From NCBI GenBank assembly GCA_903910645.1, contig CAIWAD010000124.1, positions 16,445-80,444 on the forward strand: a stretch of 64,000 bases of DNA. The letters run 5' to 3'. Made by a program: the position numbers and the translations under genes. Of the stretch, positions 1-64,000 are shown piece by piece; within the stretch, counting starts at the first letter, position 1; the number at the start of each line of letters is the position of its first letter. The notes under the pieces are model-generated. The model did no database searches. It worked only from the letters and a program-made list of their open reading frames with translations, and was not told the DNA's origin. The DNA comes from an uncultured bacterium (GTDB taxonomy: Bacteria; CAIWAD01).

Positions 1-1098
1 CTTCAGGGACAGAAGGCCCAGGAAGCCCAGGATGAGGGCGATGATCCAGAAGCGGATGACCACCTTGGTCTCCGCCACGCCGCGATGCTCGAAGGCGTGG
101 TGGATGGGTGCGCGATAGAAGATGCGCCGCCCCAGGATGCCGATGCCAATCTTCTCCTGGATCAGCACGCTGGCTCCTTCCAGCACAAAGACGCCGCCCA
201 CGATGAGGAAGAGCACTTCCTGGCGCAGCATGAGCATCACGGCGGAGAGCAGGCCGCCCAGGGCCATGCTGCCCGTGTCTCCCATGAAGACCTGCGCCGG
301 AAAGAAGTTGTACCACAGGAAGCCCAGACCGGCGCCGATGACCGCGCCGCTCAGCACGGCCAGTTCCCCCATGCCGGGCACATAGGTGAATTGCAGGTAG
401 CCGCTCAGCACCTCGTTGCCCAGCACATAGGCGAAAATGGCGTAGACCATGAAGGAGATGGAGGCGGGCACCACGGCCAGGCCGTCCATGCCATCGGCGA
501 AGTTCATGCTGTTGGAGACGCTCAGGAAGACCATTACCACCCATGGCACGGCCAGCCATCCCAGATCCAGCACCGGCCCTTTCACAAAGGGCAGCATGAG
601 CTGGCTGCGCAAATCCTCCGGCAAGGGCGAGGCCGCGGAGATGAGCCAGACACCAAAAGCGGCGCCATAGGCCCCCTGTAGCCCGAGTTTGGACAACTGG
701 GAAAGGCCATGCTTGCCGCTGCCACCCTTCAGCTTGCCCCAGTCGTCCAGCATGCCCACGCCGCCAAACCACAACAGGGCCGAGACCGCCGCCCAGGCGA
801 ATGGGCTGTCCGGGGTCAGCCACAACAGGTAGCCACCCAGGATGGCCAGGATCATCATCAGGCCGCCCATGGTGGGAGTGCCTCGCTTGTTGGAGACATC
901 AATGACCCCGTAATCCTCCACCACATCGCGGATGCGCTTGCGGTGCAGGAAAAGGATCACCCGGCGGCCGATGAGCAGGCTTACAAGGAAAGTGGTCAAC
1001 GCGGCCATCACGGCGCGGAAAGTCAGGTAGTGCACCAGGCGCAGGAAACCGGGGCCGCCCAGCTCCTCACGCAGGAGGTCCGCCAGCCAGATCAGCAT
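1..1098 (-). CDS. mraY: Phospho-N-acetylmuramoyl-pentapeptide transferase MraY (3' end truncated by window edge)
   Basis: My reverse-complement translation from the ATG at 1096-1098 reads MLIWLADLLREELGGPGFLRLVHYLTFRAV...MGDTGSMALGG...IRFWIIALILGFLGLLSLK. These are classic MraY motifs. A GGAGG Shine-Dalgarno sits upstream. The frame continues past position 1. This ORF is not in the supplied track because no stop lies within the window. Confidence 0.9.
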   Translation of the reverse strand, partial: MLIWLADLLREELGGPGFLRLVHYLTFRAVMAALTTFLVSLLIGRRVILFLHRKRIRDVVEDYGVIDVSNKRGTPTMGGLMMILAILGGYLLWLTPDSPFAWAAVSALLWFGGVGMLDDWGKLKGGSGKHGLSQLSKLGLQGAYGAAFGVWLISAASPLPEDLRSQLMLPFVKGPVLDLGWLAVPWVVMVFLSVSNSMNFADGMDGLAVVPASISFMVYAIFAYVLGNEVLSGYLQFTYVPGMGELAVLSGAVIGAGLGFLWYNFFPAQVFMGDTGSMALGGLLSAVMLMLRQEVLFLIVGGVFVLEGASVLIQEKIGIGILGRRIFYRAPIHHAFEHRGVAETKVVIRFWIIALILGFLGLLSLK

Positions 1099-3074
1099 GT
1101 TTCCTCCGCTTTCTGGCCGGCCAGATCCCGCATGGCCTGTTTCAAGGGAAAGCGTGGGCGGAAATGTGTGCTGGTGAGCAGGAAGCTGTCCAGCTCGCCT
1201 TTCAGATCCGCCAGGGGAAGCTCGCCACCATGCACGCGCAAGTCCAGCGCCCGGATGGCCGCCTCACGCACGCGGCAATTGGCGTGTCGCGCCAGTGGCA
1301 GAATCCACTCCCGCCAGGATGCGGCCGGCATGCAGGCCGCCCACCACCACGCCACGGCCTGCGCCTCCTCGAAATTGCCCTTGAGGCGGAAGCGGGCCAT
1401 GTGCCGCACCACAGCCTCCGTGGCCTCAGCCTTCAGGACCCCCAGGCTGCGGATGGCCTCCACCCGCGCTTCCCAGTAGGGATCCTTCAGCGCCGCTCCC
1501 AGCACGCGCGCCGAATCCGCCGTCAGCGGCAATTCCGCCAGGGCCGTGCACAGGTTGCGGCGGATGAAGCCGTTCTGACGGTGGCGCTCGCCCATCAGGC
1601 GTGGCAGCAAGCCAGGCCTTCCCTTGTCCTCCGCCAGACGCACCAGCAGGGGCAGGGCATCCTGAAGCCCAAGGCGGCCCGCCAGTTTGATGCCGGCGTT
1701 GCGTTCCAGCCAGGAAGGACTGCAGAGGGCCGCCAGACAGCGGTATTCCACATAGCGCACATCGTGGGGATCCGTCAGGCGCGGCAGCCGCTGCAGAAGC
1801 TGTTCCGTGCCCAGACGCTCCAGCGTGGCGCCCGCGGGCACCTGCCCCGCGCCATCCAGGGTCGGCAGCGTGCCAATGGCCAGCACCGAGGCCAGCCGAC
1901 CCAAGCGCTCGCGGGCATCGGCGTGGAAACCGGATCGCGCGCCGCGCGAGAGCCCCTCCCGACGCTCCTTGTCCTCCAGCAAGGCCAGCAAGGCTTCCAG
2001 CAGACGCTCCGGCCGCACACCCGCCTCGATGCCATGGCCCTCCACCAGTGGCTCCTCCAGCAGCAACTCCGCGGCTCCCGCGCGCTCCGCGCTACGGGCA
2101 TTGGCCGTTTGGTGGTCTCCCGGAAGGCCCATTTTGGGAATCAGCAGTGCGGGCCGCCCCATGGCAAGCAGTTCAAAGATGGCGCCTGCGCCAGCCCGGC
2201 AACACACCAGATCCGCCGCTCCATAGGCCAGCTGGATGCGGTCGAAATAGGGCCTGGCGTGATACAGGGGCGCCAGCTCCGCCCAGTCGGGAACTTCACG
2301 AAACAGGCGGCCCAGCTGTTCGGCGTGCTCCGCGGTGGCGTCCCATGCCGTTCCCGCCGACATGCCGGTGCCGTGCAGCACCTGGATGCCCTTGCGCAGG
2401 AGTTGGGGCAGGATGTGGTACAAGGCGCGGTTGATGGCCCGGGCCCCCTGGGATCCGCCGAAGACGAACAGCACGGGGCGGGCGGGATCCAGTCCCAGTT
2501 CGCGGCAGGCTTCCACGCGGTCGGGCAGCTGCTCCAGCCCCGCACGCACGGGATAGCCCACGGTGTGGGTGCGGCAACCCGGCAAATGGCCGGCGGACTC
2601 GGGGAAGGTAAGGGCCACCAGATCCGCCACGCGGCCCGCCATGCGGTTCATCAACCCGGCGCTGGCGTTCTGCTCATGGATGAGAATGCCGCAGCGCAAC
2701 AGGCGCAGTTTGCGCAACAGCGCGGCGGCGAAAACCGTGGGCGCGGCGGCGTAGCCTCCGGTGGCCACCACCACCTGCGGCCGGAAACGCAGCAGGTGCA
2801 GGGAGGCCTGGGCCACGCCCAGGATCAGCTTCGCAATGAAGAGGGGAAGGCGCGGCGAGCGCAGTCCGGGAAAACCCACGGCGGGGGCGGACTGAAAGGG
2901 CAAGTCCAGCTGGCCGCTCTCCTGCAAGCCGCGCAGGATGCGCTCCTCCGCCCTTCCGCGCGTGCCAATGTACAGGCCCTTCCACGAGCCATCCGCCAGC
3001 AAGGCCTGGGCCACCGCAAGCGCCGGGTAGACATGTCCACCCGTCCCGCCGCCAGTGAACACCACCCGCTTCAC
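1092..3074 (-). CDS. murG: MurG glycosyltransferase (undecaprenyl-PP-MurNAc-pentapeptide GlcNAc transferase) fused to a C-terminal ~290-aa HEAT/PBS-lyase-like repeat domain
   Basis: ORF 1092..3233 contains VKRVVFTGGGTGGHVYPALAVAQAL and GGYAAAP, then AADLVCCRAGAGAIFELLAMGRPALLIPKMGLPGDHQTANA. These are MurG G-loop and C-terminal motifs. The likely start is the GTG at 3072-3074, overlapping the upstream stop as GTGA. The C-terminal third carries repeats such as DPYWEARVEAIRSLG and ANCRVREAAIRALD in the same uninterrupted frame. Confidence 0.85.
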   Translation of the reverse strand: MKRVVFTGGGTGGHVYPALAVAQALLADGSWKGLYIGTRGRAEERILRGLQESGQLDLPFQSAPAVGFPGLRSPRLPLFIAKLILGVAQASLHLLRFRPQVVVATGGYAAAPTVFAAALLRKLRLLRCGILIHEQNASAGLMNRMAGRVADLVALTFPESAGHLPGCRTHTVGYPVRAGLEQLPDRVEACRELGLDPARPVLFVFGGSQGARAINRALYHILPQLLRKGIQVLHGTGMSAGTAWDATAEHAEQLGRLFREVPDWAELAPLYHARPYFDRIQLAYGAADLVCCRAGAGAIFELLAMGRPALLIPKMGLPGDHQTANARSAERAGAAELLLEEPLVEGHGIEAGVRPERLLEALLALLEDKERREGLSRGARSGFHADARERLGRLASVLAIGTLPTLDGAGQVPAGATLERLGTEQLLQRLPRLTDPHDVRYVEYRCLAALCSPSWLERNAGIKLAGRLGLQDALPLLVRLAEDKGRPGLLPRLMGERHRQNGFIRRNLCTALAELPLTADSARVLGAALKDPYWEARVEAIRSLGVLKAEATEAVVRHMARFRLKGNFEEAQAVAWWWAACMPAASWREWILPLARHANCRVREAAIRALDLRVHGGELPLADLKGELDSFLLTSTHFRPRFPLKQAMRDLAGQKAEETC

Positions 3075-4147
3075 GCGTGGGCCTCGCGCAGGCGATCCAG
3101 CGCGCCGCCCTGGACTTCGCGCCGGGCCGCGTCGCACACCCGGCGCAACTCCGGACAATTGTGGAAGGCGGGGTTTTCCAGCAGCTCCAGCAGGTGATCC
3201 AGCGCCGTCGGCACATGCTGCAGGAACCACCACTTCCCTTTCACCCGGCTGAGCAGGCCATAAGCGCCAAGGGCCTGCATCATGCGATGGGCGGCCACCA
3301 GCGGGTATAGAGCCAGAAAAGAGGCGGCGCTCTCCAGTCCGCGCTCCTCGCGGCGAAGGGCGTAGCCCTCCAGCAGCTGGGCCCGGGTGGCGGAAGGCAG
3401 CCGCAGGTAGGGATCGTTGATGAAGGAGGCCACATCGTACTGTGGCGGACCCAGGCGGGCGCCCTGGAAGTCAATGATGCGCCAGCGTCCCGCCGTGCGC
3501 AGCACATTGGTGCTCTGGAAATCCCGGAAGAGGATGCCCCAGCGCGTCTGGGTCTCCACTTGGCGCGCCAGCGCGTCGCACTCCGCATGGAAGGCCGCGC
3601 GGTCCAGCGGCAGGCCCATCAGGCCATCCACGAAACGCTCACGGAAATAGCCGGATTCCCACACCGTCATCAGCTCATGGTCATAGGGAAGTGCGTGGAC
3701 GCGGCTTGGGTCGAATTGGCCGTGCAGGCCAGCCTGCAAATCCAGCAGAATCTCCAGCACCTCCGCCATCCACCGGGCGGTGAGTGGCGAGTCCCGACCT
3801 TCGCGCTCCACCATGGCCAGCAGGAGCTCGTCTCCCAGATCCTCCACCAGGTACCAGTGGGCGTCCAGATCGGCGTGCACCAGGCTGGGCCCATGTCCAC
3901 CCGCCTCCTGGAGCAGACCGCCCACATACCAGAAGGAGTGGTTCTCGTTCAACGGCCCACCAAAGGTCTGGGGGGTGGGGTTCTGCACCAGCACCAGGCT
4001 ATGGTCGCTGTCGCCGTGGGGCCAGATGCGGGTCATGACGCGGTCGCTGCCCCCACCCGGCATGTGCCAGGCGCGGGGCTCGCGATGTTCCAGGCCGGCC
4101 GCCGCCAGATAGGCCGCGGGCTGAAGGAGGGGATCGGGCATGCTCAT
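3071..4147 (-). CDS. APH-fold phosphotransferase/kinase, AmgK-like (putative anomeric MurNAc/GlcNAc kinase)
   Basis: 358 aa. FRDFQSTNVL and IIDFQGARLGPPQYDVASF resemble the Brenner/catalytic-loop and DFG-like motifs of the aminoglycoside-phosphotransferase/AmgK family. Translationally coupled to murG by a GTGA overlap. Confidence 0.5.
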   Translation of the reverse strand: MSMPDPLLQPAAYLAAAGLEHREPRAWHMPGGGSDRVMTRIWPHGDSDHSLVLVQNPTPQTFGGPLNENHSFWYVGGLLQEAGGHGPSLVHADLDAHWYLVEDLGDELLLAMVEREGRDSPLTARWMAEVLEILLDLQAGLHGQFDPSRVHALPYDHELMTVWESGYFRERFVDGLMGLPLDRAAFHAECDALARQVETQTRWGILFRDFQSTNVLRTAGRWRIIDFQGARLGPPQYDVASFINDPYLRLPSATRAQLLEGYALRREERGLESAASFLALYPLVAAHRMMQALGAYGLLSRVKGKWWFLQHVPTALDHLLELLENPAFHNCPELRRVCDAARREVQGGALDRLREAHA

Positions 4148-4305
4148 GCCCGAAGGTAGGGCTTTGGCGCAAAGGAGTCTGTTGGGCCTGGCTCACCTGC
4201 GGGATTGGCGCACATGCGGTGGATGTGTTTTGAAGTCCAATGCCCAGGAGATCAGCGAGAATCCTCACACAGCGGAAGTGGCATGGAGCGCCAAGTAGCC
4301 AAGCC

Positions 4306-6306
4306 TTAGCGCAAGAGACTTAATCGTTGCACGCTGCGCCCATTGGGCGTTTCCAGCACCAGCAGATAAAGTCCGCCCGCCAGGCCTTCGCCATCCAGGC
4401 GCGTCACAAATGCCCCGGCGGGACCATTGCCTTCCACCAGACGCCGCACTTCCTGACCGGCCAGGTTGAAAAGGCGCAGGCTGCGCGTGCCGGCCTGGTG
4501 GCTTTCCCAACTGATCAGGGTGGAAGGGTTGAAGGGATTGGGCCAGGCCTCCAGCAGGGGGATTTCCGTGGCGCGGGGAGGCACCACCACCGGCGGCCCG
4601 GGCTTCACATCCGTTTCATCCACTTGCAGGGCCAGCGAGCAGGTCTGACCCCCCGCAATGGCGGTAAAGCCCACATTGGGTTGGGGAACCACGCATTGAC
4701 CGTAAAGAAAATGCCCCCACGCCACCACGCTTCCGTCGCTCTTCAAGCCCATGCTGTGCAGGCTGCCACAAGCCACCGCCACAAAGTCTGTGTTGGGCTC
4801 CGGCACATCGCATTGCTGCCAGCCATTCCAGCCCCAGGCAACCACGCTGCTGTCCGCGCGCAAGGCCAGGTTGTGGTAGGGTCCGGCGGCGATGGCGGTG
4901 AAGCCCTCATTGGGGGAAGGCAGGTCGCACTGGCCGTACTCGTTGTTGCCCCAGGCCGCCAGAACTCCGCTCTGGCGCAAGCCTATGGTGTGCAGACCAC
5001 CGGCGGCCACATCCCGCCAATTGGTATTGGATCCTGACACGGTGCATTGGCCCGCCGAGTTCAGGCCCCAGCAGGAAATCATGCCGTTGCTGCGCAGTCC
5101 CACGCTGTGGGCCGTGCCGGCGTCCACTTTCAGCCACCCCATGTTGGGGCCGGGCACCACGCATTGGTTGAAGAAATTCCATCCCCAACCCACGGCCGTG
5201 CCGTCCTGCCGCAGGCCCATGCTGTGGTTACCGCCCGCCGAGACCGCATTGAAGAGCGTGGCGGCAGGCACGGAGCACTGTCCGTAGCTGTTGTCTCCCC
5301 AGGCCGCCACCGTGCCGTCCTCGTGCAGGAGCAGGCTGTGGTACTCGCCCGTGTCCACGGCGCGGGCCCACTGACCCAGCCCGCCTGGCAGGCACTGTCC
5401 ACGGGCGTTGTCCCCCCAGAGCAGGAGAGTGCCATCCTGCCGCAGGGCCAGGCTGAAGTTTCCGCCCGCGGCGATGAACACGCAATCCTGCGCCTCATCC
5501 GGCACGGCGCATTGGCCCAGGCTGTTGTCGCCCCACGCGGCCACCGTACCATCCTCCCGCAAGCCCAGGCTGTGTCGGGCGCCAGCGGCGATGGCGCTGA
5601 AGCCGCTGTTGGGCTCCGGCACCTGGCACTGGCCCTGCTCATCCCAGCCCCAGGCCACAATGGATGCATCCTGCCGCAGCAACAGGCTGTGGGCCTCGCC
5701 GGCGGCAAGGGCCAAGCCGCCGACGGCGTCTTCCGGCACCTGGCATTGGCCGTGGAGATCATTCCCCCAGGCCTGCACGCCTCCATTCTCCAAGAGCACC
5801 AGGCTGTGGAAGTGGCCCGCCGCCACGGCCCGGCAGGGTGGCAGGGAGTCCGGCACGGCGCATTGGCCTTCTGTGGACCTTCCCCAGGCCGCCACTCCGC
5901 CACTGTCCCGCAATGCCAAACCGTGGCCAATGCCGGCGGCCACGGCCACGAAGTGTTCGTTGGGCTCCGGCGTCAGGCATTGCCCCTGGGTGTTCCACCC
6001 CACTGCAAGCACGGTGCCATTGGCGCGCAGGCCAACCGTGAAGGCGTCCCCCGCCGCCACCTGAACCCAATGGGCATTGGCGCCAGGCAGGAAGCCTTGT
6101 CCCCAGGAGTTGTCTCCCCATACCACCATCACGCTGTCCGGCGTGATGCCCAGGCCGTGTCCCACGCCGCAGGCCGCCTGCGCAAGCCCGTGGGTCAGGC
6201 GCGGGGCCGGCACCAGCAGGGTGCCCCAGGCGCTCAGGGCCGCATGGTTCTGGGCAAGGGCAACAAGCGGCGCAAGTCCAAGCAGGCATCGCAGAAGGAC
6301 GGTCAT
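4306..6306 (-). CDS. Secreted RCC1-repeat beta-propeller protein with T9SS (Por) C-terminal sorting domain
   Basis: Signal peptide MTVLLRCLLGLAPLVALA. More than 10 tandem ~50-aa repeats fit the RCC1 repeat consensus: V(A/V)AWG.N..GQC.VP with a later AAG..HSL.L. The C-terminus is PNPFNPSTLISW...LFNLAGQEV..L....G......DG..LAGGLYLLVL....G, matching the TIGR04183 Por_Secre_tail pattern. Confidence 0.75.
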   Translation of the reverse strand: MTVLLRCLLGLAPLVALAQNHAALSAWGTLLVPAPRLTHGLAQAACGVGHGLGITPDSVMVVWGDNSWGQGFLPGANAHWVQVAAGDAFTVGLRANGTVLAVGWNTQGQCLTPEPNEHFVAVAAGIGHGLALRDSGGVAAWGRSTEGQCAVPDSLPPCRAVAAGHFHSLVLLENGGVQAWGNDLHGQCQVPEDAVGGLALAAGEAHSLLLRQDASIVAWGWDEQGQCQVPEPNSGFSAIAAGARHSLGLREDGTVAAWGDNSLGQCAVPDEAQDCVFIAAGGNFSLALRQDGTLLLWGDNARGQCLPGGLGQWARAVDTGEYHSLLLHEDGTVAAWGDNSYGQCSVPAATLFNAVSAGGNHSMGLRQDGTAVGWGWNFFNQCVVPGPNMGWLKVDAGTAHSVGLRSNGMISCWGLNSAGQCTVSGSNTNWRDVAAGGLHTIGLRQSGVLAAWGNNEYGQCDLPSPNEGFTAIAAGPYHNLALRADSSVVAWGWNGWQQCDVPEPNTDFVAVACGSLHSMGLKSDGSVVAWGHFLYGQCVVPQPNVGFTAIAGGQTCSLALQVDETDVKPGPPVVVPPRATEIPLLEAWPNPFNPSTLISWESHQAGTRSLRLFNLAGQEVRRLVEGNGPAGAFVTRLDGEGLAGGLYLLVLETPNGRSVQRLSLLR

Positions 6307-6400
6307 GACAACAGTTCCTGTAGGAGGGTCGGCTGTGTGTTTGCAGGGAGCTTAGCATGCGAAGGATGGGCTGACAAGGAGAACCCGCCGCCTCCTCATC

Positions 6401-6435
6401 ATTAAAAGCCGGCCCCCCAGGTGGAGGGCCGGCTT
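6401..6435 (-). terminator. Rho-independent terminator downstream of 6495..8135
   Basis: Perfect 10-bp stem (AAGCCGGCCC at 6406-6415 pairs with GGGCCGGCTT at 6426-6435) and a 10-nt loop. On the minus-strand transcript it is followed by UUUUAAU. Confidence 0.5.
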
Positions 6436-6494
6436 GTCTTCGTGCCCGCGCAGGGAGTTGCTTGTCCCTGGAGCGCGGCAATGGAGCCCGCCGT

Positions 6495-8135
6495 CTATTG
6501 TACGGCGCGCACCTGGAATACCTTCATGCCCGTGGCGGGCAGCACAAGGGAAGTACCCGTCGTGCTTCCTTCCAGGGTCATGGTGGAGTAACCCGATGTG
6601 GAGCTGTAGACATTGTAGCTGACAGCCAGGGGCACGGCCGTCCAGCTTAGCACCGCCTGTCCGCCCGTGTAGGTGATGTCCAGTCCGGGGGCGCAGAGGA
6701 AGTTGTCCCAGGCCACCGTGGGCAGGGTCACCACGGGGGTGGCATCATCCAGGGTCAGGGCGCGGTTGGCAATGCCATTCTCCCATTCCCAATTGGTGCC
6801 GTCCATGGTGTGGGTGAACTTGTACTCCACATCAAATGCCGTTCCGGCGGGGAAGACCACCGTGCCCGTCCACACGCCGTCGGCATCGCCATCGGCCAGG
6901 GCATTGGAGCCGCCCGTCCAGTCCAGGGGAGCGGCACTGCCTTGCACGGCCACGCCCGTCACGCCGCTCATGCAACCCATGTTCACGGCGAAGTCCACGC
7001 TGACATCCACCGTGGTGCCCACGGGCGGGGTCCAGTTGTTCCACAGGTCGGCGTCAAGCAGCATGAAACCGTTGTCGGCCATGCACAGGAAACGGTTGGG
7101 AGTGTCTTCCCAGCTCCACACCGTGCCGTTGCTGCGGGTGAACTTGTACTCACTGGTGTTCACGGTGCCAATGGGGAAGCTGACCGTGAGGGTGTAGACG
7201 CCGTCGTGGTTGAAATCGTTCATGGGCCGGCCGCCGGCGGTCCAGTTCAGCGGAGCGCGGCTGCCCTGCAGGGAGACGCCACCCGAATAGCTGGCGGGAT
7301 CCTGGTTGCGCATGTCCACGGCGAAGACCACCTGCTGCTGGGCCACCAGGGGATGCTCGATGCAGGGACAGACCTCCTGGTCGTTCCAGTAGCCCATGTA
7401 GCTGCCTTCCGTGGCGCCCAAGTCAATGGTGTACTCGCGGTTGGCGAAGGGACCGCCCGACAGGGATTCCCAGGCGGTGCCATTGCGGAACTTGAACTCG
7501 ATGGTGGTGGCGGAGCCAGCGGGCCAGGCGATGTCGGTGCTGTAAAGTCCACCGCCCACCGGGGTCATGGCCTGATAGTTCCAGCCGTTAAAGGAGCCGG
7601 AAATGCCCGGGCCGGGGCCATCGGGGGCCACGCAATGGAAGTCGCCGGTCACATGCAGCACGAAATTCTCCGTGGTGGCCTGCTGCACCAGATAGTAGGC
7701 CGGAGAGACTGCATTGAAGGTTCCCATGGGACTGCCCGGACGAGCCGTGAACTCCGCCGCGCCGTCGCCATCGGCGAATTCGCAGTAGAAGAACACGCTG
7801 TCACCGGTCAGGGCGCTCACGGGGATGTCGGCGAAGTACTCGTCCATGGGCGTGTAGCAGTCGCCGATGTTCAGGGTCATGGGCAGAGATGTGAAGCTGC
7901 CTTGTCCCTGGGCGCGATAGTAGAAGGTCTCGGTCATGTCGGCGCACTCCGTGCTGTCGCACATGCCGGTGCAACCGGTCTTCAGGGCGCGGGCATAAAC
8001 GCGGACGGCGTTGCCGTTGGGCACCGTGTCGCCGTTCTCCTGCCACTGCAGGTAGCTCTGCTCCACCAGGGCCGCCGCCGGCTGGGCCAGGACGGCCAGC
8101 AGGGCAGCCACTGCGGAAAAGTGAAGGACTTTCAT
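6495..8135 (-). CDS. Secreted protein with three CBM20-like (starch-binding-like) repeats and a C-terminal FN3-like segment
   Basis: Signal peptide MKVLHFSAVAALLAVLAQPAAA. The repeats contain EFKFRNGTAWES...ANREY, EYKFTRSNGTVWSWEDTPNRF and EYKFTHTMDGTNWEWENGIANRA. These resemble the CBM20 EYKF...V.WE.G.NR signature. Confidence 0.5.
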   Translation of the reverse strand: MKVLHFSAVAALLAVLAQPAAALVEQSYLQWQENGDTVPNGNAVRVYARALKTGCTGMCDSTECADMTETFYYRAQGQGSFTSLPMTLNIGDCYTPMDEYFADIPVSALTGDSVFFYCEFADGDGAAEFTARPGSPMGTFNAVSPAYYLVQQATTENFVLHVTGDFHCVAPDGPGPGISGSFNGWNYQAMTPVGGGLYSTDIAWPAGSATTIEFKFRNGTAWESLSGGPFANREYTIDLGATEGSYMGYWNDQEVCPCIEHPLVAQQQVVFAVDMRNQDPASYSGGVSLQGSRAPLNWTAGGRPMNDFNHDGVYTLTVSFPIGTVNTSEYKFTRSNGTVWSWEDTPNRFLCMADNGFMLLDADLWNNWTPPVGTTVDVSVDFAVNMGCMSGVTGVAVQGSAAPLDWTGGSNALADGDADGVWTGTVVFPAGTAFDVEYKFTHTMDGTNWEWENGIANRALTLDDATPVVTLPTVAWDNFLCAPGLDITYTGGQAVLSWTAVPLAVSYNVYSSTSGYSTMTLEGSTTGTSLVLPATGMKVFQVRAVQ

Positions 8136-8161
8136 GGGACACCTCTAGTTTTGTGGGTGAT

Positions 8162-11100
8162 TCACAAGCCTGTGCCGACGGCGGTGACCACGAAGCATGC
8201 GCCCGGGCCCGCCACCGGCAGAGAATGACTGGTTCCGCCCGTTTCCGCCAGGGGGGCGCCGGAGGGCGCGTCCCAGGGATGGGCCAATTGATGGATGCGA
8301 TAGGAAATGGCTCCCGGCACCACCGCCCAGCTGAGAAGCACGGTTCCATCGGGCTGCACCGATGCGCTCAGCACCGGCGCGGCGGGCGCCACCGCCACGG
8401 GATTGTTGGGCGCCACGCCCATGAGCGGCATGGGTCCGGCCAGGGGTGGCTGGGCGAAGGTCCACCAGCTGTTCAGCGTGACATTGGTGCCCACGGGATT
8501 GGCCTGGGGCCAGGCCACCACCGTTACCTGGTTGTTCTCCTGGGTGAAGTGGGCGCACAACGCCAGGCCCACGGGGTTGCCCAATTCGCTCCAGGGGATG
8601 CGCAGCTCCGTCAGCGTGTTGCCCGTCCAGCCCTCGTAACTGAGGCCCGTGTGGGTGCCGAACTGGCGGTAGGTCCAGGCGCCGGCACTCCATCGGTTGA
8701 TCTGCATGCTGTTGCCGCCGCCCTCCACCGCCACGCAGTATTCGGGGCGATGGGCCGTGGTGTAGCCCACACGGCTCCATGAGTCACGCGTGGCGCCGCT
8801 TCCCGCCACCAGATCCGTGTCGATGCCAAGAAAGAAATCCCCCAGGGAAAGGGCGCGACCGTGCCAGCCCACATAGAGTGCCTGGCTGTCCCAGGTAAGG
8901 AAAAGGCTGTCGCTGCGGGATTCCATCAGCTCCGTGGAAGGGATGAAGTCCCAGGTGCCATCCACCAGCACGCTGTGGGGCGTTGTGCCGTTGGGCACAG
9001 TGAACGCCGCCGTGTCGGCGGCGGGATCCACCAGATTCCCGGCCACATCCCGCACACCCACGGCGCGCAGGGAGCCGGACATGCCGCCGCTCAAGCCCGA
9101 CAGCCTTAGATAGACCCGCCGCGTGTAGGCCTGGCGCTCCGCTGACAGAAGGGTGACACCGCCCGGGAAGCCGCTCAGTTGCCAGCTGCCGGCAAGTTCC
9201 GCGCTGACTTCGTCCACGGCCTCATTGAAATCCACCACGGCAATGTTCGGGGCAATGAAGGCCGCCGTGCCCACCACCTGGGGGCCCTTCACATCCAGGT
9301 CCGTGGCAGCCAGGTCAAGAAGCTCGGGCACTTGTCCCTGTGCGTTGGGAGCCGTGCTGCGTCCGGCATAGAAGAGATAGCGGAAACGCCCGTCGCCGCG
9401 AATTTCGTCACCCTTCACCAGGGTGCCCTGGAAGTCCGAGGAATGCAGGGCGCCACCGTTGCCCAACACCAGCGCGGCCGTCCAGCCGGTGGTGGTGTTG
9501 CGCTGGCCCATCCAGTCGCTCTGGGGCCAGGATGCCCCGGGATCCCACAAGCGCGTGGTGCGGGCATTCCACAAAAGATCCAGGTAGTCCGGCGTGAAGC
9601 CGTGTTTCACCCAGGTCTCCGACGGCGTGTCGTAATCGCAGGTGATCCAGGGCTGGCCGGCTTGCACCGTGAAGCTCTTCACCAGCCCGCCACTGTGGAC
9701 AAGGCGCACCCGGGCGAATCCCGCGCCCAGGCTGTCAACGGTCATGGCGTAGGGATCATTCTCCGTGAGGGGGCTTACATCGCTGAAGGCCGCCACATGA
9801 TTGTTGGAGGAGCCATCGTTGAAATCACCCTCCGTGTCAACCCAGTAGGCGCTGCAGGAGCCCACCAGGCTGACGGCGTCGGTGCTGTCCTTGGCGAAGA
9901 TCCACGGGGCGCGGCCGCCGTTGGACTCGAAGACCGCCAGCACGCGATCACTGAAGAGCACCATCTCCTCCACGCCGTCGGCGTCCACATCCGCCGCCTG
10001 GGCGCCGGTGCCCTGCCAGGCCTGGCCGCCTTGCCAGCGCCCCGCCTCGGCGTAGACGCGGGCGTTCTTGATGTGCGAGGCATAGCGATGGATCCAGCCA
10101 CTCACCTCGCTGCCATCATGCCATCCGGTTTCGTAGAGATTGGTCATGAGCACATACCAGGCCAGGGTGGACAGATCGTTGTCCGGGCTGCCCATCACCC
10201 AGTTCCAGCTTTGATCCCAGCTTTGGCCGTAATTCCACTGGGGGCTGTGCAGGTCGCTGTGGCTGGGGCTTCCGGCGAAATGCCCATACCAGCTGTTGCG
10301 CGTGCCCGGGCTGAGCCAGTCCGAACCATAACCACCCCGCCCGCCCAACAGGCCGTAAGTGCCGTTCTGCAGGTTGATGGCGCCGCCGCCAAATCCGCCC
10401 AGGGCGTTGTCCAGCTTCATGGACTCCACGCTCCCCGCGGCGCCGGCGATTTGCTGCACCAGCCAGATCATGTTGTTCAACGCACTGGGGAACTGGTCCC
10501 CGAAACCCGCCACCTCCGCCACCACTTCCCAGTCCGTGCCGTAGACCAGCAGTTCATCGGCGCTGGAATCCAGGATCATGTTCCAGGCACTGCCCGCGTC
10601 CCAATGGCAGGCACCGGTGAAGGAGCCGTTGATGGGAATGACCTGCAGATCGCCCTGGCCGGGCACATTGATGGTGTAGATGTGGCGGTCGTTGGCCCAG
10701 TTGTTCTGGTAGTCGCAGTGCTCCTCCTGGTCCAGCAGCACGCCCCACACGCCGTGCGGCAGCCAGTCATCGCCAATCCAGTCCACCACATGGGGCGAAG
10801 TGTCCCAGGCGTTGCCGTCGTTGTCCGTGGGGCTTACCCACACACGCTCCGGCACCCAGGCCACATGGGGCGTGTAGCCGTAGCGCCAGGCGGTCATCTG
10901 CGCGTGGGTGTGCACGGACCAATCGTTCATGCTGTCCTGCACGAAGGGCATGATGTGCTGGGCGTAGGCGCTGGTGAGCATGCCGGCCCACCCCTCGGAC
11001 ACGCCGCGTGTGAGCCAGGCGTTCCAACCTTCCACCGCGCCGGTGGGGTAGTACCACTCCGCCGCCGTTTGCAGGGGGCCGGACACATGGAAGTTGGCGG

Positions 11101-11836
11101 GCACATTGAGCACATCGTGCAGGCCCAGGATCTCGTCGAAGCCGTTGTGGGCGCTGCCGGTGTTCAGGTAGTCCATGAAGTGCTGGCCGTGGGCGGAGGC
11201 TTCGTCCCCCCACAGCACATCCGTCCAGGTAAGGCCCTGGTTGCCGTGGTGCACAAAAGCCACATGGTGGTTGACCCGTTCGCCATCGCGGCTGGCCACA
11301 TCGTCCACCGCGGGACTGGTCACGGTGCCCTCATGCGTGCTTAGACGCAAGGGAGCCTCCACACCCAGCAGGGCCGTCCATTCAACCCAATCCGCCGGCA
11401 GCCACAGCTCCATCACGGTGGCGCCAAGGGCCCGGCGCAGATCCGGCCGCGCCTTCTCCACCGTTCGCCACTGGCCCTGTTCCAGGACCTGGCGCTCCAG
11501 ACGCTCGTCGCCATTCAACACCAGACGCGCCGCCTTGGCCCCGTCCTGCGCCTCCACCACCAGCAGGGACTTGTCCTGCCAAGCATCGCGGGTGCCCACG
11601 CGCAGCACGGCCTGACCGTCCAGCACGCCAGCGCAGGCCAGGCTCAAGTCCAGGTCCTGACGCTGCAACCCATCAACTGCGTCCAGACCCACCATGCGCA
11701 GGCCGGGCGTGAAGCCTGGAGCATTGCCCAAGGGGGCTGCATATCCACCACCAGCAAGCATACACGGAAGCAGTATGCCCAAAATCAGCTTTGCGCCTGG
11801 GTGAAAATGAATGGGGGGATGGACTGGCCGCGGCAT
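8162..11836 (-). CDS. Large secreted carbohydrate-active enzyme, GH57-like (alpha-glucan hydrolase/amylopullulanase-like) with FN3-like C-terminus
   Basis: ORF 8162..11878; the likely start is the internal Met before the hydrophobic signal AKLILGILLPCMLAGG. HVAFVHHGNQGL resembles GH57 region I. WVPERVW resembles GH57 region III, which carries the Glu nucleophile. Adjacent to a CBM20-repeat gene. Family assignment is tentative. Confidence 0.4.
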   Translation of the reverse strand: MPRPVHPPIHFHPGAKLILGILLPCMLAGGGYAAPLGNAPGFTPGLRMVGLDAVDGLQRQDLDLSLACAGVLDGQAVLRVGTRDAWQDKSLLVVEAQDGAKAARLVLNGDERLERQVLEQGQWRTVEKARPDLRRALGATVMELWLPADWVEWTALLGVEAPLRLSTHEGTVTSPAVDDVASRDGERVNHHVAFVHHGNQGLTWTDVLWGDEASAHGQHFMDYLNTGSAHNGFDEILGLHDVLNVPANFHVSGPLQTAAEWYYPTGAVEGWNAWLTRGVSEGWAGMLTSAYAQHIMPFVQDSMNDWSVHTHAQMTAWRYGYTPHVAWVPERVWVSPTDNDGNAWDTSPHVVDWIGDDWLPHGVWGVLLDQEEHCDYQNNWANDRHIYTINVPGQGDLQVIPINGSFTGACHWDAGSAWNMILDSSADELLVYGTDWEVVAEVAGFGDQFPSALNNMIWLVQQIAGAAGSVESMKLDNALGGFGGGAINLQNGTYGLLGGRGGYGSDWLSPGTRNSWYGHFAGSPSHSDLHSPQWNYGQSWDQSWNWVMGSPDNDLSTLAWYVLMTNLYETGWHDGSEVSGWIHRYASHIKNARVYAEAGRWQGGQAWQGTGAQAADVDADGVEEMVLFSDRVLAVFESNGGRAPWIFAKDSTDAVSLVGSCSAYWVDTEGDFNDGSSNNHVAAFSDVSPLTENDPYAMTVDSLGAGFARVRLVHSGGLVKSFTVQAGQPWITCDYDTPSETWVKHGFTPDYLDLLWNARTTRLWDPGASWPQSDWMGQRNTTTGWTAALVLGNGGALHSSDFQGTLVKGDEIRGDGRFRYLFYAGRSTAPNAQGQVPELLDLAATDLDVKGPQVVGTAAFIAPNIAVVDFNEAVDEVSAELAGSWQLSGFPGGVTLLSAERQAYTRRVYLRLSGLSGGMSGSLRAVGVRDVAGNLVDPAADTAAFTVPNGTTPHSVLVDGTWDFIPSTELMESRSDSLFLTWDSQALYVGWHGRALSLGDFFLGIDTDLVAGSGATRDSWSRVGYTTAHRPEYCVAVEGGGNSMQINRWSAGAWTYRQFGTHTGLSYEGWTGNTLTELRIPWSELGNPVGLALCAHFTQENNQVTVVAWPQANPVGTNVTLNSWWTFAQPPLAGPMPLMGVAPNNPVAVAPAAPVLSASVQPDGTVLLSWAVVPGAISYRIHQLAHPWDAPSGAPLAETGGTSHSLPVAGPGACFVVTAVGTGL

Positions 11837-12022
11837 GGAAGCCCTTTCATCATCATAGGAACCCGCGAGAGCGAGCAAAAATGACGCCAGAAGGTCGGAC
11901 AGGCTTTCTTATTGATAATCATTGGCTTGGCTTGAAAAATCCACGAAGGGATGGGAATTGCCTTGCTCATAGCGCCGGAAATTGAACAGCATGGGGGAGC
12001 AATCCAAAAGAGGGTTCAGGAG

Positions 12023-13180
12023 TCAGGATCTTTCCATCCACCACAAGCCCAGGCCGGCCACCGCCAACAAGAGGCCACTTGCCAGGAAAGCGCCGGGCAG
12101 ACCCACACCGTTCACCAGGGGAGCTGCCAGGAAGGGTGTGCAGAACTGTCCCAGGAAAATGGAGCTGCTCATCACCGCCACGGCGCGGGCGCGGGCGGCA
12201 TCGGGCACATGGGCGTTCAACCAGGCGGTGAAGTTGGGGCGGGCCAGCCCGAAACCCACGCTGGCCACTGCCAGACCGGCCAGGATGGGCCAGTAGCCCA
12301 GCGTGGTCCACACCAGCGCATAACCCAGTCCCACCAATCCAAAGCTTAGGGCGAACAAGGGTCCCACGGCCAGGCGTCGACGCAGGCGAGCGTACTGCAG
12401 CGACGCCAACCCGGCGAAGAGCGTGGCCCCACTGATGGCCCCCGCGATGGCGCCGGGGGAGTGGACACCCAGCTCGCCCAACAGGAAGGGCGTCTGCACC
12501 GGGGTGTAGTAGAACACCACCATGTGCACGAAAGCCATGGCTCCCATAAGCATCAGAAAGCCGCGCAGGCGCTTGCGGGTGGGGGCGTCCAGGGCTTTGG
12601 CGCGATCCACATGGCGCACCGGTTCCGGCAGCAGCAGGACCGCCGCAAAGGCAAGGGGCAAGGGCAGGAGGTAGACCCAGAAGGGACCGCGCCAGCCCAT
12701 GGCCTCCGCCAGGAAACCTCCCATCAGCTGGAAGGCCACGCCGCCAAAGGACATGAAGGCATTCTGCCAGCCCAGCACGCGGCGGCGCTCCTCGCCGTCC
12801 CAATACTCCAGAACCAGGGTGGTGGCGCTGGTCATGATGAGGCCCACAGCGAAACCCAGCAAGGCGCGGCCAACCAGGAGGCTGCTCAGGCTGCCCGCCC
12901 ACAGGCCCTGGGAACCGGCCAAGGCATAGAGCACCAAGCCTGGCAACAGCACCTTGCGCCGCCCGTGGCGATCCGCCAGCCAGCCAGCCAGCGGCGCCGC
13001 CAATGCCGTGAAAAGGCCTGGCAGGGTGAGAACCAGCTTGACCAGGGTGGGATCGCCGCCGAAGTGTCCACTCATCAAGCCCAGGCCAGGGGCAATGGTG
13101 GCGCCGGCCATGACGGTTAGACTGCTGGAGCAAAGCAGCGTGAGCAGTGCGCCGCGCCGCGTGATGGCCGGAGCCTTCAC
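12023..13180 (-). CDS. MFS transporter
   Basis: 385 aa with 12 predicted hydrophobic helices. GRRKVLLPGLVLYALAG and LLGFAVGL resemble MFS motif A regions. Confidence 0.7.
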   Translation of the reverse strand: MKAPAITRRGALLTLLCSSSLTVMAGATIAPGLGLMSGHFGGDPTLVKLVLTLPGLFTALAAPLAGWLADRHGRRKVLLPGLVLYALAGSQGLWAGSLSSLLVGRALLGFAVGLIMTSATTLVLEYWDGEERRRVLGWQNAFMSFGGVAFQLMGGFLAEAMGWRGPFWVYLLPLPLAFAAVLLLPEPVRHVDRAKALDAPTRKRLRGFLMLMGAMAFVHMVVFYYTPVQTPFLLGELGVHSPGAIAGAISGATLFAGLASLQYARLRRRLAVGPLFALSFGLVGLGYALVWTTLGYWPILAGLAVASVGFGLARPNFTAWLNAHVPDAARARAVAVMSSSIFLGQFCTPFLAAPLVNGVGLPGAFLASGLLLAVAGLGLWWMERS

Positions 13181-13728
13181 TCATCCTCCACAAGGCGTCG
13201 AAGGCGACGCACATGGTGGATTTCCAGGGCCACCAGGGCCCAGAAGAGCAGCATGAGCAGCAGGAAGGCGCGGGTTTCCATTCCAGCGGGCCGCCACCAG
13301 TCCAGCCCCACCGGCAAAGCCAGCACCAGGGGCAACTGGGCCAGGATGTGCCAGAAAGCCTCGCCCGGCAGGCGCACCGGCTTCACGCCTCCCACCTGCA
13401 GGTCGCCGACCTGGCGCAGCTTGCGGGCCCAGGCGCGATTCTCCTGCAGAAGGTGCAGCCAGGCCAGGAGCAGAGCCAGCCAGGGGCTGGTGTGCAGGTT
13501 GAAGAAGCCATCCACCAGGGGATTCACTACCAGCAGGATGATGAGCAGGTACAGGCCCTTCACCCAGAACCGATGCCGCTCGCGCTCCAGTTGCTGGTTC
13601 AGGGCTTCATCCACCACGCACCATTCATGGCGATGAAGGGAGACCAGCCACGCGGCCCTGCCATCGGCGGAGCGGCCCTGCACCCCGGTAACTGCCGTGG
13701 GCAGTCCATCGAAGTGGAAAGGGGCCAC
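13177..13728 (-). CDS. Hypothetical integral membrane protein
   Basis: 183 aa with 3-4 hydrophobic helices. Start and stop overlap the flanking Kup and MFS genes (operon). Amino-acid composition looks protein-like. No recognisable family. Confidence 0.4.
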   Translation of the reverse strand: MAPFHFDGLPTAVTGVQGRSADGRAAWLVSLHRHEWCVVDEALNQQLERERHRFWVKGLYLLIILLVVNPLVDGFFNLHTSPWLALLLAWLHLLQENRAWARKLRQVGDLQVGGVKPVRLPGEAFWHILAQLPLVLALPVGLDWWRPAGMETRAFLLLMLLFWALVALEIHHVRRLRRLVEDE

Positions 13729-15846
13729 CTAGATTTCGTCCTGCATGCCCAACTCCACCACCCGGCCCGTGGGGATGCCGAAGAAGGTGCGTGCGCTGCG
13801 CGCGTTGCGGGACAGGAAGATGTAGAGCATGCGCCGCCACTTGGTCAGGTAGGTGCGCCCGGAATCGATGAGCGTGATGTGCCCCAGGTAATAGCTCACA
13901 TGGTTGAGGTTGATGTGCAGGCCGGGCAGGTTCTTGAGGATGGCGGGCACGCTAACCCCTTCCATGTAGCCGTGGCGCACATCCACCTGGTAGAATCCCA
14001 TGCCCAGTTCCCGCACCGTGGCCTTTTCGTCGAAGGGGATGGTGGGGTGCCGCTCCACCATCACGCTCATCACGATCACCGTCTTGTGCAGGACCTTGGT
14101 GTGCTTCAGGTGGTGAAGCATGATGCGTGGCACGGTGCCGCTGTTCTGGGTCAGGAATACCGCCACCTCGCCCACCCGCGCTATGGGCGTTGAGCTTTCG
14201 GCCATTTCCGCCAGGAACTGCTCCATGGGCATCAGGCTGGCCTGCACGCGGCGGCGCAAGGCAAGGTTGCCGGATTTCCAGGTGGTCATCACGGCAAAGA
14301 GCACGGCGCCCATGGCCAGGGGGAACCAGCCGCCGTGGGCGATTTTGATGATGTTCCCGGCGGTGAAGATGAAGTCAATGGCCAGGAAGGCCCCGCAAAG
14401 GGCCAGCGCGCGCCACAGGGGCCAGTTCCAGCGGGCCAGGGCCACCGCGAAGAAGAGGCAGGTGGTGATGGTCATGGTGCCCATCACGGCGATGCCGTAG
14501 GCCGCCGCCAGATTGGTGCTGCTGCGGAAAATGATCACTGCCGCCAGACAGGCCGCCATGAGCAGGTAATTCACCACGGGCACATAGATCTGGCCACGCA
14601 TGCTGTGGGATGTGTGATGCACCTGAAGGCGGGGCATGTAGCCCAGCTGCATGGCCTGCTGGGCCAGACTGTAGCTGCCGGTGATAAGGGACTGGGAGGC
14701 GATGATGGCCGCGCTGGTGGAGATGAACAGCAGGGGCCAGGTGAACCAGCCGGGACTCAAGGCATAAAAGGGATTGGCCACGCCGGCGGGTTCCGCCAAC
14801 ACCGATGCGCACTGGCCGAAGTAGTTCAACAGCAGGCAGGGCATGACCAGCAAGGTCCACGAGAGTCGGATGGGCAGTCGTCCGAAGTGGCCCATGTCCG
14901 CGTACAGGGCCTCGCCACCTGTGATGCACAGCACCACGCTGCCCAACACCAGCACGCCGTGCCAGCCATAATGCTGGAAGAAGTGAAGGATGTGCAGGGG
15001 ATTCACCGCGCCAAGAATCTCGGGGCTCTGCAGGATTCCCCCCACTCCCAGCACGGCAATGGAGGCGAACCACACCAGCATCATGGGGCCGAAGACCGTG
15101 CCGATGCGGTCCGTGCCGTGGCGCTGCACCAGAAAGAGCGCAACCAGAATGAGGATGGAAACAGGCAACACCAGGGATTTCATGCCGGGCAGGGCCACAT
15201 CCAGGCCCTCCACCGCGCTGAGCACGGTGATGGCCGGGGTGATGACGCCATCCGACAAAAGCAGTGCCGTGCCCGCAATGGCCAAGCCGGAGATGAGAGC
15301 CACCGTGCGCGGCACATCTTTGCGGGACAGGGCGGCGCGGCGCTGGGCCCGACGACTGGCTTCCTGACTCAGTTTCTGGTACTTGGCCCGCAGGTGATCC
15401 GCTTTCTCCTTCTCACCCGCATCCAGCAGGGCTTGCACTTCGGCACTGCGGCGTTCCGCCAGCCGCTTGTCCGCGGCGCGGCGCTCCGCCTCGGCGGGAC
15501 GGCCGGCTTCCACGCGTTCCTTTTCCCGCACCTGATGGGCCGCAATGAGCTTCTGGACGCTGCCCGCGCTTAGGGCCAGGGCCAACAGGCTCATCATGCC
15601 GCCTTCACCCTCGTTGTCCGCCAGCAGGATGAAGCCCAGGTACTTCACCATCACCACAATGACCATGGACCAGAAAACCAGGCTCATGACGCCGAACACG
15701 GTGACGGCGTCCACCTGCAGGTTGTAGTGGGTGCCCAGGGACTCCTTGATGGTGTAAAGGGGCGAAGTGCCAATGTCGCCGAAGACCACGCCCACGGCCG
15801 TGAGGCAAAGTCCCAGCAGACCGCGGTTGGTGATGTGCTTGTCCAT
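13729..15846 (-). CDS. kup: Kup/HAK/KT potassium uptake transporter with ~80-aa charged cytoplasmic insertion
   Basis: GVVFGDIGTSPLYT, ADNEGEGG and GGEALYADMGHFG are hallmark Kup motifs. An E/R/A/K-rich segment (QKLIAAHQVREKERVEAGRPAEAERRAADKRL...SRKDVP) is inserted after ADNEGEGG and before the next TM region. Confidence 0.85.
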   Translation of the reverse strand: MDKHITNRGLLGLCLTAVGVVFGDIGTSPLYTIKESLGTHYNLQVDAVTVFGVMSLVFWSMVIVVMVKYLGFILLADNEGEGGMMSLLALALSAGSVQKLIAAHQVREKERVEAGRPAEAERRAADKRLAERRSAEVQALLDAGEKEKADHLRAKYQKLSQEASRRAQRRAALSRKDVPRTVALISGLAIAGTALLLSDGVITPAITVLSAVEGLDVALPGMKSLVLPVSILILVALFLVQRHGTDRIGTVFGPMMLVWFASIAVLGVGGILQSPEILGAVNPLHILHFFQHYGWHGVLVLGSVVLCITGGEALYADMGHFGRLPIRLSWTLLVMPCLLLNYFGQCASVLAEPAGVANPFYALSPGWFTWPLLFISTSAAIIASQSLITGSYSLAQQAMQLGYMPRLQVHHTSHSMRGQIYVPVVNYLLMAACLAAVIIFRSSTNLAAAYGIAVMGTMTITTCLFFAVALARWNWPLWRALALCGAFLAIDFIFTAGNIIKIAHGGWFPLAMGAVLFAVMTTWKSGNLALRRRVQASLMPMEQFLAEMAESSTPIARVGEVAVFLTQNSGTVPRIMLHHLKHTKVLHKTVIVMSVMVERHPTIPFDEKATVRELGMGFYQVDVRHGYMEGVSVPAILKNLPGLHINLNHVSYYLGHITLIDSGRTYLTKWRRMLYIFLSRNARSARTFFGIPTGRVVELGMQDEI

Positions 15847-16005
15847 GGAGTGGGCGCGCCTACGCCTGGGCCGGGCAGCGCCGGCGGGGGGATGGGATCT
15901 TGGTCACGTGCTTTGCCTGTCCTTCAGCAAGACTGCGCCCGACTTTGGTGAGGAGCCGCCAAAGGTAGTCCCCCCACCGGGTCCCCACAAGGGTCAGCCA
16001 CGGCC

Positions 16006-16420
16006 CTATGCAGACTTCTCCGATGACGGGAGGAAGTTCTTGTAATGTTTCTCCGCGCAGCCCGGGCAGATGCCATGGCTGAACTCCGCCTCTGAGTGCT
16101 CCTTCACATAACTCTCCACCGGACGCCAGGTACCTGCGTCGTCCCGGATCTTGTGGCACACACAGCAGATGGAAAGCAGGCCGCGCAGGGTTTTCAAACG
16201 GTGCACCAGCGTGCGCGTGAAGAACAGCACTACCAATGCGCAGCCAATGACCATGGTGGTTTCAATCAGGCCTTCCACCCAATTGACCGGCGTGGCCTGG
16301 AATCCAAAGAGCTTGTGCGGCAGGTCCAGGACCTCGTCCAGCCACATAATGGCCACTACGGCCAGAAAACCCGCGGCTTCCAGCAAGGCCATGCGTCGCA
16401 ACAGACCTGATTCCCGCATG
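16006..16420 (-). CDS. Small two-TM membrane protein with C-terminal Cys-rich CxxC...HGICPGC zinc-ribbon-like motif
   Basis: The likely start is ATG at 16418-16420 with GGAGG 5 nt upstream (MRESGLL...). Two hydrophobic helices are followed by SICCVCHKIRDDAGTWRPVESYVKEHSEAEFSHGICPGCAEKHYKNF. This is the last gene in the cytochrome operon. Confidence 0.5.
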
Positions 16421-16487
16421 TGAACCTCCGCTGTGCCGCCCTTGAAGCCCCCTTGCGAAGGCAGGGCCTCCCAAGACGGACGCAGGA

Positions 16488-18143
16488 TCAATAAGGTGCC
16501 GAGTCGTGGGCGTGGCCGTGGCACATCAAGGTGCAGTTGCCCTGGCTCAGGGATTGGCGCTCCACTTTCAGCCGGCCATCCAGCGGCTCAATCCAGGGTC
16601 GGTCCAGGCGCAGCAGGCCAGGCTGGTCCGGCGAGCCGTGGGGATCATGGCAGGAGGCGCAGGACAGGGCTCCGCGCCCCGTGTGCAGGTTGTGCCAGCG
16701 CCATCCTTCACCGCTGCTGAAGGAGCTTTCCTGATGGCAGGTGAAGCACAGGGCGTTCTCGCGGTCTTCACCTGTGGCGAAAGGCGAGGGATTGAAAGGC
16801 GCCTTGAGCAGGTGTTCGATGTTGGATCCGTGGGGGCCCTGGGGACCGGCGGGATCGTCGCTGCCATGGCAGTCGGAGCAGGTGATTTGGTCCAGGGCGC
16901 TCCATTCCTTTTTCAGGCTGGGCACCTCCGGATTCAGGCCGGGACCCATCACCGGATGGTAGCTACGGTTGCCCAAATCAAAATCCCGCGCCACATCGCG
17001 CTGGCCGGGAAGCGTGTTGCCCGTGAAGCCGTGGCACTTGAGGCAGATTTCGTATTCGAAGTCCGCCACATCCTTTTTCATGCCCAATCGGCTGATGCCG
17101 CTGACACCCTCCATGCTCCCCGGCATGGTGCGCACGCTGGACTGGCTGGACACAGCGTGGGGATTGTGGCAATCCGTGCAGCGCACGGCGCGGTTTTCAC
17201 GCGATCCCGCCAGGAAGCCCACAAAGCCCGACCCGTCCGGCTCCACGGTGCGGGAACCCGTGTGCACGCTCACCGGGTGGGTGAAGAGCTTGTCGAACTC
17301 CGCCCGCATGTTGTTGGGCGAAGGAATTTCCCTGGGCCCATCCACGCTGGCGTCGTGGCAACGGAAACACAGACTGTTCTCCTCCGCCAGCAGGAGGCGC
17401 GGCTGGGGTGGTGATGCGTGGATGCTGTGGCACTGGGCGCAGCTCAGTTCGCGCATCTCCGCGTAGAGGGGCTCGTCCGGGTTGGCGTGCACACTGTGGG
17501 ACCAGCCCTCCAGTCGGTGGCACTCCTGGCAAATGGCCCCCTGGGCGGACTCCACCTTCAGGAACTTGCCACGCGTGTTGTCGTGGGGGTCGTGGCAAGT
17601 GCTGCAGCGGATGCGCTCCCCGCGCAGGGTCATGCCCGAGGTGGCGCTGTCCGGTTTGGCCAGCTCGTGGTTGCGCGACCAGGTGAAGAGGTGAGTGTTC
17701 ATGTGGGTGGGCGCAATCTGCGCTCGTTCACCCAGATCCGTCTCCCGGCTGATGTGTTCGGCGGGATCCGTGGGAAAGGCCCGGGCCACGCTGCCATCGT
17801 GGCAGGCCAGACACAGTTGGCTGCCCGGATCGGCGGGGAAACCAGGCTCCAGATCATCGAGATGGGCACCCAGGGGGAAGGGCCCGCGGGGCAGGCGCCG
17901 GTCCCACAGGGGAATGAGCTGGTCGTGCACGCGGGGTCCGTGGCACACGCGGCAGAGCTGGCGCTCCATGGTGGTGTCGGAGGGCATCCCGGTGTGCCAG
18001 TGGGTCAGGTTGTGGGGTGAGGCCTGCACGCGGGAGGCTTTCACCTGGTCGGGATCGCTGGCCCCTGCCAGCAGGGCAAAGGCGCCCAGGGAAAGCGCGG
18101 GAAGGACGATCAGGGCCGCCCGGCGGAGCGAGAACATCACCAC
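16488..18143 (-). CDS. Multihaem c-type cytochrome (~12 haem-binding motifs)
   Basis: Signal peptide followed by CRVCH, CLACH, CSTCH, CQECH, CAQCH, CFRCH, CTDCH, CLKCH, CSDCH, CFTCH, CASCH and CTLMCH. The start overlaps the upstream OMP stop (TGATG). Confidence 0.85.
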   Translation of the reverse strand: MVMFSLRRAALIVLPALSLGAFALLAGASDPDQVKASRVQASPHNLTHWHTGMPSDTTMERQLCRVCHGPRVHDQLIPLWDRRLPRGPFPLGAHLDDLEPGFPADPGSQLCLACHDGSVARAFPTDPAEHISRETDLGERAQIAPTHMNTHLFTWSRNHELAKPDSATSGMTLRGERIRCSTCHDPHDNTRGKFLKVESAQGAICQECHRLEGWSHSVHANPDEPLYAEMRELSCAQCHSIHASPPQPRLLLAEENSLCFRCHDASVDGPREIPSPNNMRAEFDKLFTHPVSVHTGSRTVEPDGSGFVGFLAGSRENRAVRCTDCHNPHAVSSQSSVRTMPGSMEGVSGISRLGMKKDVADFEYEICLKCHGFTGNTLPGQRDVARDFDLGNRSYHPVMGPGLNPEVPSLKKEWSALDQITCSDCHGSDDPAGPQGPHGSNIEHLLKAPFNPSPFATGEDRENALCFTCHQESSFSSGEGWRWHNLHTGRGALSCASCHDPHGSPDQPGLLRLDRPWIEPLDGRLKVERQSLSQGNCTLMCHGHAHDSAPY

Positions 18144-19932
18144 AGTCTCCTCAGCACATGGATCCAGGCCTCCGTGTCCTTCCGTCCAAAGTGGTCGGGA
18201 TCGCCCACGAAGCGCAGGTCGGTGGTCAGGGTCAGCTTGTTCAGTTCAAACTCCACGAAGGAGCGCAGCCACATGCGCTCGGACAACTGGTCCCGGCCAG
18301 GCCGCCAGGTGCCGCGCACATTCAGCGAGGCAAGACGCAGCGGCTGCCAGCGCAGATGCATGGACAGGCGGTGTTCCAGGTCCACCAGATCCGCCGCCAC
18401 CAGGTGCTGCAATGCCATGGCGCTCAACTGGGCCTGCAAGCGATGGCCCCGGGCTTTCACCCACACTTCGTTCTTCAGCGTGTTGCGCAAAGTGTCGTCG
18501 CTGTAGACCAAATGGCTGCCCACATGGCGGCGCCACTCCAGACGATGTCCGCCCTGCAGGGTGCCATGGGGATTCAGTGTGCTGTTGAAGCTGGTCAACT
18601 GATCCAGCTCCTTCTGGGAAGGATCGGCCCAGGGGGCCACTGTTTCCCGGTCTTGCATGCGGAAGAGCTCCGCTCGCTGCAGGGCGCGCATGCTGAAGCC
18701 CAGCCAGGGCAGGGGCTCCACCGGCGCGATCATCTCCACCGTGGCCCGTCCCACCAGCCCGCGGCCATATTCGCGCGTCTCCGCCCAGCCGCCGCCCAGG
18801 TCGCCGCGCAGGGACAGATTGCGCTTCAACCACAGGGAGCGATCCATGAACCGGGACCAGGACTGGTGTTGGCCCGCGGCCTCCACCGCCGCCGCCATAC
18901 GCGCCAGGGGCTTCACCTGGAAGACCGCCAGGGCCAGCACATCCCGCCTGTGGACAAGATCCTCGTCCGTGATGCGCACGCGCTCGGTGGAGGCGCGCAG
19001 TTCGGCGCCCACTTCCTCCAAGGGCATCCAGCGCCAGGAGGCGTCGGCGTGACGGCGCAGCACATCCCGCTCCTCCAGCTCGGTGAAATCCGCGCCGGCA
19101 TTGATGGACAGGCGATGCTTCCCCCACAAGGTGGTGCGCAGGCGGTTCTGCCCCAGCACGCGGCGCACGCCCTTGCGCTGCACCAAAGCCGAGTTGCTGT
19201 GGACATCCACGCCACCAGGCAGCTCACCCGCCATGCTCAAGCCCGCAAGGCTGCGCTGAAGATCGAAGTCAAGGCTGTCCGCCAGGCCATACCAGGAGCT
19301 CTCGCCCCAGGCACGCGCCACGAACTGGTGCCAGGCGGGCACGCGGTGCTCCACCTCGGCCCGCATGAATCGATGGTCCGAGATGGCCTCGCCATTGAGC
19401 ACGCGACGGTTGCCCGCCACCACTCCCAGCTCGGTGGTGGGCATGGGACGCAGGGCCAGGCGCCCGCCCACGATCAGGTCGCGCAGGCGCAGGCTGTCGA
19501 TGAGGAAGGCATTGGGACGCCGCCAGCCGTGACGGGCGAAGAGTCCCAGTTCCACTCCGCCCAGGGGCGTCCAACCCAGGTCCGCCTGGAACTCGGGCGT
19601 GTAGATGCGCTGCTCGTAAAGACTGTTCTGTGCCATGGTGGCGCCGGTGCGCAGCAGCCAGTCCAGGCCGCCGGCCTTTTGCACCTGGCCATGGGCACCC
19701 ACCACCACCCGCGCCGTGTGCAGGCGCAGGTCCTCCCCGTAGGCCCCGGCGTAGCTGGAATCACTGACCCAGGTGCTGGTGTGGTCAATCCAGCCGTCCA
19801 GGGTGAAGGATCGCGACGGCTGATAGGCGGGCGCCTGCACCCATGTCGGAACCTGGAACGCGCCCAGCGCCGAACCGACAAGGGAAAGGGCGAAGAGCAA
19901 GGCGCAACGCATGTGGCGGGATCCTCTCATGG
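18137..19932 (-). CDS. Outer-membrane beta-barrel protein (putative porin component of a porin-cytochrome complex)
   Basis: The real start is an internal Met: MRGSRHMRCALLFALSLVGSALGA (signal). It runs ~570 aa with alternating amphipathic segments and ends in an aromatic residue (...VLRRLW). No TM helices. The upstream N-terminal extension of ORF 18137..20482 overlaps the NHL gene and was rejected. Confidence 0.6.
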
Positions 19933-20956
19933 CGCCACCTCCCCGGCCGGAAGTTCCGCCGACAGGTAGGGCAGATAGCGATAGGCCTGCACGCGCCGGT
20001 TGTACTGATCCACGATGTAGAGGTGGTCCCCGTGGAAGCAGAGCGCGCTGGGCAGCAGGAACTGGTCGCCCGCCCTGCCCGTGCCGCCGAACCAGTACAA
20101 AAGGGCGCCGCTGCGGCTGAAGACCTGGATGCGGCTGAAGGCGGCATCGCTCACATAAAGATTGCCGTCGCCATCGAAGGCCAGTCCCTTGGGAAACATG
20201 AAACCGCCCGGCGAGTGGTCGTAGACTCCGAAGGAGAACAGGAAGTCGCCCTGGGCGTTGAAGCACTGCACGCGATGGTTCAGGGCGTCCAGCACCCACA
20301 GTTGACCGTCGGGATCGCTGGCCACCGCCACGGGATGCAGGAACTGGCCCTGCGCGCCGCCTTCTCCACCCAGGGTGCGCTGCCAGCGGCCCTGGCCGTC
20401 GAAGCTCTCCACCACATGGCGGCCCGCATCCACGATGTGCAGCAGCGAGCCATCCCAGTGCATCTGTCCCGGCCTCTTCCATCCCTTGGGCGAAGACAGT
20501 TCGCCCTTCACATTGCCGGATCCGGACTCCAACAGGAAGACCTTGCCCCGGCCCGCGTCGCTCATGGCGATGCCGGCGGGAAAGGCGGCCACGCCCGTGG
20601 GCGTGGCGAACAAGGGCGAGGCCATCACTTCGAACGGTCGGGGCGAGCAGCCCTCGGGGCTAAGTCGCAGAAGGCGGGACAAATCGCCGTCGCACACCAG
20701 CACGCGGCCATCTGCATCCACATCCACATCGGTGGGGCGTCCCACGCTGGCGGTGGCGCAGCTGCCCGTCACCAGGCGCAGGGCCTTCATGCCCAGGCCT
20801 CCGTCCAGTCGCACCTGGGAAAGGACATCCCCCTCCTGCAGGTAGAGCGTGTCCGTGCCGGCGGCCACCAGGGGTCGCGGCCCCTGATGCGTCACCGTGG
20901 CGCATCCCGCCGCCAGGAGCAGGGAAAGGAAAAGGACAGGCAGGCGTCGCCTCATG
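19927..20956 (-). CDS. NHL-repeat beta-propeller lipoprotein
   Basis: Internal start MRRRLPVLFLSLLLAAGC (lipoprotein signal plus Cys). NHL-like repeats include GQFLHPVAVASDPDGQLWVLDALNHRVQCF and FMFPKGLAFDGDGNLYVSDAAFSRIQVF. The first ~340 aa of ORF 19927..21987 were rejected as a spurious extension. Confidence 0.7.
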
Positions 20957-23165
20957 GCAGCACCCGCTTCTCGCTTGAGTGGTAATAGCGGTACTTCCAC
21001 AGGGCCTTGTCTCCATGGCAATCGGCGCAGACGGCCTCGCTTGTCTCCTGGCGCAGGAAGTCCGGCGAATGTTCGCCGCCTCCCTCGGGGTGGGCCACAT
21101 GGGGGTTGTGGCAACTGGTGCAGTCCACGCGTCCAATGGCGCCGTCCGTGCGGCCCTCGGCATCGAAGAGCGGCATGGTGCGTCCGTCGGGTCGCGTCTG
21201 GCCCGCAAGGGTCATGTACTTCTGCGGATGGCCCCACGCCTCGGGTACATGGCTGCTGGCGCCCTGCTCGCGGTGGCAGGAGAGGCAGTGCCGGGCGCCC
21301 GGACTCCAGTTCTCCGCCTTGCGCTCCAGGCTTCCATCCGGCCGCACGGCGGCCACGCTGTCCATCTGGGCATTGTCCAGGCTGCTGGCGATGATGGCCC
21401 AATCCGACACGGCGCGGTGGGTGGTGTGGCAGGCCCGGCAGGCGCTCTCGTTGGGCCTGGTCTCGCTCAAGTCGTGGGCGCTTCCCAATACACGGGTCTC
21501 GCCGGAGTGGCAGGCGGAACAGAGTTGCGCGCCGGAGTTGGCCATGCGCAGGAAGGAGCTGTTGTCGTCGCCCTTGGCGTTGGCCTGCCAGGTGGGCGGT
21601 CCGGCGGGATTCCAGTGATGTGGCTCGTGGCAGGACTCGCAGCCCACCAGCAGATCGGCCGGTTCGGGTGTGCCGTCCGCAGGTCTCCAGGTGCGCAGGT
21701 TCTCTGCGCGGTAACCCGGCAGCTTGCTGCCCTTGGGCATGGCCCTGCCCACCGGATGGCCGTGCTGGCCCAGGGTGGTGGCCCCGTGCTTGCCGGTGCC
21801 CTCGTGGCAGCTCAGGCACAGGCTGGTGAACTCGGATGCTTCCGTCCGGGCATGGCCATCGCCAAATGCCTGCTGCTTGTGCGTGTTGTGGCAGGAAGTG
21901 CATTGGCCCCGGCTGGGCTCGCTCCAGTTGAAGGAGTTGTGGTCGGAGACCAGGGTTTGGGCCTGCTCGTTGTGGCAGTTGATGCACAGTCGGCCGTTTT
22001 CGTCATCGGGCAGGCGCAGGAAGCTGCCCAGGGCATCCCCATCCTCATTGCCCGGGCCCGGCTTGTGCCCTGGCATGGCGCTCCAGCGGTGGGGGTCGTG
22101 GCAGGTGGTGCAGCTCATGCCGCCCTCACGCAGGGGAAGGCGCACATTCTGCTCCTTCACCGGACGGTCCAGGGGATGGCCGTGCCCCACCCAGCTGATG
22201 GCGCCCGCCGCGCCCTTTTCCTGGTGGCAACTAAGGCAACGGGCGTCCACGCCATCCTTCACCACATCCGCGCCACGCCCGCCGGGCAGGGGCCAGGCCC
22301 ACATGGCCGGACCATTGCCGCCATGGGTCACATGGCAGGATGCGCAGGCGTCGCTTTGCCCGGCCGTGCGCCTCGTGTTGCCAATAGGCAGATTCCCGTG
22401 TTCTTCCTTCAGGTGGTGGTCGCTTTGCAGCACGGCGAAACTGGGCTCGTGGCAGCTGCGGCACAATTGGGTGCGGTCGGCGCCATCCACCAGCTTGGCC
22501 CGCTTGTCGCTGTGCATGTTGTGGCAACTAAGGCATTCCACCGTGCCTGTGGACACATGGCGTCCGGCCAGCTCCTGTGGCAGTGCCTGCTCCAGCTTGG
22601 CATGCAGGGGATGGTCTGTGTTGCGACGGGCGTGGTCCGCGTGGCACTTCAGGCACAAGGCGGAATTGTCCGCTTCCGCGCGCAAGAAGGGCACATACTG
22701 GAACTCGCGCTCCATGCGGTTCATGTGGGGCGTGTGGCAGCTGCCGCAGTAGATGTCCCCCTTGCGATCCAGGGGAAGGCCGCTGGCGGACACCGCCGCG
22801 CCATTGCTGGGCTTGTGGAAATGCGGATCGTCCTTCTGGAAGAAGCGCCGGCTGTCCCCCACATAACCGTCGTGGCAGGACCAGCACATGTCGCGGCTGG
22901 CCACGCGGGCTTCGCGGCCGTCGATCATCACAGGATGATCCACCGGCGGCAGCAGGACGGCCATCTTCTCATAGCCTTCACCCCACTCCACATGGCAGAT
23001 CACGCACTCCTTGGAGCGGTCCATGTGCAACTGGGCGTCCGCGCGACCGGCTGGGCCCAATCCAAGGGCAAGCCACAGGCCCGCGACTCCGCAGGCCAAG
23101 GTGGCGCGAAGCAGGCGGGCTTTCAGTCTCCGGGAGTCAAGATCCATGGGCGAAAATCCATTCAT
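20952..23165 (-). CDS. Multihaem c-type cytochrome (~18 CxxCH)
   Basis: Start MNGFSPMDLDSRRLKARLLRATLACGVAGLWLALG (signal). It has 18 CxxCH motifs (CVICH ... CADCH) spread over ~730 aa. Confidence 0.85.
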   Translation of the reverse strand: MNGFSPMDLDSRRLKARLLRATLACGVAGLWLALGLGPAGRADAQLHMDRSKECVICHVEWGEGYEKMAVLLPPVDHPVMIDGREARVASRDMCWSCHDGYVGDSRRFFQKDDPHFHKPSNGAAVSASGLPLDRKGDIYCGSCHTPHMNRMEREFQYVPFLRAEADNSALCLKCHADHARRNTDHPLHAKLEQALPQELAGRHVSTGTVECLSCHNMHSDKRAKLVDGADRTQLCRSCHEPSFAVLQSDHHLKEEHGNLPIGNTRRTAGQSDACASCHVTHGGNGPAMWAWPLPGGRGADVVKDGVDARCLSCHQEKGAAGAISWVGHGHPLDRPVKEQNVRLPLREGGMSCTTCHDPHRWSAMPGHKPGPGNEDGDALGSFLRLPDDENGRLCINCHNEQAQTLVSDHNSFNWSEPSRGQCTSCHNTHKQQAFGDGHARTEASEFTSLCLSCHEGTGKHGATTLGQHGHPVGRAMPKGSKLPGYRAENLRTWRPADGTPEPADLLVGCESCHEPHHWNPAGPPTWQANAKGDDNSSFLRMANSGAQLCSACHSGETRVLGSAHDLSETRPNESACRACHTTHRAVSDWAIIASSLDNAQMDSVAAVRPDGSLERKAENWSPGARHCLSCHREQGASSHVPEAWGHPQKYMTLAGQTRPDGRTMPLFDAEGRTDGAIGRVDCTSCHNPHVAHPEGGGEHSPDFLRQETSEAVCADCHGDKALWKYRYYHSSEKRVLP

Positions 23166-23188
23166 GGGGCCCTCCGGCGCGGGCTGTG

Positions 23189-24133
23189 TCAGGGAATGTC
23201 GAAGCGGATGATGCGGCTGGCGCGGCTGTCCACCACCCACCACGAAGCTCCGCAACACACAATGGCCGTGGGACCCTGGAGTTGCCAGGGCTTGCCCTTC
23301 AGCATCAACTGGCCCTGGCTCTGGGCGTACTCGTCATAGGCGTGCACCATGCCCAGGTAGCTGTCGGTGATGAGCAGGCCCTTGCCGTTCCAGCAGGCGC
23401 AGGCGCCCTTGGGACGATAGAGACGCTCGCCATCGGTGCCAAAAGAGCCCACCATGCGGTCAAAGTTCCCCAAGCGCGTGTAGGCCTGGATGCGGCCGCC
23501 CAGCACATCAATCACCATGAAGCCGTTCATGTGGCGGGACAGGATGCCCGGAAACTTGAACTCCTCCACGCGATCGCCCGGCTTGCCGTCGGGCAGGCTC
23601 ATGCCCGCCATGCGACGCATGGGGCGGATCTCGTCGGCGCCCCGGCCAATCACTTTCAACAGGGCGCCGTCGTAGCTGATCATCAGCAGGCGATGGTTGT
23701 CGTTGTCGGAGACCACCAGCTTGTCCTCCAGCGCCAGCACATCCACCGGATCGCAATTGGCCGGAAGCTTGATGGTCTGCACGGGACGCCCGTCCAGGGT
23801 GGTGACGAAAATGGAGCCGGCATCCGGATCGCTCACATAAAGGCGGTCCTTCCAGATATCGTTGCCCACCGGGTTCACAAAACCATCGTGGCGGATTTCA
23901 CGCATCAGGGCGCCCTGGGGGCTGATGACCACCACGCGCTTGTTCAGGCCGTCCACCACATAGGCGTTGCCGCGCTCGTCGGCCGCCAGGTCCGTGGGAT
24001 AAGTGGTGCCGGCGGCCACATCCTCCAGAATGCGCACATCCACCGCGCCGGCCACGCCGGCCAGCATCAGAAGCAGGATCGGGAGGAGCAGGGCTCTCCG
24101 ATCAGTACGCGGGCGGCAGGAAGAAGACTTCAT
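23189..24133 (-). CDS. NHL-repeat beta-propeller protein (secreted)
   Basis: Signal MKSSS..RRALLLPILLLMLAGVAGA. Repeats include YPTDLAADERGNAYVVDGLNKRVVVI and DRLYVSDPDAGSIFV. Confidence 0.7.
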   Translation of the reverse strand: MKSSSCRPRTDRRALLLPILLLMLAGVAGAVDVRILEDVAAGTTYPTDLAADERGNAYVVDGLNKRVVVISPQGALMREIRHDGFVNPVGNDIWKDRLYVSDPDAGSIFVTTLDGRPVQTIKLPANCDPVDVLALEDKLVVSDNDNHRLLMISYDGALLKVIGRGADEIRPMRRMAGMSLPDGKPGDRVEEFKFPGILSRHMNGFMVIDVLGGRIQAYTRLGNFDRMVGSFGTDGERLYRPKGACACWNGKGLLITDSYLGMVHAYDEYAQSQGQLMLKGKPWQLQGPTAIVCCGASWWVVDSRASRIIRFDIP

Positions 24134-26683
24134 TGTCGGTCACACTCGCGGTTATGGCGCTGCTGCGCAGTTGGCGAATCCGCTCCTCGTCGAAGCCCAC
24201 GCCGTGGAAGTCCACCAGCCCACCCTCGGGCACATGGCATTCTCCACAGGTGGCGCCCGTGCCTTCGCCGGACTGGATGCGATCGTGGAAGCGGTCCTTG
24301 GTGTCCTTCATGCGTGCCTGGGTCATGGGCGCGGAATTCTGCCGGTACTCCTCGGCACGAGGGCTGTCCAGATCGGCATAAAGCGGCTTTCCGCCCACCT
24401 TCAAGCCCAGCAGGCTGGTGTAATTGTCCAGCCCGGTGAAGGGCGGTGTGCCGGTCAACTTATAGGGAGCCTTGGGCTCGCCCTGGGGCTGGCGGCGGAG
24501 ATCCAGCCAGCTCCACTCCGCGCCCTTGCGGTCGGCCTCCTTGGCGTGGCAGGTCTCGCAGGTCATGAAGCGGCTGTGCAGGTTCAAGTAGGCCCGCGTC
24601 TTGCGGTCGTTCTGGTGCGGCAACATGGCGTGGCAGAGCAGGCACTCGCTTTGGCGCAGGGTGGAATCCGCCGTCACCACCGGCTCGGCATCGTGGAAGC
24701 GTCTGTGGCGCCAATCCACATCCTCGTTGGCGACACGCAAGGGATAACTGGGATCCGCCAGCGCCGCCTCCTTGTCCGCCAGCGGGCGCTTGCACCACTG
24801 GGCCACCACATCGGCGGCGGCCGGAGCCTTGTCCACTCCCAGGTAGAGGCGGAAGGACCACACCATGGCGGCGCAGGTGACAATGGTGAGAAACAGAAAG
24901 GACCATCCCAGGGTGCGGGCCAGGGTGTCGCGCGTGCTGCGGCGACGCTCCCGGGCCCCGGTGACCTCGTTCACCAGGATGGGGCCGAACTTCTCCACGG
25001 CATCCGGCTCCATGAGCGCGCCGTGCTCCTCCTCCATGTCCTCTTCGCCCATTTTGCCGTCAATCCACACCTCGCTCATGGGCCAGCGGCTGGGCTTCCA
25101 GTGCACGTTCCAGAAATGCCACACCACGATGGCCGCCACGGCAAGGATGGCCTCCAGCGAATGCACCAGGCGGGCCAGGTCCACGATGAACTTGCTGCCC
25201 AGGTGCTCCATCCACAGGATGATGCCCGTTCCTGTCATCACCACGGAGCCCCAGGCGAAGGCCCAGTACTCCATTTTCTCGCCATAGTTGAAGAAGCCGA
25301 AGGCCGGGCGATCCTTCCGCAGGCCCAACATGAAGCTGATGTTGTGGCTGATGAGCTTCATGTCCGATGGGCCGGGGAGCATGGCCCACATCAGGGCCCT
25401 GCCGCGCTTGCTGAACACCGCATAGCCCAGGTGGTAGAAACTCACCAGCGTGAGCAGGATGGCCGCCACGCGATGGCTCCAGTCACGCACGGGCATGAAG
25501 TATTCCCACCGCACAAGGGTGCCGAAGCGCTCCGGCGGAATCCACAGCATGACGCCTGTCAGAGCCAGCAGGGTGAAGCTGGTGAACATGACCACATGAC
25601 TGATGCGCTCCGCTGGGCTCAGGCGGCGGAAGACACGACGCACGGCGCCTTCGGGCTTTTGGTGGTGGGCCGCTGCGTGCGCCTTTCGATGGCGACGCCA
25701 GGCGATGTAGTCCAGCAGATTGTGGCCCAGCATGCCGCCAATGGTGAGCAGGATGATCCAGATGTAAATGCGCTTCACCCACACCAGGGCCTGCACCTTG
25801 GTGCCCTGGTAAAGGTTGTGCATGCTGCCGGCGGTGGCGAAAGACACCGTGGCGCCATCGTGGCAACCGGTTGTGCTGCAGGTTTTCTGCAGGTTCGCCG
25901 GGTTGATCATGGACTTGGAATCCTGATGGCTCAGGATGTTGTGGTGGCCATGGCAGTCGGCGCACACGGGGCTGCGCTTGTCCCCGAAGTTGAAGCCGCG
26001 GCCATGGAAGGACTCCAGGAAGCTGGAGACCATGGTGCCATCGATGAGCAAGGTTTCAAGGCTGTCGGACACCAGCTCGTTGTCCGTGTGGCAGCGGATG
26101 CAGGCCTCGAAGTTCTGCTGATGCCTCCAGTACTCGTCCTCGCTGATGTGCAGGGCCAGGTGCTTGAAGTCCTCGTCCAGGGCGTTGTAGTTCTCGTGGC
26201 AGGTGAGGCACTTGGCCTTGGCGCGCTCCATGTCCTCCGGAAGCTTCTGCCAGTAGACGCTGTTGAAGTGGCAGTCCTTGCACACCGGCTTGCGGTGGTC
26301 GTAGGGGCCCTTCCCCGTCTTGCCATGCACGCTGGCCGCCAGGTCCCTGGCCATTTTCTGATGGGAGTAATCGGCGCCGGTGTAGGGATCGATTACATGG
26401 CAGGCCACGCTGCAGTCCACCTTTTTCACCGGCGCGCGGTGGGGCACCTGATCGATGTCCGTGTGGCACTGGCGGCAGGCGAAGCGGCCATGGATGCTGC
26501 TTTTATGGACGCCTTCGTCGATGGTGAAATTGCGCACGCCCGCGCTGTCGCTGACGGCCATCCAGGGCTTGCCATGGCAGAAGAGGCAATTCTCGGGATC
26601 GAAGGTGCTGTCCTGGGCCACGGCCAGTGTGGCCAGCAGCAGTCCCGCCAGGGCAAGGATCTTCCGCAGGGGATCCATCATTC
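24102..26683 (-). CDS. Fused multihaem cytochrome c / di-haem cytochrome b / cytochrome c membrane protein (CbcL-like quinol oxidoreductase candidate)
   Basis: Start MMDPLRKILALAGLLLATLAVA. The N-terminal periplasmic domain has ~8 haem motifs, including CSVACH and CSTTGCH variants. The central domain has 4-5 TM helices with conserved His: ISHVVMFTSF, WSHRVAAILLTLVSFYHLGY and VAAIVVWHFWNVH. This resembles FdnI/HydC-type cytochrome b. The C-terminal domain has CLLCH, CETCH and CGECH. Confidence 0.8.
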
Positions 26684-27481
26684 CTCCAGCATGGGGAAGT
26701 GGAAGGGTTCGTAATTCTCCACCATGCCCACGGCGGCGGAGTGCGTCAATTCGTGGATGCGCGGTTGGCTGAAGCCCAGCGCGACCCATGGGAAAGCGGC
26801 TTCCGGCGTGTGGCAGGCCAGGCAGGCGCTGGGCGTTTTGCCCACATGCTCCTCGGCGAACTCGCGGAACTGGGCCTCGTCGATCTCCAGCCCGCTCAGC
26901 GCGTCGGCGCGGAACTGCTTGTAGCGCTGGTCATCGTAGGGCGTGAACAGCAGGGTGTTGCCGCCTGCCGCCGTGAGCACAGGGACGATGCGGCTGATGA
27001 AGTTGTGCCGCCCGGACAGGACGCCATCCTTCCCCCGCTCAAGTCCATAGGGGCCCAGGGCCGTGACCGTGTTGTCCGTGTCGAAGGAGGTCCACTCCAG
27101 CGAGGTGCGCGCGCGCATGGTGTCGTCCAGATGGCAGGCCAGACAGCTCATGAAATGGCTGTGCTGGTTGTAGAAGGCACGGCGCTTGGGATCCTTGGTG
27201 TGCGGGAAAAGCGGGTGGCATGTCAGGCAGGCCTCCTGCTGGCCCAGGGGCAGCAGGCTGTGCACCTCGATGTTGTGGAAGTGCTGCTCCTGGTTGCGGT
27301 AGTCCTCGAACCAGGTCTCCAGCTGCTCCACATGGTCCGTGAAGTGGCGCCTTCCCTGCTTTTCCTCCTCGTGGGCCTTGTGGGGACGGTTGGTCATCCA
27401 CACCAGCCAGGCGGACACAGCGCTGCCGATGACCAGGGCCGTAAGGCCGTAGGCCACCCGGCTGAAGGTTCTCATGCTCAT
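26678..27481 (-). CDS. Membrane-anchored tri-haem c-type cytochrome
   Basis: N-terminal TM anchor, then CLTCH, CLACH and CLACH. The stop overlaps the start of the downstream fused c-b-c gene. Confidence 0.7.
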   Translation of the reverse strand: MSMRTFSRVAYGLTALVIGSAVSAWLVWMTNRPHKAHEEEKQGRRHFTDHVEQLETWFEDYRNQEQHFHNIEVHSLLPLGQQEACLTCHPLFPHTKDPKRRAFYNQHSHFMSCLACHLDDTMRARTSLEWTSFDTDNTVTALGPYGLERGKDGVLSGRHNFISRIVPVLTAAGGNTLLFTPYDDQRYKQFRADALSGLEIDEAQFREFAEEHVGKTPSACLACHTPEAAFPWVALGFSQPRIHELTHSAAVGMVENYEPFHFPMLEE

Positions 27482-28263
27482 GCGTCACCATCCCGGCCGG
27501 CGGCGCCGTCCTGCTTGTCGTCGTCGTCGTGGCGTCGCACACGGCCACGCTTCAACTGCTCAAGGATGTCCTCCAGCTCGCGGGGATGCTCGTGCATCAT
27601 CTCCTCTTCGCTAAGGGTGCCGCGGTACCACACCTTGTTGGCGGGCCACACGCGGGGATTGAAGTGCACGTTGTAGAAGTGCCAGATGACAATGGCCAGG
27701 AAGGCCAGCAGGGCCTCGTCACTGTGGGCCACATAGGCGATCTGGATGACCTCTGAGGGGAACCACTGGCCGCTGGCCTCCGGATACCACAGCAACAGGC
27801 CGCTGCCCGCCATGATGAACATGCCCCAGAACACCGCCCAGTAGTCGAATTTTTCGATGTAGGAGAAGCGGTGGAAGCGGGGACGCTCCTCACTCAGGAA
27901 AAGGAAGTAGCGGATGTTCGTGGCAATGTCCCGGGCATCCTGCAGGTTCGGCAGCAGATGCATGCCGGAAAGGGGCGTGCGGTTGCGCACGATGTTGAAG
28001 AACACATAGAACACATGGACGGCGAAATCGGCGATCATCACCACCGCGGCCACGCGATGAATGGTGCGCACCGTGTCGATGCCCCCGAAAAGGTTGATGG
28101 AGTGCGACCAGAAGGCGGTGTCCGGGAACTTGATGGGGAAGCCCGTCACCACCAGGACAATGAATGGCACAAACATGAAGATGTGCTGCAGGCGCTGGCT
28201 GAGCGAGAAACGCACATACTCCCGCCTTCCCCCCACCACGCGAATGCGATCACTCACTCTCAT
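27478..28263 (-). CDS. Di-haem cytochrome b membrane subunit (FdnI/HydC/PF01292-like)
   Basis: The real start is the internal ATG (MRVSDRIRVVGG). Four TM helices carry His ligands (TIHRVAAVVMIADFAVHVFY; IVIWHFYNVHF). The upstream 112 aa of ORF 27478..28599 are Ala/Arg/Pro-rich and were rejected. Confidence 0.7.
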   Translation of the reverse strand: MRVSDRIRVVGGRREYVRFSLSQRLQHIFMFVPFIVLVVTGFPIKFPDTAFWSHSINLFGGIDTVRTIHRVAAVVMIADFAVHVFYVFFNIVRNRTPLSGMHLLPNLQDARDIATNIRYFLFLSEERPRFHRFSYIEKFDYWAVFWGMFIMAGSGLLLWYPEASGQWFPSEVIQIAYVAHSDEALLAFLAIVIWHFYNVHFNPRVWPANKVWYRGTLSEEEMMHEHPRELEDILEQLKRGRVRRHDDDDKQDGAAGRDGDA

Positions 28264-29296
28264 GGCGGCCTCCTCCCGAGAAGCGCCCGTGGACCCAGCG
28301 GCCGAAGTCCAGCAGGATGTGGCTGAAGAGCAGGGCCATGGTGATGGCCGTGAGCAGGATGAAGCCCCAGGTGACCACATAGACCACCGGATTGCTCTCC
28401 ATGGTGGGCTTGCTGTGGATGGCCGAGCGCGCGAACTCAATGCTGGGGCTGATGTGGCAGCCCGTGGTGCCGCAGGTCTGGCGGATGTTCGCCGTGGACA
28501 GCGTGGAGGCCGGGTCGTCCTGGGGCAGCACAAGATGACTGGTGTGGCAATCCGCGCAGTTGGCCACGCCATCCAGGCCGCGCCGCATGGCCTTGCCATG
28601 GAAGTGGTGCTGGAAGCCTTCCACCTGCGTGCTGCTCACATTCACGCTCTCCATCAGCGTGGCGTCGCCGTGACAGCTTGAGCACAAGCGCACGATGTCC
28701 AGCGAGTTCTCCGCGCTGCGGTGGGAAGTGTGGCGGTCAATGTGCTGGATGACGCCTTCCAGGGACTTGCCGTCGTGGCAGTTGGCGCAGTGCTTGGCCT
28801 GCTCCTGCACGCGCTGGTCCGGGGCCGCCATGCGATGGCTGCCGTGGCAGTACTTGCAGCCGGGCTTGGCGGCGTTGGTTTCGGGATCGTCCTTGGGATT
28901 CTGCCCGTGCACGCTCATGGCGTGGGCTTCCACTTCGCCGCGGTGGGAGAACACCGTCAGCTCGAAGGGGCGGTTCACATGGCAGGTCTTGCCGCAGTCC
29001 ACCTTCTGCACCACCTGTGGATGCGGAAACGCATCGATGTCCGCGTGGCAGTCCCGGCAGCCGATGCCCTTGTGGGAGCTGTGCATCACGGTCTCGGCGC
29101 TCACCTCGTAGAGGCGGAAACGGCCCTTGTCGTCGTGGCGCGACAACAGGGGCAGCCCATGGCAGAGTTCGCAGTTCTCCGAATCCGCCAGACGCGGATT
29201 GGCCAGCGAAGACGCCAGCGGCAGCAAGGCGAGAAGGGCCGGGAGCAGGCCCCTGGCCAGAGAGGCCAAGGCGCCCCTACAGGTCGTGACAGGCAT
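28250..29296 (-). CDS. Multihaem c-type cytochrome (~8 haems) with C-terminal TM anchor
   Basis: Signal peptide, then CELCH, CRDCH, CGKTCH, CKYCH, CANCH, CSSCH, CADCH and CGTTGCH. The C-terminus has a hydrophobic helix (VVYVVTWGFILLTAITMALLF). Immediately upstream of the cytochrome b gene, so this looks like a split Cbc-type module. Confidence 0.8.
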   Translation of the reverse strand: MPVTTCRGALASLARGLLPALLALLPLASSLANPRLADSENCELCHGLPLLSRHDDKGRFRLYEVSAETVMHSSHKGIGCRDCHADIDAFPHPQVVQKVDCGKTCHVNRPFELTVFSHRGEVEAHAMSVHGQNPKDDPETNAAKPGCKYCHGSHRMAAPDQRVQEQAKHCANCHDGKSLEGVIQHIDRHTSHRSAENSLDIVRLCSSCHGDATLMESVNVSSTQVEGFQHHFHGKAMRRGLDGVANCADCHTSHLVLPQDDPASTLSTANIRQTCGTTGCHISPSIEFARSAIHSKPTMESNPVVYVVTWGFILLTAITMALLFSHILLDFGRWVHGRFSGGGRHESE

Positions 29297-30218
29297 AGCA
29301 GATCCGCTCTTTTGCCGCCCGCAGGAGCTTGGAGGCGGGGGCGCCTCCGCCCGAGCAGGCGGGATTTGGGCTGTGACAGGTGGCGCAGGCCACCGTTCCC
29401 CCGGGTCCCAGGGGCAGGATCACGCCGCTCTGGGCCTGGAACCGTTCCAGCGCGGCGGCGGTGTTCATCTTCAATCTGTTGTGCAGCACGGAGCGTCCCA
29501 CATGCTCCCGCTCATGCTTCACATCCTTGTGGCACTTCAGGCACAGTTCGCCCTGGGGCAGCTGAAGGCCCTTGCCGGGCTGGGCCGCATCGCCGCCCTC
29601 CGCGCTGTGGCAGTACCAGCAGGCCTTGTTGTCCTCGGACTGGCCGTGGGGATAGGTCTGCTTGTAGAGTTCGCGCGTGTGGCACTGGTAGCAGAAGTCC
29701 GTCTCCCGGGGCCATGGTCCGCCACGCAGCATGCTGCGGTTCTCCCGCGCCACGCGATAGCTGGTGGTCTCGTCGCAGTTGATGGCGTGGCAGGTCAGGC
29801 AAGTGCCACGGCCTTCCTTCAGGCGCGCATTGGCCGGACTGGGCGCCTTGGAGCTTGCCCCGGAGAAATCCGTGGGATGGATTTCACGCAAATGGGCCTG
29901 GGGGTCGTGGCATTCCACACAAGCGCCGTCCCGCCAGTTGGCCGCCGCCGGAGTCTGCCCGGGCGTGTGGCATTGGTCGCAACGGTTGGGCCGGCCGTGG
30001 GGGTTGTCCTTGCCAGGCAGAGTCAGGTGCTGCTTCTGGGCGGGCCTGGGTGCCGGGGCCGCCGCACGCGCGGGCACGGGTGGCTTGCACAAGCCACAGG
30101 ACGGTTTGGCGCAGTCATCATGGGTGGCCGGGGCAGGAGCCGCTCCCAGCTGGGCACCAAGCAGCAGCGCCAGCAAACCGACAACCCAGGAACCTGACCA
30201 CGAGCGTTGAACCATCAC
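29277..30218 (-). CDS. Periplasmic octahaem c-type cytochrome
   Basis: Start MVQRSWSGSWVVGLLALLLGAQLGA. Motifs CDQCH, CVECH, CLTCH, CYQCH, CWYCH, CLKCH, CATCH and CYACH. Confidence 0.8.
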   Translation of the reverse strand: MMVQRSWSGSWVVGLLALLLGAQLGAAPAPATHDDCAKPSCGLCKPPVPARAAAPAPRPAQKQHLTLPGKDNPHGRPNRCDQCHTPGQTPAAANWRDGACVECHDPQAHLREIHPTDFSGASSKAPSPANARLKEGRGTCLTCHAINCDETTSYRVARENRSMLRGGPWPRETDFCYQCHTRELYKQTYPHGQSEDNKACWYCHSAEGGDAAQPGKGLQLPQGELCLKCHKDVKHEREHVGRSVLHNRLKMNTAAALERFQAQSGVILPLGPGGTVACATCHSPNPACSGGGAPASKLLRAAKERICYACHDL

Positions 30219-30222
30219 GCCA

Positions 30223-31410
30223 TCACTCCAGCGGATAGGATAGGCCTTGCTCCTCCCAGCGATTGGGAAGGGGCAGGTCGTCATGGATGAGCGCATTGGC
30301 GCCGAAGCGCAGGCTGAGCAGGTCGTAGCCCAGCACATTGAGGTAGAAACCCACGAAGGCGCTGGTCTGGCCCGTCCAGCAGTAGAGGACATTGGTGTTG
30401 GCCGGATGCAGGGCGCTCAGGTCCTGATTGGTGGTCAGGCTGCCCGGGCTAAGCTGATAGGCGCCCTGGACATGGCCGTACGTGAAGTAGTCGTCCTGCA
30501 GCCAGTAGTTGTGGATGATGAAGGAGCCGGGGTTGTCCATGACCTCGTAGGCGTTCACAGCGTTGGCCGTGAAGCCCTCCGCCAACACCGCCGACACCCG
30601 CGCCTGCAGAATGGCCTGCCCCGAGGCCAGTCCCGTGGACAGCTCGGGCCAGTCGAAGGTGGGAAGGGCGGGACTGTTGCCGTAGCTCATCACCGATTCG
30701 TATGCGTTGCTGATGCCTGCATTCCAGGGCCCTGCCAGCAGGTCGTTCCACCCCGCCATGCCCCATTGCAGACTGAAGGCGTCGTGGCCCAACATGCGCA
30801 ATGCCATGGTGGCGAAGGCCGCCACCTGTCCCGTGTCACAAGCCAGCAGCACCGGCAGGCCGCCACTGTTCTGCCCTTCCACCGTGGACACCAGCGTGGT
30901 AAGGCTGGCATTGCGAGCGCCGGGAATGTGCCCTGCCAGGAAGGCCTGGCTGCTGCGGAGATCCACCACGAAGTACTGGCCCAGATTGGCGTTCACCGTG
31001 GTGGCAGGCAGGATCCAGTTGGTGGCCCAGGTGGCGAACTGGGCGTCCGTGATGGCCGCCAGGCGGTTGAATTCCCCGCGCACGGAGATGGAGGTGGAAC
31101 GGCTGGCGCTGTCCACGCCATCGCTGACCTCCACCAGGATCGTCACCTGCCCGGAAGCCGGTGCCTGCCACTGGATGTTGGCCGTGCTGCCAATGGCCAG
31201 ACCATCAACTGTCCAGGCATAGGTCAAGGCGTCGCCATCGGCGTCGCTGGCCGTGCAGGCAAGAGTGATGGTCTCGCCGGGATCGGGGGTGGGATCGCTG
31301 GCGGTGACACCGCTGATGACAGGCGGGCTGTTGCCCTCCTCAGAAGAGGAACAGCCACCCAAAATGAGGGCGGCCATCAGGCCCGTGACGAAAATGCGTG
31401 CGCGACCCAT
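30223..31410 (-). CDS. Lipoprotein with N-terminal PKD/Ig-like domain and two rhodanese-like domains
   Basis: Lipobox ILGGC. The PKD-like segment reads TASDADGDALTYAWTVDG. The rhodanese domains contain YFVVDLRS...AGHIPGA, with Cys loops LLACDTGQVAAF and LYCWTGQTSAF. Confidence 0.7.
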   Translation of the reverse strand: MGRARIFVTGLMAALILGGCSSSEEGNSPPVISGVTASDPTPDPGETITLACTASDADGDALTYAWTVDGLAIGSTANIQWQAPASGQVTILVEVSDGVDSASRSTSISVRGEFNRLAAITDAQFATWATNWILPATTVNANLGQYFVVDLRSSQAFLAGHIPGARNASLTTLVSTVEGQNSGGLPVLLACDTGQVAAFATMALRMLGHDAFSLQWGMAGWNDLLAGPWNAGISNAYESVMSYGNSPALPTFDWPELSTGLASGQAILQARVSAVLAEGFTANAVNAYEVMDNPGSFIIHNYWLQDDYFTYGHVQGAYQLSPGSLTTNQDLSALHPANTNVLYCWTGQTSAFVGFYLNVLGYDLLSLRFGANALIHDDLPLPNRWEEQGLSYPLE

Positions 31411-31434
31411 GGCCGATCCTTTCCGGAAATGAAT

Positions 31435-31458
31435 CCGGGCCGCCCGAGGGCGGCCCGG
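31435..31458 (-). terminator. GC-rich hairpin (possible attenuator or terminator) between the two rhodanese paralogs
   Basis: CCGGGCCGCC and GGCGGCCCGG form a perfect 10-bp stem with a 4-nt loop. On the minus-strand transcript it is followed by AUUCAUUUCC, which is only weakly U-rich. Confidence 0.3.
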
Positions 31459-31471
31459 ACACGAGGTGGAC

Positions 31472-32431
31472 TTAGTTGGTTTCCAGCTCGTAGTTGAAGC
31501 CGGTGGCGGCCCAGGCGTTGGCCGGCATGGTGTCGTGGTACAGCGCGTTGGCGCCGTACTTCAGGCTAAGCACATCATAGCCCAGGGCGTTCAGGTAGAA
31601 ACCCACCAGGGCGCTGGTCTGGCCCGTGTAGCAGTAGAGCACCTGCTGGTCGGCGGGATCCAGGGCGTCCAGGTCCGTGGTGGTGGTCAGGTTGCCCGGA
31701 GTCAGCTGGTAGGCGCCGTCGATGTGGCCAACGGCGTAGTGGGCGGCGCTCCAGTAGTTGAAGATCTGGTAGTCACCCGGAGTGGCCATTACGGTGGCTG
31801 CGGTGACGATGTTGGGCGTCAGGCCTTCAGCCAGGATGGCGTTCACGCGGGCCTCCAGGATGGCCTGGCCATCGGTGAGGCCGGTGTTCAGTGCAGGGAA
31901 CTCGAAGGTGCCCAGGGCGGGGCTGGCGCTGGTGACCATGTTGCCCACATAGGCGTTGCTGATGCCCGTGGCCCAGCTGGTGTTCAAGGCGTCATTCCAA
32001 CCGCCCATGCCCCACTTCACGGAGAAGGCGTCCGTCCAGCCCAGCATGCGCAGAGCCATGGTGGCGAAGGCCGAAGTCTGGCCCGTGTAGCACACCACCG
32101 CCACCGGCAGGTCGCTGGTGTTGTTGGTGGCGATGTTGTCGGCCATGGTGGTCAGCGTGGCGTTGTGGGCGCCGGGGATGTGGCCGGCAGCGTAGTCCGT
32201 GGCGCTGCGCAGGTCCACCACATAAAGGTTGGCCAGGTTGGTGTGGACATAGTCCGCGCCCTGCACCCAGCCCGTGGTCCAGCCGGCGAAGCCCGTGTCC
32301 GTGAGCTCGCTCATGAGGGCGAACTCGTCCACCGGTGTGGTATTGTCGTCGTCGTCATCCTCGGAGCAGCCGGTGAAGACGGAAAGGGTGAGCGCCACGG
32401 ACAAAGCCAAGGCGAGCTTCTGGAACTTCAT
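31472..32431 (-). CDS. Lipoprotein with two rhodanese-like domains (paralog of 30223..31410)
   Basis: MKFQKLALALSVALTLSVFTGC lipoprotein signal. LYVVDLRSATDYAAGHIPGA. Cys loops VVCYTGQTSAF and LYCYTGQTSAL. Alignable to the neighbouring gene over the full rhodanese region. Confidence 0.7.
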   Translation of the reverse strand: MKFQKLALALSVALTLSVFTGCSEDDDDDNTTPVDEFALMSELTDTGFAGWTTGWVQGADYVHTNLANLYVVDLRSATDYAAGHIPGAHNATLTTMADNIATNNTSDLPVAVVCYTGQTSAFATMALRMLGWTDAFSVKWGMGGWNDALNTSWATGISNAYVGNMVTSASPALGTFEFPALNTGLTDGQAILEARVNAILAEGLTPNIVTAATVMATPGDYQIFNYWSAAHYAVGHIDGAYQLTPGNLTTTTDLDALDPADQQVLYCYTGQTSALVGFYLNALGYDVLSLKYGANALYHDTMPANAWAATGFNYELETN

Positions 32432-32531
32432 GCGAACTCCTGTGTTTTGGAAAGTTGGGTCCATTGACCCATTGGTGACGCGCCCGTGGCCGCCGACCCT
32501 CCCAAGCCCGCGGCCCGACCCGTTTCAACCA

Positions 32532-34094
32532 TCAATGTCTGTTCCAATACCTCGTGATGCTGTCGTCCACTGCAGTGGCCCGGTTGGCCCGCACATACTC
32601 GTCGGGGTCCTCCAGACCCGTGACGGACGACTTCAAACTGTCCAGATGGCTCAGCCACAGGAAGCGCCTGGCGTTGGCCTCCTCGTGCGGGCCCTGGACA
32701 TGGCAGCTCATCCAGCAGTCTCCCATGCTGTAGGCAGGGTTGGACAGCGCCACGGCCGTCTGGGGCGTGAAGCGCTGGATGTTGTGGGGACTGGAGTACT
32801 CCCAGGTGGGGAAGGAGGACCAGTTCTGCAGACTGGGCCAGCCCCACTCGCGAAAGCCATCCTTGATCACCGGGATGTGGCGCACGGTGACCCACTCCTC
32901 ATGCTCCACCGGATGGGTGGAAATTGCGCCTGTGTTGCGACCAATGCGGAAGTCAGTGTACTCAGAATACCCCTCGGGGTCTCCACTGTTCCACACGCCG
33001 CCGGAGTGGCAATTCAGGCAGTTGGTGTAGGGCTGGCTGTGGCACACGGTGCAGGACAGGCCCTCTTCCATGGAGCCTTCCCCCGGCCAGTGATAGGCGT
33101 GGAAAAGGTTGTCCTCCGCCGCCAGGCTGTGGCAGTTGGTGCAGCGCGGCATGCCTTCCACTTCATAACGGCTGGTGTAGTCCGTGCGGCCGTCCCCGTG
33201 CAGATTCTCCTGGTGGCAGAAGAAACAGTCGAAGCCCAGCTCATTGTGCACATCGGGGCGATTGCCCTCGTGGTGGCCGTTGTAGTCGTTGCCCACGCGG
33301 CTGCCATGGCAGGCGGTGCAGTTGTTTTCAATGTCAGGCGTGCGCTTGAAGCGATGGCTGTCCAGCAGGCCGCCCTTCACACTGGTGGGACGGGACACAT
33401 GGCATTGGCCGCAGGTGGCGTGGCAGCTGGAACATTCCCGCGCATGGCCTTCCTTGAGCAGCTCGGGACAATCCTCCCAGCTTTCGTAGCCGGCGCGCAG
33501 GGCGATCTTCGCCTTTTCGCCCCACAGCTGGCTGTGCATGGACGTGGCATGCAGGTCCACGATCTGGGCATGGCAACCCGTGCCGTTGCAATTCAGCTCC
33601 GGCTGGGTGCTGGGATCCCGCGTGATGCCCTTCACCGTGGGCTTTTCACGAATGACGCGCCCGTTGCTGGTGTAGCGCACCTCGAACTGGTGGGCCGCCG
33701 CCATGGCCACCCACAAATCATCCCGCGAGCCACTGGCCGCCACCACCTGATCCACGCCGCCGTGGCAGGTGACACATCCCACAGCCGCATGGTTGGGGTC
33801 AACTTCGGCGTAGCTGTCGGCGTCGATGAACACTTTTGCATAAGGCTCCAACGGAGCCACGGCGCCGCCTCAGCCACCACCCGCGCTTTCACTGGCCGCC
33901 TCTTCCACCGCCAACAGACGCAGATAGTCCCGGTTGGTGTGGCAGCTCTCGCAGCTAAGGGTCACCGCGTCGCCCGACGAGGCGGGATCCGCGGTGATGG
34001 GGTCGATGCGTTCGCACCCCTGCTGCAAGGCGGCAAAGAGGCTCCCCCACAACAGAAGGCGCCACCATGCCTGTGAAAATGCGCTTGTCGTCAT
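32532..34094 (-). CDS. Multihaem c-type cytochrome (~11 haem motifs) interrupted by a single in-frame TGA (33870-33872)
   Basis: ORFs 33870..34094 and 32532..33860 are in the same frame, separated by one TGA. The first carries signal peptide MTTSAFSQAWWRLLLWGSLFAALQQGC and CESCH. The second carries 10 haem motifs with no signal. The TGA sits in the codon run GGT GGT TGA GGC GGC. Confidence 0.7.
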
Positions 34095-34284
34095 GACATC
34101 GTCCCGATGTTAGGTCCTTGACACAGCCTCAAGTGGCTGAGCGCGTGCGCGAAAGGGGCTTTCGTTTTCACAATCAAGGACTTGCGCTTTCGTTGATCCG
34201 CCAGCACAGCAAATCAGGTCTCACGACTGAACCACTCGCGGCGACTCAAATCAGGTTCAGATCCTAAACTGTTAGCACTTTGAC

Positions 34285-34312
34285 AATATAGGCGGCGAAG
34301 GCGCAGAGTCAA
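34285..34312 (-). promoter_or_regulatory. Candidate sigma70-like promoter for the cytochrome operon (minus strand)
   Basis: The minus strand reads TTGACT-N16-TATATT (reverse complement of 34285-34312). It lies ~190 nt upstream of the first cytochrome start, in the only AT-richer intergenic stretch of the region. Confidence 0.3.
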
Positions 34313-34349
34313 GCCTGCGGGGGAGGCAAAAGTTGGCCCCTCTTCCTCT

Positions 34350-36557
34350 TTACTGGATGCGAATCCTGGAGCTGGACACGCTTTCGTTGCCCAGGCGATC
34401 CCGCACGCGCAGCTCGAGATCGTGGACTCCCGCCGGCAGCCGTTGGTCAAGGGGAAAACGAGCCAAGTGGGTGTCTGGCTCGTAGGGTGGATAGAATCGG
34501 CGTCCCGCCAGGCGCAGCTCCACATCGGCGATGCCGGAGGGATCCCCGCCCACGTCCCAGACCAGGACAGCGTTGTCTGCATAGAATTCCGCCGGAACGG
34601 TCCGCCACCGGGCGCGACGGCCCTTGCCCTTGCGTTTCACCTTGATGGGCGGCGCTTTGCGCAGGGAGATGCCAGGTCCATGCGTGTCGGCATGCAGGAC
34701 ATAGCTGCCAGCCTTCCCCACCATGACTTTCAGGCGATCGCCGTCCCTGCGCCCACCAATCAGGGCGATGGGGCCGCCACCAGCGCCCGCCTGGAACAGG
34801 GCCACCTTGTCACGCAGGTGCTCTGGAAAAGTGGAAAGGCTGATCTCCAGCTCCAGGTCCATCTCCAATTGGAGGTCCGAAGGGCCCAGGGTGAAGACCC
34901 GGCCATCCTTGCCGCGCTTGAAGGAGAGAAAGCTGAAATCCTCCACGGTGCGGCGCTGGCTGTAGACCACCACGGCGGGATCCTGCCTGGCATCGCGCCA
35001 GACCTGTTCCCGGCCGGGGTCCAGCCACCACCCGTCCAGGCGCAAACCCGGTGAGGCGGGAAGATTGGCCACGCGCAGCTCGCCCTTGGTCTGGGGAGGC
35101 AGGATCCACTCCCAGCCCCTGGCCCTCAGCTGGCCCCAGACGGACAGCGTGTCGCCATCCGCCACCAGCACGGGCCTAAGTTCCGCGGCGTGGGCGGGCA
35201 AAGGGGCCAGACGCACATGGAAGCCGTCGGCCAGGGTGAAGCGACTCCATTCCGGATCCGGCGCAGGGGCCGGTCTGGGCACCCGGCTGTTCTTCCTGCG
35301 CCCCTTGGTTCGCCTGGCCTTGGCGGGTTTTGGACTGGGTGCCGCCGTGGCCTTCAGCTCCGCCACCGCCATGCTGTCCAGGGGAGCGAAAGCGGCCGTG
35401 GGCGGGCTTGCGGGCAACAGGCGCAGCACCAGATCCAGCCGGCTCAAATTCAGGTTCTCGTCGCGCACCAGGATCTGAAGTCTGCGCAGGGGCTTTCCAT
35501 TCACAGGCCGCAGACGGCCGCGCCAGCCCTCCTCATCCACCGGACCGCTCCACAGATCCAGGGGGCCGCCGCGATTCCACAGCCGCAGCCAGGGATCACC
35601 GCTCATGTGCTGCAGCCAGCGCTGGTAAATGCGACCGCTGTGGTCGTTCCAGGCCAGGGGGAACGCATCCAGCCGCTGGCGGAAGAGTGTGTCGCCCTCC
35701 TCCACCACCTCCACCTGCCAGGGAATGGGCGCCGCACCATTGTCGGGAAGACGCTCCAGGGCGTGCAGGGCCAGGGCCACCGGACCGCGGCATGCCAGCG
35801 TATCCATCACGCGCCACTGGCTGCTTCCCCCATCCTGTGGTTTCAGGCGCATGGGAAGCAAACCGCCCTCCACCATGGCGCCAGCCTCAAGTGGAAGCAG
35901 GGCCAATCCCAAAATGCGCGGCGGAAGCCTGTCTTCCAGACGCAATCCATGGCGTCGTGGATTGAAGCACAGGTCCTCTTCGGCGGCCCGCAGCTCGTAG
36001 TGCAGGTGGGGCGGCCCATTGCCCGTGTCGCCACTTAGGCCAATGACCTCGCCGCGCTGCACGGGAAACTCCCCTGTGGCGAAGTGCAGCACATGCACAT
36101 AGCGGCCACTGTCCTGACGGGCCTGCTCCAGCCTGATTGCCAGATCGTCACGGAAAGCACTCAGGTGGGCGAAGAGGTGGCGGCGGCCCAGGGAGTCCGT
36201 CACCATGAGCTGGAGGCCATAGCCGGTGTAATCCGCCGCAAGCCGGGAAATCCAGCCTCCCGCCGGTGACAGCACGGGCATGCCCTTCTCGCGGTTGGTG
36301 CTGAAATCGATGCCCGCGTGGAGACGCAGGGCGCGGGGCTCGCCAAAGCCGGATGTGAAGCGCGTGGATTCGCCCAGCAAGGGTCCAATGGGCGCCACGG
36401 GCAATGTGTTTCGCGATGCGCTGTTGGCGCGGCTGGGTTCTTTCAGGAGCGGCCAGGCCAAGAGAATGGCGACCAGCGCGGACAGCAGGAAGGTCCTCAA
36501 CAGGCGTCGGTGGAAGCCCCCCGCCCGCAATCCGACAGGACGGCTCACGGCCGGCAA
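34350..36557 (-). CDS. M23 family metallopeptidase with long C-terminal extension
   Basis: LHAGIDFS (HxxxD) and GNGPPHLHYEL (HxH) are LytM/M23 motifs. N-terminal TM/signal region. A basic Pro-rich linker (PKPAKARRTKGRRKNSRVPRPAPAPDP). Confidence 0.75.
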   Translation of the reverse strand: MPAVSRPVGLRAGGFHRRLLRTFLLSALVAILLAWPLLKEPSRANSASRNTLPVAPIGPLLGESTRFTSGFGEPRALRLHAGIDFSTNREKGMPVLSPAGGWISRLAADYTGYGLQLMVTDSLGRRHLFAHLSAFRDDLAIRLEQARQDSGRYVHVLHFATGEFPVQRGEVIGLSGDTGNGPPHLHYELRAAEEDLCFNPRRHGLRLEDRLPPRILGLALLPLEAGAMVEGGLLPMRLKPQDGGSSQWRVMDTLACRGPVALALHALERLPDNGAAPIPWQVEVVEEGDTLFRQRLDAFPLAWNDHSGRIYQRWLQHMSGDPWLRLWNRGGPLDLWSGPVDEEGWRGRLRPVNGKPLRRLQILVRDENLNLSRLDLVLRLLPASPPTAAFAPLDSMAVAELKATAAPSPKPAKARRTKGRRKNSRVPRPAPAPDPEWSRFTLADGFHVRLAPLPAHAAELRPVLVADGDTLSVWGQLRARGWEWILPPQTKGELRVANLPASPGLRLDGWWLDPGREQVWRDARQDPAVVVYSQRRTVEDFSFLSFKRGKDGRVFTLGPSDLQLEMDLELEISLSTFPEHLRDKVALFQAGAGGGPIALIGGRRDGDRLKVMVGKAGSYVLHADTHGPGISLRKAPPIKVKRKGKGRRARWRTVPAEFYADNAVLVWDVGGDPSGIADVELRLAGRRFYPPYEPDTHLARFPLDQRLPAGVHDLELRVRDRLGNESVSSSRIRIQ

Positions 36558-37003
36558 CGCTCCAGCATGCGCTTGGCGCGAGGTGCACTGGCGCCTGCGG
36601 GAAAGCGGCCCAACAGGGCGCGGGCCTCGGAACAGGCACGATCCCGCTCACCCAGATTCTGCCAGCACAGGGCCAATTTCAGGCGGGCATCCTCTTCCTT
36701 GTTGGACTCCTCGTGCTCCAGCACTTTCAGGAAGCAACCAAGGGCATCCTGCCAGGCCTCGCGGGCATAGTGGGACTCGCCAAGCCAGTAGTAGCAGTTG
36801 TCCTGCAAGTCGGCGGGCAGGGAGGCGTCCTGCAAGAGACTCTCAAAAGACTTGCGGGCGCGATCGTTCCGGTGGGCATCGAAATCCGCCACCGCCTGCT
36901 CATAGCGGGCCAAGGCCGTGTTTCCCTTCACGGCGGGCGTGGCGGCATGGGATTCCACCATCAACATGGCGGCAATCGATAGGAGGAGCACATGGTGACG
37001 CAT
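36545..37003 (-). CDS. TPR-repeat protein (YbgF/CpoB-like C-terminal domain)
   Basis: The real start is an internal Met with signal MRHHVLLLSIAAMLMVESHAA. TPR-like helices follow (ARYEQAVADFDA..., DNCYYWLGESHYAREAWQDALGCFLKVL). Overlaps the start of the M23 peptidase gene by 13 nt. Confidence 0.5.
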   Translation of the reverse strand: MRHHVLLLSIAAMLMVESHAATPAVKGNTALARYEQAVADFDAHRNDRARKSFESLLQDASLPADLQDNCYYWLGESHYAREAWQDALGCFLKVLEHEESNKEEDARLKLALCWQNLGERDRACSEARALLGRFPAGASAPRAKRMLERCRP

Positions 37004-37570
37004 GGGTTCAACCAAAGGAAGCCGGGGCTCATCCGCAAGCTGAAATGCCTGCTTTTGCTTCCAATGCTGGGCCTGGGCTGCGTGTATTCCATCCAGCCCT
37101 GGCACCGGGCGGGCACCGGCGGCGGGGATCCGGCCCTGCTGGGCGTGTGGGTGGAGGTGGACAAAAGCAACACCTGGGTCTTCACCCAACAGGGGGATTC
37201 GCTCTCCGTGCTCTACCAGGCGGACAAAGAGCTGGCGCGCTTCAACGGGGCCAGTTTCACCAGCGGCGCCTGGTCATTCCTGGATCTGTGCCCGGCGGAC
37301 GGCTCCTGTGGAGAAGGGGTGGCGGCGTGGTACCTGTTGCCCTTGCATGGATTGCATCGCTGGGAGATGCGGGGCGACACCTTGCTGCTGGCATCGTTGA
37401 AGGCCCAGGCGCTGGACAGCCTGATGAGCGGAGTGGACCATCCGCCGCTGGACCGCGGCAGCGACCGCTGGGTGTTCACGGGAAACCGTGAAGAGATGGC
37501 GGCTTTCCTGGATCGCCACCTGCTGGACTTGGGTCTCTACGACAGTCCAACGGTGCTGGTGAGGCCCTGA
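36992..37570 (+). CDS. Hypothetical lipoprotein
   Basis: This is the only plausible plus-strand gene in the 0-54 kb block. The composition is balanced, with a hydrophobic N-region ending LGLGC. The start is uncertain and may be a later Met, because the annotated start overlaps the TPR gene's start. Confidence 0.4.
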   Translation: MVTHGFNQRKPGLIRKLKCLLLLPMLGLGCVYSIQPWHRAGTGGGDPALLGVWVEVDKSNTWVFTQQGDSLSVLYQADKELARFNGASFTSGAWSFLDLCPADGSCGEGVAAWYLLPLHGLHRWEMRGDTLLLASLKAQALDSLMSGVDHPPLDRGSDRWVFTGNREEMAAFLDRHLLDLGLYDSPTVLVRP

Positions 37571-37574
37571 GGAG

Positions 37575-38198
37575 TCAGCGACTGCCTTCCAACTCCAGCA
37601 GCGCCTGCTTTCGCGGCAGACCTCCGGCATAGCCCACCAGTGTCCCCGAGGCGCCCACAACCCGATGGCAGGGCACCACCAGGGCCACGCGATTGCGCCC
37701 GTTGGCGCCGGCCACGGCCCGGGAAGCGGTGGGTTGGCCCACCTTGTCCGCCAGTTGGGCGTAACTGATGGTGGTCCCCAGGGGAATACGGCGCAGCTCC
37801 GCCCACACCTTCTCCTCAAAAGGCGTGCCGGGAAGGCAGAGGGGCACGGAAAAGCCCTTTCCCTGGCCGGCGAAGTAGGAAGCCAGCTCCTTCTCCAATT
37901 GGGCGATCAACGGGTGGGTGGAGGCCTGGAAAGCGGCATCCATGCGGCGCACAAGCGTGGCCAGCTGGCCTTCCAGGTTGTGGCGTCCATGGAACTCCAG
38001 GAGACAGACGCCCTGGTCCACGGCGCCCGCCAGAAGCGGTCCCATGGGACTGGACAGGCAGCACAAGTGGATTGTGGTGGCAGGTGAGGCGGGAGCGGAA
38101 ATGGCCTCCACAGTGGCCTGGAAGGGGCCAAGGGCGCGGAAGTCCGCGCGGAATTGGTTTGCCAAGGGGATCCTCCTTTGCCCGTAGGGACACGACAT
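37575..38198 (-). CDS. ogt: Methylated-DNA--protein-cysteine methyltransferase
   Basis: Active-site PCHRVV motif. FEEKVWAELRRIPLGTTISYAQLA matches the Ogt/Ada-C DNA-binding region. Confidence 0.75.
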   Translation of the reverse strand: MSCPYGQRRIPLANQFRADFRALGPFQATVEAISAPASPATTIHLCCLSSPMGPLLAGAVDQGVCLLEFHGRHNLEGQLATLVRRMDAAFQASTHPLIAQLEKELASYFAGQGKGFSVPLCLPGTPFEEKVWAELRRIPLGTTISYAQLADKVGQPTASRAVAGANGRNRVALVVPCHRVVGASGTLVGYAGGLPRKQALLELEGSR

Positions 38199-38207
38199 GT
38201 CGTGTCC

Positions 38208-41200
38208 CTACATGTTGCGCCGATACTGCCCGCCCACCTCGAAGAGCGCCCGCGTGATCTGCCCCAGGCTGGCCACCCGCACAGTCTCCATCAGTTCCGC
38301 GAAAAGGTTGCCCCCCTCCGCCGCCACGCATCGCAAGCGCGCCAGCGCCTCCGGTGTCTGCGCGGCATGCCGCGCCTGGAAGTCGCGCAGGCGGGTCACC
38401 TGCAGCTGCTTCTCCTCGTCCGTGGCCCGGGCCAGCTCCAGGTGTTCGGGCACATCCGATCCCCCCGGACGCAGGAAGCTGTTCACGCCCATGATGGGCA
38501 GCTCGCCGGACTGCTTCTTCAGCTCGTAGAGCATGGACTCTTCCTGGATGCGGCCGCGCTGGTACTGCGTCTCCATGGCGCCCAGCACGCCGCCGCGCTC
38601 GCTCAGGCGCACGAACTCCGCCAGCACCGCCTCCTCCACCAGCTCCGTCAACTCGTCCATGATGAACGAGCCCTGCAGGGGGTTCTCATTCTTCGTCACG
38701 CCGAATTCGTGGCTCACGATGAGCTGGATGGCCAGGGCACGGCGCACGCTCTCTTCCGTGGGCGTGGTCACCGCTTCGTCGTAGGCGTTGGTGTGCAGGC
38801 TGTTGCAGTTGTCGTAGATGGCCAGCAGGGCCTGCAGTGTGGTGCGGATGTCGTTGAAGTCCATCTCCTGGGCGTGCAGGCTGCGACCGCTGGTCTGGAT
38901 GTGGTACTTCAGCTTCTGGCTGCGCTCGTCCCCATGGTACAGGTCGCGCATGGCCACCGCCCAGATGCGTCGGGCCACGCGCCCGATGACGCTGTACTCC
39001 GGATCCAGCCCATTGCTGAAGAAGAAGGAGAGGTTGGGCGCGAAGTCGTCAATGCGCATGCCCCGGCTCAGGTAGTACTCCACATAAGTGAAGCCGTTGG
39101 CCAGGGTGAAGGCCAGCTGCGAGATGGGGTTGGCCCCCGCCTCGGCGATGTGGTAGCCGCTGATGGACACGCTGTAGTAGTTGCGCACGCGGTTGGAAAT
39201 GAACCACTCCTGGATGTCGCCCATGAGCTTCAGCGCGAACTCCGTGGAGAAGATGCAGGTGTTCTGCGCCTGGTCCTCCTTCAGGATGTCCGCCTGCACC
39301 GTGCCGCGCACGGCGGAGAGCGTGGTCGCGCGCAGCTCCCCCGCCTCCACGGCACTGGGATCGCGGCCCTCCCGCTGGCGGAACGCATCCAGGGCGAAGT
39401 CCACCGCCGTGTTCAGGTACATGGCCAGAATCATGGGGGCCGGCCCGTTGATGGTCATGCTCACGCTGGTGGTAGGGCTGCTCAGATCAAAGCCGTCATA
39501 GAGCCGCTTCATGTCGTCCAGGGTGCAGATGCTCACGCCGCTCTCGCCCACCTTTCCGAAGATGTCCGGGCGCTCCTCCGGGTCCTCGCCGTAGAGGGTC
39601 ACGCTGTCGAAAGCGGTGGAGAGCCGTTTGGCCGCGCTGTCCCTGGACAGGTAGTGGAAGCGGCGGTTGGTGCGCTCCGGCGGTCCCTCGCCGGCGAACT
39701 GCCGCGTGGGGTCCTCGCCCTGGCGCTTGAAGGGGAAGACCCCGGCCGTGTAGGGGAAGAATCCCGGCAGGTTCTCCAGCGCCACGAAGCGGTAGAGATC
39801 CCCCACATCCCCAAAGCGCGGCAGAGCCACCCGTGGAATGGCCGACCCGGACAGGCTGGTGCGCGTCAGCTCCTGACGATGCACCTGGCCGCGCACCGTG
39901 TATTCGTAGAACTCGCCCGTGTAACAGGCCGCCGTGGCCTGATAGGCCTCCAGCGCGGACAGGGCCCCCGCATGCAGGGCCAGGGCCAACTCCCGCCGCT
40001 TCGCCTCCAGGAGATCCGCCGCCTCGCACGGGCCCAATTCAGACACCGCGGTGGCCAGGTGGGCGCAACGGCTCAGGCGGTCGGCATCCTGGCGCACGCG
40101 GGTCTTGTAGTCTCGCACGGTGCGTGAGATTTCCGCCAGGTAACCCACGCGGTCTTCCGGTATCAACTGCCGGCGCAGCACGCGGTTGTCCGCGGCCAGC
40201 GGCGTGGTGGCGAAACCGCCGCCGAAGCGCGCCTCCAGCGCCTGCATGAAGCGGTCGAAGAACCAGTTGGTACCGTTGCAGTCGAAGCGGCTGGCCACCG
40301 TGCCGAACACGGGCAGCTCCTCGTCGGGCACATCCCAGGAGATGCCGCGGGCCCGGCGCACTTGCCGCCGCACATCGCGCAGGGCGTCCTCGCTGCCGCG
40401 CTTCTCGTACTTGTTGAGCACCACCATGTCGGCATAGTCCAGCATGTCGATCTTCTCGAGTTGGCTGGCCGCGCCATACTCGGCGGTCATGGCGTAGATG
40501 CTGAAGTCCGCCAGGTCCACCACCGCGCTGCTGCCCTGACCGATGCCGCTGGTCTCCAGCAGGATGAGGTCGAAGCCCGCCACCTTCAGCAGGGCCACGC
40601 TGTCCGCCGTGGCGGCGCTGAGCTCGCTGCCGCTCTGCCGGGTGGCCAGACTGCGCAGGAAGACCTTCTCGCCGCTCAGGCTGTTCACGCGGATGCGGTC
40701 ACCCAACAGGGCGCCGCCGCTCTTGCGCTTGGTGGGATCCACACTCACCACCGCCGCGCTCTTGCCCGGATGCACCGCCTGGAAGCGGCGCAGGATCTCA
40801 TCGGTCAGGCTACTCTTGCCGGCGCCCCCCGTCCCCGTGATGCCCACCACCGGGGCTCCGCCGGCGCGGCCCATTTCCAGCAACTCGTGCAGCGCCGCTG
40901 GGGCCTGGGCTCCGGCGGCCTTGCGCTCGCACCAGGTAAGGGCGCGACCCAGCGCCATTTCTTGGCGGGCCAGCACACCGGCCTTCAAATCGTCCAGGGG
41001 AAGCTGGGAAGGATCGAAGTCGCTGGCGTTCAAAGCCAGCTGAATCATGCCCTCCAGGCCCAGCTCCGCACCGTCCTGGGGGCTGAAGATGCGATCGATG
41101 CCCGCGGCGTGCAGCTCCTCGATCTCATCCCGCACAATCACGCCGCCGCCGCCGCCAAAGATCTTCACATGGCCCGCGCCTCGCTCAGCCAACAGCTCCT

Positions 41201-41444
41201 TCATGTACTTGAAGAAGCGCACATGGCCGCCCTGGTAGCTGGAGACGGCCACGGCCTGGGCGTCCTCCTGCACGGCGGCGCGCACAATGTCCAGCACGCT
41301 GCGATTGTGGCCCAGGTGGATCACCTCCGCCCCGGCGGCCTGGAAGACCCGACGCATGATGTTGATGGCGGCGTCGTGGCCGTCGTAGAGGCTGGCGGCG
41401 GTGACCACGCGGACGGGATGTTGCAGGCGGTGTTCCTGGGCCAT
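38208..41444 (-). CDS. icmF: Fused isobutyryl-CoA mutase IcmF (B12-binding domain + MeaB-like G-protein + mutase catalytic domain)
   Basis: N-terminus VRVVTAASLYDGHDAAINIM (B12-binding DxHxxG region). GITGTGGAGKSSL P-loop and NKYEKRG (GTPase NKxD-like motif). C-terminal mutase domain (...SGYHIAEAGANPISQLAFTLANG...). ~1078 aa. Confidence 0.9.
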   Translation of the reverse strand: MAQEHRLQHPVRVVTAASLYDGHDAAINIMRRVFQAAGAEVIHLGHNRSVLDIVRAAVQEDAQAVAVSSYQGGHVRFFKYMKELLAERGAGHVKIFGGGGGVIVRDEIEELHAAGIDRIFSPQDGAELGLEGMIQLALNASDFDPSQLPLDDLKAGVLARQEMALGRALTWCERKAAGAQAPAALHELLEMGRAGGAPVVGITGTGGAGKSSLTDEILRRFQAVHPGKSAAVVSVDPTKRKSGGALLGDRIRVNSLSGEKVFLRSLATRQSGSELSAATADSVALLKVAGFDLILLETSGIGQGSSAVVDLADFSIYAMTAEYGAASQLEKIDMLDYADMVVLNKYEKRGSEDALRDVRRQVRRARGISWDVPDEELPVFGTVASRFDCNGTNWFFDRFMQALEARFGGGFATTPLAADNRVLRRQLIPEDRVGYLAEISRTVRDYKTRVRQDADRLSRCAHLATAVSELGPCEAADLLEAKRRELALALHAGALSALEAYQATAACYTGEFYEYTVRGQVHRQELTRTSLSGSAIPRVALPRFGDVGDLYRFVALENLPGFFPYTAGVFPFKRQGEDPTRQFAGEGPPERTNRRFHYLSRDSAAKRLSTAFDSVTLYGEDPEERPDIFGKVGESGVSICTLDDMKRLYDGFDLSSPTTSVSMTINGPAPMILAMYLNTAVDFALDAFRQREGRDPSAVEAGELRATTLSAVRGTVQADILKEDQAQNTCIFSTEFALKLMGDIQEWFISNRVRNYYSVSISGYHIAEAGANPISQLAFTLANGFTYVEYYLSRGMRIDDFAPNLSFFFSNGLDPEYSVIGRVARRIWAVAMRDLYHGDERSQKLKYHIQTSGRSLHAQEMDFNDIRTTLQALLAIYDNCNSLHTNAYDEAVTTPTEESVRRALAIQLIVSHEFGVTKNENPLQGSFIMDELTELVEEAVLAEFVRLSERGGVLGAMETQYQRGRIQEESMLYELKKQSGELPIMGVNSFLRPGGSDVPEHLELARATDEEKQLQVTRLRDFQARHAAQTPEALARLRCVAAEGGNLFAELMETVRVASLGQITRALFEVGGQYRRNM

Positions 41445-41571
41445 GGATGATCTCACGCTTGGTTGAACGACCGGTGAATCTACCACTGCCACCGGCAAGT
41501 GGACCCACAAGTGGAAGGGGCCACCGCGGCGGCCCCTTCCAAAGATGCAGGCATCGTCAACGCCGCTCGAG

Positions 41572-42615
41572 TCAACGCTCCTCGCGCCAACGCAGCAGCC
41601 AGGCCGCCAGCATGTATCCCGCCACTCCCAGGGCCACTCCCGACAGCAAGTCCATGGGAGAGATCAGCGCGTCCGCACCCCAGGCTTCCCCCTTCCAGTA
41701 GGCCACTTCGTGGAAGGTGCCCAGGAATCCCCCCGGGGCCCATCCAGGAGGGAGCAGGTGGCGTCCCAGCCATTGGAGGAATGCGCCATGGCTCAGGTAC
41801 AGGTCGTCGGCGATACCCGCGGCGAAGAGCAGACCCGCCGCCGCCAGCCTGCGTCCGGGGTTCCAGACGTTCAATGCGGCCAGCAGGCCCATGGTCGGCA
41901 GAAAGGCCAGGAAGTCCACCACCAGATTGGACAGCGTGCCGCCCCACAGGCGCAGGAAAGGGGTGGGCGCCCACAACAGATCCACCGCGTCCATGCCGTT
42001 GGCCCAGGCCGCACCCATGAACATCAGCAGGGGCACGACCTGCACCACCAGCACCGTGAGGGCCATCAGGAGCAGGAGCAAAGGGCCAGCCACCAGCGCC
42101 TTGGACAGCACCTGGAGGCCTTCACGCACCGGCATGGCCTTGTGAAAGGCGATGCTGCGGTCCAGGATCTCCTTACGCCACGCGCCAAGGGCGAGCAGGG
42201 CCGCCAGGAATCCCAGAGGCAACAGGGCCATCCGCCCCGTGACCATCATGACAAAGAGCAGGATCTGGCCGCGCACGACATCCGGCAACTTGCCGAAGAA
42301 GTCCAGCAGGTTGGCCAGGCTGACTTCGCCCAACTCCAGCCGGACGCCGCTGCCCACCATGCCGGGGATGAGCTGGGTCAGCGTGCTGTCCTGTCCGTCC
42401 ACCCGCAGCGCCAGATGCTCCCCTTGGCCCAGATTCGCGTCCAGACGATCGGGCAGGATGAGGGCCAGGGCGCTGATGACGAGCGTCAGGCCCACCAGGG
42501 TCAGGGGCATCCAGCGCAGGGTCCGGTGCTCCCACCACTCCCTGCGCACCAGGGCAATCAGCTGCCGAGTCGCCGACTTGCCGCTCGTCGGCTGGTTCCA
42601 GGAAAGGGGCTTCAT
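41572..42615 (-). CDS. ABC-2 type transporter permease-like membrane protein
   Basis: REWWEHRTLRWMPL N-terminal motif followed by 6 predicted TM helices. Paralog of 42612..43617. Start is 4-nt coupled to the upstream gene. Confidence 0.5.
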   Translation of the reverse strand: MKPLSWNQPTSGKSATRQLIALVRREWWEHRTLRWMPLTLVGLTLVISALALILPDRLDANLGQGEHLALRVDGQDSTLTQLIPGMVGSGVRLELGEVSLANLLDFFGKLPDVVRGQILLFVMMVTGRMALLPLGFLAALLALGAWRKEILDRSIAFHKAMPVREGLQVLSKALVAGPLLLLLMALTVLVVQVVPLLMFMGAAWANGMDAVDLLWAPTPFLRLWGGTLSNLVVDFLAFLPTMGLLAALNVWNPGRRLAAAGLLFAAGIADDLYLSHGAFLQWLGRHLLPPGWAPGGFLGTFHEVAYWKGEAWGADALISPMDLLSGVALGVAGYMLAAWLLRWREER

Positions 42616-43617
42616 GTCTCCTCCCGCCAATGCAGGGCCCTGGCCGCGGCCACGAGCAGGAGCAAGCCCAACACCATGCCGAGAACGAGATCGGCCCCTT
42701 CACCCAGAGCGGGCGCCTTGCCCTGCGCGGCCCGCAATGCGTCCAGCCCCCGATCCTCCCAATTGATACCGGGAGGCGGCAGGTGACGGGTCATCCACAG
42801 CCACAATCCCCCGCCGGTCAGGTACAAGCGGTCCACCACCGTGGCCACCACAGCGCCCATCAGCAGCACGCCGAAGCGCCCGCCCCTTCCCGACCAGCCC
42901 AGGCTTGCCATCAGGGCGATGCTGCCGAAGAGGGGCAGGGCCCACAGGGTGTCCACCAGCAATTGGGCTCCCAGCAGGGCCCACAGGCGGAACACGTGGG
43001 AAGGCCCCCACACCAGATCCACCGCCGCGTGCCCGTGCGCCCACGCCGTTGCGCTGATCACCAGCAGACCCAGCGTCTGGGAAATCACCACAGTCCCCCA
43101 CAACAGGACCAGCGCAAGGGCTCCGGTGGCCATCTTGCCACCCAGGTAGGTCCAGGGGTTCAGGGGCATGGAGAGGAAGAACAGGCTGCTGCGATTCTCC
43201 CGCTCTCGGTTCAGCATCACGCTGAAGAGACCCATCACGAGAAAGGAGCCCACGGCCGCCAACAGATGCGCGTGCCCCAGCAACAACCTGTCCAGCAGGC
43301 CTCCCCGCTCCTCCGGCGGCGTGGCGGCCGCCAGGTCCAGCAGGCTGGCGGTGGACATGCGATTCCAGTTCAGGCTGGTGCTCTCCACCTGGGTGCCGGG
43401 CGTACCGCCCAGGCTGTCGGCCACGGTCAATTGCTCGCTGCGCACTTCCACCTGGAGGTTCATGCCATTCCGCGGCACCAGCACCAGGGCCAGGGCCAGG
43501 ATGAAGTGCAGGACGCACACGGCCACGGGCAGCCACAGCAAGGAACGGTGCTCCCAGAACTCCCGGCGCACCAGCACTGTGAAGCGCTTCCAGCCGCCTT
43601 GATATGCGCTGTTCATG
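42612..43617 (-). CDS. ABC-2 type transporter permease-like membrane protein (paralog)
   Basis: Internal start MNSAYQGGWKRFTVLVRREFWEHRSLLWLPV, then 6 TM helices. The N-terminal 238 aa of ORF 42612..44330 were rejected as an antisense shadow of the ATPase gene. Confidence 0.5.
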
Positions 43618-44473
43618 CCCTCTCCTCCCGACCCATCATGGCCACGAAGAGATCCGCCACCCCAGGCGTGCGGAGCTCGCCCAGGGACTCCAGCCGCTCC
43701 CTCTCCACACCGTCGAAGAGGAAGACATGGCGACCGAAGAAGCTCTCCTCGCGCAGGGGCGCCAGGGCGCGCGCTGCAGCAGCCTGTTCCGGCGCGCAGG
43801 AGAGCTGGGCGAAGCGGTCTGCCACTTCGTCCATGGGCAGGTTGAGCAGGATGCGTCCCTGGCGGATGAAGATCAGGTCCGTGAGGATGTGCTCCACCTC
43901 CTCCACCTGGTGCGTGCTGATGAGGATGGTGCGGTCCTCGTCGAAGAAGTCCGTCACCAGACTGCTGTGAAAGGCCTTTCGGTACAGGATGTCCAGGCCC
44001 AGCGTGGGTTCGTCCAGCACCAGCAGGCGCGCGTCCACGGCCATGGCCAGGGCCAGGTGCAATTGGGTTTTCATGCCTTTGGAAAGCCGGGACACCTTGA
44101 AGGAGGGTTGCAGATCCGTGCGCGCCAGGAAGGCTTCCGCCATGGGACGACGGAAGCGCGGATGAACGCCTTCGCAGTAAGTCAGCAGCTGGTCCACGCG
44201 CATCCAGTCGGGCAGGGTGGCCACATCGGCGATGTAAGAGAGCTGCTCCAGCATGCGCGCCCTGTCCCGGTGGGGATCCAGGCCCAGCACCTCCAGCCCG
44301 CCATCGAAGCGCAGCAGGCCCATCAGACACTTGAGGAAGGTGGACTTGCCCGCTCCATTGGGCCCAATGAGACCCACAATGCGTCCCGCCGGCAGCACCA
44401 GACTCACATCCGTGAGGGCCTGCACCTTGCCATAGCGCTTGCCCAGGCCTTTGGCCTTCACCAGCTCAACCAC
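43613..44473 (-). CDS. ABC transporter ATP-binding protein
   Basis: Walker A GPNGAGKST. Signature LSKGMKTQ. Walker B LLVLDEPTLGLD. Confidence 0.85.
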   Translation of the reverse strand: MVELVKAKGLGKRYGKVQALTDVSLVLPAGRIVGLIGPNGAGKSTFLKCLMGLLRFDGGLEVLGLDPHRDRARMLEQLSYIADVATLPDWMRVDQLLTYCEGVHPRFRRPMAEAFLARTDLQPSFKVSRLSKGMKTQLHLALAMAVDARLLVLDEPTLGLDILYRKAFHSSLVTDFFDEDRTILISTHQVEEVEHILTDLIFIRQGRILLNLPMDEVADRFAQLSCAPEQAAAARALAPLREESFFGRHVFLFDGVERERLESLGELRTPGVADLFVAMMGREERA

Positions 44474-44870
44474 GGGACACCTCCGCTTCCTTGCCCTCCG
44501 CCGGGACGGGCAGATCCTTGGTCAACTCCTGCACCGAGAGGCCCAGCGCCGTGATGCGCTGGCGGATGCGCGGCCACTCGCTTTCCAGAAACTGCCGCCG
44601 CTCCTGATCCATCAACCGCGTCCAGGCGCCTTCCTTGATGAACATGCCCAGCCCCCTGCGTTTCTCCAGCACGCCCTCGTCCACCAAGAGCTGGTAGGCC
44701 TTCATCACCGTGATGGGATTGACGGCCAATTCCGCCGCCACCTGGCGGACGCTGGGCAGCTGCTCTTCCACCTTCAGACTCCCCCCCAGCACCAGGCGCA
44801 CAATGCGATCCCGGATTTGCAGGAAAATGGGGTCTCGATCATTCCAGTTGCTCGCCATGGGTGGATCCAT
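44466..44870 (-). CDS. GntR-family (YtrA-subfamily-like) transcriptional regulator
   Basis: 134 aa. An N-terminal winged-HTH (LPSVRQVAAELAVNPITVMKAYQLLVDEGVL) is typical of GntR. The short C-terminal domain is typical of YtrA. First gene of the ABC operon. Confidence 0.8.
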   Translation of the reverse strand: MDPPMASNWNDRDPIFLQIRDRIVRLVLGGSLKVEEQLPSVRQVAAELAVNPITVMKAYQLLVDEGVLEKRRGLGMFIKEGAWTRLMDQERRQFLESEWPRIRQRITALGLSVQELTKDLPVPAEGKEAEVSRG

Positions 44871-44875
44871 GTTTT

Positions 44876-44898
44876 GGTGTTGTATCGAACTACACCAC
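44876..44898. promoter_or_regulatory. Imperfect palindrome immediately upstream of the GntR gene start (candidate autoregulatory operator)
   Basis: GGTGTTGTA-TCGAAC-TACACCAC: a 7/8-matching inverted repeat centred ~16 nt from the start codon. Confidence 0.3.
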
Positions 44899-45059
44899 TA
44901 AAACACGCAAACAGCCAAGGAAAGGTCAAGGGCTTGCTGATCATTTTTCATGAAAATCCGACAACGCGTGGCATCAATAGAAGCGAGAGTTTTCCTATTG
45001 ATCTTCAACAGGTTTGCCTGGACCGGGCGCAGAATTTGAGATGTGCCATGTGGGCGCCC

Positions 45060-45554
45060 TCAGGCGGGGCGGCGGAATCGGCCATAGAGCAGGCCCACCC
45101 ACAGGGCGGTGAAGAGCAGGTAAATGCCCAGACTCCAATTGGAATGTCCCAAGGCGCTGGCCGATCCCGTGGCCACTTTCACCGATTGTGCCAGCAGATC
45201 CATCATGAGCAACTGGGTGGCGCAGCCCATCCACCGCATGTGGGAGGCCAGGCTCTCAAGCGTGGACTGACGCCGGGCGGGTGCCAGCCAGTAGTCCTTG
45301 TTGGGCAGGTTGATGAGATCGTCCGGCAGGCGGGCCATCAGCCAGGGCAGGGCCAGGAAAAGAGCAGCATTGAAGGCCAGCAGCACCCAGTTGAGGATGA
45401 TCAGGGCCGCGCGGCTGCCATGGGAGTCCGGCGTGCCGTCAAAGCTGAAATGCAGGGGCACCTGCTCCGGCAACACCCAGGCGGCGTGCAGGAGTTGGGC
45501 CACGGACAGGGCGCACACCAACAGGAAGCCCAGCAGGCTGAGTCGTCGCATCAT
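45060..45554 (-). CDS. DUF1648/SdpI-like membrane protein
   Basis: 164 aa with 4 hydrophobic helices. N-terminus MMRRLSLLGFLLVCALSV. No catalytic motifs. Confidence 0.45.
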   Translation of the reverse strand: MMRRLSLLGFLLVCALSVAQLLHAAWVLPEQVPLHFSFDGTPDSHGSRAALIILNWVLLAFNAALFLALPWLMARLPDDLINLPNKDYWLAPARRQSTLESLASHMRWMGCATQLLMMDLLAQSVKVATGSASALGHSNWSLGIYLLFTALWVGLLYGRFRRPA

Positions 45555-45563
45555 GAAGACTCC

Positions 45564-45947
45564 TCAGGACAGCCATTTCCCCAGCGCCAGCCCTGCCACC
45601 GCGGCGCCCAGGCCCAGCAGGGCGCTGCCTGCCAGATAGCCCAGGGAGTTCAGCCATTCACCGCGTTCCAGGAGGCCCAAACCTTCCCATGCGAAGGTGG
45701 AAAAGGTGGTGTAGCCGCCCAGCAAGCCCACTCCCAGGAACAGGCGCAAGCCGTGGGAAGCCTCGTGGCGCTGCAGGCCCAGGCCCATCAACAGGGCCAG
45801 CACGAAAGCGCCGCTGAGGTTGATGGCCATGGTATGCCAGGGGTAGGCCTCGCCCACCCGCTGCTGGATCCATTGCCCCATCAGGTGGCGCAAGCCGCCG
45901 CCCAAACCGGCGCCCGCCATCACCAGCCAGAGCTGGGTGGATCCCAT
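45564..45947 (-). CDS. crcB: Fluoride ion channel CrcB/FluC
   Basis: 127 aa from an internal Met (MGSTQLWLVMAGAGLGGGLR). GGYTTFSTF motif. The start overlaps the recD stop. Confidence 0.75.
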   Translation of the reverse strand: MGSTQLWLVMAGAGLGGGLRHLMGQWIQQRVGEAYPWHTMAINLSGAFVLALLMGLGLQRHEASHGLRLFLGVGLLGGYTTFSTFAWEGLGLLERGEWLNSLGYLAGSALLGLGAAVAGLALGKWLS

Positions 45948-47668
45948 CAGCACTCTCCTTCCGCAGCGGCAAACGCCACCTGCAGTTTTCCCGCCAAGCC
46001 GCTGCTGCGGCGTGTCACATTCCCAAGGGCCTGGCGCAGGGCCGCTTCCGAGGCCACCAGCACCAGCTTCTTGCGGGCGCGGGTAAGACCGGTGTAGAGC
46101 AGTTCGCGGCACAGGAGGGGCGACGCTTCCTCCGGCAGGACCAGCAGAAGCTCATCCGCCTCCGATCCCTGGCTCTGGTGCACGGTGATGGCCCATGCCT
46201 CATCGTGGGGCGGCACCTGGGCCTCGTCCAGGGACAGGGCCTGCGTATCGCCGGTGTGAAAATGGAACTTTCCTGTTCCCGGCGCATGCTCCCGCACTCC
46301 GCTGTCGCCATTGGCCAAGCCCAGCACATGGTCGTTCACGCGGATGAGCACGGGGCTGAAACTTCCCATCCCACTTTCCTGAAACTGGCGACGGCACCAC
46401 GAATTCACCGCCTCCACGCCCTGGGGACCGCTGCGACGCCCGCAAATGGTGCGGAAAGTGTCCAGGGCGGCCAGCGCCTCAGCAGCGCTCCCCGCCTTGA
46501 TAAAGGGATCCAATCCCTTGCGCAGGGCCTCGCTGAACGCGACCCCGGACCGGGCATCCCCACGCTGGATCCATTCCACTTCGCCGCCACCGCGCAGGGC
46601 GGCCATGGCGGCCTCACCATCTCCAGTTCTTACCGCCAGGGCCAATCGGCCAATGGCGCTGTCCTGCCCAAAGCGCCGGCTTGCCATCAGCGTGGTGACC
46701 ATAGGGGTCGGCGCTCCGCCTTCGTCCACCCGACGGCCCGCCAGACCCTCCACCACATGATGGAGCACGGCACCGGCGTCCACGGACGCCAGCTGATCCG
46801 CATCCCCCACCAACAACAGTCGGGCATGGGGCGGAAGAAAGGCCAGCACACGGTCCATCAAGCCCAGGTCCACCATGGAGGCTTCGTCCACCACCAGCCA
46901 GTCCAGGGGTGGCGCCTCGTGCAGCAGGCGATGCAGCGTGCTGGCCCGTGGCAATGTTGAAAGGGCCTGGCGCAGCTCCTGGGGCAGCCAGCCCAGACTT
47001 TCACCCAGGGCCTCCTGCAGACGGGCGGCAGCTTTTCCGGTGGGCGCGGCCAGCCGAATGCGCAGCCCGGGCTCCAGGGCCAGCGCCACCGCCAGCATGC
47101 GGCCCACTGTGCTGGTCTTGCCCGTTCCCGGGCCACCGGTGAGCACATGGAAGGGGCGCTGGAACACCGCCTCCACCGCCTGCCGTTGCAAAGGATCGCC
47201 GTCCTGGGGCGCCACCCGCTCCAGGAGCTCGGCCAATCCCGCTGGCGGTTCCAACGGGCGCATGCGGAACAGCAGGGCCTGCGCCACCCGGCCTTCCGCG
47301 GCATGCATGCGCTGCAGATAGAGGCGGCCAGCCTCCAGTACAAGGGGTTGCGGCGCCCCGCCATTTCCCTCGTGGGCCACCACGCCGCTTTCCCGCAACT
47401 CCGCCAGCCAGTCTTCCAGGTTCGGACAGGTCCCGGGCATGGACAGTGCACCATGCGCCGACTCCCGGCCCAGCAAGCCATGCTCCCGCCCGGCCCATTC
47501 CTCCAGCAACAAGCAGGGATGCCCCACCCGCCGCTGCCGACTGGCCAGGGCCGCCGCCAGCGCCACTCCACCCTGTGGGTGCGGAGCCCCCTTGGTCAAC
47601 AAATGGGCCAGTTCAAGATCCACAAGGCTGAAGCCCTCGGCCGCGCCGTCTTCCTTGCGCAATGTCAT
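45947..47668 (-). CDS. recD: Exodeoxyribonuclease V alpha subunit RecD
   Basis: Walker A GGPGTGKTS. Helicase motifs LLVGDADQL and VHQSQGSE. Start is ATGA-coupled to recB. Confidence 0.85.
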   Translation of the reverse strand: MTLRKEDGAAEGFSLVDLELAHLLTKGAPHPQGGVALAAALASRQRRVGHPCLLLEEWAGREHGLLGRESAHGALSMPGTCPNLEDWLAELRESGVVAHEGNGGAPQPLVLEAGRLYLQRMHAAEGRVAQALLFRMRPLEPPAGLAELLERVAPQDGDPLQRQAVEAVFQRPFHVLTGGPGTGKTSTVGRMLAVALALEPGLRIRLAAPTGKAAARLQEALGESLGWLPQELRQALSTLPRASTLHRLLHEAPPLDWLVVDEASMVDLGLMDRVLAFLPPHARLLLVGDADQLASVDAGAVLHHVVEGLAGRRVDEGGAPTPMVTTLMASRRFGQDSAIGRLALAVRTGDGEAAMAALRGGGEVEWIQRGDARSGVAFSEALRKGLDPFIKAGSAAEALAALDTFRTICGRRSGPQGVEAVNSWCRRQFQESGMGSFSPVLIRVNDHVLGLANGDSGVREHAPGTGKFHFHTGDTQALSLDEAQVPPHDEAWAITVHQSQGSEADELLLVLPEEASPLLCRELLYTGLTRARKKLVLVASEAALRQALGNVTRRSSGLAGKLQVAFAAAEGEC

Positions 47669-50600
47669 GCCAGCCTCCCCAACTCCTGGTCCAACTCCAG
47701 GATCAACTCCACCGGCAGGATGTCCGTGAGCACGCCGCTGTCAGGATCCTCCTGGCGCAAGCCGCGCAGATAGACATAGCGCAGGCCTCCCAGATGGCGC
47801 CAGGGATCGTGGTCCTTGTCCACCCGCTTCAGATGCCGGTGCAGGGCCGTCAGGTAGAGCAGGGCCTGCAGGAAGTAGCCGGACTCCGCCATGGAGCGCA
47901 CCATGCGTTCCCTGGTGTAGGCGGCGGCATTGGGTGCCAGGCGGTTGGATTTCCAGTCCACCACCCACCACCGGCCCTCCCAGCACAGGCACAGATCCAT
48001 GAAGCCTTTCAGGAATCCGGGCGCCATGGGCCTGGCCTCCCGGCGCGTGGCCAATTCCAGCGCCGCCAGCGTGTCCGGCTCCTTCACCCCCAATCGCCCG
48101 GCATTGTGCAGCAAATGACTCTGGCACAGCTCCCGCAGTCGGGCCCCCGAGATTCCTTTCGTGGAAAGATGAAAGGCCAGCTCCGTGGCGCGCAGTCCGG
48201 CTTCCACATCCAGGGGAACGGGACCTCCCCCCCCCAAGGGCCGATGCAGCACGGCGTCCAGACGAGGCGCCAGGAAGGCGGCATGTTCCTTTCCCAGCCC
48301 GGCGGATTGCAACTCCTCCTCGCAGAGGCGCACCGTGACACCACCCTGGTCGAGGCCCGTTTCCAACAGCGCGTGCAGGCAGATTCCCGCTCCCGTGCCG
48401 GCGGGGAACTTGGCCCAGGCATCGCGCCCGGCGGAAGTGGCATCCTCCAGGTCCGCATCCCCGCCTTCACTTGGGCTGTCCTGCGCGGCGAACCACTCAT
48501 CCACGCGCTCGTCGGCATGGGCGTCCCGCAGAAGACTTGTGAAGGAGGAGCTGCTCTCCCGCTCCTCCAGACTGCCCTGGAATGTGCGCACAGGCAGGGC
48601 GGTCTCAACCGAGGCCTGCTCATTGCCGGGCATGGAAGGCGAATCCTCGTCCAGGCACAAGGGCTCCACCGCAACGCCCTCGCCTGCCGCCTCCAGCGCG
48701 CGCCATTGCTGCAGCTGGGCCTCAGCCCCCTGCTCCTTGAAGGCCTTCCACGGATCCTTCTCGCCGGGATGCGCGCAGTCCCCCAGCCCTCCGCCCAGCA
48801 GGAGCCAGTCCAGCGGAGAGGGAAAAAGCTTGTCATGATTGGTGAACGCACTGTAGCAGAAGAGCTGGGAGCGCGCCCGTGTCAGGGCCACATAAGCCAG
48901 CCGCAGAGACTCCGCCAGACTGGCGTCGGCCAGGACGCTCTTCTCCTCACCCTCAAGGGGCATCCCTGGTGAGGCAAACAGGCGCCGCTCCCCCTGGGTG
49001 GAGGGCAGGCGCAGCTGGGCGAAAGTCTCCACCCTGGCGTCTCCGGCCCACAGGAAGGGGCAGAACACCAATGGATACTCCAAACCCTTGCTCTTGTGCA
49101 TGGTGACAATGCGCACCAGGTTGTCCTCGCTCTCCAGCCGCTGCTCCCACTCGGCGGATGGCCGGGACTCCTGCGCCTTGACCTGCGCCAAACGCGCCAT
49201 GGCGCCGGGATCCACGCGCCGCAGGGTCTCCTCCTGGCGAAGCAGTTCCAACAGGTGGTTCCAGTTCACCACGCGCCGCTCACCCATGGGACGGGCGAGC
49301 ATGGCCTCGCGCCAATGGGTGCGGCCAAGGAACTGATCCAGAGCAGCGGCCAAGGAGCCCGTCTGGGCCCGCGCCCGCGCCAGATGCAGTTCCGTTTGCG
49401 CAAGCAGGAGCAAGTCCGGCTGGTGAAGGGTATCCAAGGCCGTGCCGCCCAAGGCCCGGGCGAGGCCCCCGGCCAGCAACGCACGCGCCAGTCCGCTGTC
49501 ATCGGGACGCTCCATGGCCTTCAACAGCACCACCAGCTGGCCCGCCTCCGCGCTTGACCACACGGACTCGCGTCCCCCCTGGATGCAGGCCAGACCGCGC
49601 TCCGCCAGTGCCTGGGCCACCAGTTGGCCCTGCCGACTGGTGCGTACCAGAATGGCCACCTCACGGCCTATGATGCTCTGCAGGTCCTCGCCTGTGCCGC
49701 GACGAACCCAACAGGCCCCGGGACCCAGCAGGCGCTCCACCATTTGCGCCACATGCCGGCAGATGCGCTCCTCCGCCAGCCCTTTGGAAATGCCGGATTG
49801 CTCCTCCTGCACCACATGGAAGGCGCGCAGGATTGCGCCATGCAATTTCACGGCGCGGTTGTCGGGCTTGGGACAGGCTTTCACCGGCGCGAAGGCCACG
49901 CCACTGTGCAGGAAGGGCCCCTGACCGGGAAAGCGCTCCTGCTGGAAGAGCTGATTCACGGCCGCCACCAGGGGCGGATCCGAGCGCCAGTTGGTGTACA
50001 AGGCGCGCTGGGTATCGGCGGACGCGGCAACCTTCAGATAGGCATCCAGGTCCGCGCCGCGGAAACCGTAAATGGCCTGCTTGGGATCGCCCACCAGCAC
50101 CAGGGGATGCCCCACTTCGCGGAAGATCTGGTGGAAGATCTCCGTCTGCAGGGGATCCGTGTCCTGGAACTCGTCCAGCATGGCCATGGACCAGCGTTGC
50201 TGCAGAAGGTCCTTCAAGCGGGCGCCCTGGGGACCCAGCAAAGCCTTCAGCACCATGCTCAGCAGGTCGCTGAAATCGAGGCGGCGCTCCTGCAGCCTTA
50301 GGTCGGCGGCACGGGCCGGCCAGGTGGCCACCGCCTCCTCTTGCAGGGCGCGCAGCAAGCGGGCAAAGGCTTCGGCCAGGTCGCCACAGGCCTGCTCCAA
50401 CGCGTCCATGGCATCGAAGAAGGGATGGGGACCCAGCGGTGGCGCGCCCTTCCGCTGCTTTCCCCGCAGATGGGTTGAGGTGAAATACCAGGCCCCATCG
50501 CCCGTGCGCTTGGGCATCTGGTCGCAGGACGCGCCCGTCTGCAGCCAGGCTCCCAGGTCCTCCAGCAAGGAGGTGAAGTGTTCCTGCTTATAGGATCCGG

Positions 50601-51381
50601 CATTCAGGCTCAGCCCCTGCAACTCCTCCCGCAGGGCCGAGACGCCCAGCATGTCAAAGGCGATGCAACAGGTCTCAAGGCATTGGCGCTGTTTCAGAAT
50701 GAGCTGTGCTGCGTGCCAGACCGCCTGATTCACCGCCTGGGGAAAATCCCCCTCCAGGGCGCCCACCCGGCCTTCTCCGGCCTTGCTGGCCATGGCCGCC
50801 CACAGGGCGGGCTCGAGCAGGCTCCGGGACTGGCGGCCCCCGCCAGCTTTCTGCCCCCCCAGCCAATCCATGAAGGCGTCTGGCAGTTGGGTCCACCAGC
50901 GACGCAGTTGATCCATGGCCACGCGTTCCATGGCCTCGCCAGCCTCATCGCCCAACTCCACCTTGCCGCTCAGTCCGGCGCCCAGTCCGGCTTCTCCCAG
51001 GACGCGACGGCAGAAGCCGTGGATGGTGAAGATGGAGGCCTCGTCGAACTGGGCCAGGGCGCGACGCAAGCGCTTCCGCGCGTTCTCCTCATCCACCATG
51101 CCTGCGGCCACCATGTCCCGCAGCAGTTCGTCCTCCTTCACGCCGGGCACCTTCTCCAAGCTGGCCAGGGCCTCCTCCAGCCTGTGCCGCATGCGCTCGC
51201 GCAGGTCGGCGGTGGCGGCCTCTGTGAACGTGAGGATGAGGATCTGCGGCAGCTCCCGCCCTTCCGCCAGGCATCGCACCAGCAGGGCGCCAATGGTCCA
51301 GGTCTTGCCTGTGCCCGCGCTGGCCTCCACCAGCAGCGTGCCCTTGATGGGCGTGGCGAGCACATCCATGGTGGGGATCAT
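47665..51381 (-). CDS. recB: Exodeoxyribonuclease V beta subunit RecB (UvrD-like helicase + PD-(D/E)xK nuclease)
   Basis: Start MIPTMDVLATP. ASAGTGKTWTI Walker A. UvrD-type motifs (ILTFTEAA, TIHGFC). C-terminal nuclease motif VVDWKSNRL. Start ATGA overlaps the recC stop. Confidence 0.9.
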   Translation of the reverse strand: MIPTMDVLATPIKGTLLVEASAGTGKTWTIGALLVRCLAEGRELPQILILTFTEAATADLRERMRHRLEEALASLEKVPGVKEDELLRDMVAAGMVDEENARKRLRRALAQFDEASIFTIHGFCRRVLGEAGLGAGLSGKVELGDEAGEAMERVAMDQLRRWWTQLPDAFMDWLGGQKAGGGRQSRSLLEPALWAAMASKAGEGRVGALEGDFPQAVNQAVWHAAQLILKQRQCLETCCIAFDMLGVSALREELQGLSLNAGSYKQEHFTSLLEDLGAWLQTGASCDQMPKRTGDGAWYFTSTHLRGKQRKGAPPLGPHPFFDAMDALEQACGDLAEAFARLLRALQEEAVATWPARAADLRLQERRLDFSDLLSMVLKALLGPQGARLKDLLQQRWSMAMLDEFQDTDPLQTEIFHQIFREVGHPLVLVGDPKQAIYGFRGADLDAYLKVAASADTQRALYTNWRSDPPLVAAVNQLFQQERFPGQGPFLHSGVAFAPVKACPKPDNRAVKLHGAILRAFHVVQEEQSGISKGLAEERICRHVAQMVERLLGPGACWVRRGTGEDLQSIIGREVAILVRTSRQGQLVAQALAERGLACIQGGRESVWSSAEAGQLVVLLKAMERPDDSGLARALLAGGLARALGGTALDTLHQPDLLLLAQTELHLARARAQTGSLAAALDQFLGRTHWREAMLARPMGERRVVNWNHLLELLRQEETLRRVDPGAMARLAQVKAQESRPSAEWEQRLESEDNLVRIVTMHKSKGLEYPLVFCPFLWAGDARVETFAQLRLPSTQGERRLFASPGMPLEGEEKSVLADASLAESLRLAYVALTRARSQLFCYSAFTNHDKLFPSPLDWLLLGGGLGDCAHPGEKDPWKAFKEQGAEAQLQQWRALEAAGEGVAVEPLCLDEDSPSMPGNEQASVETALPVRTFQGSLEERESSSSFTSLLRDAHADERVDEWFAAQDSPSEGGDADLEDATSAGRDAWAKFPAGTGAGICLHALLETGLDQGGVTVRLCEEELQSAGLGKEHAAFLAPRLDAVLHRPLGGGGPVPLDVEAGLRATELAFHLSTKGISGARLRELCQSHLLHNAGRLGVKEPDTLAALELATRREARPMAPGFLKGFMDLCLCWEGRWWVVDWKSNRLAPNAAAYTRERMVRSMAESGYFLQALLYLTALHRHLKRVDKDHDPWRHLGGLRYVYLRGLRQEDPDSGVLTDILPVELILELDQELGRLA

Positions 51382-54300
51382 GCCGCACCTCGCTTTCCGG
51401 AAGCCTTCTTCGGAGGCAAAAGGGCACCCAGACCACAGGCCAGATCCAGCACCTGCGTCGCCAGGCCGGGGTGACAAAGGGGATCCGTCCCATCCAGCAC
51501 CAACTGCACCCAGGCGTCCTCCAGCAGATATTCCCTGCCCTGGAACCAGTCCCTGGACTGCAGGAGACCAGGCTCCCTGTCCTTCCCTTCCGCCGCCGCT
51601 TGGGCCATTTCCTCGCTTGCACGCTGAAACCATGGCATCCAGCGGTGTTGCCCCAGCCGCCACACCGCAAGGATTTCGCGCAACTGGGCCAGGGCATCTT
51701 CAGGCCCCGGCAGCTCCTCCACCTTGGCCGCGCCCTTGTCCAGGGTGATCAACACGGCACGGCGCGCCCCAATGGGAGGGCCTGACTGTGCCAGCTGCCA
51801 GGCCAGATGCTGAATCCAGCCGGGCAGGCGCTGGCGGGAGGAGTCGGACCCCAGCGCGGTCAGCACCAGCGTGCCCGCGCCCTGCCAGACTTCGCCCTTC
51901 AAAGTCAAGGCGTCCACCGCCGTGGTGGTGGTGGTCCTTTCCAGCGGAGCGCCACAGGCTTCCCGCGCCGCACCAAGCGCACTCTCCACGTCATGCTGCA
52001 ACTCCTCCAGCTGACGCTGCCCCGGCCGCCCCCAGGGCAACAGGCCTTCAGCACGCAGCACCTTCTCCTCCCGCGCCGCATCCCGCCCTTCCAGCCTGGC
52101 TTGCAACAAGCGGTTGCGCAGCATGCCCCGCGTCAAATGGTCCAGGAAGAAGGGTTCGTGCCGAGGAGGCACCTGTCCGTCCCAGGGAAGGCGCACACCG
52201 GCGCGGCGCAGGAAACTCCTGGCAGGATTGCGATAGAAGGACAACAGCTGGGCCAATTCCAATTCCTGTGGAAGCTCGGTCTCCGGCAGGGTGGCCTGCC
52301 ACAGGCGGAAATCCGCGTCCGCCCTGGGTCGTCCGGCTGCCCGGAATCCCTTCAGGGCATTGGCCATGCGGTGCCGTCCCATGTGGAAGGAAGCCTCGTC
52401 GCTGGTGTCATAGGCCCGTTCGCTGAAGCCCTGCATGGGATGCTGGCGGGGCCTCACGGCTTTCAAATCCGGAGAGGAGTCCTCCGTCCCTTCGCTCTCG
52501 GGCATGATCCTGCGCGTGCACCTTTCCAGCCAGGTGGTGACTTCACCCACCACCACGGAGGGTGGCCGCACCCGTCCTTCACGAGGATCCAGGCCCTGCC
52601 AGAAAATGAGCAAGGCATCCTGTGCCGCGCAGATGGCGTCCAGGAACTGGCCGCGATCCTGCTCCCGGGGCTGGCGGTCTCCCAGGATTGTCTCCAGTTG
52701 GCACAAGTCCAGCTCGTCCCGCCGGGCCGCCCGGGGAAAGGCCTGATCGTCCAGCCCGAACAGCACCACCACCCGCGCGGGCAGGCCTCGCCCCGCCAGC
52801 ATGGGCAGCATGGTCAGGCGACCATCCAGCCCCGCCACGGCCCCATCCTCCGGCTGCAAGAGCTCGCGCAGGGCATCCAGGGCCACAGGCCAGCCGACGC
52901 TGCCACAGGATCCCGCCGCCGCCACTTTTCGCTGGCCCTCGGAGATGCGCCGTCGCAGGGCGTCCAACTCGCGTTTCTCGCCATCCCCGAAAGGCTCCAA
53001 CAACCGGGGAAGCAATAGCAGGAGCCAGTCCATCCACTGGGCGGGCTCCCGCTCCACCTGCACATCCAGGCGCAGCGCCACCAAGGCATGATGCCAGGCC
53101 AGCAGCGCCTCCAGCAAGGCGTGGCGTCCCGCCACCTCATCCACAGGGAGATGAGTGGAATCCCCGCCGCCGGCCTCCATGGCGTGGCCCAGCACCAGGC
53201 GATCCAAACCGGCGCGCCAGCTGTGCTCATCCGTGGGCGGCAATTCCAGCCGCTCCCGGTGTTGCGCGTCCAGCCCCCACACAATGCCCGCCAGGCGGCA
53301 CCAATCTGCCAGCAGGGGCAGGTCGGCGGCTTCCAGCCCCAGCTTGCGCCTGAGCGGCGCGCAGGCCAGCGGGGCCAGCACCTCGTCCACCTGCCAGCGG
53401 CCCAGAAGAAGTTCCAGCACGCCCAGCAGGCTTTCCTGCACATCACTTCTTCCCTGTCGAGCCATGGCCCAGGGTATCCGCCGGCCCTCCTCCTGGCTGC
53501 CGAACACCGACTCCAGCGCCGGGCGGGCAGCATCAATGTCCGCGCACAGCACCAATACATCGCCGGGGGCCAGGTCTGGATGGCGCTGGAAGAGGTCCAG
53601 AAGACGATCGTGCAGGACTTCGGCCTGTCGCAACGGGCTGTGGCAGGCGTGGAGCTGCAGACTGGAGTCCAGCGGCCCCACGGGCATGGGGCCCAACTCA
53701 GCCAGGCTGTGCTGCAGCCGGTGCAGCAGTTGGCCCTTCTTCCTTTCATCCAGTGCATCCAGCGGCGCATCAAAGGTGGCCTCCACCTCCAACAGCTGGT
53801 CAATCCACTGTCCCAACTCCTGACCATTGGCCTGGATCAACGGGGCCTCATCCACATCCAGGGCTTCCCGCCGCCGCCGTTTGCAGGCCAGATCCGTCCA
53901 GTAATAAGTGGGTGAAGGATTGGCCAGATAGAAATCCACCTGCCGCCACTGGGACAGGCGTTCCACCAGCTTCAATTGGGCTGGCGGAAGGCCGCGCAAA
54001 TTGAAGAAGCCGATGCGACGCGGCAGCGCCTTCACATCCTGTTCCGTGGACTCCAGGAGCCAGCGGGCCATCAAATCGGCACGGGTGGGCGCGGGAGTCT
54101 GTTCACGCAGCCGAAGCCAGAGACGCTTCTGCCAGGGCGCTTTCAGGGCGGCCTCCTGCGCTTTGAGCGCCCCCGGGAAGTCCGCGTGGGGCCCGCCTTG
54201 CCAGGCAAGCAGCATGCCGGGACGAAAAACCAGGTACTGGTCGAAGAGATCCGCCAGCCGCTGGCCCAAGTCCCGCGCGGCCCGCTCCCCACCCATTTTT

Positions 54301-54644
54301 CGCAGAAGGGTCTCGCCTGGGCCCGCCAGGGCAGGCTCCTCCGCCAACAGTGCGCAGATGCGCCACGCCAGGGCCTCCTTGCCCCAGGGCGAGGGGTGTT
54401 CCAGCCCTCCTTCGGCAAAGGGCAGGAGGAGGGAATCCCAAATGAAGGCCGCCGGCATGGGCATGTGAAGACGGGCTGTGGCGCCCAGCAGGCGTGTCAG
54501 CTCCAGCGGCAGGCGCCGGGCCAGGCCCCGGGACTCCACCACCACCACCTCCCTTTCCATGGGAGCCAGAGGGTCCGCTTCCATTTGACTGGCAAGCGCT
54601 TCCATGAGAGGATGAATGTGATGGGCCTGGTGGACCTTGAACAT
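51378..54644 (-). CDS. recC: Exodeoxyribonuclease V gamma subunit RecC
   Basis: Start MFKVHQAHHIHPLMEALASQ. ~1088 aa. Position and size fit RecC as first gene of a recCBD operon. Inactivated helicase-like fold, no Walker A. Confidence 0.8.
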   Translation of the reverse strand: MFKVHQAHHIHPLMEALASQMEADPLAPMEREVVVVESRGLARRLPLELTRLLGATARLHMPMPAAFIWDSLLLPFAEGGLEHPSPWGKEALAWRICALLAEEPALAGPGETLLRKMGGERAARDLGQRLADLFDQYLVFRPGMLLAWQGGPHADFPGALKAQEAALKAPWQKRLWLRLREQTPAPTRADLMARWLLESTEQDVKALPRRIGFFNLRGLPPAQLKLVERLSQWRQVDFYLANPSPTYYWTDLACKRRRREALDVDEAPLIQANGQELGQWIDQLLEVEATFDAPLDALDERKKGQLLHRLQHSLAELGPMPVGPLDSSLQLHACHSPLRQAEVLHDRLLDLFQRHPDLAPGDVLVLCADIDAARPALESVFGSQEEGRRIPWAMARQGRSDVQESLLGVLELLLGRWQVDEVLAPLACAPLRRKLGLEAADLPLLADWCRLAGIVWGLDAQHRERLELPPTDEHSWRAGLDRLVLGHAMEAGGGDSTHLPVDEVAGRHALLEALLAWHHALVALRLDVQVEREPAQWMDWLLLLLPRLLEPFGDGEKRELDALRRRISEGQRKVAAAGSCGSVGWPVALDALRELLQPEDGAVAGLDGRLTMLPMLAGRGLPARVVVLFGLDDQAFPRAARRDELDLCQLETILGDRQPREQDRGQFLDAICAAQDALLIFWQGLDPREGRVRPPSVVVGEVTTWLERCTRRIMPESEGTEDSSPDLKAVRPRQHPMQGFSERAYDTSDEASFHMGRHRMANALKGFRAAGRPRADADFRLWQATLPETELPQELELAQLLSFYRNPARSFLRRAGVRLPWDGQVPPRHEPFFLDHLTRGMLRNRLLQARLEGRDAAREEKVLRAEGLLPWGRPGQRQLEELQHDVESALGAAREACGAPLERTTTTTAVDALTLKGEVWQGAGTLVLTALGSDSSRQRLPGWIQHLAWQLAQSGPPIGARRAVLITLDKGAAKVEELPGPEDALAQLREILAVWRLGQHRWMPWFQRASEEMAQAAAEGKDREPGLLQSRDWFQGREYLLEDAWVQLVLDGTDPLCHPGLATQVLDLACGLGALLPPKKASGKRGAA

Positions 54645-54759
54645 GGGGCCTCCGGATAGTGCGCATGGAAGATACAGGGGCTTGGGACATGCCGCGAGCC
54701 GCATGGGGAAATGGCCGCCCCATTGGCCCTACATTGGCGCAGCCACCAAGAGGTACCCC

Positions 54760-56493
54760 ATGCCCCGTCGCAATCTGCGCCGTCTGTTGAAAGATGAATT
54801 CACCGGCTACAGCTTGCCCGTCTTCCGCCAGGATCTCATGGCGGGGCTGACCGTGGCGGCGGTGGCCCTGCCCTTGGCCCTGGCCTTCGGCGTGGCCAGC
54901 GGCGCCAGCGCGGCGGCGGGATTGGTCACCGCCATTGTGGCGGGCCTGCTCATTGGCGGACTTTCCGGCGCGCCCTATCAGATCAGCGGGCCCACGGGCG
55001 CCATGAGCGCCGTGCTCATTGTGCTGGCACAGCGCTACGGGCTGGAAGGCGTGTGGGTGGCGGGCCTGCTCAGCGGCCTGCTGCTCCTGCTCATCGGCCT
55101 CCTGCGCATGGGACGCTTCATCTCCTTCATCCCCGCGCCGGTGATCACCGGCTTCACCAGCGGCATCGGGCTGATTATTGCCATTGGCCAGCTGGACAAC
55201 TTCCTGGGCGTGCACACGCCCGCCCACGACAAGGCGCTGCACAAGCTGGTGGCCTACTTCCAGGTGCCGTGGACGCCGGACGGGCCCACGCTGGCCCTGG
55301 GCCTGATGGTGGTGGGTCTGATGATCCTTTGGCCGCCCAAGTGGGGCGCCCGCATGCCCGCCAGCCTTGTGGGACTGGTGCTGACCACGGCCCTGGCTCA
55401 GCTGGCCGGCTGGGATGTGGCCACCATTGGCAGCATCCCCACCTCGCCCATCCTGGCGGAGCGCCTGCGACTGGACGCCGTGCCCTGGCAGCATCTGGGG
55501 GACTTCATCTACCCCACCCTCACCATCACGGCGCTGGGCGCGGTGGAATCCCTGCTCTGCGGCATGGCGGCCTCCAACATGACCGGCGTGCGCCTGCAGG
55601 CCAATCAGGAGCTGGTGGCCCAGGGTCTGGGCAACATGCTCATCCCCTTCCTGGGCGGCGTTCCCGCCACCGCGGCCATTGCGCGCACCAGCGTGGGCAT
55701 TCGCAGCGGTGGGCGCACACGCATGACGGGCATCCTCCACGCCGTGGGTCTCTTGCTCAGCATGCTATTGCTGGCGCCGGTGATGGGACGCATTCCCCTG
55801 GCCGCCCTGGCGGGCATTCTCATGGTCACGGCCTGGCGCATGAACGAATGGGCGGCCATCCGCTTCATGTTCTCCCACCGTTTCAAAACCGCCATGCTGG
55901 CTTTCACCGTCACCTTGCTGGCCACCATCACACTGGATCTGACCCAGGCCATCCTCATCAGCACCTTCCTGGCGGGCGCCATATTCCTTAGCCAGATCGC
56001 CAGCCTGGACATCGAGCGCCAACCCGTGGACGCTGCCAAGCTGCGTCAGCGCGGTCTGGAGATCTCCAGCGAATGCCCCCATGTGGAAGTGGCCTTCATC
56101 ACAGGCCCGCTCTTCTTCGCCGCCGTGGGCAATTTCAATGAGGCCTTCGCCGGCGGGCGCCCCACCCAGGCCCTCATTCTCTCCATGCGTGGCGTGCCCC
56201 TCATCGACACGGCGGGCCTGGAGGCCATCATGCAGCTGAAGGAGCACCTGCACCGCGCGGGAGGGCACTTGATGCTGGCGGGCGTGAATCCCCGCGTTCG
56301 GGTGATGATGGAGCGCGGGGGCATTGTGGACGCCATCGGTCGTGAGAATTTTTTCTGGGGCAGTGACGAGGCCATTGTGGAAGCCGACCGCCGGGGCTGC
56401 CCCTTCTGCGCCCGACCCGCACGCATGGCCTGGCCGCGCGGCGCGGCAGATGAGGCATTCACGCCGGTGGACGGCGAAGAGGACAAGGACTGA
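54760..56493 (+). CDS. SulP-family anion (sulfate/bicarbonate) transporter with C-terminal STAS domain
   Basis: Start MPRRNLRRLL. SulP N-terminal signature GLTVAAVALPLALAFGVASGA. ~12 TM helices. C-terminal STAS-like domain (VAFITGPLFFAAVGNF...LAGV). Confidence 0.85.
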   Translation: MPRRNLRRLLKDEFTGYSLPVFRQDLMAGLTVAAVALPLALAFGVASGASAAAGLVTAIVAGLLIGGLSGAPYQISGPTGAMSAVLIVLAQRYGLEGVWVAGLLSGLLLLLIGLLRMGRFISFIPAPVITGFTSGIGLIIAIGQLDNFLGVHTPAHDKALHKLVAYFQVPWTPDGPTLALGLMVVGLMILWPPKWGARMPASLVGLVLTTALAQLAGWDVATIGSIPTSPILAERLRLDAVPWQHLGDFIYPTLTITALGAVESLLCGMAASNMTGVRLQANQELVAQGLGNMLIPFLGGVPATAAIARTSVGIRSGGRTRMTGILHAVGLLLSMLLLAPVMGRIPLAALAGILMVTAWRMNEWAAIRFMFSHRFKTAMLAFTVTLLATITLDLTQAILISTFLAGAIFLSQIASLDIERQPVDAAKLRQRGLEISSECPHVEVAFITGPLFFAAVGNFNEAFAGGRPTQALILSMRGVPLIDTAGLEAIMQLKEHLHRAGGHLMLAGVNPRVRVMMERGGIVDAIGRENFFWGSDEAIVEADRRGCPFCARPARMAWPRGAADEAFTPVDGEEDKD

Positions 56494-56562
56494 ATTCCCA
56501 GGCTCCCCCTGCCGATGAGGGCCTCGGCCACGCATGCCCGGCTGGCCGAAAGGGGGATCCCC

Positions 56563-57213
56563 ATGGTGTTGACGCGCACTCCGCGACTTTTGCTTGCCGC
56601 CGCCCTGCTGGTGGTCTGGTTTCCCAGGTTCAGCTCAGCCGCCCGTCCCTTCACGACAGAGGATGCCGGCACCGCCGGAAGCCGGGTGACCGAACTGGAG
56701 GCAGCGCTGGACATGACCCACGAGAGCGCCTGCAGTGGCTTTGCACTGAGCCGGGGCTTGAGCGGGAGGCTGGATGTCGGTCTTGCCTTTTGTCTGGAGC
56801 ATCGGGACGGCGGCAGCGCCTACGATGGCGCTGAAGCCTCCTTCAAGCTGGCCTTGTGGCCGGAACATGTGGCCCTGGCGGGGGTGGCGGCCTTGAACGC
56901 GCCGGGACGCGGCCTGACCCTGGCCTGGTCCCAGGGCCTGGGCACCCTGCAATTGGATGCCAGCCTGGGATCCTTCCTGGAACTGGGAGGCAACGCGCAT
57001 GGCGAGTGGGGTCTGGCGCTGAGTGGCGCAAGGGGCTCCATTGGCATGGGTGCGGAACTGCACGGCCTGCAGGACGAGGCGGCCACCTGGCTGGTGGGAC
57101 TGACGGCGCCCATGGGCGCACTGGCCTTGGATGTGGGACTGGGAGGCGGCTTCCATCCCGGCCGGGACCTGACGGTGGTGGCCGGCATGACCCTGCCGCT
57201 CAACCCGCGCTGA
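56563..57213 (+). CDS. Hypothetical secreted protein (Gly/Ala/Leu-rich, possible small OM beta-barrel)
   Basis: Signal MVLTRTPRLLLAAALLVVWFPRFSSAA. Alternating Gly/Leu pattern (LDVGLAF, LALDVGLGGGF). No known motifs. Confidence 0.35.
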   Translation: MVLTRTPRLLLAAALLVVWFPRFSSAARPFTTEDAGTAGSRVTELEAALDMTHESACSGFALSRGLSGRLDVGLAFCLEHRDGGSAYDGAEASFKLALWPEHVALAGVAALNAPGRGLTLAWSQGLGTLQLDASLGSFLELGGNAHGEWGLALSGARGSIGMGAELHGLQDEAATWLVGLTAPMGALALDVGLGGGFHPGRDLTVVAGMTLPLNPR

Positions 57214-57225
57214 AGCGCGGCCGCA

Positions 57226-57894
57226 TCAGCCCTGTTGCTTCAGCCCGGCGCTCTCCCGCCGGGCTTTCAGGTATTCCACCACCGGTGGCACGCAGCTGAG
57301 CACGATGATGGCCAGGATGACGAGCTTGAAATTGCGCTGCACGAAGGGCAACTGGCCGAAGGTGTGCCCGCCGTAGACGAATAGACCCACCCAGGACAGG
57401 CCGCCCACCACATTGTAGGCCAGGAAGTGGCGGTAGCTCATGGCGCCCACGCCAGCCACGAAGGGCGCGAAAGTGCGGATGATGGGCACGAAACGCGCCA
57501 GGATGATGGTCTTGCCGCCGTGGCGCTCAAAGAAGGCGTGGGTGCGCTCCAGGTGCTGGCGGTTGAACAAGCGCGAGGCCTCCCCGCGGAAGACGCGCGG
57601 GCCAATGAGATGGCCAATCCAATAGTTGAGCGTGTCGCCCAGGATGGCGGCCACGCTGAGCAGCAGGAAAAGGGTGTGGACATCCAGGCTGGAGCCAGGC
57701 GCCGCCGCCAGGGAACCAGCGGCGAAGAGCAGGGAGTCGCCAGGTAACAGCGGCAGGAAAACCAGACCTGTTTCGCAAAAAATGATGGCGAAGAGGATGC
57801 CGTAGAGCCAGGTCCCGTACTGTGCCGCCAGACTGACCAGATGCGTGTCGATGTGCAGGATGAAATCCACCAGGCTCTTCAGCAGCTCAATCAC
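57226..57894 (-). CDS. DedA-family membrane protein
   Basis: [18 protein letters not shown] and [16 protein letters not shown] are DedA/SNARE-associated signatures. Confidence 0.8.
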
Positions 57895-57906
57895 CAGGCT
57901 CCCTTT

Positions 57907-58368
57907 CTATTTGCCGAATGCGATGTCGTCGGACAGCTCGTTCACATCGTCGGCTTGGTGGGGGAAATGCCGCCCCAGATGGTCGCCCACGGCCAACACG
58001 GCCTCCGCCAGGCCATCCGCGAAGCGGTCTTCGCGAAAGTGCCGGGCCATGGCCTGGGCGGTTTGCTGCCAGAAGGCATCGCCCACCCGCTTGTGCAACT
58101 CTTCATCACCCACAATGGCGAAGCGCTGGGAGCGCGTGGCCAAATAGACGAGCACGCCGTTGCGCTGGACCGTGTTGTGCATGCCAAGGCCGGCAAAAAT
58201 CTGCCGGGCGCGCCGATAGGGATCCCGGCGGAAAAGGGGCAGACGCCCTTCCAGATAAACGCGGATCTCCGCGCTGGTGCCCGCTTCGGCTTTCTCCACC
58301 GCGGACTTCACCTGGTCCTGCTCCTCCTGGCTCAGGAAGAGGGCGGGCCGTTTGTGCCGTGTCATGCT
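57907..58368 (-). CDS. TPM-domain (DUF477-like) protein
   Basis: Internal start MTRHKRPALFLSQEEQDQVKSAVEKAEAGTSAEIRVYL. Typical TPM-domain N-terminus. 1-nt overlap with the upstream TPM gene. Confidence 0.55.
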   Translation of the reverse strand, partial: SMTRHKRPALFLSQEEQDQVKSAVEKAEAGTSAEIRVYLEGRLPLFRRDPYRRARQIFAGLGMHNTVQRNGVLVYLATRSQRFAIVGDEELHKRVGDAFWQQTAQAMARHFREDRFADGLAEAVLAVGDHLGRHFPHQADDVNELSDDIAFGK

Positions 58369-59122
58369 ACCACCCTCCACTGGCGCCACCGCCACCCGAG
58401 AAGCCTCCGCCGCCGGAGAAGCCGCCTCCACCCCCACCACCGAAGCCACCGCCGCCAAAGCCACCGCCCCGGCTGGCCGAGCCAAGGATGCTGCCAATGA
58501 TGAGCGGCGTCATGCCGCCTCCCCTGCCCCGTCCACCAAAAAGTGCCACCAGCGCCACCAGGGCCAGGAATCCAAACAAGCCTCCGCCACGGGAGCGTCC
58601 ACCGCGCCGGGACTGGGTTTGCGCAACCTCTCCCTTGGCCAGGGGATCATCCGGCGCCACACGACGCGCCACCTCCACCATCAGGAACTTGAAGCGCGCG
58701 CTGGCGGGATCCCGGGGAATCTGCAGCATCTCGCGGATGATGCGGCCCGCCTGGATGTCCGGCAGGCTCTCCTCCAGTCCGTAGCCCACCTCGATGCGCG
58801 AGGCCTTGGCATTGGGCAAGACCAGGGCCAGCACGCCGCGCTGGGTGTCCTTGTTGCCAATCTTCCAATGCTGGTAGAGCCGGTTGGTGTAATCGGTGAT
58901 CTCCGCGTCCGCCTCCGGCAACACGGCAATGAGGAACTGGATGCCCGTGCGCTGTTCGAAGGCGTAGAGCTGATCCGCCAGGACCCGGGCGTCATCCGCC
59001 GACACAATGCCCACAAAGTCCTCAAAATGGCGGGTGGGTGCGGGCGGCAATTCGCCCGCGGCAAAAACCCGGCCCAGCGTGAGGAACAGCAGGGCCAGCA
59101 GAAAGAGGCGGGCGCGTCTCAT
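58367..59122 (-). CDS. TPM-domain (YgcG-like) membrane protein with Gly-rich C-terminal tail
   Basis: Signal MRRARLFLLALLFLTLG. FEDFVGIVSADDARVLADQLYAFEQRTGIQFLIAVLP is a TPM-domain motif. Then a TM helix and a tail GGGFGGGGFGGGGGGGFSGGGGFSGGGG. Confidence 0.6.
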   Translation of the reverse strand: MRRARLFLLALLFLTLGRVFAAGELPPAPTRHFEDFVGIVSADDARVLADQLYAFEQRTGIQFLIAVLPEADAEITDYTNRLYQHWKIGNKDTQRGVLALVLPNAKASRIEVGYGLEESLPDIQAGRIIREMLQIPRDPASARFKFLMVEVARRVAPDDPLAKGEVAQTQSRRGGRSRGGGLFGFLALVALVALFGGRGRGGGMTPLIIGSILGSASRGGGFGGGGFGGGGGGGFSGGGGFSGGGGASGGW

Positions 59123-59159
59123 GGACGGCCTCCTGCGCTAAGGGACACGGATAGGGCCG

Positions 59160-59765
59160 CTATTTCTCGAAGCTCACTTTGGGGGCCTTCTCGGCACCCT
59201 CGTCGGCCTGGAAGTACTCGTGCTTCTGCAGTCCGGCAATGCCCGCAATGATGTTGGCGGGGAAGCGGCGGATGCCCGCGTTGAAGTCTTTGGCCATGTC
59301 GTTGAAGCGGCGGCGCTCCACGGCGATGCGGTTCTCCGTGCCTTCCAGCTGGGTCTGCAGATCCAGGAAGTTCTGATTGGCCTTCAGGTCGGGATACTTC
59401 TCCACCACCACCATCAGGCGGCCCAGCGCGCTGCTCAGCTCACCCTGGGCGGCCTGGAACTTCTGCAGGGCCTGCGGATTGTTCAGGGCCTCCGGCGTCA
59501 ACTCGGCGGTCACCTGGGTGGCCTTGGCCCGCGCCTGCACCACACCCTCCAGCGTTTCGCGCTCATGAACGGCGTAGCCCTTCACCGTCTCCACCAGATT
59601 GGGGATAAGGTCCGCCCGCCGCTGGTAGACGTTTTCCACATTCGCCCACTGCCCCGTGACGCCCTCATCCAGGCTCACCAGGGTGTTGTACTTGCCAATG
59701 CTGCCGAAAACCAGCAACACCAGGAGCAGCACCACGCCGCCCACGATCATCAGGGTCTTGCTCAT
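59160..59765 (-). CDS. LemA-family protein
   Basis: Start MSKTLMIVGGVVLLLVLLVFG (N-terminal TM). YNTLVSLDEGVTGQWANVENVYQRRADLIPNLVETVKGYA is the LemA core. Confidence 0.75.
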   Translation of the reverse strand: MSKTLMIVGGVVLLLVLLVFGSIGKYNTLVSLDEGVTGQWANVENVYQRRADLIPNLVETVKGYAVHERETLEGVVQARAKATQVTAELTPEALNNPQALQKFQAAQGELSSALGRLMVVVEKYPDLKANQNFLDLQTQLEGTENRIAVERRRFNDMAKDFNAGIRRFPANIIAGIAGLQKHEYFQADEGAEKAPKVSFEK

Positions 59766-59923
59766 GTTGTCCTCTCTTTTTCCACCGCGTGGGGCCGACA
59801 ATATCCACAAGGTGGGCGAGACCTGCCCCGCATTTCTTCAGGGGGCGGCCTTGGCCTCCAACCGGTGAAAGGGATGTCGGCAGGCCTTCCCTTGTCCAGC
59901 CAGGAAGCCGCCCGGCACCAGGC

Positions 59924-60442
59924 TCAGGCCAGCAGCTTGCGACCAATGGTGGCGAAGTCCCGGGCAAAGAGCGCCAGGCGCTCCTCCAGGGCCGGCACCG
60001 GCGCCCCGTCTTCAGGCAGGTCCCTCTCCAGCGCGTAGACCACTCGGGGCAGCTGGATCATGCGCCACTCGTTCATGCACATCTGCGTCAGGTGCATGGT
60101 GCTCAAATAGCTCTTCTCGCCACCTGCGGCGCACAAGATGCCGAAGAACTTGTCCTCGCAGCCCTTCATGCAGGTGTCCAGCACCATTTTCAAGCCATCG
60201 TTCACCGTGTAGCAGTGCACGCCCATGCCGAAGACATAGTTGTCCGACTCGGCCACCAGGTCGGCCAGGGCGCGCATGCTGTCTGTTTTGCCCAGATGGC
60301 AGGGACGCAGTTCGATATCGCGCAGGTCCACCCAGCGAGTGTCCACTTCATGCTCCGTGCGCAGCAGCTCGTCAACACGCTGGCACAGCCGTCGGGAGCG
60401 GGAGGCGGGGTTAAGGGAACTGGAAAGCACCAGAGTGCGCAT
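59924..60442 (-). CDS. NAD(P)H-dependent FMN reductase-like flavoprotein
   Basis: Start MRTLVLSSSLNPASRSR, then DNYVFGMGVHCYTVND. Flavodoxin-like fold pattern of PF03358. Confidence 0.55.
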   Translation of the reverse strand: MRTLVLSSSLNPASRSRRLCQRVDELLRTEHEVDTRWVDLRDIELRPCHLGKTDSMRALADLVAESDNYVFGMGVHCYTVNDGLKMVLDTCMKGCEDKFFGILCAAGGEKSYLSTMHLTQMCMNEWRMIQLPRVVYALERDLPEDGAPVPALEERLALFARDFATIGRKLLA

Positions 60443-60590
60443 GGATGTCTTCTCCAATGATGAGCGCTTTGTTGTGAAGGAATAAACCTGGGGATCTTGA
60501 TGCTTGTCATGGCGCGGGTCACCCGGAAACTCCATCCTTCAGTGTCCAGCGCGGCTCAGGCATCGCCGGATCCCACACCAGCCAAAGAAC

Positions 60591-62609
60591 ATGAAAAGCC
60601 GGGAGTTTGCCATGACCATGCCTTGGCGCGGGCAGCCACTTGCCCTCCTGTGCGTGCTGGCCCTGTGCCACGCCGCTGCCGCGGTGCAGATCTTCAACCA
60701 GCCCCACAACGGCACCGGAACCTTGTACCAATCCTCCTGGCTGGAACCCGATGGCAGCAATAGCGACCAGTTCGCCTATGACTCTTTCCAAATGGCCAGC
60801 TCACAGGCCATCACGGAAATCCACTGGCGCGGCGGCCACGATCCAGCGTTCGTGTGGTGGAGCACGCCGGTGCTCAGCTTCCGCGTGGACATCTACGGCA
60901 ACAACGGCAACCTCATGCAACCCGATGTGGTTCACCCGCCTCTGGTGAGCTACACCAGCACAGATGCCTGCGGTGAGAGCCCGGTTGGGGTCTTCGGCGG
61001 CACCACCTTGCACGACTACCACTTCACCCTGCCCTCGCCTTTTCAGGCCGTGGGTGGAACGCGCTACTGGGTGCAGATCACCGCGGAGCAGCATGGCATT
61101 CCGGACTGGGGATTCGCCGCCGCCAGCGGAGGCAATGGCAGCCATTTCCGGCGCCTCTCCGAGTACCAGTTCCAGAGCATTTCCGGGGATTGCGCCTTCA
61201 GCCTGTACACCAGTGCCGATCCCACCGCCCTCATCAGCGCCACGGTGGAGCCCGTCGGCACCGGCAGCGTGATGGGCGCGGGACTCTATCCCCTGGGCAG
61301 CAGCGCCACCCTGGTGGCCACGGCAGAGGCGGGCTTCGGCTTCCAGCAGTGGACAGAGAACGGCCAGCCCGTCAGCCAGAACAGCCGCTACACCTTCAGC
61401 GTCACGGCCAACCGCAGTTTGGTGGCCCACTTCCTGCCCACCCATTCCCTGGTTCTGGAGCGCTGGCCCGCCACCGGGGGCCATGTGCAGGGCGGAGGCG
61501 TGTTCAATACCGGCAGCGCGGTGGGCATCCTGGCCACTCCCAGCCCGGGCCATCACTTCGTGGCTTGGCTGGACGGTGGCAGCACTTTCATGGGAAGCAA
61601 TCCGGACACCACCCTGATCCTGGACAGCGATCGCTTTGTGGCGGCCCAGTTCGAGGCGGATCCCGCCACCGCCGTCTTTGATTTCGACAACGCTTACCCC
61701 CCCGTCTATCCCCACCAGACCATGCCGTCCGTGCAGAGCCAGGCCGGCCTGTCCTGCAACTTCACGGCGCGCTCCGGCTTCTGGTCGGTGCAGAACACCA
61801 TCTATGGCTGGACGCCATTGGATTTCGGCGGGAACTTCCTGTACCCCTCCACTTCCTGGAGCTCGCTGGCCTTCAACTTCGATGCTCCCCTGACGGAGCT
61901 GGCGCTGGACTTCTGCACCAGCGAGATCGCCGCCGAGTTCGACATGGGATCCCTGTTGCGCCTGCGGGCATATGCCACCTCGGAGACCGGCCCTGTGCTG
62001 GCGGAGTGCAGCGGGCGTGGCCAGTGGGTGGGACTAATGTACCCGGAGGGCCGCCTGCATCTGGTGTCGGCGGAACCCTTCCAGACCGTGGTGGTGGACT
62101 TTGGGCCTGCCCAGGGTGGTCCTTTGGGCGATCTCTTCTGGGTGGACAATCTCATTGCCGTGCGCGCCTCCGCGCCTCCCCAGCTCCTGACCCTGGATGC
62201 CTGGCCGCCGGAAGGTGGCACGCTGGAGGGAGCCGGCTTGTGGGATGCGGGACTGGAAGTCCTGGCCACGGCCTGGGCCGCGCCTGGCTTCCAGTTCTCC
62301 CATTGGGAAGAGTATGGAGTCCTGCGCTCCTCCGCCAATCCCCTTGCCGTGACCATGGACCAGACCCACGCCCTTACCGCCGTGTTCGCCCCCGTGTTGG
62401 AAGCATTGGTGGACACGGGGGCCGATCCAGTCCAGGCCTGGCTGCGCTGGCCGGATTCCACGGGCAGCTGGATGCTGGAGCAGTCTCCGGGCACCTATCC
62501 GCCCGCCTGGGTTCCCGTGGACGCGCCGGTGAGCGGCGTTGAGGGATGGAACGAACTCTATCTGCCTGTCACCCAGGGCGCCGTGCTGTATCGCTTGCGG
62601 AGGCCATGA
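60591..62609 (+). CDS. Secreted protein with divergent InlB B-repeat (Listeria-Bacteroides repeat)-like domains
   Basis: Signal peptide MKSREFAMTMPWRGQPLALLCVLALCHAAAA. Three repeats of the pattern G(G/T)xV.G.G.Y/F..GS.A.L.A.P..G..F..W (VEPVGTGSVMGAGLYPLGSSATLVATAEAGFGFQQW; GGHVQGGGVFNTGSAVGILATPSPGHHFVAW; GGTLEGAGLWDAGLEVLATAWAAPGFQFSHW). Confidence 0.5.
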   Translation: MKSREFAMTMPWRGQPLALLCVLALCHAAAAVQIFNQPHNGTGTLYQSSWLEPDGSNSDQFAYDSFQMASSQAITEIHWRGGHDPAFVWWSTPVLSFRVDIYGNNGNLMQPDVVHPPLVSYTSTDACGESPVGVFGGTTLHDYHFTLPSPFQAVGGTRYWVQITAEQHGIPDWGFAAASGGNGSHFRRLSEYQFQSISGDCAFSLYTSADPTALISATVEPVGTGSVMGAGLYPLGSSATLVATAEAGFGFQQWTENGQPVSQNSRYTFSVTANRSLVAHFLPTHSLVLERWPATGGHVQGGGVFNTGSAVGILATPSPGHHFVAWLDGGSTFMGSNPDTTLILDSDRFVAAQFEADPATAVFDFDNAYPPVYPHQTMPSVQSQAGLSCNFTARSGFWSVQNTIYGWTPLDFGGNFLYPSTSWSSLAFNFDAPLTELALDFCTSEIAAEFDMGSLLRLRAYATSETGPVLAECSGRGQWVGLMYPEGRLHLVSAEPFQTVVVDFGPAQGGPLGDLFWVDNLIAVRASAPPQLLTLDAWPPEGGTLEGAGLWDAGLEVLATAWAAPGFQFSHWEEYGVLRSSANPLAVTMDQTHALTAVFAPVLEALVDTGADPVQAWLRWPDSTGSWMLEQSPGTYPPAWVPVDAPVSGVEGWNELYLPVTQGAVLYRLRRP

Positions 62610-62774
62610 TCCACCTGCGTGCGGCAAGGCATGCTCTTCAATGCCACTTCGCATAGTTTTGTTCGTATTTCCGAATTCAAGACAAATCAAGTCCGAGAAA
62701 TCTCCTCTCCCGCGCCTCCTCTCCTTGCATGCCCTTTAGGGGAGAACTAGCTTGTCGGCCAATGACTAAAATCA

Positions 62775-62789
62775 GAACCACTTAGGTTC
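62775..62789. promoter_or_regulatory. Perfect inverted repeat GAACC-ACTTA-GGTTC upstream of the Rrf2 regulator (candidate operator)
   Basis: 15-bp palindrome ~20 nt upstream of the GTG start at 62809. An AGGAAGGA Shine-Dalgarno lies between them. The intergenic region 62610-62808 is the AT-richest in the window. Confidence 0.3.
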
Positions 62790-62808
62790 TACTTAGGAAG
62801 GACGCCCC

Positions 62809-63297
62809 GTGCTGCGCATCACCAAGCAAAGTGATTACGGCATCCTCTTGATGACCCTTATCGCCACCCGACCCGAATCCGGCTCGCACAGCGCGCGGGA
62901 TCTGGCGGATGAAACCGGCCTTCCCCTGCCCATGGTGGGCAAAATCCTGAAGCTGCTGGTGCGGGACGGCCTTCTGGTCAGCCAGCGCGGCGCCAAGGGC
63001 GGATACCGGCTAAGCAAGTCGCCGGCGGGCATCACGGTGGAAGACATTGTGCGCTCACTTGAAGGGCCCATCGCCATCACCGAGTGCTCGGAGACGGGTC
63101 CCGGCGGCTGTCGCTTCACTGGCGCCTGCACCCTGCAACCCAATTGGATGCGCATCAATCGAGCCCTGCGCAAGGCCCTGCAAGGCATCACCCTGATGGA
63201 CATGATGCCCGCGGATGGCAAGCTGGACGGCGTGTCCTGCGCAGGCATGACCCGCGCCGCCGAGGCCTTGGAGCGCATGGCCGGAGCAGGCGCATGA
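62809..63297 (+). CDS. Rrf2-family transcriptional regulator (IscR/SufR-like, Cys-containing)
   Basis: MLRITKQSDYGILLMTLIA and LPLPMVGKILKLLVRDGLLVSQRGAKGGYRL form the Rrf2 wHTH. Cys cluster CSETGPGGC...C. The stop overlaps the sufB start (ATGA). Confidence 0.8.
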   Translation: MLRITKQSDYGILLMTLIATRPESGSHSARDLADETGLPLPMVGKILKLLVRDGLLVSQRGAKGGYRLSKSPAGITVEDIVRSLEGPIAITECSETGPGGCRFTGACTLQPNWMRINRALRKALQGITLMDMMPADGKLDGVSCAGMTRAAEALERMAGAGA

Positions 63298-64000
63298 CAG
63301 AAGAGAAACGGCAGATCCACGAACTGGCCCAGCAGGACTACAAGTACGGCTTCGTCAGCGCCATTGACGCCGACACCTTCCCCGCCGGGCTAAGTGAAGA
63401 GATTGTGGCGGCCATCTCCCACCGCAAGGATGAGCCGGCCTACATGCTGGATTGGCGCATCAAGGCATTTCGCGCCTGGCGGGACATGCGCCTGCCCAAT
63501 TGGGCCTACCTCACCATTCCGCCCATCGATTTCCAGGCCATCTCCTATTACAGCGCCCCCCGCAAGAAGGAAGGCCCCGCCAGCCTGGACGATGTGGATC
63601 CGGACCTGCTGGAGACCTTTGAAAAGCTGGGCATCCCGTTGGGCGAGCGCGCCCGTCTGGCCGGCGTGGCGGTGGACGCGGTATTCGACAGTGAAAGTGT
63701 GAAGACCACTTACAAGGAAGAGCTGGCCGCCAAGGGCGTCATCTTCTGCTCCATGAGCGAGGCCCTGCGCGAGCATCCGGATCTGGTTCGCCGCCACCTG
63801 GGCAGCGTGGTGCCCGTGCGAGACAACTTCTACGCCGCGCTCAACTCCGCCGTCTTCAGTGACGGCTCCTTTGTCTACATCCCGCGCGGCGTGCGCTGCC
63901 CCATGGAATTGTCCACCTACTTCCGCATCAACGCGGCCGGCACGGGGCAGTTCGAGCGCACGCTCATCGTGGCGGATGAAGGCTCCCATGTGAGCTATCT
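63294..64000 (+). CDS. sufB: Fe-S cluster assembly protein SufB (5' part; runs off window end)
   Basis: ATG at 63294. My translation reads MTEEKRQIHELAQQDYKYGFVSAIDADTFPAGLSEEIV...AWRDMRLPNWAYL...FYAALNSAVFSDGSFVYIPRGVRCPMELSTYFRINAAGTGQFERTLIVADEGSHVSY. This is the highly conserved SufB N-terminal and core sequence. Not in the ORF track because there is no stop before the window end. Confidence 0.9.
   Translation, partial: MTEEKRQIHELAQQDYKYGFVSAIDADTFPAGLSEEIVAAISHRKDEPAYMLDWRIKAFRAWRDMRLPNWAYLTIPPIDFQAISYYSAPRKKEGPASLDDVDPDLLETFEKLGIPLGERARLAGVAVDAVFDSESVKTTYKEELAAKGVIFCSMSEALREHPDLVRRHLGSVVPVRDNFYAALNSAVFSDGSFVYIPRGVRCPMELSTYFRINAAGTGQFERTLIVADEGSHVSY

What the first reader, a model, noticed from the sequence alone, without database searches (positions are those of the whole stretch)
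30223..32464. Tandem paralogous double-rhodanese lipoproteins embedded in the cytochrome operon
Each of the two adjacent genes encodes a lipoprotein with two rhodanese domains. Each domain has a Cys loop (CYTGQTSA/CWTGQTSA/CDTGQVAA). One paralog additionally carries a PKD/Ig-like N-terminal domain. Rhodanese lipoproteins are rare in electron-transfer clusters. The known precedent is ExtH of the Geobacter extHIJKL cluster, which is linked to selenite/tellurite reduction. This hints that the conduit may handle sulfur, selenium or tellurium chemistry (persulfide carriers) rather than, or in addition to, metal oxides.
Basis: partly seen in the sequence, partly recalled or inferred. Interest (0 to 1): 0.65.

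Follow-up and report, generated by a model that had tools for sequence, protein, structure and literature searches.

The report
Rhodanese lipoproteins partnered with selenocysteine cytochrome
Two adjacent genes encode membrane-anchored sulfur-carrier (rhodanese) proteins, and they form a widely conserved, unstudied gene pair with the multihaem cytochrome just upstream, which carries a selenocysteine, so the gene cluster probably respires sulfur compounds rather than only metal oxides.

Summary
Window 31472-32431 (RhdB, 319 aa) and 30223-31410 (RhdA, 395 aa), both on the minus strand, encode 52%-identical lipoproteins. Each has two rhodanese domains with a Cys at the canonical catalytic-loop position. 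RhdA also carries a PKD-like N-terminal domain (AF2 pLDDT 91.7).

The main new result lies just outside the given coordinates. The upstream multihaem cytochrome (32532-34094) contains an in-frame TGA. That TGA aligns with Cys (GG-C-GG) in 55 homologues and is followed by a covarying SECIS-like hairpin. It is therefore a candidate selenocysteine haem lipoprotein.

In 123 of 123 assessable loci from Bacteroidota, Ignavibacteriota, Marinimicrobia and Delongbacteria-like MAGs, this Sec/Cys cytochrome is followed directly by a double-rhodanese gene. Three cytochrome lineages that lack the Cys/Sec have no RhdB-type partner. Where the rhodanese family occurs without the cytochrome, it sits with a phosphate-type porin (Porin_O_P), YeeE and DsrE-like sulfur-trafficking genes.

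Best reading (inferred, not shown): a rhodanese-fed, Sec/Cys-dependent haem reductase for sulfane sulfur. It is analogous to Geobacter ExtH plus ExtKL/MccSep but shows no detectable relation to MccSep. Homology to ExtH could not be tested. The pairing is common, not rare.

The parts
34285..34312 (-). Promoter-like site (TTGACT-16-TATATT), about 190 nt upstream of the Sec-cytochrome start. Possible operon promoter.
   Evidence: It matches 10 of 12 consensus positions, but the number of such sites in the region is not above the shuffled expectation. It is weak evidence only.
32532..34094 (-). Candidate selenocysteine multihaem lipoprotein cytochrome of 520 aa. It has a lipobox LQQG|C, 9 CxxCH motifs plus one CX4CH and one CX3CH, and Sec75 in a GGG-U-GG loop 27 residues after haem motif 1.
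   Evidence: Automated gene calls in relatives split it into 74-aa and 442-aa ORFs. It has 1515 homologues, all named hypothetical or mis-named sulfurtransferase. There is no NCBIfam, PDB-sequence or fold match.
33870..33872 (-). In-frame TGA, read as selenocysteine.
   Evidence: The codon aligns with TGC/TGT (Cys) in the Cys-type loci and with TGA in the Sec-type loci.
33844..33858 (-). SECIS-like hairpin GGCUCC-GUU-GGAGCC, starting 12 nt after the UGA.
   Evidence: Across 13 distinct Sec-type sequences, 93.6% of cells are paired and 4 of 6 pairs show changes on both sides. Slid controls pair at 30-50%.
31472..32431 (-). RhdB: 319-aa lipoprotein with two GlpE-like rhodanese domains. The catalytic Cys114 codon is 32092-32090 and the Cys267 codon is 31633-31631. 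The lipid Cys22 is followed by SEDDDDD. It is the canonical family member.
   Evidence: Apart from the lipid Cys, the only cysteines in the protein are the two loop cysteines.
30223..31410 (-). RhdA: 395-aa lipoprotein with a PKD-like beta-sandwich (about 31075-31332) and two rhodanese domains. The Cys191 codon is 30840-30838, in a diverged loop CDTGQVAA. The Cys344 codon is 30381-30379, in loop CWTGQTSA.
   Evidence: The PKD-bearing paralogue is confined to the window's clade. In relatives its domain-1 Cys is sometimes lost (DETGQ).
29277..30215 (-). 8-haem periplasmic cytochrome (312 aa). It starts 7 nt after the RhdA stop.
28250..29296 (-). 6-haem cytochrome with a C-terminal membrane helix (348 aa).
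27478..28263 (-). Di-haem cytochrome b (Ni_hydr_CYTB family, 261 aa). Quinol-interacting membrane subunit.
26678..27481 (-). 3-haem membrane-anchored cytochrome (267 aa).
24102..26678 (-). Fusion of a 9-haem cytochrome c with a cytochrome b (858 aa). The architecture resembles CbcL.
   Evidence: The comparison with Geobacter CbcL rests on my own knowledge.
23189..24133 (-). NHL-repeat beta-propeller protein.
20952..23258 (-). 18-haem cytochrome with MtrC/MtrF-like domains. The likely start is 23165.
18137..19930 (-). Putative outer-membrane beta-barrel of about 591-597 aa. It has a signal peptide, a C-terminal ...LRRLW and no Pfam match.
   Evidence: Homologues are present in related clusters (cluster 17). 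The barrel assignment is an inference from the sequence pattern only.
16488..18143 (-). 11-haem DmsE/MtrA-like cytochrome (551 aa).

Best explanation
RhdB and RhdA are extracytoplasmic, lipid-anchored sulfurtransferase-type carriers. They work as the substrate-handling partner of the selenocysteine multihaem cytochrome encoded immediately upstream.

Proposed mechanism (inferred):
1. The Cys of each rhodanese loop picks up sulfane sulfur, from polysulfide, S0-derived species or thiosulfate, as a persulfide.
2. The sulfur is passed to the Sec (Cys in other lineages) on the flexible GG-U-GG loop of the cytochrome.
3. The resulting Se-S/S-S bond is cleaved reductively with electrons from the haem chain, releasing sulfide.
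4. Electrons come from the quinol pool through the cytochrome b subunit, the CbcL-like fusion and the periplasmic multihaem cytochromes of the same operon.

The unit is a rhodanese-fed haem/Sec sulfur reductase. It is functionally analogous to ExtH plus ExtKL/MccSep of Geobacter and to Sud plus Psr of Wolinella. In the window's clade the rhodanese part has been duplicated, and one copy gained a PKD domain.

Shown: domain structure, catalytic-loop Cys, the Sec/Cys pairing, the SECIS-like hairpin, conserved synteny and the loss pattern. Inferred: substrate, hand-over step, direction of electron flow and cellular location.
For: 1. Functional-type rhodanese domains.
- Pfam E=1e-22 and 4e-18, two stretches each.
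- The AF2 model has pLDDT 91.7, and Cys191 and Cys344 sit between strand and helix.
- Foldseek hits are tandem sulfurtransferases 6mxv, 1e0c, 1yt8 and bovine TST.
- RhdB domain 1 aligns with the GlpE catalytic loop.
- Across 133 family members the domain-2 loop is C[YW]TGQTS throughout. The domain-1 Cys is lost in only 1.

2. The partner is a Sec/Cys protein.
- The TGA aligns with Cys.
- The hairpin covaries.

3. Coupling of the two genes.
- The Sec/Cys cytochrome is followed by the rhodanese, at a median gap of 56 nt, in 67 of 67 rhodanese-ascertained loci and 56 of 56 cytochrome-ascertained loci.
- Cys-less cytochromes in otherwise identical clusters have no rhodanese (L087, L088/L106).
- In L169 the loop is deleted. 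Only the PKD paralogue remains, and its domain-1 Cys is gone.

4. Independent sulfur context.
- Without the cytochrome, the family sits with Porin_O_P, a second double rhodanese, YeeE (Sulf_transp), DsrE-like and HdrA/MvhD-like genes.

5. Precedent.
- ExtKL/MccSep is a Sec- and haem-dependent polysulfide reductase whose Sec sits on a mobile loop. It is encoded next to the rhodanese ExtH (PMC13510729, PMC6148476).
- The sulfur reducer Dethiobacter alkaliphilus lacks molybdopterin reductases. It has an octahaem cytochrome, also once mis-annotated as a sulfurtransferase, next to rhodanese genes (PMC10376724).

6. Operon-like spacing, and a full quinol-to-outer-membrane cytochrome set downstream.
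Against: - There are no biochemical, expression or genetic data for any family member.
- The cytochrome has no detectable similarity to MccSep, Otr, MccA, NrfA or any solved structure. Its AF2 model is poor (pLDDT 59). A catalytic role for Sec75 is therefore conjecture.
- The loss pattern rests on three lineages, and one of them keeps a rhodanese paralogue.
- The rhodanese loops carry no basic residues, so affinity for anionic thiosulfate or polysulfide is not obvious.
- The direction of electron flow cannot be read from sequence.
- One Tenuifilaceae locus places the pair next to SelD, TusA and Se/S-carrier genes. This fits selenium handling as well.
- No Sec-insertion machinery lies in the window.
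Confidence: 0.55

Rival explanations
1. The pair works in the oxidative direction. The rhodaneses cleave or bind thiosulfate or sulfide-derived sulfane sulfur. The Sec/Cys cytochrome oxidises it, in the manner of a TsdA/SoxXA-type His/Cys haem enzyme, and feeds electrons into the cytochrome chain.
For: His/Cys-ligated haem enzymes that oxidise thiosulfate exist, and the MccSep authors regard its chemistry as the reverse of TsdA/SoxAX (PMC13510729). Many carriers come from sulfidic habitats, judging by record titles such as SulCav. Sequence does not fix the direction.
Against: A divergent Crp/Fnr-type regulator is present in 40 of 81 loci. The operon contains quinol-oxidase-like cytochrome b and CbcL-like proteins. 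One locus has NrfC/NrfD-type partners. These resemble anaerobic terminal-reductase systems. No Sox, Dsr or SQR genes were seen in the flanks examined.
Confidence: 0.15
2. The system handles selenium or tellurium. The rhodaneses bind selenium as perselenide, and the cytochrome reduces selenite or tellurite, for respiration, detoxification or selenium acquisition.
For: MccSep also reduces selenite, and ExtI mutants are defective in selenite and tellurite reduction (PMC13510729, PMC5877670). In L084 the pair lies next to SelD, a cysteine desulfurase/Sec-lyase-like gene, TusA and a Se_S_carrier gene.
Against: The SelD neighbourhood was seen in one locus only and did not appear among the recurrent neighbour clusters. 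The other contexts are sulfur genes. Selenium oxyanions are scarce compared with sulfur species in the sulfidic and marine habitats where the pair is common. MccSep prefers polysulfide about 7-fold over selenite.
Confidence: 0.12
3. The rhodaneses are maintenance factors rather than substrate carriers. They persulfidate, reduce or protect the reactive Sec/Cys of the cytochrome, or supply sulfur for its maturation.
For: The strict pairing and the loss pattern with the Sec/Cys residue fit a dedicated accessory protein as well as a substrate carrier.
Against: The domain number expands to 4-6 per locus. Bacteroidota members carry a surface-export-like acidic signal (PMC5080379). The family also occurs independently with porin/YeeE uptake genes. 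These fit bulk substrate handling better than stoichiometric repair.
Confidence: 0.1
4. The cluster is an ordinary metal-oxide electron conduit, and the rhodanese domains are structural or vestigial.
For: The downstream genes (18-haem MtrC-like, 11-haem MtrA/DmsE-like, putative barrel, NHL) look like a porin-cytochrome conduit.
Against: The catalytic Cys is conserved in both domains across the family. There is specific coupling to the Sec/Cys residue. In most Bacteroidota loci the pair stands alone, without any conduit genes.
Confidence: 0.04

Closest known systems
ExtH-ExtI-ExtKL (MccSep) of Geobacter sulfurreducens (GSU2940-2936)
   Same: A rhodanese-like lipoprotein is encoded beside a selenocysteine multihaem cytochrome inside a larger cluster with cytochrome b and further multihaem cytochromes. 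The Sec sits on a flexible loop. MccSep is a demonstrated polysulfide (and weaker selenite) reductase required for S0 respiration (PMC13510729, PMC6148476, PMC5877670). In loci without the cytochrome, the present rhodanese family sits next to a Porin_O_P gene. ExtH likewise sits next to ExtI, which is reported to resemble phosphate porins.
   Different: - MccSep has 5 haems, with Sec325 (DGUP) in a C-terminal Ig-like stem. It is periplasmic and found mainly in Desulfobacterota and Nitrospirota.
- The cytochrome here has 9-11 haem motifs and Sec75 (GGUGG) right after haem 1. It is a lipoprotein of the FCB group and has no detectable sequence match to anything solved.
- ExtH is 49 kDa, against 33-40 kDa here.
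- ExtH homology was not testable.
PhsE of Desulfitobacterium hafniense (tandem-domain rhodanese with two active sites; Prat et al. 2012, cited in PMC6148476)
   Same: It is a two-domain rhodanese in which both domains keep the catalytic Cys. It is encoded in an operon for a respiratory sulfur-compound reductase.
   Different: PhsE accompanies a molybdopterin thiosulfate reductase, not a haem/Sec enzyme. Sequence relationship was not tested. It comes from a Gram-positive host.
Sud (polysulfide-sulfur transferase) with PsrABC of Wolinella succinogenes; SbdP of Aquifex aeolicus (Aussignargues et al. 2012, cited in PMC6148476)
   Same: They are extracytoplasmic or sulfur-supplying rhodaneses that bind polysulfide sulfur on a Cys and deliver it to a respiratory reductase (my own knowledge for Sud).
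   Different: They are single-domain soluble proteins, their partner is a molybdoenzyme, and they are not lipoproteins.
GlpE / PspE single-domain thiosulfate sulfurtransferases of E. coli
   Same: Each domain here is of the GlpE type: D-x-R and GHI-GA-N motifs and a 6-residue loop CY(H/T)G(N/Q)(S/T)S. NCBIfam GlpE gives E=3e-17, and PDB 1gmx aligns across the catalytic loop.
   Different: The scores are below the equivalog cut-offs. Here there are two domains per chain, a lipid anchor and a dedicated cytochrome partner.
Dethiobacter alkaliphilus octahaem cytochrome DealDRAFT_1917 with neighbouring rhodanese-domain genes
   Same: It is a multihaem cytochrome that was mis-annotated as 'thiosulfate sulfurtransferase', encoded beside rhodanese proteins in a sulfur/thiosulfate reducer that lacks molybdopterin reductases. 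It has been proposed as a sulfur-reduction determinant (PMC10376724). JGI gives the same mis-annotation to members of the cytochrome family found here.
   Different: It is a Firmicute, no Sec is reported, and its function there is also only proposed.

Membership tests
Rhodanese / sulfurtransferase superfamily (PF00581) | Alpha/beta rhodanese fold in each domain | tested here: met
   Pfam matches each protein in two stretches above the gathering score. The AF2 model has pLDDT 91.7. Foldseek returns tandem sulfurtransferases at E=3e-9 to 1e-5. A profile search against the PDB gives 1yt8 at 2e-18 and 6mxv at 1e-17.
Rhodanese / sulfurtransferase superfamily (PF00581) | Catalytic Cys at the first position of the loop between the central beta-strand and the following helix | tested here: met
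   In RhdA, Cys191 follows strand 187-190 and precedes helix 195-206. Cys344 follows strand 339-343 and precedes helix 348-359. RhdB Cys114 aligns with the CYHGNSS loop of GlpE.
Rhodanese / sulfurtransferase superfamily (PF00581) | Six-residue sulfurtransferase-type loop rather than the seven-residue CX5R loop of Cdc25/Acr2 phosphatases and arsenate reductases | tested here: met
   The loops are C-Y/W/D-T-G-Q-T/V-S/A, with no Arg at +6. The classification of loop types rests on established knowledge.
Rhodanese / sulfurtransferase superfamily (PF00581) | Persulfide formation and sulfur-transfer activity | not testable with these tools
   This needs enzyme assays.
Tandem rhodanese with two active sites (PhsE type) | Both domains retain the catalytic Cys, unlike bovine TST and SseA, where the N-domain is inactive | tested here: met
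   RhdB has Cys114 and Cys267. RhdA has Cys191 and Cys344. Family-wide conservation is shown.
ExtH (GSU2940) orthologue | Sequence orthology to G. sulfurreducens ExtH | not testable with these tools
   The GSU2940 sequence was not retrievable. No Geobacter names appear among the best 120 hits.
ExtH (GSU2940) orthologue | Gene neighbourhood of extI porin-like gene plus extKL (5-haem MccSep) | tested here: not met
   The window has no Porin_O_P gene beside the rhodaneses. The adjacent Sec cytochrome has 9-11 haem motifs, with Sec near the N-terminus, against 5 haems and Sec325 in MccSep (PMC13510729).
Bacterial lipoprotein | Signal peptide, lipobox and +1 Cys | tested here: met
   The sequences are MKFQKLALALSVALTLSVFTG|C and MGRARIFVTGLMAALILGG|C. 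A lipobox was found in 110 of 133 family members. Lipidation itself was not tested.
Bacteroidetes surface-exported lipoprotein (LES) | Polar or Lys residue followed by two or more acidic residues directly after the lipid Cys (C-X-K-(D/E)2 or SDDDD) | tested here: inconclusive
   The family consensus is C-[SEK]-K-[DE]-[DE]-[DE]. RhdB has C-SEDDDDD, which matches PMC5080379. The signal is validated only in Bacteroidetes. The window is Delongbacteria-like. RhdA (C-SSSEEG) and the cytochrome (C-ERIDP) fit poorly.
PKD / Ig-like domain | Seven-strand beta-sandwich of the PKD type | tested here: met
   In the AF2 model the strands span residues 31-110. Foldseek matches the ColG PKD domain (4tn9, 4aqo) with target-normalised TM 0.82 and rmsd 1.8 A. 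Pfam PKD and Big_9 hits lie just below their cut-offs.
Bacterial selenoprotein (upstream cytochrome) | In-frame UGA aligned with Cys in homologues, with a continuous reading frame on both sides | tested here: met
   TGA is used in 12 plus 56 assessable loci and TGC/TGT in 55. The N-terminal part carries the signal peptide, the lipobox and haem motif 1.
Bacterial selenoprotein (upstream cytochrome) | SECIS stem-loop shortly downstream of the UGA | tested here: met
   The hairpin starts 12 nt after the UGA and has a GUU apical loop. 4 of 6 pairs show compensatory changes and 93.6% of cells are paired. The spacing rule comes from my own knowledge of bacterial SECIS models.
Bacterial selenoprotein (upstream cytochrome) | selA/selB/selC/selD in the genome, and selenium in the protein | not testable with these tools
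   None of these genes lies in the 64-kb window. The whole genome was not available.
MccSep (ExtKL) family | Five conserved haem motifs, a His/Cys-ligated haem 2 and Sec/Cys in a DGUP loop of a C-terminal Ig-like domain | tested here: not met
   The protein has 9 CxxCH plus 2 variant motifs and Sec75 in GGUGG. No similarity to any solved chain was found. It is not known whether the MccSep structure is in the PDB copy searched, so this rests on the architecture described in PMC13510729.

The most novel reading that the evidence does not exclude
The double-rhodanese lipoprotein and the upstream cytochrome form a previously unrecognised two-gene enzyme system: a second family of selenocysteine (or Cys) multihaem cytochromes, evolutionarily independent of MccSep and obligately coupled to a rhodanese. 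It would serve as an extracytoplasmic S0/polysulfide (or other chalcogen) respiratory reductase across Bacteroidota, Ignavibacteriota, Delongbacteria-like lineages and the ocean-abundant Marinimicrobia, which are organisms generally not credited with this metabolism.
Probability: 0.4. Interest if true: 0.85.

Novelty: new variant of a known kind. Interest (0 to 1): 0.68.

Why it matters
Until 2026 the only enzymes known to respire elemental sulfur or polysulfide in bacteria were molybdoenzymes. MccSep then showed that a haem-plus-selenocysteine enzyme can do it.

The pair described here looks like an independent second version of that idea. It has a built-in sulfur-carrier partner, and it is present in well over a thousand sequences from sediments, sulfidic caves, lakes and marine oxygen-minimum-zone lineages (Marinimicrobia).

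If the function holds, three things follow:
- It would give a marker gene pair for cryptic sulfur cycling in the FCB group.
- It would add a new selenoprotein family that gene callers currently split in two. They miss the N-terminal haem and the lipid anchor.
- Some 'metal-reducing' multihaem clusters would need to be re-read as sulfur-handling ones.

It also gives a concrete experimental handle. The Cys-type versions occur in Bacteroidota and Ignavibacteriota, which offer better prospects for culture and genetics.

Tried and rejected
1. Fold assignment of the cytochrome failed. The AF2 model of a full-length Cys-type homologue (P0160) reached only pLDDT 59. Foldseek against the PDB returned nothing. 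Neither phmmer nor a profile search of PDB sequences gave a significant hit. NCBIfam gave nothing. Its enzyme class stays open.

2. ExtH comparison was not possible. GSU2940 could not be fetched.

3. An arsenate-reductase or phosphatase (Cdc25/Acr2) reading of the rhodanese domains was rejected. The loops have six residues and no Arg.

4. Promoter and terminator scans were not informative. Site counts were not above shuffled expectation. The weak hairpin between RhdB and RhdA (31447-31435) is not convincing.

5. Sec machinery and tRNA-Sec were not found in the window. This is uninformative for a 64-kb piece.

6. The SelD/TusA/Se-carrier neighbourhood (L084) was considered as evidence for selenium handling. 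It did not recur among the conserved neighbour clusters.

7. A strict rule of 'no Cys/Sec, no rhodanese' was tested and softened. L169 lacks the loop but keeps a PKD-type rhodanese with a dead first domain.

8. Literature searches for this gene pair in Melioribacter, Marinimicrobia, Delongbacteria or as a selenoprotein found no description. The only hint was the Dethiobacter paper.

9. A surface-export signal on the cytochrome was looked for. Only 28 of 101 have an acidic run after the lipid Cys, so its side of the outer membrane is unresolved.

Full report
**What is at the coordinates.** The minus strand carries two adjacent ORFs.
- RhdA is 30223-31410 (395 aa).
- RhdB is 31472-32464 as the longest ORF. 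Its likely start is the ATG at 32431 (319 aa), which has AGGAG 6 nt upstream and matches the MK... start of homologues.

Pfam Rhodanese matches each protein in two stretches, at E=4e-18 and 1e-22. NCBIfam places each domain nearest the single-domain GlpE/PspE type, below the equivalog cut-offs. The two proteins are 52% identical.

- RhdB: VCYTGQTSA (Cys114) and YCYTGQTSA (Cys267).
- RhdA: ACDTGQVAA (Cys191) and YCWTGQTSA (Cys344).

Both proteins begin with a signal peptide and a lipobox. Apart from the lipid Cys, RhdB contains no cysteine other than the two loop residues.

**Are the domains real and the cysteines catalytic-type?** An AF2 model of RhdA, built on a 40-sequence alignment, is confident (pLDDT 91.7, pTM 0.81). 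It shows a seven-strand beta-sandwich at residues 31-110 followed by two alpha/beta domains. Cys191 and Cys344 each sit directly after a beta-strand and before a helix, which is the rhodanese active-site position.

Foldseek against the PDB returns tandem sulfurtransferases: 6mxv, A. vinelandii RhdA 1e0c, 1yt8 and bovine TST. For the N-terminal domain it returns the PKD domain of collagenase ColG (TM 0.82, rmsd 1.8 A). The whole-chain rmsd to classical tandem rhodaneses is large, so the two domains are arranged differently.

phmmer aligns RhdB domain 1 with E. coli GlpE across its catalytic CYHGNSS loop. The loops have six residues and no Arg, so they are the sulfurtransferase type and not the Cdc25/Acr2 type.

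**The family.** RhdB has 1831 homologues in the protein collection. They are lipoproteins of about 320 aa, mostly from Bacteroidota, Ignavibacteriota and Marinimicrobia MAGs. Across 133 members the domain-2 loop is C[YW]TGQTS throughout, and the domain-1 Cys is lost in only one. After the lipid Cys the consensus is X-K-[DE]-[DE]-[DE], and RhdB has SEDDDDD. This matches the Bacteroidetes lipoprotein export signal that drives surface exposure (PMC5080379). That signal has not been validated outside Bacteroidetes.

**The partner gene.** In the genome survey the rhodanese gene is preceded on the same strand by a multihaem cytochrome of about 450 aa in 68 of 81 loci. Six of the exceptions (L006, L020, L040, L046, L051, L057) have the rhodanese at a contig end. 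Six more (L032, L036, L041, L050, L071, L077) genuinely lack the cytochrome.

In the window this is the ORF 32532-33860. Reading upstream in frame shows the following:
- An ATG at 34094.
- A signal peptide and lipobox (LQQG|C).
- A first haem motif, CESCH.
- The sequence ...SAGGG-TGA-GGAVAPLEPY..., which runs into the 442-aa ORF.

Gene callers split this into 74-aa and 442-aa genes. The TGA aligns with Cys in homologues. Bacteroidales read ...PAGG-C-GGEAPHYEPY, using TGC or TGT.

Twelve nucleotides after the UGA lies the hairpin GGCUCC-GUU-GGAGCC. Among 13 distinct Sec-type sequences, 93.6% of cells pair and 4 of 6 pairs show changes on both sides. Examples are GCUCC/GGAGC, GUUCC/GGAAC, GUACC/GGUAC and GUGCC/GGCAC. 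Slid controls pair at only 30-50%.

This is the standard signature of a bacterial selenoprotein. The full protein is 520 aa, with 9 CxxCH motifs plus one CX4CH and one CX3CH.

The family has 1515 homologues. Sources name them 'hypothetical' or, wrongly, 'thiosulfate sulfurtransferase'. It has no NCBIfam model, no PDB sequence or profile match, and no usable AF2 fold. The only multihaem selenoprotein found in the literature library is MccSep.

**How tight is the coupling?** I classified every locus where the Sec/Cys site was readable and enough downstream DNA was present.
- Among loci found through the rhodanese, 55 Cys-type and 12 Sec-type cytochromes are all followed by the rhodanese.
- Among loci found through the cytochrome in metagenomes, which are unbiased with respect to the rhodanese, all 56 Sec-type loci (43 distinct) are followed by it.
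- The median gap is 56 nt.

Three cytochrome lineages lack the Cys/Sec. In L087 (His) and L088/L106 (Asp) the same downstream cluster of cytochromes, cytochrome b and NHL protein is present, but there is no rhodanese gene at all. In L169 the loop is deleted, the RhdB-type gene is absent, and only a PKD-bearing RhdA-like gene remains. Its first domain has lost its Cys (DETGQ). The canonical rhodanese therefore tracks the reactive residue of the cytochrome. The sample of losses is small.

**Other contexts of the rhodanese family.** Six loci have the rhodanese but no cytochrome. There it follows a divergent Crp/Fnr regulator and is followed by a Porin_O_P gene and a second double rhodanese. In L032 and L036 the neighbourhood also includes YeeE/YedE (Sulf_transp), single-domain rhodaneses, a DsrE-like protein and HdrA/MvhD-like genes. 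This is an independent sulfur-trafficking context. The rhodanese-porin adjacency mirrors ExtH-ExtI, since ExtI is reported to resemble phosphate porins (PMC5877670). The Crp/Fnr regulator occurs in 40 of 81 loci.

**The window's own arrangement.** A promoter-like site lies about 190 nt upstream of the Sec cytochrome (weak evidence). The gene order and spacing are as follows:

| Gene | Gap to the next gene |
|---|---|
| Sec cytochrome | 100 nt |
| RhdB | 61 nt |
| RhdA | 7 nt |
| 8-haem cytochrome | overlaps the next gene |
| 6-haem cytochrome | overlaps the next gene |
| cytochrome b | overlaps the next gene |
| 3-haem cytochrome | overlaps the next gene |
| 9-haem-cytochrome b fusion | overlaps the next gene |
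| NHL protein | overlaps the next gene |
| 18-haem MtrC-like cytochrome | 469 nt in the longest-ORF coordinates |

After that gap come a putative beta-barrel and an 11-haem MtrA/DmsE-like cytochrome. Co-transcription is plausible but untested.

The organism is related to a Candidatus Delongbacteria MAG. That MAG shows the same synteny, including the flanking genes. Its methylmalonyl-CoA mutase fusion is 85% identical to the window's, and its cytochrome is 78% identical.

In that MAG and in L005 the duplicated rhodanese is a single lipoprotein of about 610 aa with four Cys loops. L171 has that protein plus a PKD-rhodanese, giving six domains. Tandem or fused duplications also occur in L007, L011, L041, L050 and L055. 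The window's 'tandem paralogues' are one state of a clade-specific expansion. The PKD fusion is confined to this clade.

**Mechanism.** The best-supported reading has four steps.
1. The rhodanese loops take up sulfane sulfur as persulfide.
2. They hand it to the Sec on the glycine-flanked loop of the cytochrome.
3. The haem chain reduces the Se-S/S-S bond and releases sulfide.
4. Electrons come from quinol through the cytochrome b proteins of the operon.

Each step after 'rhodanese domains with catalytic-type Cys' is inference. It rests on three things: the coupling data above, the sulfur contexts, and two analogies. The first is MccSep, a Sec- and haem-dependent polysulfide reductase with a mobile Sec loop encoded beside the rhodanese ExtH (PMC13510729). 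The second is Sud-Psr and SbdP (references in PMC6148476). The Dethiobacter case is a further hint (PMC10376724).

The rivals are an oxidative direction, selenium or tellurium handling, a maintenance role for the rhodaneses, and vestigial domains in a metal conduit. Each is listed with its evidence. None is excluded except the last, which is unlikely.

**Comparison with known systems and novelty.** The proteins are members of the rhodanese superfamily, of the rarer kind with both domains active (PhsE-like).
- Membership of the ExtH family could not be tested.
- The ExtH neighbourhood criterion is not met in the window.
- The adjacent cytochrome is not a MccSep family member by architecture.

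The system works like ExtH/MccSep without detectable relation of its cytochrome to MccSep. The rhodaneses alone are new members of a known kind. The conserved pair with a new Sec/Cys multihaem family is a new variant of a known kind of system and appears undescribed in the searchable literature.

Noticed in passing
window 33870-33872 and 33844-33858 (minus strand): An in-frame TGA with a SECIS-like hairpin joins a 74-aa ORF (signal peptide, lipobox, haem 1) to the 442-aa cytochrome ORF. Public gene calls split the gene and lose the N-terminus.
   Followed up: yes
window 32532-34094 (residues 169 and 460 of the 520-aa protein): Besides 9 CxxCH motifs, the cytochrome has a CX4CH (CNGTGCH) and a CX3CH (CWMSCH). 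The cysteines and histidine of both are invariant or nearly so in the family alignment. These may be non-standard haem-binding sites, giving up to 11 haems.
   Followed up: partly
window 24102-26678 (minus strand): An 858-aa fusion of a 9-haem cytochrome c domain with a di-haem cytochrome b (Ni_hydr_CYTB). The architecture is like Geobacter CbcL. A separate cytochrome b lies at 27478-28263.
   Followed up: partly
window 18137-19930 (minus strand): The 781-aa ORF with no Pfam match probably starts at 19930 or 19912. It would encode a signal-peptide protein of about 591-597 aa ending in ...LRRLW, a candidate outer-membrane barrel of the conduit. Homologues occur in related clusters.
   Followed up: partly
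L084 (Tenuifilaceae MAG) 2827-7576: Directly upstream of the Cys-type cytochrome/rhodanese pair lie a cysteine desulfurase/Sec-lyase-like gene, TusA, a Se_S_carrier gene, SelD and an NTP_transf_3 gene. Downstream lie DUF5777, a multihaem cytochrome, cytochrome b, and NrfC- and NrfD-like genes. This arrangement was seen in one locus only.
   Followed up: partly
P0148, P0166, P0191, P0195, P0200, P0230: JGI names several members of the cytochrome family 'thiosulfate/3-mercaptopyruvate sulfurtransferase', although they have only cytochrome domains. The same mis-annotation is reported for a Dethiobacter cytochrome (PMC10376724).
   Followed up: partly
L086 11438-13267; L005 9026-10864; L041 9995-11869; L050 9014-10873; L171 4127-5944: These are single lipoproteins of about 605-625 aa with four Cys-bearing rhodanese domains, which are fused duplicates. 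Fusion has arisen in both high-GC Delongbacteria-like and low-GC Bacteroidota lineages.
   Followed up: partly
P0199, P0210, P0212 (Marinimicrobia-like), L087, L088: Some cytochrome homologues carry Gln, His or Asp at the Sec/Cys position. Their clusters start with a MerR-type regulator (L087, L170) and have no rhodanese (L087, L088).
   Followed up: partly
window 38208-41510 (minus strand): A 1078-aa fusion of B12-binding, MeaB-like GTPase and methylmalonyl-CoA mutase domains. It is 85% identical to that of a Candidatus Delongbacteria MAG and was used here only for placing the organism.
   Followed up: partly
window 8162-11878 (minus strand): A 1238-aa ORF with gene-like codon bias and no Pfam match. 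It lies next to an RCC1-repeat protein (4306-6306) and a CBM20-containing protein (6495-8135).
   Followed up: no
window 45947-54704 (minus strand) and 54637-56493 (plus strand): A RecBCD-type operon (RecD, RecB-like helicase-nuclease, RecC) is followed by a SulP/STAS sulfate-permease-family transporter on the opposite strand.
   Followed up: no

Follow-up and report, generated by a model that had tools for sequence, protein, structure and literature searches.

In a 64,000-nucleotide stretch of DNA from an uncultured bacterium (hereafter the window), a multihaem cytochrome gene is cut in two by a TGA, and the question is whether this codon marks a broken gene or is read as an amino acid. On the minus strand, a 74-codon N-terminal ORF (34094-33873, starting with ATG at 34094) and a 10-haem body (33869-32535) share a single frame. 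The TGA at 33872-33870 is the sole interruption between the two segments, the next stop being the terminator TGA at 32534-32532. A first, sequence-only reading of the locus had described two ORFs in one frame split by a single TGA, and this is confirmed from the sequence. The codons around the site are GCG GGT GGT GGC TGA GGC GGC GCC GTG GCT CCG TTG GAG CCT; that reading had dropped one GGC from the codons it quoted, but the protein string it gave (AGGG*GGA) is correct. The gene comprises the following features.

32532..34094, minus strand: probable complete selenoprotein gene, for a lipoprotein-type undecahaem cytochrome c of ~520 residues; one frame except for the single TGA, and uninterrupted in the Cys-type homologues P0017 and P0112.
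33873..34094, minus strand: N-terminal segment, with a signal peptide, the lipobox-like LQQGC, the haem-1 motif CESCH (C48/C51/H52) and a linker ending in GGG.
33870..33872, minus strand: in-frame UGA, probable Sec residue 75, in the invariant motif G-U-G-G; TGA at the aligned codon in 67 of 79 loci and in the window, Cys in 6.
33844..33858, minus strand: bSECIS-like hairpin, with 5' arm 33858-33853 GGCUCC, loop 33852-33850 GUU and 3' arm 33849-33844 GGAGCC, recognised by comparative pairing and covariation.
32535..33869, minus strand: cytochrome body, with 10 haem motifs including a conserved Cx4CH (C169/C174/H175) and a conserved Cx3CH (C460/C464/H465).

The N-terminal segment encodes MTTSAFSQAWWRLLLWGSLFAALQQGC...CESCH...SESAGGG. 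Joined to the body it gives a product of 520 residues with 11 haem sites, namely nine CxxCH motifs, one CNGTGCH (Cx4CH) and one CWMSCH (Cx3CH), one before the TGA and 10 after it; Pfam cytochrome c3/c7 models match only below their gathering cut-offs. The N-terminal segment alone bears a signal peptide, with a lipobox-like Cys, and the fused product combines the two marks of an exported multihaem cytochrome c, multiple haem-attachment motifs and an N-terminal export signal. The earlier argument was judged right: lacking a signal peptide, the body has to be exported as one protein with the first ORF. In all Sec-type loci a lipobox Cys, a CxxCH and a G-x-G precede the TGA, and 73 full-length sequences show no variation at C48, C51, H52, L58 and G74. 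We are highly confident that the gene specifies one exported lipoprotein of ~520 residues with 11 haem c sites, in which the predicted Sec75 sits in a glycine-rich G-x-G-U-G-G loop.

The identity of the codon was examined by comparing homologous loci. We fetched 80 genomic loci from GTDB species representatives and read them in frame upstream of each match to the body, which left 79 evaluable. At the aligned site 67 have a single in-frame TGA, six have a Cys codon (TGC or TGT; L022, L064, L073, L074, L076 and L077) and six have neither. Each of the 67 TGA codons lies in a motif G-[G/E/D/P]-G-U-G-G, with a lipoprotein signal and a CxxCH ahead of it. By their labels, the carriers are Marinimicrobia/Neomarinimicrobiota, Calditrichota, KSB1, Desulfobacterales, Fibrobacterota/Fibrobacteraceae, Myxococcota/Myxococcales, Fidelibacterota and Delongbacteria-like MAGs. 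Two database proteins with uninterrupted ORFs, P0017 ('PGCGGEVVPL') and P0112 ('HGCGG'), have a Cys exactly at the TGA column. The sequence-only reading had pointed out that TGA is one change away from GGA (Gly) and had suggested looking for GGA or GGC in orthologues; in this comparison homologues without the TGA have a Cys codon in the column, so that remark is misleading. Cys, never Gly, in place of TGA is the classic Sec/Cys signature, and both marks of a selenoprotein, a conserved in-frame UGA and aligned Cys homologues, are present. The six of 79 loci that manage with neither Sec nor Cys count against the function proposed below. On balance the TGA at 33872-33870 is very probably a selenocysteine codon, judging from these alignments.

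Recoding of UGA by means of a SECIS element is a textbook mechanism. The bSECIS model for bacteria calls for a small apical loop that lies 16-37 nt from the UGA and has a G among its first two nucleotides (PMC13188914). A short hairpin had been placed 12 nt past the UGA in the sequence-only reading; it begins at the 12th nucleotide, after an 11-nt spacer, and that element now turns out, with high probability, to be a SECIS. Its loop starts with GU, 17 nt from the UGA, and the structure is conserved. Taken alone, the hairpin of the window is unexceptional (MFE z = -0.09 for the UGA plus 45 nt), and it stands out from chance because it is conserved in 67 of 79 homologous loci and covaries, not because of its folding energy. 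Counting from the U of the UGA, a stem at nt 15-20/24-29 is found in 59 of 68 Sec sequences, in 27 stem variants, with an apical loop GUU in 54 of the 59 and GGU in five. In a minority clade (8 of the 68) the hairpin is shifted by ~3 nt to a second register, register B, CCCGAGCU-GGA-AGCUUGGG.

Covariation within the stem is extensive. None of the six stem pairs is without compensatory double changes, and among 64 distinct sequences, the shifted ones included, pairing is found in 85% of cells. The covariation score is 0.461, against 0.133+-0.017 for shuffled alignments, with none of 500 shuffles reaching 0.461; once the partner is slid by 1-3 nt the score is at most 0.154. The protein follows the RNA: in a Desulfobacterales clade the two arms are swapped (GGAGCC-GUU-GGCUCC), and VAPLEP becomes VEPLAP because the hairpin arms have been exchanged. 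Even the wobble base of the Glu codon that pairs with base 17 fits its partner, being GAA where base 17 is U (10/10) and GAG where it is C (31/31), that is in 41 of 41 register-A cases, with a background Glu usage of 65% GAA. The deep Cys lineages (L074, L076 and L077) have no hairpin; the recently converted L022 and L073 retain it. Rfam returned no SECIS family for the whole window at gathering thresholds, nor in a permissive scan around the TGA, where just a mir-1224 noise match appeared. Like the canonical bSECIS of the E. coli fdhF type (PMC13188914), the hairpin is a coding-region stem-loop placed right 3' of the UGA, here after the 11-nt spacer; unlike it, the stem is very short (6-8 bp), the loop has 3-5 nt and no bulged U is evident. 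In all likelihood, given its conservation and covariation, it is a bona fide bacterial SECIS inside the coding sequence. It would recruit SelB carrying Sec-tRNA(Sec), and the ribosome would insert Sec at the UGA and then continue into the body.

Could the UGA instead be read as a standard amino acid, either under code 25 (Gly) or code 4 (Trp) or by SECIS-independent near-cognate read-through (Trp or Cys)? The glycine run around the UGA superficially suggests Gly. However, Cys is what the homologues show in this column, and neither Gly nor Trp occurs there; the standard code applies in the carrier lineages. Since the gene itself ends in a TGA, TGA is ordinarily a stop here and an alternative genetic code is excluded. 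Moreover, a reassigned code needs no conserved, co-varying hairpin at SECIS distance. We regard this explanation as very improbable. Very little credence can likewise be given to two genuine genes, with translation stopping at the UGA and reinitiating at a GUG or UUG a few codons on, the GAGG of UGA-GGN serving as a Shine-Dalgarno sequence. The UGAGG is indeed invariant, and 44 of 68 sequences have a GTG 9 nt downstream, the start that gene callers choose; this GUG is there because of position 15 of the hairpin stem, and in 23 of 68 sequences the +4 codon is no start codon at all. Attachment of haem to c-type motifs requires export (Ccm/System II biology), and a separately translated body would have ten such motifs and no signal peptide; the Cys-type orthologues, in addition, are single continuous ORFs.

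A recent nonsense mutation, leaving a pseudogene whose only product is a 74-residue fragment, would account for a TGA that breaks an otherwise intact ORF and for halves that gene callers and databases list as separate hypothetical proteins. Yet 67 loci from many phyla, with identity down to ~35%, keep the TGA at the identical codon, both sides of it are strongly conserved and a co-varying hairpin follows it; a recent lesion cannot explain a TGA common to distant phyla, and the probability of this account is practically negligible. A sequencing or assembly error hiding a true GGA or TGC is hardly conceivable, even though the site lies in a G-rich, error-prone run, given that the split is repeated in independent assemblies, among them P0001 (99% identical, on a JGI contig), P0002-P0006 (74-78% identical; NCBI and Logan) and dozens of MAGs from different projects. 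Mutation, sequencing error and programmed recoding had all been offered by the sequence-only reading, which did not choose among them; the retention of the TGA in the 67 loci refutes the first two, and recoding is supported.

The selenocysteine machinery itself was sought in the window and its relatives. The 64-kb window and ~1.3 Mb of flanking sequence from homologous loci (60-85 loci) yielded no selA, selB, selD or tRNA-Sec, an absence that says little at such a scale. For this search tRNA-Sec was sought in the window and 60 loci, NCBIfam models were run on 20 long ORFs of the window, and selD was sought by tblastn with an approximate E. coli SelD sequence as the query. As a side observation, the genome has 66% GC, and a GC3-based scan of the window for other TGA-split genes was non-discriminating.

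How widespread is the family, and has it been described? A search with the fused protein returned 1,275 relatives; the family has more than 1,200 clusters at 90% identity, and at least 580 GTDB species genomes hold a relative; in a profile search 148 clusters at 50% identity had E<=1e-30 and 739 had E<=1e-3. Most relatives, from 99% down to ~40% identity, are of ~440 residues, correspond to the last 85% of the query and are cut at the identical place; a few, including P0017 and P0112, are full-length. The annotations of NCBI, JGI and ENA give a 59-74-residue ORF and a ~440-residue "hypothetical" cytochrome, and the body appears in databases as a hypothetical protein of its own, with 442 aa (P0001 and others). 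A 2026 selenoproteome review names three Sec-containing cytochrome families, ExtKL (NF040886), the GSU2204 family (NF041027) and OTR (TIGR04315), and the undecahaem family is absent from its cytochrome entries (PMC13188914). None of these three models is matched by the halves or the fused protein, and no NCBIfam model at all is matched by either half, or by the fused protein at E<=10. The octahaem OTR and the GSU2204 family have Sec and CxxCH in common with our protein but differ in architecture. A sequence search of the PDB gave no similar chain at E<=10, and Foldseek with an AlphaFold model of the Cys-type homologue P0017 (pLDDT 73, pTM 0.69) gave 0 matches against the PDB. Our literature search found no undecahaem selenoprotein and no Marinimicrobia multihaem/rhodanese cluster. 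The Sec undecahaem cytochromes appear to form a broad family that is uncatalogued as a selenoprotein and mis-annotated.

The genomic neighbourhood provides clues on function. Downstream of the cytochrome gene, all on the minus strand, lie the following genes, those of the electron-transfer cluster being assigned from Pfam.

31472..32464, minus strand: tandem-domain rhodanese lipoprotein, directly downstream, the conserved partner (Pfam Rhodanese E=1e-22, in two stretches).
30223..31410, minus strand: second exported rhodanese, with an N-terminal PKD/Ig-like domain (Pfam Rhodanese E=4e-18, weak PKD/Big_9).
20952..30392, minus strand: co-directional electron-transfer cluster, made up of the genes below.
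30392-29277, 29296-28250 and 27481-26678, minus strand: multihaem cytochromes.
28599-27478, minus strand: cytochrome b561-type membrane protein.
26789-24102, minus strand: multihaem-cytochrome/cytochrome-b fusion.
24133-23189, minus strand: NHL-repeat protein.
23258-20952, minus strand: MtrC-like multihaem cytochrome.

A DmsE-like decahaem cytochrome occurs further along the window. The gene order of the cluster is repeated in a Delongbacteria relative (L081) and partly in L083. A rhodanese adjoins the cytochrome in 72 of the 77 loci with enough sequence to judge; tblastn alone recovered 63 of 77, and the count of 72 was reached with Pfam on L059 and jackhmmer. The five without it are L046 and all four evaluable loci that lack Sec or Cys (L021, L033, L035 and L041), a joint loss of rhodanese and Sec/Cys with a hypergeometric probability of ~4e-6, uncorrected for phylogeny. 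L041, where Sec/Cys is lost, and L037, a relative with Sec, make a clean matched pair. The module of Desulfobacula-like genomes consists of the Sec-cytochrome and a single-domain rhodanese, and the large cytochrome cluster is missing.

Further clues come from the conservation of potential haem ligands. In the 73 full-length Sec/Cys-type sequences the 11 haem motifs and their histidines are invariant; among other potential ligands, conservation extends to just 10 more His and to neither Met nor Lys. One more invariant residue could act as a ligand, Sec/Cys75 with the glycines on either side of it, and besides it no Cys outside the haem motifs is conserved. Within the N-terminal module, residue 75 is the one candidate for a distal ligand of haem 1. 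In the AlphaFold model of P0017 the pLDDT around the Sec loop is low, at ~48-61. From the count of conserved histidines we infer that the Sec may be placed next to a haem.

Geobacter sulfurreducens offers a precedent. Its MccSep (ExtKL, GSU2937-2936) is a multihaem selenoenzyme polysulfide reductase with five haems, of which the catalytic one has His/Cys ligation, and its Sec325 sits in a D-G-U-P loop within a C-terminal Ig-like domain (PMC13510729); the Geobacter extHIJKL cluster joins this Sec-cytochrome to a rhodanese lipoprotein, ExtH (PMC6148476). MccSep is essential for elemental-sulfur respiration. Our family shares with it a periplasmic multihaem cytochrome c with one Sec on a Gly-containing loop, a UGA that splits the annotated gene and is followed by a SECIS-like hairpin, Cys-type homologues nested among the Sec-type ones and a rhodanese lipoprotein in the cluster. 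In contrast, sequence similarity between the two is undetectable (NF040886 is unmatched even at E<=10) and the PDB holds no sequence or fold match; there are 11 haems rather than five, the predicted Sec75 lies in an N-terminal G-x-G-U-G-G rather than in a C-terminal D-G-U-P as Sec325 does, the extra conserved Cys for a His/Cys haem is lacking and a lipoprotein signal is present. The hosts also differ, being mainly the FCB group, Calditrichota and KSB1 here and Desulfuromonadia and Nitrospirota for MccSep. By HMM and homology, as by its haem number, haem-ligating Cys and D-G-U-P loop, the undecahaem protein falls outside MccSep/ExtKL, and we infer that the family is a functional parallel of MccSep, evolutionarily unrelated to it.

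Other parallels are looser. With TsdA, SoxAX and DsrJ (cited in PMC13510729) our protein shares a c-type cytochrome with a chalcogen at the distal haem face, the ligation in our case being deduced by residue counting; unlike them it would use Sec rather than Cys, and homology is absent. The Sud-Psr system likewise resembles the module in pairing an exported rhodanese with a respiratory sulfur reductase, with a presumed handover of sulfane sulfur; Psr, however, is a molybdopterin enzyme, neither a cytochrome nor a selenoprotein, so the parallel is functional only. In that system, from Wolinella succinogenes, a periplasmic rhodanese-type polysulfide-sulfur transferase feeds polysulfide reductase.

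The linkage to rhodanese, the missing distal His and the precedent of MccSep and ExtH lead us to propose a sulfane-sulfur function. By analogy, the cytochrome might be a haem-selenium reductase of sulfane sulfur or polysulfide, analogous but unrelated to MccSep, a proposal of which we are not quite half persuaded. The co-encoded periplasmic rhodanese would hand sulfane sulfur (as polysulfide or persulfide, possibly also selenite) to Sec75; positioned at the one haem without a conserved distal His, or serving as its ligand, this residue would be the reactive chalcogen. Electrons arriving from the quinol-linked cytochrome b and multihaem chain would go on to reduce the Se-S adduct so formed. The reaction could also run in the reverse direction, as sulfur oxidation. 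In its boldest and rather doubtful form, the proposal has Sec75 as the distal axial ligand of, or poised over, the His-less haem, which would be the first natural His/Sec haem c; together with an obligatory rhodanese, the protein would represent a second, independently evolved haem-selenium enzyme of polysulfide/sulfane-sulfur respiration, widespread in uncultured lineages and hidden by mis-annotation.

In an alternative scenario the protein is a selenoprotein whose Sec plays no catalytic part in sulfur chemistry, being for instance an axial ligand that tunes the haem potential in a chain of extracellular electron transfer to metals, with the rhodanese incidental. The MtrC-like and DmsE-like cytochromes and the cytochrome b modules are typical of extracellular electron transfer, and the count of haems and histidines suggests a ligand role. 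However, a rhodanese is adjacent in those 72 of 77 loci, the minimal two-gene modules of Desulfobacterales among them, and was lost together with Sec/Cys in four of four cases; furthermore, polysulfide reduction is the activity of the one Sec multihaem cytochrome that has been characterised (PMC13510729). We consider this scenario unlikely.

Novelty at this locus lies in the family, with its architecture and possible Sec-haem site, and not in the recoding mechanism. At the level of annotation, hundreds of mis-annotated genes are flagged by the comparison, and the swap between VAPLEP and VEPLAP shows how the structure of an mRNA can shape the protein that it encodes. MccSep is the only Sec-dependent multihaem enzyme characterised so far; if the proposed sulfane-sulfur function is true, a second, unrelated Sec-cytochrome tied to rhodanese would suggest that haem-selenium sulfur chemistry evolved more than once. 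A His/Sec haem would, if real, place such chemistry in Marinimicrobia, Calditrichota, KSB1 and their relatives, in anoxic marine and sediment habitats. Marinimicrobia and other uncultured lineages abundant in the sea would then have, in the undecahaem cytochrome, a candidate sulfur-cycling enzyme.

The stem-loop that follows the selenocysteine-encoding UGA of the undecahaem cytochrome gene (GGCUCC-GUU-GGAGCC in the window) is replaced in a minority clade of homologous loci, composed of Fibrobacteraceae-labelled and other MAGs (L039, L045, L048, L062, L063, L072, L078, L080). These carry a different hairpin shifted by about 3 nt, CCCGAGCU-GGA-AGCUUGGG, at nt 16-34 after the UGA, which is a second SECIS solution with the Sec codon unchanged. 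In a Desulfobacterales clade (L057, L059, L061, L068, L071) the stem arms are swapped, GGAGCC...GGCUCC, relative to window 33844-33858. This arm exchange converts the encoded peptide from VAPLEP to VEPLAP, and thus the amino acids encoded here seem to be set by the folding of the mRNA.

Two non-canonical haem motifs within the same cytochrome are invariant across the family, either of which could mark a special haem:

approx. 33346-33366, CNGTGCH, a Cx4CH motif (C169/C174/H175, window numbering)
approx. 32700-32717, CWMSCH, a Cx3CH motif (C460/C464/H465, window numbering)

Six database relatives of window 32535-33869 (P0013, P0059, P0063, P0067, P0094, P0103) bear the JGI name 'thiosulfate/3-mercaptopyruvate sulfurtransferase'; their Pfam matches are to cytochrome only, and the name was probably transferred from the adjoining rhodanese gene.

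Downstream of the cytochrome gene, and co-directional with it, lies a large respiratory gene cluster (16488-30392, minus strand), which looks like an electron conduit from quinol to the outer surface. Its members, all on the minus strand, are:

within 16488-30392, several multihaem cytochromes
within 16488-30392, cytochrome b561-type protein
within 16488-30392, multihaem-cytochrome/cytochrome-b fusion, 895 aa
within 16488-30392, NHL-repeat protein
within 16488-30392, MtrC-like cytochrome, 768 aa
18137-20482, 781-aa protein without a family match, possibly an outer-membrane barrel
16488-18143, DmsE-like decahaem cytochrome

Elsewhere in the window we found a fusion gene of IcmF-type architecture, which in L081, a Delongbacteria relative, is likewise a neighbour of the cytochrome gene, and an ordinary housekeeping context formed by the other three entries:

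38208-41510, minus strand, fusion of 1,100 residues (B12-binding domain, MeaB-type GTPase and methylmalonyl-CoA-mutase-like domain)
45947-54704, minus strand, complete recD-recB-recC operon
13729-15846, Kup potassium transporter
54637-56493, SulP-family transporter

At the codon aligned with the window UGA, four loci (L021, L033, L035, L041) have neither Sec nor Cys, and the neighbouring rhodanese gene is gone too. For example, L041 reads GEGEIRGG and is without the rhodanese, while its close relative L037 reads GEGUGG and has it. The Ignavibacteria lineage (L074, L076 and L077, the last a MAG assigned to Melioribacter roseus) presents the Cys form, H/G-G-C-G-G, with the hairpin missing and the neighbouring rhodanese kept. 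Given this Cys form, a cultured species may supply an experimentally tractable Cys-type orthologue.
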